Origin: Daphnia carinata
Lineage: Eukaryota
DNA: 64,000 nucleotides
Assembly (NCBI RefSeq): GCF_022539665.2
Contig: NC_081331.1
Location: 496,001 to 560,000, forward strand
Direction of reading: 5' to 3'
Positions 1-64,000 of the stretch are shown here, piece by piece; positions within the stretch are counted from its first letter, which is position 1; the number at the start of each line of letters is the position of its first letter. The notes under the pieces are model-generated. The model saw only the letters and a list, made by a program, of their open reading frames with translations. It did no database searches and had not been told where the DNA came from. The translations under genes and the position numbers were made by a program.

Positions 1-3000
1 AGGATGGACGAACGTCTCGTTTTGGACGAAATCCATCCTCCATCAAAGCCCATTACATTGAAACTGATTCAGGATCCTCAGTACCGACGTTTCAAAACAA
101 CGGTGGACATGGATACCGCTTTGGATTTGTACAATACTCCGAGGTTGGTCTGTCCGCTGACCTTCAGATTTCCGTACTTTAACTCCTAATTTCATAGGAG
201 TGAAGCCTATGATGAAGACACTCGACGACGTATTAGCGCAGACAAATTCCGTTCGGCAATCGAGCAATTAAACGGCGCCAAATTTCACGAAATCGAGAGC
301 CACTTATCGTCGGCCGTCAATAACGTCCTGGCTACTATGCGTTACGAAAGGCTTCAATGGGATGGCCCACAATTGAAACAAGTTTCCGTCCAGCAGCCTT
401 TAGTTACACCGTATGATAATTCATTTTGTTTTGTATCATTTCAAATTAATTTGTACGTTACGTTCCAGGTACTTTTATCAAACGGCTTCGCACACTTTGG
501 CGGAAGAGGAGGCGAATATGTTCACTCCTGATGCGGCGCTCATTATGGCTCATAATGGCTGGGTAATGAACGACGATCCGTTGCGTAACTTTGCCGAACA
601 GAGCTCCAATGTCTACATCCGTCGTGAACTTATCGCATGGGGAGATAGCGTCAAACTGCGGTACAGAACTCGTTCAATTGTAGATTAGAGCTGATATCTT
701 TATACTGTTTTAATTACCGCTGTCTTACCGTTTTGATTAATAACTATTAACAATGTGGACAACAACAATCATTGCAGGTACGGAGAACGGCCGGAAGACT
801 CGCCGTACCTGTGGGAGCACATGCGCCAGTACACGGAGGAGACGGCCCGCGTCTTCCACGGCATACGTTTAGACAACTGTCATTCAACACCCATACATGT
901 AGCTCAATATTTGCTGGATGCAGCCAGGAAAGTGCGTCCTGATCTCTACGTTATCGCGGAACTGTTCACCAATTCCGATCGCACGGATAACATTTTTGTT
1001 AATCGATTGGGCATTTCGTCCTTGATCCGCGGTATTTAGAAATTAATTATCATGAATTTTGATTTGCTTATTCTTCATTTTTACATATAGAGGGAATGTC
1101 GGCAGGCAATAGTCATGAGCTCGGCCGGCTTATTCATCGATTTGGCGGTGATCCTGTAGGAGCTTTCATCCAGCCTTTGGCTCGCCCTCTGCAACCATCC
1201 ATTGCCCATGCCATTTTGTTGGATCAATCCCACGATAATCCTTCGCCTGTTCAGAAACGTTCCGTCTATGATTTACTGCCCACTGCAGCGCTTATCAGCA
1301 TGGCGTCGTGCGCCACTGGAAGCAACCGCGGCTATGATGAACTTGTTCCTCATCATGTAAAATAGAGTTTATTTCCCTTTTTTATGTGAAAAAAGCAATG
1401 CTGAATCTGATTTGAATTTAGATTCACGTGGTGAAGGAAAATCGGTTTTACGCATCCACGAGTGAATTGCCTGGACCTTCGAGTACGCTGGATTACGGCA
1501 TCATAAAGGCCAAACGAGCCCTCAATGACATGCACCTGAAACTCGGCACCTCAGGCTATTCGCAAGTCTATGTCGATCAAATGACGCCCGATGTTGTAGC
1601 CGTCACTCGCCATTGCCCGGTGACTCATCAATCCATTGTTTTAGTTGCCCACACGGCTTTCAACCATCCGAATGAAGGCACTGAACAAGGATATATTAAA
1701 CCGCTAGTCCTAGATGGATGCGTCGAAGAGGTGATTTTAGAAGCCCAAGTCGTCCATAAGAACCATAGGTCAGTTAATTGACTATTGACTTTAATATACG
1801 TGTTTAAATTGTGTTATATGATGATTTACAGTCAGGGAGGATCGCGTTATGTGGCGCCCAACGGTCATCAGCCGCATCCTAGCAGGATCAACGGTTGTGA
1901 TGACTACCAGTGTATCATTCGTCAAAACGTTAGGGTGGAGGAGGCGCATATGTTGAAAAAAATTAGCGATGCATCATCGGATTCGTCGGGCAAAACGGTC
2001 ATGCACTTCCAAAATTTCTTGCCTGGCTCCGTGTTAGCCATTAGAGTTAGTTTGACTTCGGAAGCACAATCAGCTGTTGTCCATCTTCGCAGCCTCCTCA
2101 CTGGCCTCGCTCTTCCAATCTCATCCTCGCCTACACCATCTCCAGTTGCTACAACTCCCAATCTGGACGAATTGCAACGAGCACTTAGTGCCATGAAATT
2201 GGTCGATTTGAATTTGGCGCTTTACCGCTGCCACGAAGAAGAAGTGGAAGATGGCCGTCCCGGTTCTTACGTAGTACCAGGTAGTGGACCAATCATTTAT
2301 TGCGGTCTTCAGGGCGTCATGTCACTCTTGAGTGATATTCGACCTAAAAACGACCTTGGCCATCCCTTGTGCGCCAATCTGAGGGAGGGTGATTGGCTGT
2401 CAGCCTACATCAGCAGCCGACTCATGCAACACACAGGGACAGCTGATTTAGGCCGTTGGTTGGAATCTGCCTTGGGTCCATTGAGCAAATTGCCACGATT
2501 CTTGGTCCCTTGTTATTTTGACGCCATCATTACTGGGACTTATCTAACTCTGCTGGAACGCTCGTGGTCTCTCATGTCAAAGTAAAACTATTCAAAGTAT
2601 GAACCTGTGAGTGAAAACGTATACAATCATTTTGTTTTGCTTTTTAGGTTTGTCAACGAAAGCTCCACTTTTGTGAAAGCTGTTGCAATGGGATCAGTTC
2701 AATTCGTTGGCTTAATGGGTAATGCACGATTGCCCGAATTATCGCCCTCTTTGGCTCCACCCATGCCCCTCGTCCGGGTAAGAAATGGCCAGCCGGAGCA
2801 AGCCTGTCCGACTATTTCAGCTGGTAATTTGAATTCTAAAAATGTTTTCTTCTACATTATAAAATTGTTCTTGTGTTTTTCACAGGTTTGCCCCACTTTT
2901 CAGTTGGTTATATGCGCAACTGGGGAAGAGACACGTTCATTTCTTTGCGTGGTCTTCTGTTGCTGACCGGTCGTTACCAAGAGGCACGTTACATCATTCT

Positions 3001-4467
3001 TGCCTTTGGAGGGTGTCTTCGCCACGGTTTGATTCCTAACTTACTGGATGGTGGTCCCAATGCCCGATTCAATTGTCGCGATGCTGTCTGGTGGTGGTTG
3101 CAATCCATTTGCGATTACTGCCGTTTGGCTCCTAGAGGCCACACGATCTTAGACGATGCCGTGAGCAGACTCTTCCCGGATGATGAATCACCTCCTATGC
3201 CACCTGGAACCAAAGTAAGGTTTTAATTCATTATTTAATAATTAAAAGAGTTAATGTTGTGGATATTTAATGGCAATAGAATCAACCGCTTTGCGATGTC
3301 ATGCAAGAGGCTCTGCAACGTCATTTCCAAGGCGTAGAGTTCCGTGAACGTAATGCCGGATTTGCAATTGATCGCGAAATGTTGGATGCTGGTTTCAATA
3401 ACAAGATCGGTGTCAACACGGAAAACGGTTTCGTTTTTGGTGGCACTGCTCAAAATTGTGGAACTTGGATGGACAAGATGGGATCTAGTGCCAAGGCCGG
3501 CAATAAAGGGGAACCAGCTACTCCACGAGATGGTTCAGCTGTTGAAATTGTTGGCTTATCACGTTCTGTTATTGGTTACTTATGGGAGTCTTTCACCGCT
3601 GGCACTTACCCATATGCTGGAGTCGAAAGACTCAACGAAGATGGCACGAAAACTCGTTGGACCTATGACGAATGGGCTCGTCAAATTGATCGAAACTTTG
3701 AACGATACTTTTGGATCAATGCTGAACCCGATTCGTCCATGGAACCGCACCCCGAGCTTATCAATCGTAGGGCCATTTACAAGGATTCCTATTTGGCATC
3801 AAAGCCATGGGCTGACTATCAGCTTAGACCCAACTTTGTTGTTGCTATGGCTGTGGTAGGCATCATCATTTACTGACATTTCCAATTTTTCTCGCATTAA
3901 AAAGGTTTTGCTTTTTTAGGCTCCTACAATGTTTACACCGTCGAGAGCTTGGCAAGCATTGCAAATGGCTCTCCAACACTTGCTAGGACCGTTGGGCATG
4001 GCAACTTTGGACAGTTCAGATTGGTCTTACCGACCAAATTATTGCAACTCCGATGAAAGTGATGATCCGAGCACGGCCCACGGTTTCAATTACCATCAAG
4101 GACCCGAATGGCTTTGGCCAGTCGGATTCTTGCTCCAGGCTATGCTGTACTTTGCTCCATTGGTCGGTGGAGTATCTGAACTCAGGAAAACCATCCGAAA
4201 AGTGAAATCGATCTTATCGCGCCACTTCGTGGAAATTCAACAGTCCCCGTGGCGCTCATTGCCCGAACTTACCAACCAGAATGGTAAAGTCTGTCCTGAT
4301 TCAAGTCCAGCTCAAGCTTGGTCCATGGCCACAATTCTCGAGGTAATGTAGTAATAATTTGTCATTGTCTTATAATTTTAATTGGTTTTCATGTTTTTTC
4401 CTTTTAGGTTTTGTATGAGCTTGACAACATCGAACATAAACAGAACATGAACATCAACAAGTTGTGA
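1..4467 (+). CDS. AGL: Glycogen debranching enzyme, multi-exon, 5' part outside the window
   Basis: Exons encode [80 protein letters not shown] and QAWSMA. The last exon 4408-4467 reads VLYELDN...KL*. Confidence 0.96.
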
Positions 4468-4973
4468 GTCGAGAGCTGTTACTGAATTCTTCATTGTTTG
4501 GGATCTTTTAGACGCTTTTTGAAATTTAATCACATGAAGTCCTATATAAGGGGAAAAGGGAGAAAGTAGTTGTTTTGAAATGTCATTTCCCACCTTCAGC
4601 CGCACACCCGTGTACTTTTAGCCGTCTTCTACTTAGGCGCATCTACTTTTCTTCAACAGTTTATTAAAACATCTTATGTCGTTTTTATCGCGTTTGTTAT
4701 CAACATAGTGGAGAATTCTATTATGCCACTGTCTGGCAGCTATATTGTAATATGTAGAAAAATACACATCTTTGTGCCGGCTTATTCTTCTGGTCATTTT
4801 TAGATCATGTTATTGTTATTTTTAGTATATCTTTCGCCATTTCATCGTTAGATGGCGCTGAAGCCCATCTAGTTCTTTTGGTTGCCGAGTGGGTTGTTTG
4901 AATAAATTCGTCTGTAACGCTATTTGTTTCTCAGCTGCCCGCGCTATTGCAACTGCAGAAACGATTTAAAAAT

Positions 4974-7900
4974 ATGGCTAGTTGCCTCAAAGAAAATTTA
5001 ACTGGTTACTCATTTCTCGGATTACGAGAAGTAGTTCCTGATCAAACAGGCGTGGAACAATGGAAGGAACTTTCACTGAATACGGGTAATATAAGTAGAC
5101 TTGATGAGCCATACCGGCTACAGTTCTTTCTTCCTCAACCAAAACGGTGTCATTTTTATGTACTCACGTTTCTGTTTTTTTTTTTACAAGGCGGAACTCA
5201 CTTGACGCTTCAAGATATTAAGCTACCTGAAGGATGCATATCAGGAGGATATTGTTTTACCGATTCTTCTTCAGTTGTCACACGTAACCGTTTCATATGC
5301 TGGTAAAAACTTAATTATTTGTGAATTTTCTTTAATAACTTAAAGCTAGAGAAAAACCCTATGGCAGACTTTAATGTATTTTTAAATAGGCAAATTAATA
5401 ATGATGTCCTGGAATTAGTTGAGCACAGCTTAGATTTAAACCTTCATGGAAACTGTCTACGCATTAGATTTCAAGGATTAGCGATCCTAGAGGGAACATC
5501 CATACATGAAACTAGAAACAGTGTTGTCATCTTGGTCTCAACTATATCTTCAGTTCATCGTCTGGTTCTGCCACATCCATCAAAACATAATGATCCATCA
5601 GCATTCAGTTCAACTGGAACCAATATATCTGTCCCCTCTATTTTCACTGAAGCTTCGCTCCCATGGTTGAGAGAATCTTTCAGTCACCAGGTCATCAATA
5701 GCACCACTACAAATGTTTCCCTTCCCAGCACAGCAGCATCCTGTTTATCCACCAATGGAAAAGAAGCTTTGTTTGCTTTGGCAAACACTACGTCAATATC
5801 TCTTATTCGCATGGGTCAGACACCCTCTGCTGTGAGTACTTTTAATTTGCAGCCATCATCGAATTTTTCTCGTTTGCTCTCCGGCTACCTACCAACTGTA
5901 TTACGAGGCACTTCAACGCAAGAAAACGAAGAAACCACGACTAGCATTTGCTTATTGCCAACCAACGATGACGTTCTCGTATTGGCCATAAGCAAAGGCT
6001 TGAAGTTGCGTATTTGGTCAGCGACAACACAAGATTGCCGATTGGAATTTGACCTGATTGAGTACCTTGGTGAGAAGTCAGTTAAACAGCTTGGCTCTCT
6101 TCACCGCATTCGATGGTGCACGGAAGGCGAAAATTTCACACTGGGAGTCTTCTCTTCCTTTGGCAAAAAGCGATCCTTTCTACTTATCAATCTGCAAACG
6201 GGCCCTACACTCAAATTAAATTTCCAGTCCTCCATCGCGGCACAGCACAGTCGTTTGATTGATTTTAGCCTTACTTCTGATCATCTTTATGCGTTATGGA
6301 GTACTTCTCAAGGAGAACATCTGTTGGAATTTGCCGAAACGACTCGATTACAGTGGCAACAAATCGCCTTGGAGCCGGGGATTGAATCAGACATTGAGTA
6401 CGACGATACCGTTGTTGATCCGAAACAAGCCTACATGCAGGCACTTTTTAAGCCTGGCGCATTCTCTGTTTCTACATTGAGCAAAGCTCTACAAGCTTTT
6501 GATCGTTCCGGGGCAATCAAAAGAAGGAGAATGGGAGACATCAAAGAAGATATCATTATGGCCATCGAGACGGAGTTGACCGATCAATTAGCAGAGGCAG
6601 GTGATCTGACGGAAGAAGACTACCTGCAACTCGCAGCCAAATGTTGGGCTCAGTTCTATGCCTATGTTGTGCAATACCATTTGAAACGACCCGTTCCCAT
6701 CGGCTTGTTGATTGATGAAAACACAGGCTTCCACGCTCTTCTTAAAAAAGGGATGATTTCGTTTCTGCGCCCCTTAGATCTCGTAGAGAGTTTGGTTTTA
6801 CAGCGAGGCCTTCGTTGGGATGGGCATCCACATATAGACGTCATTTCTCCGCTCTTTGGAGGCCAACAATCAGCTTCTGGCCTTACTGCCCTACTTGAGG
6901 TAAAAATCACAGTTTTAGCTTACTTCGTGATGGTGTATAACAGTTGCATTATTGCAGGTCCTGCTTCTCGTCAGCGATAATTTGTTGACAGAACAAATAA
7001 AGCGATTTGACCATTCCATGTTCCAGTTACAAAGCGCTGATCAAATTGCTCGGGAAATAGCTAATGAACTCCTCGAGAACAAATCGCTCAACTTACTAAA
7101 CGCCATGCACATCGCATTGTCATCCATCGATGTTTGCATGGCTTTGTCTGTCCTCTTGCAACAGCTCAGTGTCGGCATGAATGGAGGCAATTCGAAATCA
7201 AGTGACATTTTCTTAAGCGGCAAAAGTTCTCTTCGGTTGCTATTCAATGGAGCACTTGGATTAGGCGCATTAGCCGAATCGTCCAGACAGATGGCTGACT
7301 TGAGGTGGGCATCTGTCCTTAATTGTCACATATGGCACACGAGACGCTTCTTCATTTGATATAATTCTTTTGCTTTTCGTGTAAAGGTTGGGCTTGTGTC
7401 GAGATGTACTGATCGTGCAGCAATTACTGATATTGACCCAGGAAGAACTCCAACTTAGTTCCGAGGATGCAGAAACGATCCGCTCTGAATTCCTTCCTCG
7501 CAGCGTCCCTCTCGCTCACGCTTACTACGCTTTGTCGTGGTTGTGTCACTGTCCTGCCCAAACAGTTTCGAATTCTCTCGTTGAACAAAATATTCGTGCA
7601 ATGACTCTGTTAGGATTTAAAAAATCGCAAGAGTCATATGGTAAGGAAAGAATCTGTGCCATTCCACACATCAGTATAAATAATATTACTTATTTTTTTA
7701 GCGACTTTACCATGCAAGAGTTTGGTCGAATTATTTCTTTCTTCCGATGGAGGCAGGGCTGTCCGAGAAATGGTTCTTCAGGAAGAAGATGCCTCAGAAT
7801 GGACATCGTCTTGGCTGGAAGTTTTCCCCCACTTCATGAAAGCTATCGGCCAGTTGCTATGGCCCATAGGAAATCATGTAACATTCATGGAATTTCTAAT

Positions 7901-9881
7901 GGAACGATTCCAGCCCTTGGCCGTACAGGGATATGTTCGCTTGCAACAGAGCTGGTTTGTAAAAATTCTATCCAATGGACATCACTTGAGATTTTTTAAG
8001 TATTTACTTGAAATTTCTTTAAGGTGTGAATGGAATACTTGCTCCCGTAAATTCCTCATGGCCGTCGCCCTGATGGCTACTGGTGAAGGAGACAAGGCCA
8101 GTCGATGGATGCTTGAGGCTGCTGAAGGAATAGTCAAGGAACAACTCCTGCGCTCCGTTGTTTTAAAAAGCGTGGATGAAAGTGGCGATTCCATGAGTCG
8201 CTCAGACCCAGTGATTCGCTTTCACCTCGTCTGCGTCCAGTTGCTAGAGCAAGCTGGGCTGAGCAGTGCCGCACTTCGTGTTGCACTGGTTGCGTTAAAC
8301 GGTAGCAAAAAGGAAGACCCGCTGTTAGCTACAATATGGTCTGTTGTCGCCAAACTTCATTTGAACTTGGGTCATTATCAGGTATAAGAGAACATCTTAC
8401 AACCAAATGACATTGTACCTAAACCATATTTCAACAGGAAGCATATGAAGCCATTGTTAATAATCCGGATAGCAGTCAACGGCCCGAAACACTTGGACGT
8501 TTGGTCAATATTTTGTTAGAGCGCAAACAGATGGACACTCTTCTAACCTTTCCTTACGCTGGATTGGAGTCAGAGTTGGAGAAAATAGTAGAAAGGCGGG
8601 CTCGATCATCGGACGTTCTGTCTATGACGCTTTACTATTCGTTCCTCTATGCCTTTCACGTCAGACAGGGTAAAATGCGCAAAGCTGCTGCTGTGATGCA
8701 TGAACAGGTGAAGTGCACTATCGAGAAACAGCTTTTGGTTATGAAAACTAATATCCTCTGATGACAGGCACTTCGATATGGATGTGAAGGTGAATCTGCA
8801 AAAATGGTCAAATGTCTTTTGGCATGCCTCAACGCCCTGCGTTTAGTCTCGAGGCAGGAAGCTTGGCTGGTGAAACCAGTGACAGCTTCGTCTGTTCGGA
8901 AGAATTCATCAGAATCACTCAAGCATACAGTAGACGTCATCGAATATGCTGATATCGAAAAGGAGTATGAACTTAGCTACGCCTGTATTAATCTTGGACA
9001 GCCGATCACATCGCTATCCGCCTCTGATGTAGTAGCTCTTTTGATTTCACGTAACCGCTATGAATCCGCGCTGCGCATTGCCAAGATTTTTGACGTAAAA
9101 GGTATAAAATCTCACTGACTCCTTTCATGAGGCTTGATGTGTTTTTCTCAACAATCTAATCTTAACTAGATACTTCGCCCGTCGTGGAACACCTTGCTGC
9201 CAATTGCATGGCGTTATCGAGAGAACAGGCCAACGAAGATGATGCTTGGGTTTGGTTATCTCTGAATCAGTCCTCTGGAGTTGGTAAGGCTTCGGAACAG
9301 GCCTGGCGATTACTGGAAAAGATTATACCGAAAGCTGAAGGAGGTGATAAAGAAACACGTTGCCATCGAGCGGCTGCCCGAAAAATTCTTGGCTTGGATT
9401 GCACTCTGCCTTATTGGTTGGCCGCCAGCTACAAGTTGAGGAATCCCGGTGAACTTATCAGCCTCTATCATCAGGCAGGACTTCTGGAAGATGCAGCCCA
9501 GGTATTTTAGTTTCTGATTCTGTCAGTTTTAATTAAAAAAAATTACTTGACAAAATCTATCAGGTGGCTCTCGAACTGGTGGATGCTATGCTAGGCAAAG
9601 GTAAGGAATACTTTGGGTTCACCAGCAATCCGCTTCAGATCAACGCTCCTGCTATCTGGCTGCCCTACACCGTTATAGATCGTTTAATCATGGAATTGGA
9701 AGCCAATTCAAACGATTCTACCTACAAGATGGTAAATATTCTCTTTGTAACTTGTTTTTATAACCGCTTCAGTTCTTATTTGTATGTTTAGTTGCTGAAA
9801 GACATGAAGGATAAATTGGAGACTTACTTCCATACCGCTGAACGTGTCAGTCGCTCTATTCTCGAATTATCCGTGTCTTAG
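4974..9881 (+). CDS. NUP160: Nuclear pore complex protein Nup160 (intact copy)
   Basis: Motifs RNRFICWR, LELVEHSLDLNL, SVHRLVLPHP, KLRIWS, CEWNTCSRKFL, ARSSDVL..YYSFLYAFH, LPYWLAASYK and WLPYTVIDRL. GT-AG introns keep frame; ATG 4974, TAG 9879-9881. Confidence 0.92.
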
Positions 9882-10159
9882 CCTGCCTATTTTACGAAAA
9901 TGTGAACTCCGTATTTTCATTTTACTGCATAATGAAATATCGAGAATACCTTTGAATCCAATAAATTCATGTGTATGTGACTGGAATTGTAAACGCAATT
10001 ACACCAGTATATGCAGTTTAAAATCACAGAAAAGCCCTCACTGTGTTCAAGAAATTGACGGAAAAAACAGGTAATTATTAAATTTGCTGATATTAGTGTA
10101 AATTTTTTTTTGTTTAATAGATTTTTGTATGAGGAATCCAATATGAGGAATCCAACTTC

Positions 10160-10380
10160 TTAAATTTGGAACCTAAATCATGGATAGTATCTATATTTAG
10201 TGGTATTATTTTTTTAAAAGGAAAAGTCGGGCTTAAAATTTCCATCAGCCGTATACATTGATGTAGCGCTCCAGTACAACAGTGCTAGTGCAACACATCA
10301 AAGTTCCTCGATTTGTCTTAATTGATCAATAAATAGGGATAACTAGGCATGATTTAGATTCAAAATTTTACGAGAATCAA
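10160..10380. repeat. Fragment of the dispersed AT-rich repeat family also at 23.9-26.0 kb and 35.1-35.8 kb
   Basis: Reverse-complement similarity to ~24620-24840 (AAAAGTCGGGCTTAAAATTTCCATC; ATGATTTAGATTCAAAATT). Confidence 0.8.
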
Positions 10381-10404
10381 GACAATGGTTAAAGAATATG
10401 AAAA

Positions 10405-10495
10405 ATTTCAATAATGACGAGGAGGATTACCTTCTGTAGTCTCCTTGTGACGGCCATAGCTGTTCCGTTTACGTTTTTTGAACTTGCCTAAACGG
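10405..10495 (-). pseudogene. UBE2L3: Inverted orphan copy of UBE2L3 5' leader, exon 1 (MAVTRRLQK, 10457-10431) and start of intron 1
   Basis: Minus strand AAACGGAACAGCTATGGCCGTCACAAGGAGACTACAGAAG|GTAATCCTCCTCGTCATTATT closely matches 28809-28869. Confidence 0.9.
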
Positions 10496-10503
10496 AATTG
10501 CCT

Positions 10504-13374
10504 ACGGAAACCAAGTAGGGTGGGGTTCAATAAAAACAAATGAAACGCGAAACCCGCACAATTTACGGAATTTGACTGAATCAGAGTCATAGAGACCTGG
10601 TTGCTCCACGCTGTGCTATAAATTGCCATAAGAGTCTGCGGTGACTTGTGGTTGAAATTTCACTGATTTTGGGGGAGCAGCTGGCAGCGATAGAGAGCCA
10701 TCTATTGAATGGTCCGTGATCGAAGTTAATAACGGAGCTAGGTGATAAAGCAAGAAATTTTTTTAGTTGTTTACCAAAACATTTGAGTTTCTTTTTCTCG
10801 GCACGGAAAGATACAACTCGCTTCTGTATTCAAAATTTCACTTCACTACACCGACAAATTGAGCTAAAAGCTCGACAACCCATACGTATTTTGCTAACTA
10901 AAGATTCATCTCGAATGAGAAAAAAAAATGTCCATGCAAAATTCTGAATTAGTTGCCAACAAACAACGGGGCCAAAATATACAAAGAGTAATCGCATATG
11001 ACGGCAAACGACTCAAAAAATACATTGAAATTTTTGACAGAAATTACATTAAGGGACAAAAACCGAGAGCCGATAAATTAATTTTTGCTGAATTCATCTT
11101 GTTATTTGTTACAAACCGGAAAAAAGGAACGAGTGCAAGGGGGGGGACGAATAGGAAACGTCTTGGAATTTTTTTTTCTTTTCGTTTAAGAATAAAAGAT
11201 TGGATGAGGAGGGGGTACGAAAGGTGTGTTTATTCTCCTTCCCGACTCGAAAGTTAATATTTTCAGTCAATGTATTGAGCTAGCCAGCGGAAATCTTCGC
11301 CGTAGCCTTGGCCTTCCACAACAGAACACATGAATAATTCAATGGGCCGAGAAGATAAATCTTGGCGAAAGAAGATTGAAGATCTTGGATTTCTGCCCTA
11401 TAAACGGAAATTAAAATTTATCTTACGAGTACTTAAATAAGTTAAATTGAAAGGGATATTTTACTTTTCTGGTAGTGTTGTGCAGCTCAAAATAAGAACG
11501 CAATTGATCTTCCGAATCTGCTCCAAACCTATCGATCTTGTTGCCGAGTATAAGGATAGGACAATGTCTCAATTGTTCATCGGCTAAAAGCGAGCATAAC
11601 TCGTTTTCTTTCCAGCTGTAAAGTTTTTTCGCATAACAGATTCAGAGGAACTAGTGATTGGCAACATAAGGTTCACCACATTTGATTTGGGTGGCCATAT
11701 TCAAGGTGTGTAGCAAAATTTACGATATTCTTTTGAATATCTTAATATTAAATGATTTTTCAAATAGCAATTGCAATTGTGTTTCTAGTCGATGCCTTTG
11801 ACACCCAACGCTTATCGGAAAGTAAAAACGCGTTATGCTCGCTTTTAGCCGATATTAAGATATTCAAAAAAATGCTCGCTAAAAGCGAGCATAACTCGTT
11901 TTTGTCGATGCGGAACTAGTCGGCGGAACAAGTCGATGCCTTTGACACCCAACGCTTATCGGAAAGTAAAAACGAGTTATGCTCGCTTTTAGCGAGCATT
12001 TTTTTGAATATCTTAATATCGGCTAAAAGCGAGCATAACTCGTTTTTACTTTCCGATAAGCGTTGGGTGTCAAAGGCATCGACTAGAAACACAATTGCAA
12101 TTGCTATTTGAAAAATCATTTAATATTAAGATATTCAAAAGAATATCGTAAATTTTGCTACACACCTTGAATATGGCCACCCAAATCAAATGTGGTGAAC
12201 CTTATGTTGCCAATCACTAGTTCCTCTGAATCTGTTATGCGAAAAAACTTTACAGCTGGAAAGTAAAAACGAGTTATGCTCGCTTTTAGCCGATGAACAA
12301 TTGAGACATTGTCCTATCCTTATACTCGACAACAAGATCGATAGGTTTGGAGCAGATTCGGAAGATCAATTGCGTTCTTATTTTGAGCTGCACAACACTA
12401 CCAGAAAAGTAAAATATCCCTTTCAATTTAACTTATTTAAGTACTCGTAAGATAAATTTTAATTTCCGTTTATAGGGCAGAAAGCCAAGATCTTCAATCT
12501 TCTTTCGCCAAGAGTTATCTTCTCGGCCCATTGAATTATTCATGTGTTCTGTTGTGGAAGGCCAAGGCTACGGCGAAGATTTCCGCTGGCTAGCTCAATA
12601 CATTGACTGAAAATATTAACTTTCGAGTCGGGAAGGAGAATAAACACACCTTTCGTACCCCCTCCTCATCCAATCTTTTATTCTTAAACGAAAAGAAAAA
12701 AAAATTCCAAGACGTTTCCTATTCGTCCCCCCCCCCCCCTTGCACTCGTTCCTTTTTTCCGGTTTGTAACAAATAACAAGATGAATTCAGCAAAAATTAA
12801 TTTATCGGCTCTCGGTTTTTGTCCCTTAATGTAATTTCTGTCAAAAATTTCAATGTATTTTTTGAGTCGTTTGCCGTCATATGCGATTACTCTTTGTATA
12901 TTTTGGCCCCGTTGTTTGTTGGCAACTAATTCAGAATTTTGCATGGACATTTTTTTTTCTCATTCGAGATGAATCTTTAGTTAGCAAAATACGTATGGGT
13001 TGTCGAGCTTTTAGCTCAATTTGTCGGTGTAGTGAAGTGAAATTTTGAATACAGAAGCGAGTTGTATCTTTCCGTGCCGAGAAAAAGAAACTCAAATGTT
13101 TTGGTAAACAACTAAAAAAATTTCTTGCTTTATCACCTAGCTCCGTTATTAACTTCGATCACGGACCATTCAATAGATGGCTCTCTATCGCTGCCAGCTG
13201 CTCCCCCAAAATCAGTGAAATTTCAACCACAAGTCACCGCAGACTCTTATGGCAATTTATAGCACAGCGTGGAGCAACCAGGTCTCTATGACTCTGATTC
13301 AGTCAAATTCCGTAAATTGTGCGGGTTTCGCGTTTCATTTGTTTTTATTGAACCCCACCCTACTTGGTTTCCGT
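10504..13374. repeat. Long near-perfect inverted repeat: arms 10504-11903 and 11968-13374, 64 nt spacer
   Basis: The arms are reverse complements with about half a dozen differences. The same spurious ORF appears at 10928(+) and 12950(-). Confidence 0.97.
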
Positions 13375-14106
13375 GGCCGAGGCCAACCGTTTGGCTCTTA
13401 CATTGAGCCGAACAGTGTCTGAAAAGCTTCCCAGACTTTTCCCACAGGCCTAAAGAACAAAACAATAGTTAAATCCAATATATTGTAACGAAATTTAAAA
13501 TATTAGATTTGTTAAACAAGAAATATAAATAAAACTGGAAATAAAAAGTCATTTGAAAGTTGCCCTAAACCCTTGTAATAGAGTTAAAAACGGACATCCG
13601 GAAATGTAAATAGATCCCGGGAATGATACAAGGTTGTCGTCGATCTTGCATCAGTGGATCGTGGGTTTCGCGTTGGTGGAGGGGAGTATATAAAAATGGT
13701 AGAATATAGAGTTGGGGGGGGGGGTAAGAGAGATACAGAGAGAGAGATTCTGGTTTTAATTTGTCTGTATAACGCTAGTTAGTTTTTGGTGACGGTCGGT
13801 GTTTGTGCGGATGGTTTCGTTTTGATAGTTTAAGTGGTACCGTGCAGTTGTTCCTTTGTTTTGGTTAGTGTAGAGGCCCGGCGGCCTGACATGTTAGACT
13901 TCAGTTCTGTGATAAACTAATATCAGACCGAAGAATAACTATCAAGACTAACAGGTGGCCAAAAGCACGTCAATCCATTTACAAAACAGAAAATATCCCC
14001 GACGTATTGTGGGTCTCTGTCCAAGACCGCGTTACAATATATTTACTTTATAATAGTTCTTACCAACCATACCCATAAGTCCTGTTAACCAGTCCAACAC
14101 AAACAT
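11263..14106 (-). pseudogene. SAR1: Rearranged, divergent Sar1 GTPase pseudogene
   Basis: Exon 1 (14106-14064) reads MFVLDWLTGLMGMVG. Exon 2 from 13449 reads LWEKSGKL with the P-loop deleted. SEELVIGNIRFTTFDLGGH, AIVFLVDAFD..ESKNEL.SLLAD, ILGNKID and [22 protein letters not shown] occur in both palindrome arms (stops at 11263-11265 on - and 12608-12610 on +). Confidence 0.92.
13484..14036 (+). mobile_element. Solo LTR (Ty3/gypsy-like) in Sar1 intron 1
   Basis: Termini TGTAACG...CGTTACA, flanking ATAT target-site duplication and internal TATATAAAA near 13687. Removing the element and one TSD leaves a 57 nt intron. Strand is inferred from the TATA only. Confidence 0.85.
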
Positions 14107-15085
14107 TTTGAGTGTCGAAATAAATTGACAGAGCAGGAATGTTAAATCACTCATGAACGCTAACTTTTACTGGACCTAGTGCTATGAAATCGGGAAAAGC
14201 AGAAACAGTTGAAGAAACCAGCCTGATATGTACGTCATACACAAGCAAACGTGAAAGGTCAACAATTGAGGAGCCAGAAAAAATGATAGGACTAAAAAGG
14301 GTTGGCGTTCATCAGCTTTCCTTAATTCGCCAGTTGCTGTACAAACAGAACTTCCGACAATCAAAATGGAGCACTTCACACACACACCTCTGTATTCGAA
14401 TAAATTAGGGGTCACAAGATTGACTATGAATATCAATTGCAATCCAGTCTGACTTAAGCTCGGTGGTACTCCCCCAACGTATCTCTCAAGACCTGTATGT
14501 TAACGTATGCCTTAAAGCCGACGTCAGCATCACGACAGAGCCGTTAAATAACTATGCGTTATTGGGAATTCTAAAATTTTCGTCCTATTTAGATTGAGAT
14601 AATGTGAAAAAAAATTGGCTTTTTATTCGAAATAAACGAATTAATATTGAGAGTATTTTTAAATAAGTTTTAATTCGGAGATTTGACAACTGTTTTCATA
14701 GAAACGAAGAAGGGTCCGATAAATTGAGCGACCTATCTTGCCCTCAGTTTCCACAGCGCCCTTTGCCCCTTTGTTGCCCTCAGTTTCCACATGGAGTTAA
14801 TTTAAGTCAGACGGGTTTGGTGGAATGGTCTTTTTAGTTGGAGACCATGGGCACAACGGGGTTTTGTTTGAACAAGTGATTTTAACAGTTTCCCCAGCAA
14901 ATACTGCCCATTCGATTACAGCATTAAATGCTTTTGAAAATCCAGTGCCAAGTTATGTTTGGGTTTGATGTTCAATCTAATGCATTTCCCCAAAAAATCA
15001 ACTATGTTGGCAGGTTAGTAAAAAAAAAAAAAAAATTAAAATAACGTATTCACTGCTGAATGTGGTCTTATGGGATACATCTAGC

Positions 15086-18000
15086 CTTGAATGCTTCAAG
15101 ATATTAAGCTACCTGAAGGATGCATATCAGGAAGATATTGTTTTACCGATTCCCCTTCAGTAGTTACACGAAACCGTTTCACATGCTGGTAAAAACTTAT
15201 TTATTTCTGAATTTGTTTTAGAACTTAAAGCTAGAGAAAAAGTTTAGGGCACAATTTAATATATTTTTTAAATAGGCAAATTAATAATGATGTCCTGGAA
15301 TTAGTTGAGCATAGCTTAGGTTTAAACCTTCATGGAAACTGTCTACTCATTAGATTTCAAGGATTAGCGATCCTGGAGGAAACATCCATACATGAAACTA
15401 GAAACAGTGTTGTCATCTTGGTCTCTACTATATCTTCAGTTCATCTTCTCGTTCTACCACATCCATCAAAACATAATGATCCATCAGCATTCAGTTCAAT
15501 GGGAACCAATATATCTGTCCCCTCTATTTTCACTGAAGCCTCGCTCCCATGGTTGAGTGAATCCTTCAGCCACCAGGTCATCAATAGCACCACTGCAAAT
15601 GTTTCCCTTCCCAGCACAGCAGCATCCTGTTTATCTGCCAATGGAAAAGAAGCTCTGTTTGCTTTGGCAAACACTACGTCAATATCTCTTATTCGCATGG
15701 GTCAGACACCCTCTGCTGTGAGTACGTTTAATTTGCAGCCATCTTCGAATTTTCCTCGTTTGCTCTCCAGTTATCTACCAACTGTATTACGACGCACGTC
15801 AAAGCAAGAAAACGAAGAAACCACGACTACTATTTGCTTGCTGCCAACAAACGATGACATTCTCGTATTGGCCGTAAGCAAAGGCTTGAAGTTGCGTATT
15901 TGATCAGCGACAACACAAGATTGCCGATTGGAATTTGACCTGATTGAGTTTCTTGGTGAGAAATCAGTTAAACAACTTGGCTCTCTTCACTGCATTCGGT
16001 GGTGCACGGAAGGTGAAAATTTCACACTGGGAGTCTTCTCTTCCTTTGGCAAAAAGAGGTCTTTCTACTTATCAATCTGCAAACGGGCCCTACACTCAAA
16101 TTAAATTTCCAGTCCTCCATCGCGGCACAGCACAGTCGTTTGATTGATTTTAGCCAAGGAGCCAAGGAGTCAAGGAGAACATCTATGGGAATTTGCTGAA
16201 ACGACTCGGTTACAGTGGCAACAAATCGCCTTGGAGCCGGGGTTTGAATCAGACATTGAGCACGATGATACCGTTGTTGATCCGAAACAAGCCTACATGC
16301 AGGCACTTTTTAAACCCGGCGCATTCTCTGTTTCTACATTGAGCAAAGCTCTACAAGCTTTTGATCATTCCGGGGCAACCAAAAGAAGGAGAATGGGAGA
16401 CATCAAAGAAGATATCATTATGGCACTCGAGAGGGAGTTATCCGATCAATCAGCAGATGCAGGTGATCTGACGGAAGAAGACTACCTGCTACTCGCAGCC
16501 AAATGTTGGGCTCAGTTCTATGCCTATGTTGTACAATACCATTTGAAGCGACCCGTTCCCATCGGCTTGTTAATTGATGAAAATGCTGGCTTTCATGCTC
16601 TTCTTAAAAAAGGGTTGATTTCCTTTCGGCGTCCCTTAGATCTCGTTGAGAGTTTGGTTTTACAACGAGGAATTCGTTGGAATGAGCACCCACATGTAGA
16701 CGTCATTTCTCCGCTCTTTGGAGGCCAGCAATAAGCTTCCGGCCTTACTGCCCTACTTGAGGTAAAAATCACAACTTTAACTTTCTTCGCGATGGTGTAT
16801 AAACAGTTGCATTATTGCAGGTCCTGCTTCTCGTCAGCGATAATTTGTTGACAGAACAAATAACGTGATTTGACCATTCCATGTTCCAGTTATAAAGCGC
16901 GGATCAAATTGCTCGCGAAATTGCTAATGAACTCCTTGAGAACAAATCGCTCGACTTGCTGAACACCATGCACATCGCATTGCCTTCCGTCAATGTTTAC
17001 ATGGCTTTGTCTAGCCTGCTGCAACAGCTCAGTGTCGGCATGAATGGAGGCAATTCGAAATCAAGTGACATTTTCTTAAGCGGCAAAAATTCTCTGCGGT
17101 TGCTATTCAATGGAGCACTTGGATTAGGCGCACTAGCCGAATCGTCCCGACAGATGGCTGACTTGAGGTGGGCATATGTCATATGGTACACGAGAAATCA
17201 CGTTCTATATTTGATTTGATTTTTGTGGTTTCATGTAAAGATTGGGCTTGTGTCGAGATGGATATTGGATATCACTTGAGATTTGTTTGATATTTATTTA
17301 AAATTTCTTTAAGGTGTGAATGGAATACGTGCTCCCGTAAATTCCTCATGGCCGTCGCCCTGATGGCTCCTGGTGAAGGAGACAAGGCCAGTCGATGGAT
17401 GCTTGAGGCTGCTGAAGGAATAGTCAAGGAACAACTCCTGAGCTCCGTTGTTTTAAAAAGCGTGGATGAAAGTGGCGATTCCATGAGTCGCTCAGACCCA
17501 GTGATTCGCTTTCACCTCGTCTGCGTCCAGTTGCTAGAGCAAGCTGGGCTGAGCAGTGCCGCACTTCGTGTTGCACTGGTTGCGTTAAACGGTAGCAGAA
17601 AGGAAGACCCGCTGTTAGCTACAATATGGTCTGTTGTCGCCAAACTTCATTTGAACTTGGGTCATTATCAGGTATAAGAGAACATCTTACAACCAAATGA
17701 CATTGTACCTAAACCATATTTCAACAGGAAGCATATGAAGCCATTGTTAATAATCCGGATAGCAGTCAACGGCCCGAAACACTGGGACGTTTGGTCAATA
17801 TTTTGTTAGAGCGCAAACAGATGGACACTCTTCTAACCTTTCCTTACGCTGGATTGGAGTCAGAGTTGGAGAAAATAGTAGAAAGGCGGGCTCAATCATC
17901 GGACGTTCTGTCTATGACGCTTTACTATTCGTTCCTCTATGCCTTTAACGTCAGACAGGGTAAAATGCGCAAAGCTGCTGCTGTGATGCATGAACAGGTG

Positions 18001-19171
18001 AAGTGCACTATCGAGAAACAGCTTTTGGTTATGAAAACTAATATCCTCTGATGACAGGCACTTCGATATGGATGTGAAGGTGAATCTGCAAAAATGGTCA
18101 AATGTCTTTTGGCATGCCTCAACGCCCTGCGTTTAGTCTCGAGGCAGGAAGCTTGGCTGGTGAAACCAGTGACAGCTTCGTCTGTTCGGAAGAATTCATC
18201 AGGATCACTCAAGCATACAGTAGACGTCATCGAATATGCTGATATCGAAAAGGAGTATGAACTTAGCTACGCCTGTATTAATCTTGGACAGCCGATCACA
18301 TCGCTATCCGCCTCTGATGTAGTAGCTCTTTTGATTTCACGTAACCGCTATGAATCCGCGCTGCGCATTGCCAAGATTTTTGACGTAAAAGGTATAAAAT
18401 CTCACTGACTCCTTTCATGAGGCTTGATGTGTTTTTCTCAACAATCTAATCTTAACTAGATACTTCGCCCGTCGTGGAACACCTTGCTGCCAATTGCATG
18501 GCGTTATCGAGAGAACAGGCCAACGAAGATGATGCTTGGGTTTGGTTATCTCTGAATCAGTCCTCTGGAGTTGGTAAGGCTTCGGAACAGGCCTGGCGGT
18601 TACTGGAAAAGATTATACCGAAAGCTGAAGGAGGTGATAAAGAAACACGTTGCCATCGAGCGGCTGCCCGAAAAATTCTTGGCTTGGATTGCACTCTGCC
18701 TTATTGGTTGGCCGCCAGCTACAAGTTGAGGAATCCCGGTGAACTTATCAGCCTCTATCATCAGGCAAGACTTCTGGAAGATGCAGCCCAGGTATTTTAG
18801 TTTCTGATTCTGTCAGTTTTAATTTAAAAATATTACTTGACAAAATCTATCAGGTGGCTCTCGAACTGGTGGATGCTATGCTAGGCAAAGGTAAGGAATA
18901 CTTTGGGTTCACCAGCAATCCGCTTCAGATCAACGCTCCTGCTATCTGGCTGCCCTACACCGTTATAGATCGTTTAATCATGGAATTGGAAGCCAATTCA
19001 AACGATTCTACCTACAAGATGGTAAATATTCTCTTTGTAACTTGTTTTTATAACCGCTTCAGTTCTTATTTGTATGTTTAGTTGCTGAAAGACATGAAGG
19101 ATAAATTGGAGACTTACTTCCATACCGCTGAACGTGTCAGTCGCTCTATTCTCGAATTATCCGTGTCTTAG
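15086..19171 (+). pseudogene. NUP160: Partial tandem duplicate of NUP160 (duplicated block 15086-19426 corresponds to 5201-10136)
   Basis: Exon 1 is missing. Stops at 15901, 16732, 16866 and 16893, a frameshift near 16058, and deletions at ~16155 and ~17260 (~570 nt). The 3' part is nearly identical to copy 1. Confidence 0.93.
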
Positions 19172-19711
19172 CCTGCCTATTTTACGAAAATGTGAACTCC
19201 GTATTTTCATTTTACTGTATAATGAAATATCGAGAATACCTTTGAATCCAATAAATTCATGTGTATGTGACTGGAATTGTAAACGCAATTACACCAGTAT
19301 ATGCAGTTTAAAATCACAGAAAAGCGCTCACTGTGTTCAAGAAATTGACGGAAAAAACAGGTAATTATTAAATTTGTTGATATTAGTGTAAATTTTTTTT
19401 TGTTTAATAGATTTTTGTATGAGGAAAACTAACTGTAATCTAACCGTTAGAATTCTAGAGAAAGTTGGAGGTAGGGTATAGTTAATGACCCGGAAGACCT
19501 TGGTTCTTTGTCCTTTTTTTGGAGAGGGGTCAAGCTTAAGGTCGAAATACGATTTGAGAGCAAGGTACCGTTTAAAGGTGTAGAAATCGATGAAACAAAA
19601 TAGGTCAAGAAGCCTCCATTTCTGGTCAAAAGGAGAAACTCTTATGCCTATGAGATTCTACAAATAAAATAGTTCTCAAAGTTTTTATGGTTTCCTGACA
19701 ATCTATCGAGG

Positions 19712-19718
19712 TATAAAA
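19712..19718 (+). promoter_or_regulatory. TATA box of the small secreted peptide gene
   Basis: TATAAAA upstream of a non-coding exon ending at a GTGAGT donor (~19835); acceptor at 19930. Confidence 0.6.
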
Positions 19719-19935
19719 GGTTGGAGGTGGTTCTAGGCTTGTACGCATAATTCATCTGACCAAGGAAGAACTCGGTTGCTTCTTGTTGTTCTTCAATCCA
19801 TTCAACTAGGAACAAGTTTCTATCTAAATTTCGGTGAGTGCTAAGAAGCGAACAACATCTATTTATTAATTACGGAAAAGCTTTTTTTATTTCCGTATCT
19901 AAACAGTGTGTAATGAAAAGCTCTTGTTAGGTAAC

Positions 19936-20139
19936 ATGATGAAAATTATTCTTGCACTGGCTGTCCTTGTAGCTGTTTTCAGCATGGAGATCTTAGCCGC
20001 TAGTTTACAGAATCAACAAATTCATGAAGAAACACCAGCAGAAGAGAGGACATTTGGCCTGCTGGCGTTATTTGCAATTTGGCCTGCTATTAAAGGCTTT
20101 TTCAAAAGCATCTTTGCTCCCGCTGCTGTTACCTACTAG
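19936..20139 (+). CDS. 67-aa secreted prepro-peptide (signal, acidic pro-piece ending EER, hydrophobic/amphipathic mature peptide)
   Basis: MMKIILALAVLVAVFSMEILA-ASLQNQQIHEETPAEER-TFGLLALFAIWPAIKGFFKSIFAPAAVTY*. The ATG follows a splice acceptor and a TATA box lies upstream. Confidence 0.75.
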   Translation: MMKIILALAVLVAVFSMEILAASLQNQQIHEETPAEERTFGLLALFAIWPAIKGFFKSIFAPAAVTY

Positions 20140-20629
20140 ATGATGTTGCAAGAGAAGTCTCAACTTGCACATTTTGATCGAGTAGTAAGCAAGATTTTCA
20201 CAATGTAAATAACATGTCACATCCGAATTAAGGTGTTGATTCACGGGTGTTTCGGGTACCTTCACTGCCATTCAGTGTGCTGGGCGCAAATACAATGAGC
20301 AATTTTCTACAAAAATGTTGCGTTTTAATTCTCCGGATTTAAGTTTTTAAACTAACGTTAGTTTTAAAAAACGACTTCCAGCAAAAATGAAACCGTTACC
20401 AAATGGTATCACGGTATCACTATTTGGAACTCGTTTTTGTGCGACTTGGCAACATGCAGAGATACGCAATAATTCGAAATTTCGAGCCGGCTTCTGACTA
20501 CGCCTGATGTTACAGTTTTCGTGTTAAATTTTTAAGTTTACTATTTATTATAATAATAAATTCAGAAATTTCTTTCACCACGAAGAGGCTAAGTCTGACT
20601 ACGTTTTGGTAACTTAATCTTTAAATTAA

Positions 20630-23594
<2,965 letters not shown>

Positions 23595-23904
23595 AATATG
23601 AAACCTAGAACGAAACTGAAATACCCATTCTAGAAAAGAAGGAAATGAATAAAACAAAAATGAATAGATTGTATAATGAGAAAAAAATGTATGCGTTATC
23701 GACGAGCAGGTCTGAAGACTTCTCATTGTTTCGGTTAAAAATAATTTTTTTGTCCGTTTAAAATTGCCGCTACTCAGCTTGTATCCGTCCAGATGTTTGG
23801 GGCTTTACCATAAATAAATTTGCTGTTCTTCCGATTTGACAAAGATAATTGAAGTTGTTTTACTCTAATTAAAAAAACTTTATACGTAACGGAAAAACTG
23901 CCCT

Positions 23905-26035
23905 GCCAGCGATCAATTTAGAATCGAAATAATGTATTCTTAACTAAATCTAAAATTCGACGAAAATTGAAAACGTGAGAAGGCTATAGCCTTTTCATTT
24001 TGAAGAAAATCATCAAAAATGGACATCTCTCAGAATTCAATAAAAAAAACATACATTATGCTCAAAATCAAACGCTGATTCTAACTGGCGTATTAGTTTA
24101 GCCGTTCCTATGAAGTTTTTTAATTATGCGCAATCAAAGTAGTTATAGCGCAACTACTTAAATAGTTTAGATAATTCGAAAACTATAAACTCTATGTAAA
24201 AACAAAATTCATTTTCATGATTCTTGTTAAATTTTCGTGATCCTCGTCTATTTTCGTGATCCTCGTTAAATTTTGAATCTAAATCATATTAGTTATCTAT
24301 ATTTATTGATATTATTTTTTAAAGGGAAAAATTTTTAAGCCCGACAAAATAAGCCCTACTTTCCCATATTTTATATTTTAGATTTCTCAAAATCCGTAAA
24401 TGCCATTCCGGAAAAAGTTCATTTTCGTGATTCTGGATAAATTTTGAATCTAAATCATGTATAGTTATCTAGATTTATTGATATTATTTTTTTTTTTTAT
24501 TTGGGCTTATTTTGTCGGGCTTAAAATTTCTTTCGCACCTACTTTTATATTGTAGATAATTTAAAAACCATAAACTCCACGCCAAAACGAAGTTCATTGT
24601 CGTGACTCTGGTTAAGTTTTGAATCTAAATCATGCATACTTTTCTTTATTTATTGATTATTTAAGAAAAATGGATTAACTTCGATGTGTCGCGCTAGCGC
24701 TGTAGCGTACTGGCGCGCCACAACAATATATGTGGCCGATGGAAATTTTAAGCCCGACAAAAAAATAGGCCCGACTTTTCCTTTTAAAAAATAATACCAT
24801 TAAATATAGATTACTATATATGATTTAGATTCTAAATTTAACGAGGATCACGAAAATAACATAGAAATAATATACGTAGACCTTATGGATTTTGAGTAAT
24901 CGATGAACCTTGATGTGTCACGCTAGCGCTGTAGCGTACCGGAGCGCTAGTATGAATAGAAAAAGTCGGGCTTAAAAATTTTTCCTTTAAAAAAATAATA
25001 TCAAGAAATCTAGATAACTATACATGATTTAGATTCCAAATTTAACGAGGATCACGAAAATAGACGTTGTTTTTACGTAGAATTTGTGGATTTTGATTAA
25101 TCAAAGAACTTTGATGTGTCACGCTAGCGCTGTAGCGTACTGGCACGCTAGTACGCTCGACTTAGTCTGGCTTAAATTTACCCCGACTTTCCTTTCCCGA
25201 CCTCATTTTCTTCGTTTTCCTTCATTTTATTAAACCCAATGGCAAAATAAACCCGATTTTTGTGATCAGCGATCAATTTCGCATCGGAATAATGTATTTT
25301 CTTACTAAATTTAGAATTTGACGAAAATCGAAAAAGTGGGAAGGCTATAGCCTTCTCATTTTTACGAAAATCGTCGAAAAGCAACATCTCTTGGAATTGG
25401 GCGAAAATCACAGGTTATAATCAAAATTGAACGCTGATCTCGAATCAGTAATTTATTTTGTCCTTAAACCAGCCGTTTTTTAAATAAAGGAAAAGGTGCT
25501 GCTAGCGCACCACCTTAATTTTTTGTTTTTTACGGTTAATTCAAAACCCGTAAGCCCAACGTCAAAATAAACCCGATTTTCGTGATCAACGATCAATTTC
25601 GAATCGGAATAATGTTTTTAAAACTAAATTTAGAATTTGATGAAAATTGAAAAAGTGGAAAGGCCTTCTCATTTTGACAAAATCATCAAAAATGGACATC
25701 TTTCAGAATTTAATAAAAAAACAGAAATTATGCTCAAAATCAAACGCTGGTTCTAGCTGGTATGGTAGTTTTTCCGTTACATCTGAAGTTTTTAAATTAT
25801 GTGCAATCAAAGTAGGTATAACGCAACTACCTAAATATTTTAGATAATTCGAAAACTATACAAAATTCATTTTCATGATTCTAGTTAAATTTTGAATTTA
25901 AATCATGTATAGCTATCTAGATTTATTGATATTATTTTTTAAAAGGAAACTTTTTTAAGCCCTATTATAAAAGTAGTTGCGCTATTACTACTTTAATTGC
26001 GCTAGCTAGCGCTGTCGCGTATTGGCGTGCTAGTG
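23905..26035. repeat. Complex nested direct/inverted repeat array (non-autonomous DNA transposon or foldback-like)
   Basis: Recurring GCTAGCGCTGTAGCGTAC, AAGCCCGAC/GTCGGGCTT and TTTTGAATCTAAATCAT modules in both orientations. 23909-24200 resembles 25590-25860. No transposase ORF. Confidence 0.8.
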
Positions 26036-26312
26036 TTAAAACTATGATAGGATCTAAATGTGATACCATCTCATTTAGACAGAATTCCTTTTGAAAAATT
26101 CAAAGGCCGCTATAAATTAGTTGTCGTGTTCCTTTTGTTTCGTGACTGCTATCTAACTTTTGCGTAATGCGTAAGAAGGGGCATTAAAAAAATAACAAGA
26201 GGTTCATTTGGCGGAACAGAATCCTTTTATTGACAAGACTGATAAGGAAAACATGTGAAAATGTCATGCTCAGCGCTGTTCCGTTAGCGCACCTCAAGAA
26301 CCGATCAACTCA

Positions 26313-26345
26313 TATATAATCCCCCGAAAAGGTAGCTGAATCAGT
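26313..26345 (+). promoter_or_regulatory. Pol II core promoter: TATATAA at -30 plus TCAGT initiator (A+1 = 26343)
   Basis: TATATAA at 26313-26319 and TCAGT at 26341-26345, canonical arthropod spacing. Confidence 0.55.
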
Positions 26346-26543
26346 GCCGCGAAAGTTGAGACAACCTTTACATTTCCTGCCATCATTTGATGTTCTTCAG
26401 ACTAGCGGATGCAAGCGTCGAGATGTTGGCCAGCACTTTTAACGAATGCAATACCGACATCACAACACATGCATTCAAGCTGCGCCGTGAAGAAGAAGAG
26501 TGAAGCAGGAAATGTAGATGGTGTACTCTATTCGCGGTGCTGA
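26341..26543 (+). ncRNA. Candidate long imperfect hairpin RNA
   Basis: Six nested helices totalling 55 bp with 7 G:U pairs that pair only on the + strand. Confidence 0.55.
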
Positions 26544-26634
26544 ACAACACCATTAACGGGTGAGTCGACCAGTCCCTTTGGATTGCTACACGGAAAGAGC
26601 GTTATTTAAGTTAGAACAAGCATTAGTACAAGTT

Positions 26635-28230
26635 TTAAAAAATCGAGCCATGTTTATGAGCCACGAAATTTTCCGTTTGTTGTCGGGAAGGAGGTAGGTA
26701 TTGGTAATTGACTGATTGACTTTGATAGCGTTGCCCAGATGCAGGTCGCTCTTTTTGAGGAATTTCGATAGGCCGATTCCGTTCCTGGATCGGGTGAGGT
26801 GTTAGTCCCGTTATTGCTGGCTGGACCGACCTAGGAGAGGATCGAATTCCGCTGTCCTTTACCATTAGATAGGGATCAACCTTCTCATTAACTGGTTGAT
26901 ATAGGACCTGAGTTTCAAAAAATGTCTGTTCATTGGTATTAATATCGACGGCCACAGAAGACGAGACGTCATCTACCAGTTGAAAAGTAGGTACAAAAAT
27001 TTTAACGTTTTTAGATGTTTGTAGGAGTGGCCAGTTTCGTTGCGGGTTTTCTCTAGGTGGTGGAAATCCCGTAACTGCAGTGAAGTGTGGCCTAGGCGAG
27101 GGTCGAATACCGTTGCCATTTACCATTCGATATGGGTTAACCTTCTCTTCAACTGGTTGCAGGATCTGAGGTTGCTCAATTGTATTTTCACCGTTTTCAC
27201 CAGTATTACGTTCGACGGCCACAGAGGGCGGAACTTCATCTACCGGTTGAAAAGTTGGAGCAAAGCTCTTAACATTTTCATCTCCTTGGTTGATTGGGCA
27301 GTTTTGTTCCAGGTGAGGTGGTGAAAATGCCGGATTTGCCGGGTGGACTGGCTTAGGGGAGGATCCAATACCGCAGTCTTCTTTCAATCGATGCTCATTT
27401 AGAGTTTGCTTTTCAGCAAAACTAGAGTTAATTTCTAATGTTCTAACATTAACCGTGTTCTCCCGAGTTAACGCGACGTCGTCGAGCATCTCTTCCAGTT
27501 GTTTAATAATTGCGTTCGAAGCCTGTAGAGCCTGGCGGAGCTCCTGCATATCCATCTTCGTTTCATTTAGCTGTTGAAACATACCATTGTTATTCATTTC
27601 TGAATAAGCAAGTCGTTGTTCCAATGCTTGAAGTCGATATGCAAAATCTTGGGATGGAGTTTCTTGTGGCGTAAATGAATTGGGTTTTCCATGTTGAAGA
27701 ACCGTGCCATTATGGCTGTCAGCTCGTGAAAAGGGATTTTGTGGCGTAACGGTTTGACTGGGTTGTATGTTAGCCCCTGGAATTTGCTGGGTGTTAACTG
27801 CACGCAGATTGTCTTCATACGCCTCTGCCTGGGGATGAAGCCGAGAACGGCGTCTGCTGCGAGAAGTTGGCATTACTTCTTTCTCATAGGTTAAAAGATG
27901 TGAATTCCTGCCAATCTCGTTTGCTGGGTTGGGTTGTATGTTAGCCCCTGGAATTTGCTGGATGTTAACTGCATGCAGATTGAGTTCATGCGTCTCTACG
28001 TGGGGATGAAGCCGAGAATGGCGTCTGCTGCGATGTGTTGGCATTACTTCATTCTCATAGGTTAAAACATATGAGTTCATGCCGATCTGGTTTGCTGGGT
28101 TTTCAAGTTTCTCATCAGTCAACTGAGCACGAGCTGAGTCTTCAGGCGGGAAACTTTTTTTGGTCTGGGGTTCTGTACGTGCTTTTGGCCACGAGGGCAA
28201 CAAGGAGAAAATCGATGTTAGAAACAACAT
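26635..28230 (-). CDS. 531-aa intronless orphan protein with internal repeats and a central coiled coil
   Basis: Uninterrupted 1.6 kb ORF from an ATG in AT-rich DNA, with a 57-aa tandem repeat, ~85-aa repeats and a heptad segment (LQALEQRL...IKQLEEML). Confidence 0.7.
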   Translation of the reverse strand: MLFLTSIFSLLPSWPKARTEPQTKKSFPPEDSARAQLTDEKLENPANQIGMNSYVLTYENEVMPTHRSRRHSRLHPHVETHELNLHAVNIQQIPGANIQPNPANEIGRNSHLLTYEKEVMPTSRSRRRSRLHPQAEAYEDNLRAVNTQQIPGANIQPSQTVTPQNPFSRADSHNGTVLQHGKPNSFTPQETPSQDFAYRLQALEQRLAYSEMNNNGMFQQLNETKMDMQELRQALQASNAIIKQLEEMLDDVALTRENTVNVRTLEINSSFAEKQTLNEHRLKEDCGIGSSPKPVHPANPAFSPPHLEQNCPINQGDENVKSFAPTFQPVDEVPPSVAVERNTGENGENTIEQPQILQPVEEKVNPYRMVNGNGIRPSPRPHFTAVTGFPPPRENPQRNWPLLQTSKNVKIFVPTFQLVDDVSSSVAVDINTNEQTFFETQVLYQPVNEKVDPYLMVKDSGIRSSPRSVQPAITGLTPHPIQERNRPIEIPQKERPASGQRYQSQSVNYQYLPPSRQQTENFVAHKHGSIF

Positions 28231-28821
28231 TTTTGAGAGTACTTCTTTTTCTTGTAGAGAACACTAAGAAAATTCAATATTTTCACCGAATATCGCTGAT
28301 GCCCTTTTACCGTTTCTCTGGTGGTGACTGGAGTAGCAGGTTCAAATAAGCAAAGTTGTTTTCATTTTACAAATTTATTTTGAATGCTGCAACGCACACT
28401 TTTGCTGCATTGGAAACTTTAATATTTTTCGCATGGCGTTCAATGGTATCCTTGAAGATAAATTAATTTCAAATTAAGCGAACGTAGATTTTTGTTAGCG
28501 TCGAGAAACAGTTTGTAATGCCAGTCTCTACTGAGTGATGACATTATCGGAATTTCTTTTAGGATTTTACCCATGTTTGATAGCTTCATTTAAGATTACA
28601 AATAATATCCGTTTAGACAATTCAAAATAAAAACTGTGGAATTTAATATTTCAACAAGTTACCTCATAAAGAGGATAACCGAGTGCATAAGTATGAGCAT
28701 AAATTGGACAATGTGGAGGTAACGAGTTGAGGTAAATTTGTAATAAAACGACTTCAGACATTGTGTTACGAGCATTTGGCAACGCTGCTTTTGGATTCTA
28801 AAAAACCTAAACGGAACAGTC

Positions 28822-29539
28822 ATGGCCGCCACAAGGAGACTACATAAGGTAATCCTCCTCGTCATTATTAAAATTTTCCGACTTCTTAAATGTTTTTAAT
28901 TTTTGTTGAAAGGAGTTGGAAGACATTAAGAAGTCTGGTTTGAAATCGTTTCGTGACATTCAAGTTGATGAACAGAACATTCTCACCTGGCATGGACTTA
29001 TCGTTCCTGTGAGTCTGATGGCTGAATATTTGACACAAAAGTATTGATTCATCACCTAGGTTACTAACCATTGACATTTTTCTGTTAGGAAAATGCTCCA
29101 TATAACAAAGGTGCATTTCGGATTGAAATTAATTTTCCTGCTGAATATCCATTCAAACCTCCTAAAATAGCATTTAAAACCAAAATCTACCATCCCAATA
29201 TCGATGAGAAAGGACAGGTAAAACTGAAAGAAATACTTAATATTATAGTCCTTGCTGATTAAGAAAAATGTTCTATTCCATTGTTTTGTTGCTAATCATT
29301 TGACTTTTTTAAATCTTCGCCATTAGGTTTGTTTGCCCATCATTAGTGCTGAAAACTGGAAACCTGCCACTAAAACAGATCAAGTGATACAAGCACTAGT
29401 TGCCTTGGTCAATGATCCAGAGCCTGAACACCCACTCAGGGCTGATCTTGCTGAAGAGTATTCCAAAGACAGAAAAAAATTCATGAAAAATGCTGAAGAG
29501 TTTACTAAAAAGAACAGTGAAAAGAGGCCAAGTGATTAA
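28822..29539 (+). CDS. UBE2L3: Ubiquitin-conjugating enzyme E2 L3 (UbcH7)
   Basis: Four exons: [14 protein letters not shown]..|..[47 protein letters not shown]... Confidence 0.96.
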
Positions 29540-29939
29540 AGTGATTAAATTATGTGTGTTCATCCTACGCTAATGAGGCAAATTAAAACTTTGAAACTGG
29601 TCCCCTTATCCTCTTCACTTCATTGTAGAGCAGTGAATGTGCGCTGCACTGTGATCTTCATTTATTTTCATTTCTTTTCTTTGCCTCAGTGGTTGAAATA
29701 TTGTCAAATGTATTGCACATGAACTGCAAAAATGAAACCAATACATTTGCAGTTGTCCTAAAAATAATTTATTCTGAAAATTCACTGTGATAAGCGGTAT
29801 CTGTATTCTGCTTTTTCAAACGTTTTTTTTTTTTAACTGTTTTTTCGCTCGCACATGATACAAGAAATTATTTGCATACAAAAATTAAATTATTTCGTAA
29901 GTGTTTAGGGATGTAGTGGATGGTACATGTTGCAATATT

Positions 29940-32588
29940 TTATTCAGCAATTGCCATTTCTTTCATTTCTCGGATCAACCTCTCATTGTGCTCTTTGTAA
30001 TTAACCTCCTTGACTTCGTAGACGTTTGTTTTTAGACGATTTTCGTCCTTTGGAAAAAAAAAAACGCTTACGGTTAATAGGATGAAAACGGAATTATCAA
30101 TATTTGGAGCCTTACATTGTACATCTCCATCTTAACTCTCAGCCGGAAAATATACCACTTGAAAGTGGCTTCTTCGAAAATCTTCTGGAACTCGGCGTTA
30201 TCTGTATCCTTCAATCTGCCAATTTCATCTGCCGATCTCCCTACAGTTCAGAATGAAACTGACATTTATGTCAAACAATTTAATTGACAAAAAATTACCA
30301 AGCAGAGTTTCGGCAGTTTCTTGAAAACAAGTTACCCATTGTTGTTCTGTGGCATCGGCAATGTTGACCTAGCGTCAATGAATAAAACATTTACGATGGC
30401 TAATTTATTAACCTATTAGCTTATTATACCGAAAGCATCATACGCCACTTAAAGTCCTGAAATTCACGTTGACATTTTTCGCATCGGTAGAGACCATTGT
30501 TCTGATCGATGACCTATCGTAAAAGACTAGTTTTATGCAAAGCAGCCAAGTAATTTACAATAATTCATTTTTTCCCCATATTTTTACCTTTTTGTTGCAG
30601 TCTTCTGAAGGGCAAGCCATGTACAACGCTCGCTCTTTGTTAATCATAGCCACCATTGCTTTCACATTGTAGTAGTCTGGTTTTTCACCTCCACCAAGGT
30701 TTTCGAATTTGGCTTCAGCGAAAGTTTTGTATGACCCGCTACCACCAGTGCCCGAGCCGCGAGCCGACGATATGCTTGAAATTACCGATGATGACCCACC
30801 ATTGTCGTACCAGCCACGTAGTTTGTGAGCTTCCGCCATGTCAGGATTGATCTTATTACAATATTGATTCGTAAGATTAGTGGCACAACTACACATTTCA
30901 TATTAGATGTATACCTGCATGACAGTCGACGATATTGTTCCTATTGAACGACCTCCAAAATCAGAGAGCTTCACGCCTTTCAATGCAACAACGGGTTGAG
31001 AACTTGCATCAAATTCCTCTCCGGTTTTACCCCACAAGGTCAAATTGACCTGATTTAATTATTCCATAAAAAATACATTATTGGCTTTACATGAAATTAT
31101 CGGCTAGATCCAAGTGTAATACCTCAGTGTTGGAGCTGTCCACCAATTGTACTTCTCGCATCCTCAATTCTTTACTTGTCGTCTTTGAAACAATAACGCG
31201 CACATCATTTGCCGATTTTACAACTCCAATTATATCTGTGAATACAATAAATACAAAACCATACTACAAATTTTACTGTTGCAGATCGGCTTACCAATGA
31301 TACTATCCTTTTCCAAATTAATCAGTTGATTGATAGGGACGAAGTTGAACGTGATAGATGGGATGTTTGACGTATCGTCATGACAAGGGACCACCTGCAA
31401 ATTTGATTATTCAGATATTGATGAAGCAGTTAAAGCCAATATTTTTTTTGTTTCTCACTGTGGTATTTTGACTAAACGTCATTTCGTAGTCGTTCTTGAT
31501 ACTTGTGTACTGCTTGTTCGCGGCCTTTAATTGTGCTTGTGAAATGTAGTAGACTTTGTCGATCTATACGACAAAAACGAAATGAGAAAGTAATAGGAGA
31601 TTTTTAAAACAGAGATGTATTTTAGCTACCTCAATAATGTGATAGAATTTATCACATTCGGCATTAAATGCGGTGGCACGGATTTCTCCAGTCTCGTCCA
31701 TCATGTCCATTGAAAAAAGTTTGCCTTCACCTCTAGAATTGCTCCACGTACGGATATCCGACTTGTTTGTTACCCTTACTTTAATGGTCCATCTGTTTTA
31801 CATGAAAATTTCTATTTAGTGGTTTCCCAATTATTACAATTTTAATATTTACTTGTTTTGGTATGGTGTTAGGCTCACAATTGGATGGGTTATAATATCT
31901 GGCTTTGCAGCTTGCTGACCATATCCACCAGTTTTGCTGGCTGGAGCAGGCTTTGAATAATTCATGCTACCTGCTGGTTTAGAGTTCACAGTTGCATCTT
32001 CTGACACTTCTCCAACATCATTCAAGGTCTGGGGATTCCCGATTTTCTCTCCTACCTTAAAAAATAACAACATTAAAAAACTTCCTTAAGAGCACGACTG
32101 TACAAAAGTGTCATACTTCACTCCCAGGCGCAATTGGCTCAACATCAAGAAGGATGATAATTTTTTTTTGATCTTTGCCTGCAGTTGCCTTTGTAGCAAC
32201 TTTATTCACAACAAACTTTGTTACTTTAATAATTGTAAAGATTTCAAGTTTGCCCTCTGTAATTAGATGATTTAGTTGGGTGGCCAACATTCCATATGCA
32301 TAGGAATATTTTCCATCAGAGATGAGAATTCTGTAACGGTCATTACTTTCTCCTTGAAGATTTTTATAACCCTATTGGAACAAAAATACTGAGATTTGGT
32401 TTAAGATTTAGTTTTTTTTCAATCTACCAAAACTTGTAGAACCGGAGTTTCACCGTACAGTCCATTTCCAATTATGGCCTGTAAAAGACAATACAAGAAA
32501 CGTATTTTTGCTGAAAAATGCGACGTAATAACAAAAAACTTACTGGAATTGCTCCACTGGTGAGTTTCGGTTGATTCCTTCTGTTCAT
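29940..32588 (-). CDS. RPA1: Replication protein A 70 kDa subunit
   Basis: [52 protein letters not shown] and the zinc finger [19 protein letters not shown]. Confidence 0.95.
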
Positions 32589-32688
32589 ACTTTCTTCAAA
32601 ACTTACAGAATTATCTTAGATAGATATTTCGTTCTAAAACGTGCGAGTGTTTGATATTCGCTTGGTTCCGTCTGTACGACATCCAGAA

Positions 32689-32698
32689 GGCGGGAAAA
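32689..32698 (-). promoter_or_regulatory. E2F consensus site in the RPA1/ANKMY2 bidirectional promoter
   Basis: TTTTCCCGCC on the minus strand, ~100 nt upstream of the RPA1 ATG. Confidence 0.55.
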
Positions 32699-33011
32699 TA
32701 ACAATACAAACTTCACGCTGAAGCACGATATGAAATCACAAAACTGAGTCGCAGTGAAAAAGCTAAAAAATAAATTAAAATTGCTCGCTAAAAATTTATG
32801 TGATGAGTATAGTTTAGTTTTAGTTGAAGGATAAAAGTAAAACATTTTTCAACTAGACAATTTCTTCGGCATTGCTGCGTTATTTATAAAATAATAGGTT
32901 GCTAGGCAACCATTTGCAGACGCAAAGACTAGCTGAATGTTCATATGTTTACCTTACAATTGCGAATCTAATTGCCTCTGAAAAAGATTTGTGCAAATTT
33001 TGTAAAAAAAA

Positions 33012-34371
33012 ATGGTTTCTGAGAATATTAATAAAGCTATCGAAAAGATAAACAACAATGATTCTACGGGTCTTCAAGAACTCATTAAATCTCAGGAAGT
33101 TGGCATTGATAGTGAAGATGAACATGGAATGACATTGCTACAACATGCCGCCTTTAAAGGAAAAAAAGATATGTGCCAGCTACTTCTCGATCTGGTAGGT
33201 GATTTGGTAGCTAAAGGTATATCGGCTGGTTATTCTAATGTTTTTCTTTCCTGTAAGGGAGCTGATCCTAATGGAGGCCATCATGAACATCAATATTCTA
33301 CCCTTCACTTTGCTGCTTTGTCTGGCAATCTAGATATTTGTCAACAGTTGCTTCAGTATGGCTCCAAGCCTGACACAATTAACTCAGTAGGCAGGACTGC
33401 AGCTCAAATGGCTGCATTTGTAGGTAATCTAATTAATTAAACACACTTGTGAAACAATGCAGAACTAAATCCAAAGATTATCACAGGAAACCACACAGTT
33501 GTGTCCATTATCAACAACTTCATTCCCCGTTCAGATATAGAGCTCTATACTGCAACAGTCACTGACCAAAATGAATCAAAGTTACCACCAGCTGCTGCAC
33601 CAGCTTTGCACAAATTTGTCATGCAGGTTGTGCGCTTGAATAGACACATCATGTCATTTCTTGTTTTACCACGAAAAGACACCTAACTTAGCTTTTTGTT
33701 GGTTTTGTTTTTAGGTTAATCTGCATCCTGTTCATCTTTTGTTGACCATTCAAAAACTTCCTATGCTTTACGAAAATCTTTCAAAAGTAAAAAACGCACT
33801 AGAGTTGCTTAGCGAGAATCAAATGAAACGCGGTCGAGAAGCAAATGAAATACTCTCACTTAAATACCATTACTTGCGTTTCCTAGTTGAAAGGATTGCA
33901 AAAGAGCAACAGCAGCACCCTGAGAAATCTGTTGTAGATTTGATTAATCAGTACATTAAAGCTTTCCTAAAGCAACGTCCGTCGGATGGATTCCCTGAAT
34001 TTTTGGATAATTTCATCAGAGAATCTATCCGCACGTTCCCTTTTAAAGAAACAACCATATTTCGCCAGTTGCTTGTCAACCTCTCAAAAACAAAGCAAGA
34101 TTCCCCACTGGCCCTCAACCTTCTAACGTCGTGTATCAACGGTCAGCGTGGATTTCAAGATGACGACTCGTGTGCGACTTGTGGCCAAGAAAAGGTGCCC
34201 AGCAAATGTTCCATTTGCAAGTCTGTACAGTACTGCAACCGGGATTGTCAGAAGATACACTGGTTCATCCACAAAAAGGAATGTGATAAGTTAGCTAAAC
34301 AATTTAAAAATCTGGAAATCAAATCTCAAGATTCTGAGAATAAAACTATAGATCAAGAAGCGAGCAAGTAA
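33012..34371 (+). CDS. ANKMY2: Ankyrin repeat and MYND domain-containing protein 2
   Basis: Ankyrin repeats ([33 protein letters not shown]), IRTFPF and MYND finger [30 protein letters not shown]. Confidence 0.93.
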
Positions 34372-35087
34372 AAAGCTCATCTCGTGCTGTTGTGCATGAT
34401 CAAGAAATATCCGTAAGTCTGTTTTAAGTGTATTCTTATTATTATGATTGTCCGCATGTTTCTGCACCGAATTTTAATTCCCTCTTTTTCATCCACCGAT
34501 TAACACATAAAGTTGGTTACGGTCCAGTCATATACAGTAGGCGACATCCTAACCCAGTTGTTTTTATCTGTGTGGAATACTTCTTTGGGCTGTACAACCA
34601 ATTATGAGAACATGCATCCTTTTGGAAATACAGTACTTGTCATATTACACTTTTCTATGTTTATCTATTTTTCAAGATTACACAAAAAATCTGCCTCTTT
34701 TTTGCTTTACTGCTATTGCCATCTACCGGTAAGATTTCCAGTAAATTCTCTGAAGACAACTTTACATATCAAGCTATAGAAAAATAAAATCTTTTAAATT
34801 ATTAACTTTACTTAACTAACATATACTGTAAATAAACCTTATTTTCTTTGTTCTATTCTATTTTTTCTATTCTATTTACCTAACTTAATTATTATTGCTA
34901 TTAACTATTGCATAAGTCCATTTCATACTGCAGCAATGGGAATGAAAATAAAAATTCTTATAATAATAAGAATAATTGCGTGCTTAAGATATAAATAATG
35001 CATTTGAATAAAAACTCGTTACTGGTGGTTGCGTTGTATTATATTATATTATGTTATTCTGATAGGTGTCAGTTTATGCATAAAAAA

Positions 35088-35803
35088 ATTTTAATCCCGA
35101 CTAAATAAGCCCAACTTTTGTTATTTTTTCGTTTTTTGCGTTTAATTAAAAAACGATAAGGCCAATAGAAAAATAAATTTGATTTCCGTGATAAGTATTC
35201 AAATTAACTCAACCATTTTGGAACCATACCGAATATTTCTACAGCATCGCGCTAGCGCTGTAGCGTACTGGCGCGCTAGCAATGCGTTAAATATTCGGTG
35301 TATTTCAAAAACGATTAACTTGATGAAAAAAATAGCAATTTTTTCGGAATTAGCATCCAATTTTGAGTATATCCTGTGATATTCAACCAATTACAATGAG
35401 TTTCAGTTTTTGCAGAGAAAAAATTTAAGCCCGACGAAATAAGCCCGACTTTTCTTATTTTTTCGTTTTTTTACGTTTAATTAAAAAACCATAAGGCCAG
35501 TTGAAAAATAAATTTGATTTTCGTGATAAGCGTTCAATTTTGAATGGAAATCACGTATTTTAAGCGAAATTTAAAATTTAGCCAAAAATGAAAAAGTGCA
35601 AAGGCTATAGCCTTACCACTTTTGTCAAAATCGGCCAAAAATGACATCTCTTGGAATCCGATGAAAATCACACAGTATAATCAAAATTTAACGCTGATTC
35701 AGAAAAAGTCATTCGTTTTCTTGTCAAGTTAGCCGTTTTTGAATTACACCGAATTTTGGTGCAAAAATAAGAAAAGTCGGGCTTATTTAGTCGGGCTTAA
35801 AAA
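35088..35803. mobile_element. MITE-like member of the dispersed repeat family with ~40 nt terminal inverted repeats
   Basis: 35089-35128 matches the reverse complement of 35763-35802 at 37/40 positions. Internal modules are shared with 23.9-26.0 kb. Confidence 0.65.
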
Positions 35804-38800
35804 TTATTATTTAGCGCGATACAGCAGCATAAATATTCGGCTTATGCACCATGAAAATCTCCAATAAAGAAAAAAACATTCCAAAATAGTTCGATTAGCT
35901 ACCGTCGACTGTACGTACGTGACCAAAATTTGTGAAATGATCTTAGTATATATTTAATGTTCTTTCAATAAGCGAAGAAATATCCTTATCGGATGTAGAA
36001 ATATCTTATTGGATGTACGCGAATCAAAGTTCCCTGCTTAATGAACACTAAGAACGGAGTTAGGAATATGCTTAACGGAAGCGCGTAATTGGTCCAGGAG
36101 AAAACCTGCATTCGTGTGCCACTTCTTTTCGATAAGCATCAATGACTCTGTTCTAGAGATCATTTACCTTATGTTAAACATACGATGATGAGCTAAATAG
36201 TATGTTATGATGACCATCACTAGTGGAACTTTTCATACCGTAAAGCCAGAAATCATTCCAACCTGCACGTTTAGAGAGACATGGGACATTATGGCATAGC
36301 TAACGAAGGTATACAACCGTACAACATTCCACAGTAGTTATATTGACAAGGAAATGAACTAAAATCTAATAAAACTTTCTTCGATGTCTATCGCATGGTG
36401 TGACCAAGATGACCCGTTTCGATAGCACAATCCATAAAGACAACGTATTGCTGGCCTTCATTATAAAGATCATTAGGCCCGTGAGGTATAAAAACTATAG
36501 CAGTGCGTACAGGTTTCGGATCGATATCGCTTCCGACAGCCTAAAATAGTGACAATGAGCTTTCGTTGACCTTCTTCCATCCGTTGTCTTTAAGGGGGAC
36601 TATGGGAAAGTGGTACTGGTGCCGTTAAAGGTTATCTCAGTCTGGATCTCTCGGTCAAAATGATGAAGAAACGGCGACATACACGCAGGTCTTCATACTC
36701 GGAAGCCGGACTTGAAGGAGCAAAAGATACAGCCGGAAAACAAAATGAGCGGGCCCGAATGGGGTGAAAGAGACTTATCCGCACGACTTGATTTGTCAAA
36801 CAAAGAAGGGTGTCTCTTCTCTCTCGTTTCTCTTTAACTGCGGGCTGGACACAAGAGAGCGACAAGAGTCTAGTCGGCGCCAAACTCATTAAGCCATTGC
36901 CACCTTATTGGGGGTCTATCAGGGCCTACCCCCCCATTAAGGGGCCCCTCTGCTGGGGTGCCGAGCAAGAGATGAACATGCTGGGCATTCAGCTAGACGG
37001 GGGAGGGGTCGGCGCGGTTGGGGGGCAGGCAGACAAAAGCCCTTCTTCTTCATGCTGGATGGACTGCTGCTTCTTGTGTGTGTGTGTGTGTACAGAGTGC
37101 GAGTCTTGTTTTAAAAGACGAAGGGCCTAACCCTAATATTTGCCTAGTAGACATAGGGATGAGAGGCCATGCACGGGGCACCCGCGGAGTCGCCGGAGCC
37201 AACGCGGGGGAGGGCGGCCGCGACCCTTTATGCGTTTTTTGTGTTTTTCTCGGAGAGATAGATATTTCAGCTTTTTTCTAACCCCTCTTTTTTGGGGGGG
37301 GGGGGGTGTGTTTTTTTCTTTCTTGACTAGGGTTTCTCTTTGTTTCAAGAGAAAACCATCAACTCAAACACACATATAAGACACGTACACTCGAGAGAAA
37401 GGCGAACTGTGAAAATCCACAAAACTCCTAGTCTAATCAGTCAAAGTGCAGAACCGCCCCCTGAAGCTGCCGCCATGGAAACATCATCCGGCGGATGACT
37501 GACGATGCCACCATTGCTTAAAGCGCTCGTAGATTTTTAATACAGTGAACAATAACAAGAATTTTTTTGCCATAGCCCGTCTATAATAACAAGACAACGT
37601 AACATGTTCCACACATAATGCCCATTCTCACTGGATGGCCGTTTCTTTTGCGTTGACAATGGACTGTGTCGCTCTAACGATGATGGATGAGACATCAAAC
37701 AAACGACAGCAGGCGACACATACCGCTGTGAGATTCGAATTTCTGCGGCTGTCCAAGTCTCTCTCATTATTATATCACCGCGTTAGAATGGCTTGTCATT
37801 TTCACGTTACCGTCATTGAATTGCGGTTTTTATTTCAACCCATCAGGTAACTGAGGAAGCGCCCTGCGAACATTATTCCAAGTTGATCATTATTTTTTTT
37901 AAATTCTGTTAGTTCAGCTGTGGATGCTACTGGTGGTTGGACTTTTGTCACCAAAAAAACGGAAAACCGCTGCTGTCCAGCTCGCGGTCGAAATGAAACC
38001 GAGTGCGGAAGAGGCGACACCAAAAAGACCCTTAGAAGAATTCCACCTCGTTGTGCCATTCCGGCGCCGAGATGGCGCCCCCCGCTTTTGCGCGCCGCGC
38101 GCGGGTGCAATTGAGCGCGGACGGGCGCCTATGTCGGCGCGTCTTCCTTTAAAAAAAAAAAAAAATATTTCTGGTTGTGTGTCAACCTTCCCCGTTCTTA
38201 TCGAAATTTGTGCTCACAAGTCCTCCCACAACACAGACCTCTTTAAGTCAATATGATTGGCTCCGCTATGTAAACTGGGGAATCTGACACTTTTTTTTTT
38301 TGACTGTCTGACACACAAAAAAACATGAGAGACGATGAAAATGGATGGTAGAACCTTAACCCTCCAGTTAGACCCTTTTTTTTTTTTGTGTTGTTTTTTT
38401 TTTTTTTTTTTTGCCTTCGTCTACTATGTCTATACAACGACCCCCCGTTGGTTTTTCACTTTAAAACCTATTCCTACTGGGGGCTTTTTCTCTCTGTCTT
38501 TAACTACCTTATATTCTCCATTTCTATGGTGGATATAACACACACACAACTGACAAGTCGCCACTTTTCCTGGCGACAACACGGATTGTTTTCTTGGGGC
38601 CCTTTTTTTTTCAGGCGTGCGTCTGACCCCCCCCCCCCCCTCTTGTATAGTCCGAACCTCTTCTTGTACCTTTAAAAAAGGTGAACATACGTAAGGTACA
38701 AGGCAGTTTTCTCTTTTTATTTAAATGTTTTTCTTCTAGTCAAGGTGCTGTGGCTATACGTTAAGGGGTTAGACTCAATACAGAGACATCTTCATTAGAA

Positions 38801-41800
38801 ATGGTAATGCCCAAGGCGGAATAGCGCATGTATTATGCATTTTTTTTTATTTGTATATATTGATTTGATTTTTTTTTTAGGTTTTCGGTCTTTTTGTAGG
38901 GGAAAAAACCGTGGGACTTGAAAAACCAATATTTGAAATACCTTTTTTTCTATTCCCCCTTTTTTTTCTCTGTATGTGTGTTTGGGATGTTTTGGGGCTG
39001 TTGGGGTTATAACACACTCAGCGGGATCTGTTTGGTTTTCTATTCAATTTCGCCTCTCAAAACGTCAAGGGTGTTTGGTTTTGCCCTTCACCCCCTTCAC
39101 GATTTATGAGAACGATTATTATTCACTTATTCATTCAATTCCACCAACAGTTAGAAAACACGTGGATGTTTTTTTTTTTAAAGCCTTAAAGTAGGAAAGA
39201 AAAAAAGAATTTGTTTATAGATTTATGTTGTAGAAGAAATTATTTTTAAGTATTCGTGTGGATGTGGAGGATAAGGCACATGGGTCAAGCTGTCAATAAC
39301 AGCATGTAAAAGGAATGTTTTGTTTATCGGACCGGGAGTCAATAAAATTTGATGTACAAAGAAGATTTAGAAAGTCGGGGTTAAAAAACAAAGGACAGGT
39401 GGGCACGGGCCTGCAAAGTAGCAACAAATCGAATGGAATGACGAAACGGGAGCCCGTTTTTCTCTCGAATTTTATCCGAGCAAAAGTGAAGGGAGTCGGC
39501 ACGATGGAAGAACTCGTCTCGAGTTACACACATCACAGGCACTTCTTCTATCTCATCCGCCGCCGCCAGTGAAGCCGCCACCCTGTTTTCCAACGACGTT
39601 GTTGTCCTTTTTGGCCTTGTGTGTATAAAAAGCCAAGTTTGAAGTACAGGATTTGGCCAAGACCATCAATGTGCATAGAAAATGCCGACTGTTTGACAAG
39701 CTGCTCTCTTCTCGTTGTCAAACAAACAATTTCAGCCGGTGCTGTACGATGTATACACACACGCACTTGGAGCCGATTGTTACCGGATAACGAAGTAAAC
39801 ATCTGTAGGTTAGCATCTTCGCTCATCATTTTTTTTTTCTCAAGTCTTTCTTTAGCACATCAACAAATAAAAAGTCCATTTTTTTTTTAAGGATAAAATT
39901 GTTTACACCTGATTGACTCCAGCTGCTGTTCCAAAAATAATTGTATGATAGTTAATCAACCTATTGATTAACGAAGAATGATGCTCTGTGATAACGAGTG
40001 TCGCCAGTCGCTCCTTGTGTGTGTGTGTCAAGAGATTGTATTTGACAACTGAAAGAGATTATACTCCGGAACCTACAAAAAGCCACAAGAAGAAGAGTTT
40101 TCTTTTATCTTATCGTTATATTCCTGTGCTTTTCAAAAACACACATACGGATTCTTTCTTTTGACACAGACCGCTGTACATCTTTCTCCGGAAATTTTTT
40201 TTAAACACAAACCCCTCTTTCGTTTAAATGCAAAATGACTATAAATGTTCGTACATTTTATTTATTAGTGAGCCATTGCACGACTGCTAGATGACATTGT
40301 TCACGCTCCCCATGATCAGAAAACAAAGGCCATTTCGTGATGTGTGAACAAGAGAACCCCCCATGACTGTAGGGGAAGAAATGGCGACGAAGAAAACTCA
40401 TTTTTTGGTTATTAAAAAGCTGTTAAAAGGCCAAATGTCGTTCGTCAGGGAGGTCCCTATGTAGTTCAAGAGACCTGATATCTACCCGAAACAGATGCAA
40501 AACAGCAAACGTTTGGGTCGGAAACATGACACGAGGACATCAATACCAACAAAAAGCCTGCAGACAAGTAGAGGACCACACAAACTCTTTCTTGTGCGCG
40601 GTTGTTCCATCATCGCCGACATCGAGCCATCTTTATAGACATGTAAAGTCAGTCTCGTCGCATGCATATAATAACAATAGTCCAACCCTCCAAGTTTATT
40701 GTCGACAACTCCCACATTCAAAGTGGGCATAGTCATGCTAAAAGGGAAAAAAAAGGTCTCCTCGATGCGCGTAGTCTAATTATCATTATTAAAAGCATTA
40801 CTTCTAGCAGGAATTTTGGAGACCCCTCCCCATCGTTGGGGCTCCAGCTATGTGTCAGAGGGATTTTTTTCAAACAAGAACAAACACAAAAAAAAAATAC
40901 GTTTCTAGTTGGATGACCTGTATGTGTGGCCATTTTTTATTATTCCCTATTATCTAGCAACAGCTTTCGTTCTCTCGGAGGAGAAACAACACACGCACAC
41001 AAACCACAACAAATCCGAACCATTGCGGATTGCTTTATAATTTCTCCCCTCAAATCGTCTAATTACCCCTGGCTGCTCTGGTGGCCAGCGTAGATAGCCT
41101 CTCCATCTATTTGTGTATGTTCAACCACCCCCCTTCTTTTCTCTTTATTTACCCAAGGCATATACACACATATAAGAAAGATGAATAGGAACAAACCCCT
41201 CAGACAAGAAGAGCAGTCAAAGAGAATAGGTACAAAAAGAAAAGGTTCCCCTCACATACACAAAATATAAGAATAATAAGGTGGAAGAAGAACAAATTCC
41301 AAAGCCCCTCATATCTCTTGGCTCTGTGTGGTTATTTTCCCATTACCCATGCCAGTGTTTAACTGGCGAAAAAAAAAAAAAAATGAAATATATGTGTAGA
41401 GAGATAGAATAGATACATATGAATGTACTGTGTGGACCCCCCTGTCCAGCATCCGCACCAGTAACTGCAACGCGCGCGCACAAGGCCCCGCGAGGATTTT
41501 AACTATTCTTATGGAGGAACCGGAATTCCAGACGGGGAAGCACCAATTCTTTTACCTTTATAGTTTCCAAACCTTTTTTTTTTTTTGTGCTTTGTTTTAA
41601 AAAGGAACCACTCGCTAAACGTTCGAAAAAAAAAATGCCTGTCAAAGATGAGGCCGGATTTTTCTAGTGAAACAAAAAATCATGCTCGTTATCGCTGTTG
41701 ACCAGAAACAAACCCTCACAAATCCACAAGGTCTCTCTCCCTCTGCCATTTTTTTTTTTTAGGGTACATAAAACGGAGGTACAAGTATTTTCCCTCTTTT

Positions 41801-43143
41801 TCGCTCGAAATTCCGCGCCGGAGTGATGACCCAGTCGCGCCAACGTTATCACTCACAGCAGTTTCTTTTTTGCCTACATGTACCCAACTTTGAATAATTA
41901 GAAAAAAAAGGCCGATAAACTCAAAGTAAAAAGACTCTAGAAAAAAAATGTCGTTGATCATTCCCGCCCATAGGCAAATGATTGCGTTGTGTGTCGTCAA
42001 CCCCCCACCGTGGTCATGTCGCCGTTGTGTCGAGGGGATGATACAAGACACGCCTGTGGGTTGCAACCGCGGTCCGTCATCGTCGATTGTCGCGTGAAAG
42101 CGGTAGGACGGACTGCATGATGATGTGGCGTGTCTTTCGAGATTGTGTATCTCATTGACCAATTTTGCGGTAAACCTTGGAGCGTGACTGAGTGGATTAT
42201 CTTTCATTTTCAGGTAGCAGTTGAAAGAAGAGGAACAGACGTGGCGCCATGTTCTTCTCGGCCGATCAGTTCCCACTGGAACTATTTTTTTTTTTTTGTT
42301 CTCGTTTCTCTTTTTTTTTCAAAAATTCTGCATGACAAAAATGACACTCGATTGCAATCGATTGTATTTCAACACGAAAAACACAAACAAATTTGCAATG
42401 TGAACCAAATGGATAAAAGAAATCTGTGTAAACTAAAAAATAAAACAAAAGAAGGGCGATTTATCGCGCTTTATATAGCGAGAAACTGTCGGCGTATGTT
42501 CCAGACGTATCTATGTCGGGATCATTTTTTTTTTTAACATTTTCTGTGTTCTGTATAAATGGGCTAAATAAGTGGGTGGACAAAAGGCCCTGGAATAAAA
42601 CACACATCTATAAATGGCACATGGAAGAAGGTGGTGCGTCTATCTCTATGAAAAGCAGATGGTGATAATTAGATAAAAGATAAAAAAAAAAAGGGGGAAA
42701 TGAACGCGGAGACGACGACGAACAGGAGGAGGGATCGAACGCGTCGGACTTGAATGGCCGAGAGATAATAAAAAGCGGATTGGGGGTTGAAACGGATGGA
42801 AAAATAAGAAAGAAAAGAGGAAGGCCAAAGCTTAAAGCCAACCAATAGCGAAGGAGGTATCCTTTTCCTATTTGCGGCCCACCCAAAGGGCTCCTCTACC
42901 CCCATCTTGGGCTCCGACGGTCCGTCTCCACCACTAGAGACTTGCGAAAAAAAAACATGATATCTATCGGATCGTCTTCACTCTCCAGCATCAGTCGTTC
43001 AAGTATTTCAGCCCAGTGCGGTTGTCTTCCGCATTTGCTTCTTCAAAGTGTGTCAAAAACATTTGACCAGAGTGTGTGTGACATTGTGTGTGTAGTGAAC
43101 AACTGTTTGCTCGTGTGTGCTCAAAAGGACATTTGAAAATAAA

Positions 43144-44822
43144 ATGGATGCGACTAAGATATCTAATACACGTGAGGATGACATTCATCAATTGGCAATC
43201 AGTGCCGGAAATCGATTTCCAAATGAACGGAGACCTTACGGTATGTTTGATAAATCATACCGAACAAGTGATTCGTTCGTTCAACTCACCTGTTGACATT
43301 TAACTTATTTCTCATTCGATTAACAACAGAATTGCCTCCAATGGGCCCTGGATCGCCGTACCAACTTCCTCCTTCAGCAGCAGCTCACAGTGCTTCGGCA
43401 GCAGCGATGATGGCCCATCGTCATTTGGCCGCCGCTGCCGCCGCTTCCGTCAAGAGCGATCCCAACATCAAGATTTCTCTGGAAAACGCCGATTTGTGGC
43501 AGCAATTTCACCAGATTGGCACCGAAATGATCATCACCAAGTTGGGAAGGTGCGTCAGCCGTTTGTGATCCAGCTGTTGTTTCAGCCATTTAATCTGAAA
43601 TTTAATTTGAAATTAGACGAATGTTCCCAACATTAAAAGTCAATTTAAGCGGTTTGGATCCCAACACAAAGTACTTTGTACTTCTGGATCTCGTCCTGGC
43701 CGATGATTCTCGATTCCGCTTCAACGCGGGTTGGTTGCGTTCCGGCAAGGCTGAACCTCAATGGCCATCACGGATTTACACACATCCCGACAGCCCGGCC
43801 ACCGGAGCTCAATGGATGAAACACGAAGTGTCTTTCCAGAAAGTCAAGTTAACCAACAACACGATGGATCAGCAAGGCCATGTACGTAAAATGTGATAAG
43901 AAAACGTTGCATAGACAAAGATTATAATTGATTTGTTCTACAGTTGGTACTCACATCTATGCACAAGTACGTGCCACGCATCCACGTCATTGCAGCATCA
44001 GATTATGCCAGTCTTCATTGGGGAATGCCCACCACAATTAACACGGCGGCTTTCAACGTTTGCAGTTTCATTGCTGTCACAGCCTACGCTGTAAGTTTTC
44101 AAAACGATTTTTTTTTAGCGAATTTCATTTTGACATTAATTATTTGTTATCGCAGAATGATCGAATGACGCAATTGAAAATCGATAACAATCCGTTTGCC
44201 AAGGGATTTCGCGAGAACGGCCAACTGCGTGTGAAAAAGCGACAATTAAGAGACATCTCACCTGGTAAGATCATTTGAATATGTTGTTCGAACATCTTTT
44301 TGTACTCATTTCTTCTGTTTGATTTGCATAGATAATCGTAAAAAATCGCGTCCAAGCAGCGCGTCGAGTTCACATTCATCACTGAACATCACCGATGATG
44401 AATGTAATCCACCGACGGCTCCGGGAGTCCATCAAGAGTCCGTTACACCACCACCTTCGTTGACGGTAACATCGCCAGTGAAATGTTCCACCAATTTCTC
44501 CATAGCCCGTCTAGTGGGAGAAACAACTAGCCCGGCACCTATCGTTTTCAAGCCGGAAATGCATCAACATCAGCCAACATCGTTTCATCATCTTCATCCA
44601 GCGATGCATCCGTGGATGGCTGGTGGACATCAACATCCTCATCATCTCAATCCATACTCTTCGGTCTTTGCTCCAAGGCTGGCCGGCTGGTCCCACCACT
44701 TGCCCTTGATCCCCATGATGCACTTTTCTTCCATGTTCCAGCACGGTCCCCATCACCTGATGATGACGGGCCCCAGTTCGGCTTCACTCACTGGAACTCC
44801 AAATGCAAACAAATTGTTTTAA
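43144..44822 (+). CDS. Doc: T-box transcription factor, Dorsocross/Tbx6-like
   Basis: [48 protein letters not shown] and [20 protein letters not shown]. Subfamily assignment is from recalled similarity. Confidence 0.8.
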
Positions 44823-45192
44823 TTTACACGTTCTTCGTTGTCCCTCTATTTTCTCTCGTGTATTCCCTCTAGTCAAAGGGGTATGCCGCATCACGTGCCT
44901 TCGCTCCGCACTCCTGTTGATAATTGTATTATTTTTCACGTTGAATAATCAAACACAAATGTCACAAATATCGTTATATTCTATTAGCACAATGAAAAAA
45001 GTGATTTCATGATCATGTCATTTCTTTGATCGATTATTACACACAAAGCAAAACAAAAAAAAACAATTTAATTCATTTATTCGTAGTTGAAGGTAGAGGC
45101 AAAAAATTATTATCCATTTATTGATTTAGTTGCAACAGGAGGATCGAATAAAAACGCCATATATCCGGTTTCATTTCCCTTCTAGGATGCAG

Positions 45193-48009
45193 CTACTTTT
45201 TATCGCCTTCAATCATGGCGATCACCTTGGCTCGAATACCCTGTAATAAAAAAAGGTTAAATAATTCAGGAAATTAAAGTAACAACCCAAAGGTTTAATT
45301 ACCTCAGCAATTTTCGCGAAAGCGGGCTGAATCGTCAGTAATTGCGACGGCAGTGGACTCGAAGCCTCGGAACAGCTCTTGGAAGCAGCAGCGTCTATGA
45401 AAAAAAAAATTATAATTTAAAATTTAAATGCATAAAACGAGAGGGCCTTTTACCTGCTGCAAGTTTACGAACAGCGGACGTAATCGGTGAAACCCTGGAC
45501 TCACTGGCTGATCGACTGCTGTCCATACGACTTCTACTTCGGCTTCTACTTCGACTGAGGCTATCACTTGCTGAACGACTACGAGATCGATGACGACGCT
45601 TCTTACGTAATCGATCACGACTGTGGCGTTTCTTCTTCTCCTTTCGGCGCCTGTTGAAAATAAATCGAAATTAAAAAGGTGAAAATATAGGAACATTTCT
45701 AAAGCTACCTGTCACGACTGCGATGTTTCTTATGTTGACGTCTGCGTCTTTCAGGTGAAGGACTTCTACGAACGGGTCTAGTACGACTTCGACTTCTCTC
45801 TCTACTTCGTCGCCTTGTTCGACTCACGCTTCGATGTCGTGTTCGACTTCGACTGCGTGTCCGACTACGACGACGAACATCTCGTCGTTTTCTTTCCGGC
45901 CGACTTTCGGATGGAGAGCAAGACAACGAACGGCTAAATAATAAACGTCAGTTTTGTTATCAACAGGCAACGATATACACAACACACCTTCGTGATCTTT
46001 CTCGTCCCTCTCCAGAAACTGCACCAATGATCTCTATGTCATCAGGACTGCACGATTTGCTATTTTTCGTTGAGCTACTTGTAGATTCAATGCCTATCGG
46101 ATCGGCATCTTCTATTGCACTTTTACCTTAACATATAGTAAAATAAGGACATATTTTCGATAATTTTGAAGTAATAAAGTTTATTAGTACCTGTAGCCTT
46201 GTCCCTTTTCATTTGATCTAGGAATAAAGCAGCTTTTTTTCGACGTTCCGTCTTCATAAGTTCAGGATCAATAGCACAACGCTCTGCAGGGCTTTTCTCC
46301 CTGACATCAAGTTTTATATCTGTGGACTGGTTGGGTGTTTCTGATTGTTTGGTTATTTCCACGTTCAGATTCATGCTACTGTACAGGGATAGTTTCTGAA
46401 TGTAATAACCATGGAAAGCATGTTCCGGGTTGAGAAAAACAAAACGTGGGTCGCCTTGTTGAAAATAATAAAGAAAAGATTTTTAAAAACATTTATCAAA
46501 AACGAATTCAGGCGAATGTAGTACCTTTGCTTTGAACAGCAGATTCAAGGTGGCGTCCATTGCGTGACATATAACTTGCCGTTTTATCCATTAGAAGACG
46601 AACGTCCAGTGACGGTTGTATAGGCTGGACATCTTCGGTAGAATCTGTCTCGATTGCACGATGAACAGCCTGTTCCTGAAACATTAAGATTGTTACGATT
46701 GACTTGTAAACAGATTTCAGATAGTTGATCAACTGACTGAAGCTTTAGGTTGTAAGCTAGGATGTAAGTAATTTTCGTTTTCACTGTCAGATTCATTAAC
46801 ATGTCCATTGTTTTTGCATTCTTCTTTCTCGTCATTTTCGACAGGATCTTCGGCTGGAACGACATAACTTCCATTCCGTATGGCTGCAAGTATATGACGG
46901 TAAAAAGGATGCAAGGCGGTGTCAAAATGTAGAAACTGAAACATGGGGTTGTTCGCCTGCTTGGCTTTGACGATAATCTCCATTTGAGTTCCATGAGAGG
47001 AAATAAAGTTGGCAGTTTTTTCGACAATCCTTGCTAACTTTTGTGTTGGTGGCACAACGATGTCTGGTGGTACATCAAGCATAGGTGGAGGTACGTAGAC
47101 GGCATCACCCAACTGCCCAAGCGTTGATTGAAGGGGTGCTTCTTTTGGGCTCAAATTCGGACCATCGGCCTGTTTTGACAATACCTTTAGTTAAGCTTTA
47201 TATATTTTCATATGGAAAGGAAAAGATACGAACCTCAGAAGAGGTGTTGTAGCTAAAGGGAACCTGATGATACGAAACTTCCTCAGATGTTACTTCATTC
47301 AGTTCTTGGTTAAGCCTTTTGATTTCCTCTTCTTTAATGACAGCCTCTTCCTCTTCATCTTTATAAAGTGCGAAATAGCGTTCCTCATCACACAATCTCT
47401 CAATGCGCTTTTCTTCAGACGTAAGCCCTTCGGTGCGATCGTAGCCGCCTTGGGGGGTTTCGTGCGATTTCAGGTCAAACAACGTGCCTCGCGCATCATA
47501 CCTGTAAATTTGAAGAAAATAAAACAAGTTAACAAAGAATCTGATACCACAGAAAAGGCAGCAATCAGCACACACTGAGGAAAAACAACACAATTCGATC
47601 CAAACCTTCATTGTTCAAGTAATCCAAAACTTGTGCTGCAGATGTTGGGCAACAATTCAGCTCAGAAATTTTGTCTTTGAATCTAAGCGCACCCAATAAA
47701 TCCTGTTGGAGTAGAGTCTGACACATTAGTGAGGATAAATTATTTCAAAGAAGCATCAGGACCAATCCTATCAGGGAAGCAAGAAGGGAATATAAAATGT
47801 TTGAGCCACGCTCACCTATCAATCTTGATTGAATCATCTCCCATCCATGGTATTAGCAGTTTCCCTTGATCAATTTCCGCTGCTTTCTCGTCGTCCCGAA
47901 ACAATTTGCAGGCGTATCCAAACACTAACAAATCTTCGAATTTATCTTTTACTTCGGCTTCAGCTAGCTGTTTGTGATGTCGAAGTACTCCACGTCGCGG
48001 CACTGCCAT
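45193..48009 (-). CDS. SFSWAP: Splicing factor suppressor of white-apricot homologue
   Basis: [37 protein letters not shown], two SURP domains, an RS domain and C-terminal AKVIAM. Confidence 0.93.
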
Positions 48010-48564
48010 GGCGTTCTGATGGATTCTTCATACAATTGATACTCATTCAGTAAAAGAAATATGGGCTATGATTTGAATTCCTTTTACTTGGCCACCGACG
48101 TAACTCCAATAGAATAGATAAAATCGTTTGACTAAAACATGTGTACTACGACGATTGATGCAAATGAATCCAATGCCTACTCACAACACCAAATGCCTGA
48201 TCAACGATCGTCTGCTAGGGAATGCTTTGTGTCGCATACAGCCGGAGTCCGGGATACGGTTAAGAAAACATATTGATAAATCGACTTATTCTTGCATTAC
48301 TGATCGATTTTTTTCCTGGCCGTTGATGAACAAATCATGGTCGTTGAAAGTCAGTGTATTTTACCTAGAGACGTCCCTTCCTAGCGGGTAAAAAACGACG
48401 TAGTGGGCTGACATGCATGCATACAGCTAACAAAAAAAAAGGAATGTACCCGGCCAGTTACTCACAAGAAAGGGACTTATTTGGAGAGAAAAATTTCTCT
48501 TCATAAAAAAAAAGATACGAGAAAAATTCTTCAAAAAACCTAGATGTTCATGTCTCGCAAAAAG

Positions 48565-51500
48565 TTACAGTTCAACATGATCATCTTCTAAAGGATTAGT
48601 AGATTGTTCAGTTTCACTGTCTCCTTTTGTGTCTTCTGCGTCTTTGTCTTTCTTTTCGGCACTTTCTTTTTTCGCTTCATCCGTGGTATCGTTGGCCTTC
48701 TTGTCGAACTCCTTTAGTTTCTCAGCTAACTCTTTCAGACGTTTTGTTCGTGCATTTTTTGCTTTGTTCACAAGCATTTTTACCTGAACATTAACATTAG
48801 TAAAGCACCGTTTAAAACTGATTTCCCTTGTTTGTTTTTCTTTTACCTCTTTATCCATAGTATTCATTTTTTCTGCGATAGCCCTAAGCGTGAGAACAGG
48901 AGCCTCGTATAACGGTGCGTCTTTTTGCGCCAGCATTTTCTTATCCAACCAGGACTGCCACGTGAATATTCGAAACGTTATACAACCAATAGAAAAGAAA
49001 ATATTTTTGGTGTAGTATCATACTTGGTTATCTTCAAGAAGCGTTTCCAGTCCGTCGAGATCGTCGTCATCTAGATATTTTTCATCGGGAGTAGCGTTTC
49101 TTAACTTACTCAAAAAATGTGTTGAAACATTCAGGGCGTTTTTGAATGCTGCGATAACCTCAGGTCGGTCTCGATGTTCACGGTGTCTCTCGAACATTTC
49201 GCCAGTAAGATCTTTCAACACTTGCAGCTTTTTCTGATATTCCTTTGCTTCAACATCGCTCCCATCGTCATAGAGCCACTCTGAAGTCTAAATTATCATT
49301 CGGTTCAAAATTTAGAAATGACAGAGCAATATATGTTATTAGCAAAAAAAAAAAAAAAACGTACTTCAGAGCATTTTTCCAAAATTTTTGTGCGGTCTTC
49401 TTCAGTCACAAGTGCCTGAAATTCTTCCTGGCTCAATTTATCCTGGATTTCCAGAATGAAAGTCTCTAGATTATTCTGTGCTATTTCTTTTTCTTTGCGA
49501 GCGCGATCCTTTTCGTTCAATTCGTTAATTCTTTGCAGGAAAATAAAAATCGGAGTTAGTAAATGTTAGGTTATTCTTCTTAGCATTTGTAAAACTTATT
49601 ACCTTTTCTGGACCAGGGTGAGAGATGCACCAGTAAGATCCTGAAGATCAAGGACAAATTCTGTTTTGCTAATCTCTTCTTTTATGATTTCAACTTTTGG
49701 TTTCTTTTCTTGTTTAGTACTAGTGTTATTCTTTTCTGTAGAATTGGAGCCCTCTGTACTGTTCGTTCCGTCGGCTTATCAAATCAAATTTAACAGCGTT
49801 ATAAACAGAAGATAAAATGTGAAGATAGAAGTACATATAGTACCTTGAGTGTTATTTGCAGCTTCAGGTTGTTCTTCAACGACAGGATGGATTTTTTCGA
49901 ACGTACTTTCAACTGTGCTAAGACCAAGCAGTCCACTATCATCAATAGAAAAGTGCGCTTTTATGCCCTTGAATTCGGCACCGTCATCTTGGTGCTTAGC
50001 CAAACCAATGGCTATGCCACTAAGTTGCACTCTGGTCAAGTTAGTCGACCCTATAACGGCTACTTCCGATTCCGGCAAAGATGACATATTTCCGTAATTG
50101 ACGTAGAAGGTAAAGTCTTCATGGTGCTTATTGAACGTCAGAACCTTTTTCTGTGGATAGGGGTTCATGGCAGGGAATAGCGTTCGACGTACAATTTTAA
50201 CAACTTTTTTGTTGTCCTCTCCGGCATCTAGCTCACGTTCGAAATCGACCTAATTTGCCAGGTGGATTGCTTTAGTTTCTAAACTATTAATGCAGATGGT
50301 CGACCGTACCTCGATGGGAAACACCACGGCATCTTTCGTCATGAATTTCTTAACCTGGAAACCAGTGCTCAAGTCGGCTGCTCGATAAACGGCACCCAAC
50401 GCTGCAGCTTCGTCCGCATTCAAATTCTTGCCAAGTTCCCGTTTCGTGAATGCGGTCAAAACTTCTTGAACCTTCGGCATACGAGTTCCAGCTCCTACTA
50501 TGATAATATGACCTATTTCGTCCAAAGTAAGCTTTGCTGATGCCAATGCGCGCTCGATCGGAACAGTAACTCTTTCAAACAGGTCAGAGCAGAGGTTCTC
50601 CAGCTGTTCGCGCGTCACCTATTAAAAGTACTTATACGTAAAAAACGATTCTTTTAAGACATTTAGTTGCTGAAATTTTCTTACCTGATAACGAAAATCT
50701 TGTTCATCAAGCAAGTTTTCCACTTGGGCGTAATGATCGACATTTGCACTCAGAACATTTTTTACTCTTCCGGCTTCCTTAAATAGTTTGGCCATAGCTC
50801 TCGGATTTTGGAATACATCAGTTTTAGTTTTCTTCATTTCATTAAAAGCTTTGCCGAGAAAATCGCGTAACCTAATTTGGATTTCCAAACCACCGAGCGT
50901 GCGATCATAGCTGCAGATTGCAATGAGATTAGCGAACCCGTCGAATCGAAATTAGCCTGATAACATACCCAAGACCAATCACGCTAACTTGTGGATGATA
51001 TTCTGCGTAACCCTTTTCTTTCGTCTTAACAACTTGGTAGCTAGCAACTGTAGCTACGGTGCTTGAGGCGCCCATGTCGTAGAAGAGGATATTCTGGGCA
51101 GTTTCATTGAAATCCTTTCGCCGGAAAATACCATAGTCCAAGGCTGCGGCAGTGTTGCTGTTGATAAGTTGTAGTACTGCAAACAACACGGAATTCATTT
51201 AAGATAAATTTATTAAATGACCAAGTTTTGCTCGATACCTTTGATTCCGGCAAGTTCTGCGGCCTTCAACATTGCCCTGCGTTCTGCTTGACCAAAGAAC
51301 GCAGGTACAGTTATTACAGTTTCTGAAATTTGTTGCTGCGCAAAGCTTTCAGCGTATTCCTTCGCTTTTGTCAAAATCATGGCAACAAGTTCTTCTGGGC
51401 TGAATTTTGTTTCACTGAATAAAAATGAAACATGTTTTCAACATCCTAATTATAATTCATTTTAACTTAAATAATGGGGAAAGTAAACCACCTATCATGT

Positions 51501-51943
51501 TGAAAAAGCAATGTCTTCCTTTCAGGATCCTCCACAATATTATAATATGGAAATCTTTTCTGATAAAGTTGGACAAGTGGATTGTCAATACTTTTCCCCA
51601 AGAGTTCTAGAAGATAGAAGTACATATTGGGAGGGAATTTCACTCCAATATTGTATGCATCTTCTCCAACAGTTCGCTCATCATTGCGGAATGCAATGGC
51701 AACAGGAGTTTTCCTCTTTGATTCTTTATTGAGAACAATTTCCATAGGTACACCAGGCTATAAAATATTATTATAATAGACATTTAAGAAAGGATAGGTA
51801 TATTCATAACTGACCGAAACAATTGCAATTTTCATCCATTCACTTCCAAAGTCCACACTCATAACTGCCAATCCTTGCACTGGATTCCAGGATACGGCAC
51901 ATAATGCAAGCAGGCTTAAACAAAGAAATTGTGACCGTGCCAT
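48565..51943 (-). CDS. HYOU1: Hypoxia up-regulated protein 1 (GRP170), ER Hsp70-family nucleotide exchange factor
   Basis: Signal peptide, [55 protein letters not shown] and C-terminal HVEL. Confidence 0.95.
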
Positions 51944-52240
51944 TTTCTTTACCTGTGTCAAAAGAAAACAAGTTAAATACTTCAAAAGTGTCAAACAAGT
52001 ATTTGACAAACTATTTCCCTAGAAAATAATCAAACTAATTAACTTACAAAAACAATAAATTAATTCTCAAACTGAAGATTTGAGCGACAAACTGTAAACA
52101 CGTTCACGAAAATTAGATCAAGTCTTGCATTATTCTTAGATCCACGTATTAAACTGAAGTTCTTAGACTTCTTACTCTACCGGCAACTGCAACAATAAAA
52201 TCGTGCAACGATGACACTACACTCAATGATATCAAACGTT

Positions 52241-52251
52241 GCCACGTGTCA
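52241..52251 (-). promoter_or_regulatory. UPRE-like bZIP site (TGACACGTGGC)
   Basis: CCACGT-core motif upstream of HYOU1. Confidence 0.5.
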
Positions 52252-52508
52252 AATGGTGATTGAAGGTGCGCGAGTCGCTCCAGGAATGGTTGGTGCCTGC
52301 TGGACGTCTAATGTCTGTAGAAGAAACAAGGTACAGTTAACTTAGTTTAGCTTTTAGACTAGGAATTTCAATACTTCTTATTACTACAGAAATAAACATA
52401 TGCTCTTGCATAAATATCTCAATAGAACAGAGACAAAATAGTTTCTCTATTAAAAATAAAAAGATGTACTACTTATTGCATCACGCTAAACGAAACAGCG
52501 CAAAATCG

Positions 52509-52527
52509 CGTGGATTTTTCTGATTGG
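52509..52527 (-). promoter_or_regulatory. ER stress response element (ERSE)
   Basis: Exact CCAAT-N9-CCACG (CCAATcagaaaaatCCACG) upstream of HYOU1. Confidence 0.75.
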
Positions 52528-53496
52528 CTGGCTGCTGGGCCTATGTGCAACATATATCTCTGGAAACGAAAACATTTTTCCCGCTTTTAAAAGTGCCATG
52601 CAACTCGGCTTCTGGATAAAGAGGAATGATGAGTTAATTAAATGTTGGTAAAACAGATATTTAACTTTTGACTGTTTAACGGTGAGTATACTAAGAAAAA
52701 ATAAAATTCTAGAATCTGCCAAAGTAATATTTTTTGTTGGTCCCTTTTTTCTAAAAAAATCGATTTGGCAGATAATTCAGCATAAGGAATGAGGACAATT
52801 TTACACCTTTTGAAATGTTACACATTGATGAAATGGCATACGAGGTTACATACACGCTTGGAAAATGACAGTTTGGGCGTTTTAATGGCTGTATATTAGG
52901 TTATCGATATGTATGCTCACCTGAAGTGAGTAAAGGAAAGATCATCGTGGAGTCTAAGAATGGTGATATGCAGACAGTTGGCAACTTAATTTTTAAAATG
53001 ATTGTGTGGATCAGCTTGTCTAACGCGACAGTTTGACGTCAATACTGTAGCCTACCTTTAACTTTTCAGTATGCTTCTCAGAACATTTATTTTTTAGTTA
53101 TTTAGGTTATCACAAAGTTATCTTTTAGTATCAGGCATCGTCGTTTTTAGTTTTTTGAAGTGCCTGATGTTAAGAGTACATCGAAGCAGACCGCTGTTGC
53201 GTTATTAAGCTTAGCTTAGCGAGATTAAAGCTGCTACCGAAGGTAACCACCACATCTACCCACATCGACTGTTGCAACTTGGAAAAATTTCATAAATAAA
53301 ATTAGATGCGTGTTTAGGTGTTAATTGGGACATTAAATAGCATTTTTTGCTTAACTGCAGACTTGCAGTCGTGTCTCGTAGTCCTTGTCGTTACCAGCAG
53401 TTAACTGTTCATTAAAATTTTTTGTTCTACTCGCCAGCCAAACACTACTAACAGTAGTATTTCATAATACAAATTATTACTCTTTCTACAGATAAG

Positions 53497-54140
53497 ATGG
53501 ATATGCTCCAAGGACAGGTGCTTGTGAACAAGCAACGACAATCTATTTCAGCTGAAGTAGCTCTTCAGAACAAGGATATTATTTGCTATTACTTTTCAGC
53601 TCACTGGTGGTAAGAGCTAGATATAAATTCTTTTTCTTTGTATTTCATAAGTAAATGTTTTTACCAACACATTTTGCAGTCCTCCTTGTCGTATGTTTAC
53701 TCCAATACTGGCAGATTTCTATAGAGTAAGATTCTTTTCATTAAAGAAAAATTGTTCTTCCCTGCATAGAGGTATCAAAGCTAATCAGTATCTTTGTTTT
53801 ATCTTTGGAACCAAGGACTTGCCTGATGATGGAGTAGAATGCATCTTTATCTCTTCAGATCGCAGTGAAAATGACATGATGCAATACATGCAAGAGTCAC
53901 ATGCTGATTGGCTTGCTACACCATGGGGAAATCAACTTTCAGCGTAAACAAAAAAACTATTTTAGGTATTTACACCACATTTAATTTCTAAACATTTTCA
54001 GGGCTCTAAAAGCAAAGTATAATGTCAGTGGAATTCCTTGCCTTGTTGTGGTTAAGAAAAATGGAACTGTTATCACCAAGGATGGAAGAAGCGATGTTCA
54101 TCGCCTTGGTACCGGTTGTCTTCAACAATGGAGAAAATAG
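53497..54140 (+). CDS. Nucleoredoxin-like thioredoxin (single domain)
   Basis: YYFSAHWC|PPCRMFTP (WCPPC split by an intron), IFISSDRS and YNVSGIPCLVVV; four exons. Confidence 0.9.
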
Positions 54141-55464
54141 TCCCATCAGACTGCAAAAAATAATGTCATCACATACCCTTCTCTCCAACCAATAGCTGTA
54201 TACCAATTTCACTATGTACTATATAAGGAATCGGTATATGCAATCAAATTGTATGTCGACAAACTGTCCCCAGAAATCAAAGCTTTATATTAAAAAGTGT
54301 GTGCTTTACCAATACCAGTGATTACTACTGAACTATTCAACGATATCTAATCTGGTGAGCTACGCACAATCGACAGCATCCATGGTTTTTGAAGACTACC
54401 AGTACACATCGTATATAGAGTCCGAAAATTCATAACCCTTCCCGAATGTAAGTGTTGAGAAATAAAATCCCCTTTCTTTATACCACATCGTTCTTTGTGT
54501 TACAGTATAGTGAGGGCAACTTTTGCGAAAGTATAATAAGTATATATAAAGTATATATAAATACTACTATAAAAATATTTTAAAAACATTAAATTCATGA
54601 TTTTGTTTATTCTCTGAATCAGCATTTCCAACAAGCCATCAGTTCTGAACACTTGTTCTTCTCTGTTTCACATCGGCGCCGAAACAGGGCCAACATTTTC
54701 TTTATCGATCAAATGTCAGGTCAACCAAGACCTTTCCTCCCGGAAAAAAAAGGGAATGGGATGAAAATAAGAAAGAAAGTAGAGATATTGAGAAAGCGAG
54801 ATATTGGGGAAGGTATTTTTCCTGTTTCTTCATGCGATCTGCACGTCGACTGAACGCACTCTTGGTTTCGCGATCCGATGTTTCCTTGCAGGGCAACATT
54901 GGCTTTTGGGAGTAGATCAATCTTGCTTGATTGGTGTTTTGCAAAGCAAGAAATCTTGGATGTTCTAGGTAGCTATTACGCTGTACCAAAAACGAGTAAC
55001 GAGAAAGTTGCAACATGCAAAGAAAACAGTTTCGGTTCACTCAAACATCCCAAAAGGAAATTATAATATCTTGTGCAAGAAACTTGATCCTCCTTAAGTC
55101 AAACGTTTCCTCAATTCTTTTTATTTGAAGGAAAAGAACCGATTCCCGAATGTTTCAACTTCTTCTAAATTAAACTTCTTTTGATGGATGTAAAATAAAA
55201 AACCAAAACCAATAGAAAGGATATGAGGATAGGAAGGTAGAAAGACGAAGGCCAATAGAAAAGATGAACGGGATGTACTGTAGCGGAGAGAAGAGAAAAG
55301 ATAATAAGAAGAGCAGAGGGGAGTCGAAGTCGAACATATCAGAAATTTGAGGATAAATTAAACAAAAAAAAATGTGAACAGGAATTAGACACAAAAGGAT
55401 TTCAAAATAACGATAGTATCACTGCCAATCCCTAACAAATGCAACACCTAGGCAAACGCCAACC

Positions 55465-58400
55465 TCAGAGATCTGTAATCAGAAAAAATGCGAAAAACGG
55501 ACGTCGGATGAGTCTAGTACGAGCTAAGAGTCAATGGATGGATGAGGGATGACTTACTGTCAATTTTGTGTGTCTCTGCCGTTGCTGCTGTTTTGGGAGT
55601 AGGTCTGATGTGACTGAAACCAGGAGGAGGCATGGAGGGGGTAGTGTGGGAGACCGACGGTGGCCAGAAAGAGCCCATGGAATTCAATCCGTCCAGACCG
55701 GATGCGGGTGTGACGTTACTACGGCCAGCTAGCGAAGGCAAAGTGTAGTGAGTTGAATTGGCCAGGCCAAAAAGATTGGAAGGGTTGGAGGGAGGCTGCT
55801 GCTGCGCCGGACTGTTTCCGGTTTCTGTCAACTGTTCCAGCGAACGAAGCCAATGTGGCGGCGAGTCGGATCGTGATTCGGTTATCTGACCACTAGAGAC
55901 GATGGCGGGATCGAGGGAAGTCCAATCGGAAACATTGTTTCTCCAGCCTTTGGTGGCCAGATTGTTTGGTTGTTGAGCCATTTGATGTTGATGCTGTTGA
56001 TGGTGCATCTGCTGTTGTTGTTGACCATTGCCGAGGCCAGATAGTCCCGGAGGAAAGGCACCCATACGACTACTGCTGTTGTTACTGCTGCCGTTACTGC
56101 TAGAAACACCTCCATTACCCATGGAAATGTTCACGTTAGGAAAGAGCGCACGAAGCCCGTCTTGCCAGTCTTTCATGGTTGGTGCCGCATCGCCAATACC
56201 ACTTGTTCCAAGGCCAAGGCTATTGCTCCCGTTGGAATAGGGCATGTTGCTTCCCATTCCACTATTATATCCTACAAACGATGGAACAAATCGTCAAATT
56301 CATTTGAGGGAAAATAACTAAAAATAGCACCACCTTGAGGCTTGTTGTTTGACATATGACTTAGCGAACCATTTTGACCGCCCATGTAACTCATGTTTGA
56401 CGACATGCCACCGCTGCTCATGCCTCCGATTCCTGACATTCCCAAACCTAACGACGGTGACTCGTGATAATGACGGGGACCGTACCCTGTCGAAGGACCA
56501 TTCACACCGCCGTTTGCTGTGCTCTGATTGTTCATAAATGGCAACATTTTACTGGTGCCCATGTCCAGGCGATTCATTGGCCGATTTGAGCTGAGGTTCG
56601 GAAGGCTCAAACCAAAGTGATTGACACCACCTTGATTCACCGACCCAGCGAGATGCTAAAACCAAGCAAAATAAACAAAATGAATACTTCTTTCAGACTA
56701 CAAGGAATAAAAAAACTGAGATTAAAATAATCCGCAGAACCTGAGTCGGATTGAAACCCGGAGGAGGAATTCTTGTACGCGTCGGTTGTGGCTGCGGTGC
56801 TACGCCGACGCCCAGCCCAAGTCCTAACCCTAAAGGACTAAAGCTTGGACTGTGTCGGGCCATTGATGGCGGAACGGGAGGGTTGGAATATAAACTCTGG
56901 ACGGGACCAGAGTAACCCAGATTGCTACAGCCGTTGGTATTGCTGTACGCCGAACCGTTGGGGAGGCTTGAGATGGACTCTTTTTCAAGCATTTCGGCCA
57001 AAGCCTTCTGCGTTTCGTGGAAGGGATCGAATCCTAGGTCGTCGTCAGTGTTCTTTTGCTGATGACTGCTGGGATCTTCCACTGGGGCCACATTGGGAAC
57101 CAGGCGTGAAGACGATGCCAGATCCTGATAACGCAAAAGAAAAAACTGTAATAACGAAAGAGAAGGGTACACGTGTGGCTTACGTTAAACGCCAATTGCC
57201 AATCGGCTGCACTTTGATTAGGGAGTGAAGAGGTAATTGACTCTTCTTCAGCACCATTCGCTAACCAACCTATCCAAATAGTTAAGAGAACAGTTCAATA
57301 AGATTTCAGATAACGTTTCAAGAAGAAAGACTTACAGCCAGCGGGTGATGTGCCATTTGATCGCGCTGTGTAGGCTGGGAGTGGACCAGTTGAGAAGAAG
57401 CTGTGGCTGTTACTACTGTTATTATCGAGAATGGAGTGTGCGAAACTAGAGGAATTGACCGACACTTTATTTCCTGCAGGGTCTAGAAAGGAGGAAAAAT
57501 GTAAAATGTTGACTGAAAAAAAAACGAGCTAAAATGTTTGCACTTACCGAAATCCTCGGCCTCATCTCTTGCTCTATCGATCTCCTCTTCTTCTGCAGCC
57601 ATCGAAGCGCCTTGTTTGAGAATTTCGAACTGATGCTGAATTGAAGGCAAAAAGCCGCTGTCTTGAGAGGATGACGGCGAAGACGAGGATGAAATGGGTG
57701 GTGGTGTAGGATTGGAGGAGGAAGAGAGGGCCGGAGAAAGCGAGGTTGACCTTTGTCGTTCCGGTTTCGTTGGTTGTGTCGGGACAGGAGCAGTCGGATT
57801 TAACACAGGAGGTAACACGGGAGTCACAACTGTTTTCTCTTTTGCCTTGCGATTTGAACCGTTCGTCTTAGCTTGAGGCAAACTAGGTTCCTCCGGTTGA
57901 ACGACGGCCACTGGCAAATTAACTGGGGGTTGCTGTGCTGGCTTTCCTTTGATTTTCCCGCTCTTCTCTTTGGTCAATGGTGGTTCATTCTTGGCAATCG
58001 GCGCGACAACTTTACCTGAAATCAATTGCATCTTTTCAGTTCCATAGGTATCACGCCGAAATAGATAAAACTGCGTGACATTTACCTGAGGTATTAAGGC
58101 TAGAAGAATTGGCCGTGGAACAACCGGGAGGCAGGGAAGGCCAACCGTCTTTAGGTCCACTGTGTGTTGCATTTGAAGCTCCCTCTTTCAATGGAGGCGA
58201 TGCCGACGCTTTCCTGCTTATTATAATAACTCATAGATCAGCAACGTGTGTAACATGCAAAGTCACATCATGAACATTACCGGCCCTCTTTATGGTTTTG
58301 ACAGGGCGACAAGAGTTGCTCATGCAATAGCCTCTCATAGTCCGTATGTTTGCCTTGCTGCATCTCTTCTTTGGTGAAACTAGCTGCATCGTCACCTATT

Positions 58401-59398
58401 TTATTATGCAAATGAATCAGACTCATCGCAGTTCATGGGAGAAAAAAAAAAGATAATTCAACTTACCAATTTCGTGAAGGTACATACAATCTGGTTTAGG
58501 ACACACTTGGTTTTTCATAAAATGTGAACAGTATTTAGTGGTTCCTAAGGACGCCCTTAAAGTTCTACCGTCGACGCTAATATTATTAACCGACTGTATC
58601 GCTCGTAAAGCGTCTTCTCCTCGTATGTAAGTTACATAGGCACTAGCACTTGGCCCCTACAGAAACAGCATAAAGTTTGCATTTAATGGGGGCAAATAAA
58701 TAATGTTTTTCTGTAATACCTGAGAACCTGCATATTGAGTGCTATGATTGATGACTACCTTGTGTATCTTCCCAAGCTTACCAAAGTACTCATGCCGTTT
58801 CAAAACCTATGATATAATGTGAACATTTAAGACTGATTATCAGACTGCAATTCAGTAAAATTACCTCTGGGTCAGCTAGTCGTGGAGAGAGTCCAACCAC
58901 AAAAACCAAATTCCTCTGAACCACCCTCACATTAGCAAGATGTTTTCTATTTTCTGTTGCTTTCTGTTTTTTTTGTTGATCTTTCTGACGCTTCTCAGCT
59001 TTGATTCTGTGCATCTCTTGAGTCGAAAGAGGTTTGAAATCAGCTGGATTTTCTGGGTATGCTTTCCGACAAGCAGGGCACAACCCATTTTCATCTGTCC
59101 TTATCCGATGCCAACAAAACCGACATATCTAGTAAACAAAGTATTCCATCAGTGTGGATAGTTGTATGAAGTGTGTTCTATCTCTGTTTTGTTAAACACT
59201 AGTTCATTAGTCTGTTCTAATGCCAATTCCAGATTGTTTCTATGGCAATTCAATTTTTTCACTGTACTGAATAAAGATGCAAAAAATGACCTGGTATCCA
59301 CAAGTGCAAGGGTAGAAGCTAAGGTCATCCATTTCAAGAGGTTCCATACAGAGAGGGCACTCAGAGGATTCTTCTCCACTGTGATTTAGCGAAGACAT
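55465..59398 (-). CDS. CNOT4: CCR4-NOT subunit 4 E3 ligase
   Basis: C4C4 RING CPLCMEPLEMDD..YPCTCGYQ|ICRFCWHRI..CPACRK, RRM (NVRVVQRNLVFVVGL), C3H1 finger, DDDLGFDPF, WQDGLRALFP and DWTSLDPAI. The short last exon is inferred. Confidence 0.93.
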
Positions 59399-61637
59399 TT
59401 TGGTTTTCCAGAAGTAAATGAAGAGATAGCTAAAAGTTATGTCGTAGTTCTGAAGCTGGTCTGAAGCTGGGGCTGCTTTACTGAAAAGTCTGTAAACAAA
59501 AAGAAATAAAAAAATTATAGACTTATGTCAGAACACACAACTTTGTTTTACTGAAGGTCAGTATACAATCTTGCCCTCCAAATGTCTAAATACTAAAAAT
59601 TAGCATAAAACCTGGAACTGTGGCATAATAAAATCAGTATTGTATGATTAATATTAACTATCAGTGTCCTAAACGCCAAAAATTTCGCCATCCAATCTCA
59701 CGGCCCCGACCTAGATACATTCTTGCCCAAAAAGTCACAATCCAAAATAAATCCGTTTGCAGTTGCTACAATGAACTCCTGTTCGGGTGAAGCACATCAA
59801 ATACTTGAACGCGCATAACTATTCCAGTTAAAGAACTCCAATTTCCTTTTCCATTTGCCACACAATGTTTACCTGTAAATGCAGAATATTTAGTGGAAAC
59901 TTCGGTTATACGGGATGTGAGTGCCTCAAAAAAGAAGAGTGACTTCTGCGACTGCGCTGAAAAGGAGCCCGGATGAATGTACTAAACCATAGGATGCTGT
60001 ATCGGCAGGGACATGTTTCTTCTCCAAATCCTATGTTTAGTCCTATATAATTTTTAAGCGACTAGTGAATACGTTTCGTGAAAATAATTGCAGTTCTATT
60101 AATCATTCATATATTGCAATTCAGTGTTTAACGATTTATTTGTAATTTATAGTAAGAGGAATATTGCCCTTCGGGCTTTGAGTGTTAAGCAACACCATCT
60201 TGCTGCAAGTCCTTAAGGCTTTCTATTTAAAGTATGGTAGTCAAATGGTGCGTGTGTAATCTAAAAATAAACACGGCTAAACTTTAAAATAAAGTGACAT
60301 TAATCATTTATTTCACGCCAAAAATTGAAAAGATTGTCAATCGTTTTGAACTCTTTATTGTTAACCATGTAAAGAATAGATACTACAAGATTCATACTAG
60401 TTAAGGAAACATGCATTCTCATCGCATAGTACAGCTCAGGCAATACCTTGTAAATAGTTCCGGGACGGCAGACTGAAGAGGAGCGATTTCCAACTACACT
60501 TATCGAAATCTTCTAGTAGATTGGATGACTAGACTATTGTTGCAAATAATCTGCCTTTAGGGGTATTCATCGAGAAAGCTATTGAAATGAAGGCGAAAAT
60601 ATTTGATGCCTTAAGATGGCGCTAGCTACTGAACATTTGCTGCCTGTCTCTCGGCGTTCTCCTTTGACTGGGGACTGCTAAAGTGCTAATACAACTCACT
60701 TTGTCATAAGTTTCACCTCTAATAAGTAATACATTTATATCTCTGTTTTCCTACTAATAAACCTAATAACGTCGAATAGTATCTCGGGATTATATTAAAC
60801 GCCATGATTTAACGCGAGGGAAAAAAACGAAGCTGGTCTTGATTGGTTTTCCTCGTCTGTTGTGGTTAACTTTATCATACGTTTGTTTGTTTTACAAGCG
60901 CTTACATTGTATAGAAATCAAATACACTGTGTGTGAACTACTGGAGCTAAACTTTCCATTTCTGCCGGACAGGGGACTCAGAAAAAATTTTTTCCATTCG
61001 ATAGACAACACCAAATGTACATGGCATTTCGTTTACTCATGGATGACAACTACACACATGAACATCACAAAGGGAAGAGTTGAGTCCCAGCTGAGACTGA
61101 CCGACTGTTTACAAATGTATAATGTCGGCAAGTAGCCTATCATGACCAGTAAAAAGTATAGCAGGGCAAGGCACCGGATCAGTTTAGCTGCAGTATTAAT
61201 TTGGTAGCAAAGAATAAACACTTAGGAGTCACGTGATACAGGTAATTATCCCCAAACGCTTACATGTATGAAACTTTTTAAGAAATGTATACTCGCAAAT
61301 TTAAACGGAGTATTGTGTGGCGTTAAATTATGGAATGCCAAAGAATCTAACGAAAGATAGGACAGTAATGAAACGTTATGTTAGTGGCGCACTCGTAAAG
61401 TACAATTTCGGCGGAAATGTTTAATGCTGTGTTGCCACTACTTTGAAAAAGCATACGGGACAACGGCTCAACTTTTGAGACCTTTGCTCCTCCCCTTTTC
61501 CCTCTTTTTCGGCTATGAATTTGTAGAAACTATAGCACCGTATTTACCTTGATTACAGGTATCTTAAACACAACCTGACTTTCATTCCAGCTTGAATGAT
61601 GGCGGGCTGTACTAGGGCGTGCCGTCTGAAGATTGAA

Positions 61638-64000
61638 ATGCTGTTTACTTTTATATCGTGTTTTGTATTCATCAGCATTCAAGGTAATTTTCGCTTAATT
61701 TTTATAACTTAAAGAGTTTTCAAGGCAACATATTAGGTAAAGAAATGTTTGATACCTAATGATAGGAAGAGCATAACCAAGTTGTAATCTAATGGCCTGT
61801 GGTAGGATCTGTGCACAATTATTAGTGAAAATTGATCACATGTTCAGAGTTATCCAGTGCTTGATAATACTACATTATAATTGACAATTTAAAATTAATG
61901 CCGTTGTTCTGGCAGGTGTTGCATCCAAAGACTGTGACATTCCATTTGTTGTGAGAGGAACATGGTTTTACCGAGAGAATGGTGAATACTTCACTACTGA
62001 AATCAATGGGGATTCCATGACTGGAAGAGGAAATTGTCTTTCTTCCCATCATTCACATCATGTCAACTACACATTTGTCTTTTATGATGTACAAACAACT
62101 TGTTATCATTGTGTCAAATTTTTTGTCAGAACAGTCAACATCCTTGACAAAATTGAATGTGAGTTGCAATCATTCAACACACTGTAAACATATTATATTT
62201 TACAAATTTCTTCTATTATATTTATTGTTTACAGCTGGATGCAAAACACTCAGGGACAAATCTCCATCTTTGAATTCAATATGTGAAGGAATCAATCCTG
62301 ATCAGCAGCTCATTACACTCTATGCTGAAAATTTTGTGCCAGTCAATTGCAGATCAGGTTTAGAAGGTGTCTGGCAATTTGCATATCAAAATCGATTCCG
62401 TTTTACTGGAGAATGCAATCATCCTGGCAATGTTATTCAGTCTTGCCAGACACCTGGATCCCAGTTCTTGATTACTAATCAGAAGTTCACCATAAGCTAC
62501 AGGAAATGTGATGGGATGAGTGAATCTTTGGATGGGAGTAAGTAGCGTTTTCATTGGGTTTAGTCGTTGTAAAAGGTATGTTTATTAATTTCCACTGTTT
62601 TTAGCTGTTGAATTTAGCTGTTTAGGAGATTGGTTTGTTGGAAAAAATCATTATTTTGCTGTAGCCAATACTAAGGAATCACGAAAGGATGAGAAATTCC
62701 GTTGCTTTTTGAAAAATCGTGACGATGACGAATATATGGGGAAATCTATCACACCAGAATGTAATACTTTAAAATCACCTGAAGACAGTCCTGAGCGTTA
62801 TCGCATGACTCCTGGTATGTTATTAGGTGTAGATTTCCAAACAAATTTGATCTAATCTTCGGCTTGAACGTGCAGTCAAATCGGAAACTGTTACTCCCGG
62901 TTGTAATCTTCCTTTAAATTTTTCCGGACATTGGATCAACACGGCCAATATTGACGCTGATGTTTATATTAATCAAACTCACATTGTGGAGACATGGCAC
63001 CCAGATATCGGAAGGTCTCGTAAAACCGTGTACGTCTGCAAAGAGTCACGTGATTCAAGGATTCTTCTTACTCGTCTCAACGTGGATGGATGGTAACAAC
63101 TGTTGTAACATAGTTTCTGCAGTTCAATCACACGCGTTATTAATGTTTCAGTCAAAAAGACTACATCTGCTTCGACATCGTACCTCGACACCATAACATT
63201 ATCCGATATCGAAAAGGACTTGCCATGATTAAAGATGACTTTCACACTGTCTGCTCTTGGACACAATTTCCTGCTAAGAATGCCTGGAAATATGATCTAT
63301 TATTAGGTATGTAATCAGTTTGGTTAAACAATCGAGTACTTGGAACAAATTTTTTAAAAATTTTATTTACCATATTAAAATTAAATTGCACGAATTTTCT
63401 GAGGAGTTGTCGCCAGAGGGTCGTGAATTTGACATCAACTTTGTATGTAAAATGTAACACTTTTTGTCCAAACGGCAGCCAAAGAGCCGGTGCCTATTCG
63501 CTGTCCCGTGGCTGGCATGTTCCGTTTTCAGCAAAATGGCGACATCAAGTTTAAGACCCGTATTTTAGGCGGAGTAACGGATTCCCCTCGTCCGGAAATC
63601 CACTGCATGGACTCGGTGTCCTCGTTTCAAGTCTGTGATTCTGGACAGAAAGAGATGGTTATTGATGCAGAATTTTGCCTCTCCACCGACACTTATGGAC
63701 GCCCTGTTGACATCTATAGTACTTAATTGCCGACATTATTCTTTTCTCTTTCCTCAGTCACCGTTTCCCTCTTCGTACTAATGGCATTGGCCATATTACT
63801 TGTTTATAGGTCTCTGAAGTGATGGTTTCGCGCAGCTATACTCCTACAAATCTCATTCGATAAATAATGTTGTACAAATGTTTATACTCAGAGTGGTGTT
63901 CTGCCGCATGGATTTGTTAAGTAATGTCTTCTGGTTTATCAAATAGCCCGGGATCCAGTTCCTATTCGTTGTCCAGTGGCCGGGAAATTCAAATTCACGC
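61638..64000 (+). CDS. Uncharacterised secreted/extracellular Cys-rich repeat-domain protein, 3' end outside the window
   Basis: Signal-like exon 1, then in-frame exons with CDIP..RGTW, CRSGLEGVWQFAY, CLGDW, KFRCF, CNLP..FSGHW and CPVAG.F.F. Confidence 0.75.

What the first reader, a model, noticed from the sequence alone, without database searches (positions are those of the whole stretch)
10504..14106. Sar1 pseudogene converted into a 1.4 kb-stem palindrome: candidate hairpin-RNA/endo-siRNA locus
Seen: Sar1 exons 1-2 lie on the minus strand directly upstream of two ~1.4 kb inverted arms that contain the remaining exons and 3' UTR, with nested smaller inversions at the centre. The P-loop and part of switch II are deleted, so no GTPase can be made. 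Inference: transcription from the Sar1 promoter would give long dsRNA able to silence related Sar1 transcripts, like the Drosophila hpRNA suppressors derived from their targets. Near-identical arms imply a recent origin or arm-to-arm conversion.
Basis: partly seen in the sequence, partly recalled or inferred. Interest (0 to 1): 0.85.

Follow-up and report, generated by a model that had tools for sequence, protein, structure and literature searches.

The report
Young palindrome in dead Sar1 copy
In the water flea Daphnia carinata, a long-dead copy of the essential secretion gene Sar1 has been folded into a near-perfect 1.4-kb inverted repeat, likely by a recent DNA-repair accident; it would make silencing double-stranded RNA if its retained start region still works, but no RNA from it could be tested.

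Summary
The palindrome is in the sequence: arms 10504-11903 and 11968-13374, 1396 of 1407 columns identical, 64-nt spacer. The organism is Daphnia carinata (the neighbouring Nup160 matches all 1379 residues of its protein). The arms hold pieces of Sar1 exons 3-5, two introns and the conserved 3' UTR. The non-coding first exon, start region, exon 1 and an exon-2 stub lie upstream. The copy was dead before it folded. Both arms share about 6% replacement-site divergence and a deletion in exon 4, and the part outside them has lost the P-loop and a splice acceptor and carries a solo-LTR-like insert. The arms differ from each other by only about 0.4%. The centre is a patchwork of short templated pieces, as fold-back repair leaves. 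Each arm has its own derived changes, which argues against an artefact, but no reads could be laid on it. Transcription, siRNAs and Dicer dependence are untested. No closer 'selfish' Sar1-like target was found; the one annotated target is the essential Sar1 on another contig. Verdict: a probably real, young repair-born palindrome and a fair hairpin-RNA candidate, not a shown silencer.

The parts
10504..11903 (.). Left arm (1400 nt). Read on the minus strand: inverted exon-4a/intron-3/exon-3 block, then sense exon 4b (11613-11465), intron 4 (11464-11398), exon 5 CDS (11397-11263, with an 18-nt insertion), conserved 3' UTR to about 10800, and downstream DNA
11904..11967 (.). 64-nt spacer: 37 nt of an extra exon-4 copy plus 27 nt that include short pieces matching exon 3 and exon 4 (8-9 nt) and a 7-nt local repeat
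11968..13374 (.). Right arm (1407 nt). Read on the minus strand: antisense of downstream DNA, 3' UTR, exon 5, intron 4 and exon 4b (13374-12258); then sense intron-2 end, exon 3 (12231-12166), intron 3, truncated exon 4a (12103-12018), an inverted 18-22 nt intron-3 piece and an inverted exon-4 piece
13375..13420 (-). 46-nt junction segment of unresolved origin (not significantly like outgroup exon 2 or like the left flank)
13421..13449 (-). Sar1 exon-2 stub (residues 15-24); the P-loop and the rest of exon 2 are absent
13484..14036 (.). 553-bp solo-LTR-like insert in intron 1: TG...CA ends, 7-bp terminal inverted repeat, ATATAT on both sides (likely target-site duplication); orientation not established
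   Evidence: the LTR label rests on recalled LTR end features, and no database match was found (0 hits in viral contigs)
14064..14106 (-). Sar1 exon 1 CDS (14 codons, 5 differ from the D. carinata protein); the upstream splice acceptor AG seen in outgroups is lost
14107..14387 (-). Sar1 5' UTR intron (intron 0) and the short 5' UTR part of exon 1, homologous to D. magna and three other Daphnia-type loci
14388..14505 (-). Non-coding exon 0 and start region of Sar1 (23 of 25 translated positions identical to the D. magna 5' UTR); the candidate promoter for a hairpin transcript
10137..10503 (.). Left flank: dispersed MITE-like repeats (10160-10387, 10389-10479) between the Nup160 3' flank and the left arm

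Best explanation
This is a long-dead DNA-level duplicate of Sar1 in Daphnia carinata that was likely turned into a 1.4-kb palindrome by a recent fold-back, template-switching repair event, and it likely persists as a nearly neutral scar that makes little or no silencing RNA. Shown: the arms, their make-up, the shared decay and the small arm-to-arm differences. Inferred steps: (1) Sar1 was duplicated with its introns and start region to a site beside Nup160 and decayed (about 6% of replacement sites in the arms, 11-13% outside). (2) Synthesis left exon 2, copied the 3' part of the gene backwards, switched through an 8-nt microhomology to the exon-3 region, made several short templated hops, then snapped back and copied itself, mirroring all the earlier junctions. 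A two-step version, with an inverted duplication first and the spacer symmetrised later, fits equally. (3) Each arm then gathered a few point changes. (4) Any read-through RNA would be a Dicer-2 substrate with many 21-mers matching the intact Sar1 mRNA. Because Sar1 is likely essential and this start region comes from a housekeeping gene, output is likely low, cut short or tissue-limited.
For: Decay shared by both arms far exceeds the arm-to-arm difference: 16 of 121 arm residues differ from D. carinata Sar1 (17 minimal changes on about 283 replacement sites), against 5 non-homopolymer differences in 1400 nt between arms. Derived states sit on both arms: left at 11831 and the 2-nt deletion at 11608; right at 12329 and 12484, probably also 12514. 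The centre is tiled by copies of 63, 37, 18, 9 and 8 nt of local sequence in both orientations. Short microhomology-primed fold-back inversions at breaks are documented in yeast (PMC11724301, abstract). An in-frame YFPAV stretch from the deleted part of exon 4 sits exactly at the inversion junction. The neighbourhood is rearrangement-prone: a broken Nup160 duplicate (5' half about 7% diverged, 3' half about 99% identical) and a frameshifted Sec23-like copy. No intact Sar1-like protein closer than 87% was found. Sar1 dsRNA killed all planthopper nymphs by day 9 (PMC5328259, passages). Possible early poly(A) signals lie in the path of a minus-strand transcript (ATTAAA 13760; AATAAA 13349 and 12682).
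Against: The start region and exon 0 are well kept (23 of 25 translated positions against D. magna), so transcription may well persist. The hexamer at 13349 lacks a T-rich downstream stretch (T fraction 0.2), so it is a weak stop. Arm residues are less diverged from intact Sar1 than the residues outside the arms (16 of 121 against 7 of 23; Fisher p=0.058 against D. carinata, 0.21 against D. magna), the direction expected if matching were kept, though not significant. All 5 non-homopolymer arm differences lie in the inner 545 of 1400 nt, which one copying event does not explain. Long palindromes are usually unstable (recalled), so persistence could hint at selection. There are no RNA data either way.
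Confidence: 0.55

Rival explanations
1. A working hairpin-RNA locus: the retained Sar1 start region, or the LTR-like insert, drives an RNA through both arms. Dicer-2 cuts it into siRNAs that dampen the intact Sar1, or an unannotated Sar1-derived sequence, in trans, perhaps only in germline or one sex, and selection keeps it.
For: The start region and exon 0 are retained and point into the palindrome. Predicted helices of 159, 29, 218, 223 and 72 bp in the 1501 nt folded. Even a more distant Daphnia-type Sar1 locus shares a 22-nt exact stretch (L001). D. pulex has two Dicer-2-type genes and an Ago2-type gene (PMC2685406). Drosophila hpRNAs are described as always young and derived from their targets (bioRxiv 10.1101/2021.08.05.454923, passages). 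Mouse Au76 works at about 90% identity to Rangap1 (PMC6223193, passage).
Against: No RNA evidence was obtained. No closer or selfish-looking target among proteins of 45-146 or 101-2000 residues, and no other 18-nt match to the arms in the window. The only named D. carinata Sar1 among the 21 cluster members read is the ordinary gene. Silencing Sar1 was lethal in another arthropod. R2D2 was not found in D. pulex (PMC5521735, passages). The copy had decayed long before the arms last matched.
Confidence: 0.2
2. An older palindrome kept near-identical by arm-to-arm gene conversion, with no RNA role; the low arm divergence then reflects conversion, not age.
For: The outer 855 nt have no substitutions, while all 5 non-homopolymer differences lie in the inner 545 nt. 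The chance is about 2% for the 4 substitutions alone if uniform (boundary chosen after seeing the data). The adjacent Nup160 copies show an abrupt switch from about 7% to under 1% difference, as conversion or recent recopying would give.
Against: There is no significant decayed homology beyond the arm ends (58-245 of 2000 shuffles and 118-324 of 1898 window segments scored as high). The short templated pieces at the centre are still exact copies of their sources, which suggests youth.
Confidence: 0.13
3. An assembly or library artefact, such as a fold-back read or an amplification chimera built into the consensus.
For: No independent reads or contigs could be examined (one search listed none; one search was uninformative). 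Fold-back chimeras do occur in records of this very gene: two D. magna predicted proteins read antisense then sense through the Sar1 5' end (P0045, P0047). Differences cluster toward the hairpin centre, where sequencing is hardest. The sequencing method is unknown.
Against: Both flanks continue into unique, gene-consistent DNA. The arms carry substitutions and a 2-nt indel, with derived states on both sides. About nine non-parental joints are present, and those inside the arms are mirrored exactly. The window has no N, and the neighbouring 1379-residue Nup160 is read without a break. Near-perfect Drosophila hairpin loci are lost in short-read assemblies but present in continuous long reads.
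Confidence: 0.12

Closest known systems
Drosophila hairpin RNAs (hpRNA class; Nmy, Tmy, mini-Tmy suppressors of Dox-family drivers)
   Same: A young, near-perfect inverted repeat made from a gene copy, in an arthropod lineage with Dicer-2/Ago2-type genes.
   Different: Those loci have shown siRNAs and matched selfish targets. Here neither RNA nor a selfish target is known. The source is an intron-bearing DNA duplicate of an essential housekeeping gene that had already decayed, and the arms are internally scrambled.
Mouse oocyte pseudogene-derived endo-siRNA loci (Au76, pseudogene of Rangap1)
   Same: A pseudogene about 90% identical to a housekeeping parent, able in principle to act on it in trans (PMC6223193 passage; identity here estimated at about 90-94%). 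That Au76 itself holds an inverted repeat is recalled, not seen in that passage.
   Different: For Au76, the siRNAs, their Dicer dependence and the rise of the parent mRNA on Dicer loss are reported; none of these is tested here.
Fold-back inverted duplications with templated insertions from microhomology-mediated repair (alternative end joining / template switching)
   Same: Short local copies in both orientations, microhomology at joints and a short asymmetric spacer (PMC11724301 abstract).
   Different: The yeast events are mostly 5-34 bp and induced at a break. This one is kilobase-scale, sits in an assembled genome, and has since gathered point changes.
Plant inverted-duplication silencers (e.g. 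Arabidopsis PAI1-PAI4, maize Mu killer, Antirrhinum SULF); recalled, not from a call
   Same: An inverted duplication of part of a gene, placed downstream of a promoter.
   Different: Those have genetic proof of silencing and plant-specific amplification and methylation pathways.

Membership tests
hpRNA / hairpin endo-siRNA locus | Genomic inverted repeat able to form a long RNA duplex | tested here: met
   Arms 99.2% identical; 1456 of 1501 nt paired in the predicted fold
hpRNA / hairpin endo-siRNA locus | One transcript that runs through both arms | not testable with these tools
   No runs were listed. The start region is retained, but poly(A)-like hexamers and an LTR-like insert lie in the path
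hpRNA / hairpin endo-siRNA locus | 21-22 nt small RNAs from the stem | not testable with these tools
   No small-RNA data could be reached
hpRNA / hairpin endo-siRNA locus | Dependence on Dicer-2 / Loquacious / Ago2 | not testable with these tools
   Dicer-2-type and Ago2-type genes are reported for D. pulex; R2D2 was not found there; not checked in D. carinata
hpRNA / hairpin endo-siRNA locus | A trans target with siRNA-length complementarity | tested here: inconclusive
Protein-level divergence and simulation predict many perfect 21-mers; 1 of 3 other Daphnia-type Sar1 loci shares 22 nt exactly, the others 17 and 19 nt
Suppressor hpRNA of a selfish gene (Nmy/Tmy type) | A recently expanded or selfish target that matches the hairpin better than the ancestral gene | tested here: inconclusive
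   None among predicted proteins: best identities 87% in 8 and 10 hits. The genome could not be searched, so unannotated copies are not excluded
Unprocessed (DNA-level) pseudogene of Sar1 | Parent's introns and 5' region retained, coding capacity lost | tested here: met
   Introns at the same positions as in L001-L003, exon 0 retained, P-loop absent, exon order broken
Microhomology-mediated fold-back duplication | Joints made of short locally templated pieces with microhomology | tested here: met
   The outer joint at 13374/13375 shows no exact microhomology, and its 46-nt neighbour is unassigned
Solo LTR (insert in intron 1) | TG...CA ends, short terminal inverted repeat, target-site duplication, and kinship to a full element | tested here: inconclusive
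   Ends and flanking duplication are seen; no related element was found

The most novel reading that the evidence does not exclude
A newborn hairpin-RNA gene in a crustacean: a repair-made palindrome in a dead Sar1 copy that is transcribed, from the old Sar1 start or from the LTR-like insert, and sends siRNAs against the single essential Sar1 gene. It would tune secretion in germline or males, or act as a self-limiting or selfish silencer. It would be a hairpin-RNA birth caught at about 0.4% arm divergence, outside flies.
Probability: 0.15. Interest if true: 0.75.

Novelty: new member of a known kind. Interest (0 to 1): 0.42.

Why it matters
If silent, it is a clear example of how repair turns a dead gene copy into a ready-made hairpin substrate, the proposed first step in the birth of hpRNA genes. 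If it is transcribed, it is a natural RNAi construct against an essential gene, in an animal whose genus carries the RNAi machinery. That makes two questions directly testable: whether crustaceans have an hpRNA pathway, and how a genome tolerates or shuts down a new hairpin against a housekeeping gene. In the held library, 'hpRNA'+'crustacean'+'endogenous siRNA' gave 0 papers and 'Daphnia'+'Sar1' gave 2 whose titles concern other organisms. The listings showed no title on a Daphnia hairpin-siRNA locus. The library lacks most subscription papers, so this does not prove it is unreported.

Tried and rejected
Whole-genome search: no genome is held for this window, so paralogues and other long inverted repeats could not be counted. 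Sequencing runs: none was listed for 10100-14500, which is no evidence either way; no reads were laid. Exact look-up of 7 open frames from the locus (4 spanning junctions, 2 inside the arms, 1 upstream) plus 3 Nup160 controls: 0 of 10 in the collection, controls included, so uninformative. Rfam: 0 matches in the window. The metagenome scan gave 4 loci: 3 intact Daphnia-type Sar1 genes from other species and 1 weak match, none of this locus. LTR end pattern in viral contigs: 0. The 46-nt segment as decayed exon 2: not significant (56, 508 and 172 of 1000 shuffles). The same segment as a decayed extension of the arms: not significant. Better conservation inside than outside the arms: not significant (p=0.058-0.21). 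One search had two exon segments out of frame; those counts were discarded and redone, while its simulation and exact-match results are unaffected. Orthology to the second D. pulex-group Sar1 (P0039 type) is disfavoured: 21 of 121 arm residues differ, against 16 of 121 for D. carinata Sar1. Earlier scan findings: nothing for this place or sequence; one search gave only other genomes. PMC5887150 and PMC2592633 (passages) added little. No supplements were opened.
Full report
Observation. The finding's core is in the sequence. The repeat search gives three consecutive inverted blocks. Global alignment shows one palindrome with arms 10504-11903 and 11968-13374, 1396 of 1407 columns identical, and a 64-nt spacer. 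The differences are 4 substitutions (11359/12514, 11389/12484, 11544/12329, 11831/12040), a 2-nt indel (11608/12264-12265) and a G-run of 7 versus 12. The longest exact inverted match is 643 nt; 100 shuffles of the region reach at most 18. Nested inversions of 63, 37, 29, 26 and 22 nt sit at the centre. Rfam finds nothing in the window.

Organism and parent. The arm peptide matches Sar1 (Pfam Arf; solved SAR1 chains). Its best relatives are Daphnia-type Sar1 proteins at 78-87% (77-87%). The Nup160 gene just left of the locus contains all 1379 residues of the D. carinata protein XP_057371294 (470 of 470 in the long exon, against 94-95% for D. magna and D. sinensis). The animal is therefore D. 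carinata. Among the 21 members of the full-length Sar1 cluster, 15 were listed, including all 11 named ones. One is from D. carinata (XP_057378222, on an 8.39-Mb contig), whereas that Nup160 lies on a 14.38-Mb contig. The known target would thus be a single gene in trans. The parent's DNA could not be fetched: no genome is held, and the metagenome scan returned only other species' Sar1 loci, L001-L003.

Anatomy. On the minus strand the block begins with the Sar1 start region and non-coding exon 0. These align with L001-L003 up to about 14505, and with the D. magna 5' UTR at 23 of 25 translated positions. The acceptor before exon 1 has lost its AG. Exon 1 (CDS 14106-14064) is followed by a 614-nt intron, ten times the roughly 60 nt of outgroups, because of a 553-bp insert with TG...CA ends, a 7-bp terminal inverted repeat and ATATAT on both sides. 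I read this as a solo LTR from recalled features; no related element was found. Exon 2 stops after 29 nt, before the P-loop, and the next 46 nt are unassigned. The right arm then runs backwards through downstream DNA, the 3' UTR (conserved in L002 and L003 for about 460 nt), exon 5, intron 4 and the second part of exon 4. At 12258 it switches to forward intron-2 end, exon 3, intron 3 and a shortened exon 4a. A 15-nt stretch that reads YFPAV in frame, from the deleted part of exon 4, overlaps that joint by 8 nt. Next come an inverted intron-3 piece, an inverted 63-nt exon-4 piece and the spacer. The left arm mirrors all of this. So neither arm is a plain gene copy.

Order of events. Both arms share the decay: 16 of 121 residues differ from D. 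carinata Sar1, all but one by a single base (17 minimal changes on about 283 replacement sites, about 6%), and there is an 18-nt insertion in exon 5. Outside the arms 7 of 23 residues differ. The arms differ from each other at only 5 non-homopolymer places in 1400 nt. The copy therefore died well before the arms were last made equal. Derived states lie on both arms (left 11831 and the 2-nt deletion; right 12329, 12484 and probably 12514). A patchwork of short local copies in both orientations is what microhomology-primed fold-back and template switching leave (PMC11724301, abstract only). One serial event, or an inverted duplication followed by symmetrisation of its spacer, would both fit; this step is inferred. 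Two features are unexplained: all five differences fall in the inner 545 nt, and the left arm ends within 24 nt of unrelated dispersed repeats.

Real or artefact. I could not lay reads on the locus (one search listed no runs). The exact look-up of open frames failed for the controls too (0 of 10). The indirect case favours a real structure: unique, gene-consistent flanks on both sides; derived changes on both arms; precisely mirrored internal joints; no N in the window; and an unbroken 1379-residue neighbour. That last match may be circular if the protein was annotated from the same assembly. Against this, the sequencing method is unknown, and fold-back chimeras exist in D. magna records of this gene (P0045, P0047). 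I put artefact at about 12%.

Could it silence? The minus strand 12700-11200 is predicted to fold into helices of 159, 29, 218, 223 and 72 bp, with 1456 of 1501 nt paired. If divergence from the parent is 6-10%, a simulation gives 11-27% of 21-mers perfect and 37-64% with at most one mismatch. This is an estimate. L001 shares a real 22-nt exact stretch, and L002 and L003 share 17 and 19 nt. D. pulex has two Dicer-2-type genes and an Ago2-type gene (PMC2685406, passages), though no R2D2 was found (PMC5521735, passages). The substrate and probably the machinery exist. The difficulty is the target. Drosophila suppressor hpRNAs are paired with selfish Dox-family genes (10.1101/2021.08.05.454923, passages). 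Here no protein closer than ordinary Sar1 turned up (8 and 10 hits), and nothing else in the window shares 18 nt with the arms. Sar1 dsRNA killed all planthopper nymphs by day 9 (PMC5328259, passages), so a housekeeping promoter driving this hairpin at full strength should be costly. Possible brakes are the insert in intron 1, poly(A)-like hexamers at 13760, 13349 and 12682 (the one at 13349 has a poor downstream context), and unknown loss of upstream elements. None was tested. The lower divergence inside than outside the arms runs in the direction of kept matching but is not significant (p=0.058 to 0.21).

Context. The locus sits in a strip of broken duplicates. A second Nup160 (15093-19426) lacks its 5' end and has stops and frameshifts. 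It differs by about 7% in its 5' half (pN/pS 0.29 over 503 codons) and by under 1% in its 3' half, with a deletion of about 570 bp at the switch. A Sec23-like copy follows, with a frameshift near 21790. Sec23 is the GTPase-activating partner of Sar1 (recalled). Whether their closeness means anything is unknown.

Comparison and verdict. It works like the first step of hpRNA birth, and resembles mouse Au76, a pseudogene about 90% identical to Rangap1 whose siRNAs are Dicer-dependent (PMC6223193, passage). In flies, long hairpins need functional tests to be assigned to a pathway (PMC12553114, passages). Membership in the hpRNA class is not established: only the structural criterion is met, and transcript, siRNAs and Dicer-2 dependence could not be tested. 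Best reading: a young repair-born palindrome in a dead Sar1 duplicate, with little or no silencing output (0.55). Rivals are a working hpRNA (0.2), an old palindrome kept by conversion (0.13) and an artefact (0.12). It is a new member of a known kind, worth a cheap look in long reads and small-RNA data; interest 0.42.

Noticed in passing
window 15093-19426 (+) versus 5207-10136 (+): Tandem Nup160 duplicate, 5'-truncated, with stops (15901, 16732) and frameshifts. The 5' half is about 7% diverged with pN/pS 0.29; the 3' half is about 99% identical; a deletion of about 570 bp lies at the switch. This suggests an older paralogue partly overwritten by recent conversion or recopying.
   Followed up: partly
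window 20739-23595 (+): Sec23-like gene with divergent stretches and an apparent 1-nt frameshift near 21790. Disrupted copies of Sar1, Nup160 and Sec23 thus lie within about 13 kb.
   Followed up: partly
window 13484-14036: 553-bp solo-LTR-like insert in intron 1 of the Sar1 copy, with a TATA-like run near 13687 that reads either way. It could oppose the Sar1 promoter or supply a new one.
   Followed up: partly
window 26638-28227 (-): Open frame of 530 codons with a 171-bp two-copy repeat; no Pfam family and only weak atlas hits (0.77).
   Followed up: partly
window 10160-10479, 23900-25960, 28800-28890, 35060-35800: Family of AT-rich dispersed repeats with inverted ends (MITE-like), densely nested at 24-26 kb.
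   Followed up: no
proteins P0045 and P0047 (D. magna type by their Sar1 part): Predicted proteins whose N-terminal part reads antisense and then sense through the Sar1 5' UTR: probably fold-back chimeras in a transcript assembly.
   Followed up: partly
window 19939-20139 (+): Short open frame (66 codons) with a hydrophobic start like a signal peptide and no Pfam match.
   Followed up: no
L001, L002 and named proteins P0038/P0039, P0044/P0046: D. pulex-group and D. galeata records show two intact Sar1 proteins each. Against the window's copy, L001 aligns best in the 5' region and L002 in the 3' UTR, while L003 aligns in both.
   Followed up: no

What the first reader, a model, noticed from the sequence alone, without database searches (positions are those of the whole stretch)
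26313..26565. TATA+Inr-driven ~200 nt hairpin with strand-specific G:U pairs, pointing antisense into the orphan gene
Nested helices: 26341-53/26531-43, 26367-80/26505-18, 26383-88/26498-503, 26393-99/26488-94, 26407-13/26470-76 and 26422-29/26454-61. All 7 non-Watson-Crick positions in these helices are G:U on the + strand and would be A-C mismatches on the other. This indicates selection on RNA structure rather than a decayed DNA inverted repeat. The stem begins at a TCAGT initiator 30 nt after TATATAA and is followed by a GTGAGT donor at 26560. It matches no snRNA, SRP or RNase P/MRP motif I recognise. Candidate hpRNA, long pri-miRNA or new structured RNA; read-through would be antisense to the 531-aa ORF.
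Basis: partly seen in the sequence, partly recalled or inferred. Interest (0 to 1): 0.8.

Follow-up and report, generated by a model that had tools for sequence, protein, structure and literature searches.

The report
Fold-back 3'UTR of Daphnia-specific gene
The hairpin is real but is only the inner half of an old ~390-base fold-back repeat that fills the predicted 3' untranslated tail of a fast-evolving water-flea gene on the opposite strand, where it likely acts as a double-stranded RNA element on that gene's own mRNA rather than as a separate RNA gene.

Summary
The strand argument fails. The inverted repeat runs on to about 26248/26636. Over its full length wobbles are 13 on the minus strand versus 11 on the plus (p=0.84). 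Neutral decay gives 7 or more G:U on the better strand in 80% of simulations. The longer stem folds better on the minus strand (-143 vs -126 kcal/mol), the sense of the 531-aa gene. It spans from that gene's stop codon to 17 nt before its first AATAAA. The gene is no orphan: it has D. magna, D. sinensis and D. carinata relatives. A D. magna gene model runs into a homologue of the stop-proximal arm and shares 16 arm-specific differences, so the repeat likely predates the species split. Conservation is no better than the 5' flank's. Best reading: a long 3'UTR double-stranded element acting in cis (0.45). Rivals: neutral relic (0.28), plus-strand hpRNA (0.2), giant pri-miRNA (0.07). No genome or RNA data were available.

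The parts
26248..26437 (.). Left arm of the fold-back repeat (3' arm of the stem in a minus-strand mRNA). Firm from about 26274 inward; 26248-26273 is weaker.
26446..26636 (.). Right (stop-proximal) arm, 5' arm of the stem in a minus-strand mRNA; a homologue lies behind a D. magna paralogue
26438..26445 (.). Apical loop/spacer of about 7-8 nt
26341..26543 (.).
26296..26577 (-). 17-bp contiguous outer helix, 26577-26561 with 26312-26296: five G:U on minus, broken by A.C on plus. Its right strand is the best-conserved piece in D. magna (1 obligatory change in 27 nt over 26559-26585, at an unpaired base).
26313..26322 (+). TATATAA-containing 10-nt segment present in the left arm only (indel between arms; a 10-nt bulge in the minus-strand fold); candidate TATA box 30 nt before TCAGT
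26341..26345 (+). TCAGT, Inr-like (consensus recalled); candidate plus-strand start at 26343, untested
26560..26565 (+). GTGAGT donor-like hexamer, part of the 17-bp minus-strand helix; no strong acceptor within about 250 nt
26226..26231 (-). First AATAAA downstream of the ORF, followed by CA and a U/GU-rich tract: predicted poly(A) signal (consensus recalled)
26635..28230 (-). Intronless 531-aa ORF: Daphnia-restricted family among the hits, weak coiled-coil signal plus ~50-90-aa SPRP/GFPP repeats; no Pfam family at cut-off; at least 6 gene models in one D. magna annotation
28275..28353 (-). 5' flank of the ORF, also alignable to a D. magna-cluster model (P0010); used as non-coding divergence control

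Best explanation
An old fold-back duplication of about 190 bases fills the predicted 3'UTR of the minus-strand 531-aa gene, and in that mRNA it would form a ~390-nt irregular stem that likely acts in cis as a double-stranded RNA element limiting the gene's own expression. Shown: the repeat, its limits (stop codon to 17 nt before AATAAA), its stronger fold on the minus strand, and a homologous right arm behind a D. magna paralogue. Inferred: that the mRNA ends at the 26231 signal and so carries the stem, and that the duplication predates the split from D. magna. Also inferred: dsRNA-binding factors (Dicer-2/Loquacious or Drosha/Pasha cutting the stem off the poly(A) tail, opposed by ADAR editing) set the level or timing of this fast-evolving, multi-copy protein. 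Self-slicing by siRNAs from this strand is unlikely, since the arms share at most 12 contiguous Watson-Crick pairs.
For: Repeat limits match the predicted UTR: outermost pairs 26636:26248, stop at 26635, first AATAAA at 26231 with a downstream U/GU tract, and no AATAAA or ATTAAA between. 26272-26606 folds at -143.4, z -10.7 on minus vs -125.5, z -7.3 on plus, 0 of 100 shuffles each. The 17-bp helix with 5 G:U forms only on minus. The gene is a real family (7 clusters; D. carinata match runs to 26668). The 36-residue tail of D. magna model P0001 (KAK4015439.1) maps in three collinear pieces to the minus strand of the right arm. Best minimal mismatches over both strands of the window: 1/27 nt (next best 5), 10/51 (next 15), 7/33 (next 8). 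Of 56 positions fixed by the amino acid, 16 are arm differences shared with D. magna. Changes between species fall where the window's arms still match (8) rather than where D. magna matches the left arm (1), p=0.039, as compensated or concerted evolution predicts. Analogy: Drosha cleaves stem-loops in the Ngn2 3'UTR (PMC3814725, passages); dsRNA structures typically lie in introns and UTRs (PMC6239182, abstract).
Against: No RNA data. Whole-repeat wobble polarity is null (13 vs 11, p=0.84) and transversions (20) are nearly as many as transitions (24). The 18 kcal/mol strand gap is reached in 13 of 150 neutral simulations one-sided and 31 of 150 two-sided. Arm divergence from D. magna (14/79 informative positions, 18%; two residues needing an indel left out) is not lower than the 5' flank (12/65, 18%; best cores 5/51). 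It is not significantly lower than the ORF (21-27%; Fisher p 0.61 and 0.11). The 8:1 signal becomes 7:2 (p=0.18) under the fold-based register, and 3 of the 8 lie in the least certain 5-residue piece. D. magna changes tolerated as G:U on one strand only split 4 minus to 2 plus, with 2 breaking both. The D. magna left arm was never seen. The outermost 25 nt of the repeat is not significant alone (160/2000).
Confidence: 0.45

Rival explanations
1. The repeat is a neutral relic: a fold-back duplication or decayed hairpin-type (MITE/foldback) insertion that sits in the 3'UTR, still folds because its arms are about 74% alike, and has no selected role.
For: Null wobble polarity, transitions about equal to transversions, and 37 gap columns. 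Divergence from D. magna equals that of the 5' flank. The region makes fold-backs and holds MITE-like repeats (palindrome 10504-13374; repeat cluster 23900-26035). Neutral simulations reproduce the G:U count and the strand gap.
Against: The repeat's ends coincide with the stop codon and the poly(A) signal. Both arms and a ~7-nt loop have survived since before the split from D. magna (inferred). 8:1 (or 7:2) asymmetry of interspecies changes. No second copy in the window.
Confidence: 0.28
2. One reading: a TATA-Inr promoter in the left arm drives a plus-strand Pol II hpRNA starting at 26343. Its inner stem would be diced into siRNAs perfectly antisense to the 3'UTR of the 531-aa gene and its paralogues, and read-through would be antisense to the ORF.
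For: Only TATA-N(19-23)-TCAKT pair in the window, at canonical spacing, with TCAGT at the base of the best plus-strand helix. About 1% chance of falling in the repeat (post hoc, from 1.7 per 128 kb). The TATA segment is present in one arm only. Wobbles are 8+:6- where both strands could pair and 2+:6- in the next outer segment, where only a minus transcript could (not significant). Only this model gives siRNAs with the 16 or more contiguous pairs needed for slicing (PMC13228617 section 9; longest arm-to-arm run is 12). A spliced Drosophila hpRNA with the duplex near its 5' end is described (PMC10317233 passages).
Against: The G:U argument is circular. A TATA+Inr pair is expected by chance in 79% of shuffled windows. 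Canonical Inr is found in about 2% of Daphnia genes (10.64898/2026.08.31.748272, passages). Conservation around GTGAGT runs 20 nt into the would-be intron and coincides with the minus-strand helix. No acceptor with more than 8/14 pyrimidines before 26868; first plus AATAAA is at 28626.
Confidence: 0.2
3. [quoted passage not shown]
For: Daphniidae have the longest crustacean miRNA hairpins (PMC12553114 passages; PMC6828783 passages). 26559-26585 has 1 obligatory change in 27 nt.
Against: Arm motifs were not found in any Daphnia entry of the MirGeneDB table text held (table cut at 14,689 rows of 19,725 genes, two supplements unreadable) or in the D. magna miRNA supplements. No Rfam hit.
Confidence: 0.07

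Closest known systems
Long inverted-repeat dsRNA in 3'UTRs (C. elegans editing-enriched regions / IR structures; PMC6239182 abstract, PMC5859968 abstract and section titles)
   Same: Long irregular intramolecular duplex in an untranslated region of a protein-coding gene; potential ADAR and Dicer substrate.
   Different: Here it fills essentially the whole predicted UTR from stop codon to poly(A) signal. No repeat-family origin shown, and editing is untested.
Drosophila hairpin RNAs (hpRNA1, hp-CG4068, hp-pncr009, hp-tHMG, Nmy/Tmy; PMC10317233 and PMC12697358 passages)
   Same: Long imperfect fold-back beside a fast-evolving, amplified, lineage-restricted gene family; possible Pol II transcript with the stem at its 5' end.
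   Different: hpRNAs are defined by Dcr-2-dependent 21-22-nt reads, not testable here. Their arms usually derive from a separate target gene, whereas here the only complementary sequence seen is the host gene's own UTR. Described hpRNAs are recent; this repeat appears older than a species split.
Microprocessor-cleaved mRNA stem-loops (Dgcr8, Ngn2 3'UTR; PMC3814725 passages)
   Same: Stem-loop inside an mRNA whose cleavage would destabilise it in cis.
   Different: Those are treated as pri-miRNA-like stems (recalled); this is about 137 predicted pairs over 390 nt with many internal loops.
Giant Daphniidae miRNA hairpins (mir-375, let-7, mir-278, mir-750; PMC12553114)
   Same: Same lineage, similar hairpin length, highly paired extension.
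   Different: No match to a catalogued mature miRNA in the tables searched; no invariant 22-mer at the canonical register.

Membership tests
3'UTR long dsRNA element | Long intramolecular duplex beyond chance | tested here: met
   z -10.7 on minus, 0/100 shuffles
3'UTR long dsRNA element | Lies within the mRNA 3'UTR | tested here: inconclusive
   Between stop codon and first AATAAA; no transcript data
3'UTR long dsRNA element | A-to-I editing, dsRBP binding or effect on mRNA level | not testable with these tools
   No RNA run listed
3'UTR long dsRNA element | Compensatory base-pair changes in homologues | tested here: inconclusive
   Only one D. magna arm, read through a peptide; 8:1 or 7:2 asymmetry
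Drosophila-type hpRNA | Long inverted repeat able to fold on one strand | tested here: met
Drosophila-type hpRNA | Own capped, polyadenylated, often spliced Pol II transcript | not testable with these tools
   TATA/Inr/donor motifs only
Drosophila-type hpRNA | Dcr-2-dependent 21-22-nt siRNAs from the arms, testis-biased | not testable with these tools
   No small-RNA data
Drosophila-type hpRNA | Extended antisense match to a target gene | tested here: inconclusive
   No match elsewhere in the 64-kb window; genome not held; a plus transcript would match the host UTR by overlap
   13 minus vs 11 plus, p=0.84
Giant pri-miRNA | Mature sequence of a catalogued family | tested here: not met
   Motif searches in MirGeneDB table text held (cut) and D. 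magna miRNA supplements, and Rfam: no Daphnia hit
Giant pri-miRNA | Invariant ~22-nt arm in orthologue | tested here: inconclusive
   At least 6 changes in 26511-26532 but 1 in 26559-26585
Giant pri-miRNA | Precise duplex reads with 2-nt 3' overhangs | not testable with these tools
   No small-RNA data
MITE / foldback transposon | Many dispersed copies | tested here: inconclusive
   No second copy in the window; no extended match among 63 metagenome loci; genome not held
MITE / foldback transposon | Target-site duplication at the repeat ends | not tested
   None evident by eye; ends are eroded

The most novel reading that the evidence does not exclude
A self-contained silencing cassette travels with an amplified, rapidly evolving Daphnia gene family. 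The mRNA carries a whole-UTR stem, and a TATA box present in one arm only drives a convergent plus-strand hpRNA whose siRNAs silence every family member through the shared 3'UTR. That would be a crustacean counterpart of the Drosophila Dox/Nmy-Tmy driver-suppressor logic, with gene and suppressor built from one fold-back.
Probability: 0.12. Interest if true: 0.75.

Novelty: new member of a known kind. Interest (0 to 1): 0.36.

Why it matters
If functional, it gives a concrete Daphnia locus for testing whether long UTR fold-backs or hpRNA-type siRNAs restrain a fast-evolving multi-copy gene outside Drosophila. Two full-text searches for Daphnia with hairpin RNA/endo-siRNA or siRNA/Dicer-2 terms listed no paper on a Daphnia hpRNA by title and abstract start (3 of 3 and 6 of 7 listed). 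It also shows that counting G:U pairs inside hand-picked helices cannot assign a strand. If neutral, it is an ordinary old inverted duplication.

Tried and rejected
No genome is held for the window. No RNA holder was listed for 26000-28400 (not evidence either way). Rfam: nothing over the hairpin. Metagenome scans: 0 matches for a donor-region 20-mer; 63 loci for an 18-mer of the right arm, none extending beyond 23 nt, so chance. Hairpin reading frames used as protein queries to find more Daphnia gene models: 1 candidate and no hit among longer proteins. phmmer over the representative library gave 2 hits, both repeat proteins whose score is summed over repeats; the one checked pairwise (P0011) gave 22-25 bits per repeat; rejected. 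Family alignment against shorter proteins: 405 candidates, none at E<=0.01. Pfam: no family at cut-off for the window protein; one repeat-summed score above cut-off (BHD_3) for P0001, with no single stretch passing. ESM Atlas: nothing above 0.76. Earlier findings: five answered look-ups, nothing shown. A recalled resemblance of 26478-26499 to the miR-22/745 family was checked only by an 11-nt motif search (0 hits) and dropped. That hp-CG4068 lies in a 3'UTR is recalled; passages read did not confirm it, so it is not used. Pol III transcription from the TATA was set aside because a T4 run sits at the apex (inference). Supplements 4 and 6 of PMC12553114 were too large to read and its Table S1 is cut; they could hold a Daphnia locus I did not see.

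Full report
Setting. No genome is held for the window and no RNA run was listed, so all work rests on the window, protein databases and papers. The 531-aa ORF at 26635-28230 (minus strand) has 7 homologous clusters among 5668 candidates, all from Daphnia magna, D. sinensis or D. carinata, at 34-39% BLAST identity. Cluster members add two more D. magna models and one unnamed record. The window is therefore likely a Daphnia species and the gene is lineage-restricted, not an orphan. It has a weak coiled-coil signal and SPRP/GFPP repeats, no Pfam family at cut-off and no Atlas look-alike above 0.76.

The observation. The six helices are exact: 48 Watson-Crick and 7 G:U pairs. The 216-nt stretch folds at -89.1 kcal/mol (z -8.28) on plus and -87.7 (z -6.86) on minus, 0 of 200 shuffles each. 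TATATAA, TCAGT and GTGAGT are present. Rfam gives nothing over the stem.

The strand argument fails. Aligning the arms end to end gives 8 wobbles that are G:U on plus and 6 on minus. In 200 simulated neutral decays of a perfect repeat with similar divergence, 80% had 7 or more G:U on their better strand and 93.5% had a strand gap of 1.4 kcal/mol or more.

The repeat is about twice as long. The arms align as 26248-26437 and 26446-26636 with 128 Watson-Crick, 13 G:U(minus), 11 G:U(plus), 20 transversion and 37 gap columns; polarity p=0.84. The extension 26274-26340/26544-26603 is matched by 6 of 2000 random pairs, the outermost piece by 160 of 2000. 26272-26606 folds at -143.4 (z -10.7) on minus and -125.5 (z -7.3) on plus; this gap is reached in 13 of 150 neutral simulations. 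A 17-bp contiguous helix (26577-26561 with 26312-26296) with five G:U forms only on minus. The donor-like GTGAGT is part of that helix, and the TATA segment is a 10-nt indel present in the left arm only. The repeat begins at the stop codon and ends 17 nt before AATAAA 26231, which is followed by CA and a U/GU-rich tract; no AATAAA or ATTAAA lies between (consensus motifs recalled). The simplest reading is that the stem fills the 3'UTR of the minus-strand gene. This is inferred, not shown.

A D. magna homologue, seen through a gene model. The last 36 residues of P0001 (KAK4015439.1) do not resemble the paralogues' ends but match translations of the window's right arm. Three pieces map collinearly on the minus strand as the best hits in the window: 1 obligatory mismatch in 27 nt at 26585 (next best 5), 10 in 51 at 26527 (next 15), 7 in 33 at 26474 (next 8). 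Of 56 positions whose D. magna base is fixed by the amino acid, 28 agree in all three sequences, 16 are arm differences shared with D. magna, 8 differ in D. magna where the window's arms match, 1 matches the left arm, and 3 are three-state. The 16 shared differences imply the duplication predates the split. The 8:1 imbalance (p=0.039) hints at compensated or concerted evolution, but it falls to 7:2 (p=0.18) under the fold-based register, and 3 of the 8 lie in the least certain five-residue piece. D. magna changes tolerated as G:U on one strand only split 4 minus to 2 plus, and 2 break both.

Control for conservation. The arm differs at 14 of 79 informative positions (18%; two residues needing an indel left out). 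The ORF differs from P0001 at 21-27% (Fisher p 0.61 and 0.11). A second model, P0010, runs into the 5' flank, which differs at 12 of 65 (18%; best cores 5 of 51). So the arm is not specially conserved. The side result is that amino-acid-changing sites of the protein diverge at least as fast as its non-coding flanks, as expected under positive selection or full relaxation (inference; no DNA-level dN/dS possible).

The plus-strand promoter. The TATA-Inr pair is unique in the window, but 1.7 are expected by chance and 79% of 200 shuffled windows have one; landing in the repeat is about 1%, post hoc. Canonical Inr is rare in Daphnia (10.64898/2026.08.31.748272, four passages). No acceptor with more than 8 of 14 pyrimidines occurs before 26868, and the first plus AATAAA is at 28626. 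In its favour, only a plus transcript would give siRNAs able to slice the mRNA: the arms share at most 12 contiguous Watson-Crick pairs, below the 16 found necessary in flies (PMC13228617, abstract and section 9).

Mechanism. I commit to a cis-acting dsRNA element in the 3'UTR (0.45): the stem would be bound, cut or edited by Dicer-2, Drosha or ADAR-type factors and so limit a fast-evolving multi-copy gene. Precedents are Drosha cleavage of 3'UTR stems (PMC3814725, passages) and UTR inverted-repeat dsRNAs (PMC6239182 abstract; PMC5859968 abstract and section titles). Rivals: neutral relic (0.28), plus-strand hpRNA as in Drosophila (0.2; PMC10317233 passages; PMC12697358 passages), and giant pri-miRNA (0.07). 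For the last, Daphniidae do have such hairpins (PMC12553114: abstract, passages, part 1 of 400 of Table S1; PMC6828783: passages). Arm motifs had no Daphnia hit in the supplements held; Table S1 is cut and two supplements were unreadable.

What led nowhere: metagenome scans, frame-based protein searches and earlier findings.

Verdict. A real, old, longer-than-reported fold-back, most likely in the 3'UTR of the opposite-strand gene. New member of a known kind; interest 0.36.

Noticed in passing
window 26635-28230 (-) with flanks 26445-26585 and 28275-28353: Amino-acid-changing sites of the 531-aa protein differ from D. magna (21-27%) at least as much as both non-coding flanks (about 18%), and one D. 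magna annotation has at least 6 gene models of the family, five listed with the same 8.83-Mb longest contig: candidate positive selection and amplification.
   Followed up: partly
window 10504-13374: Near-perfect 2.9-kb palindrome (1.4-kb arms, 99-100% complementary in blocks) with nested inverted repeats at its centre: a very recent fold-back duplication or an assembly artefact.
   Followed up: partly
window 15093-19426 vs 5207-7406 and 7976-10136: Partial duplicate of the Nup160-like gene (name recalled from the translation), in two blocks at 91% and 99% identity.
   Followed up: no
window about 20690-23594 (+): Diverged Sec23-like gene (name recalled) with what looks like a frameshift near 21750; paralogue or pseudogene.
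   Followed up: no
window 10389-10479 vs 28800-28890: Inverted 91-nt copy (88%) of the first exon region of the UBE2L3-like gene (name recalled), abutting a repeat fragment and the large palindrome: suggests a complex rearrangement between about 10.1 and 28.9 kb.
   Followed up: no
window 23900-26035, 10160-10387, 35083-35808: AT-rich MITE-like repeat family in direct and inverted fragments, directly upstream of the fold-back.
   Followed up: no
window 28230-28830: The 531-aa gene and the UBE2L3-like gene lie head to head about 590 nt apart; one TCAGT on the minus strand at 28534, no TATA match.
   Followed up: no
window 26053-26079: Small inverted repeat (27 nt) between the repeat cluster and the predicted poly(A) site.
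   Followed up: no
window 56750-57150 and 36800-37200: GC-rich stretches that fold strongly; z -3.66 and -0.43 against shuffles; both contain a CCTAACCCTAA motif.
   Followed up: partly
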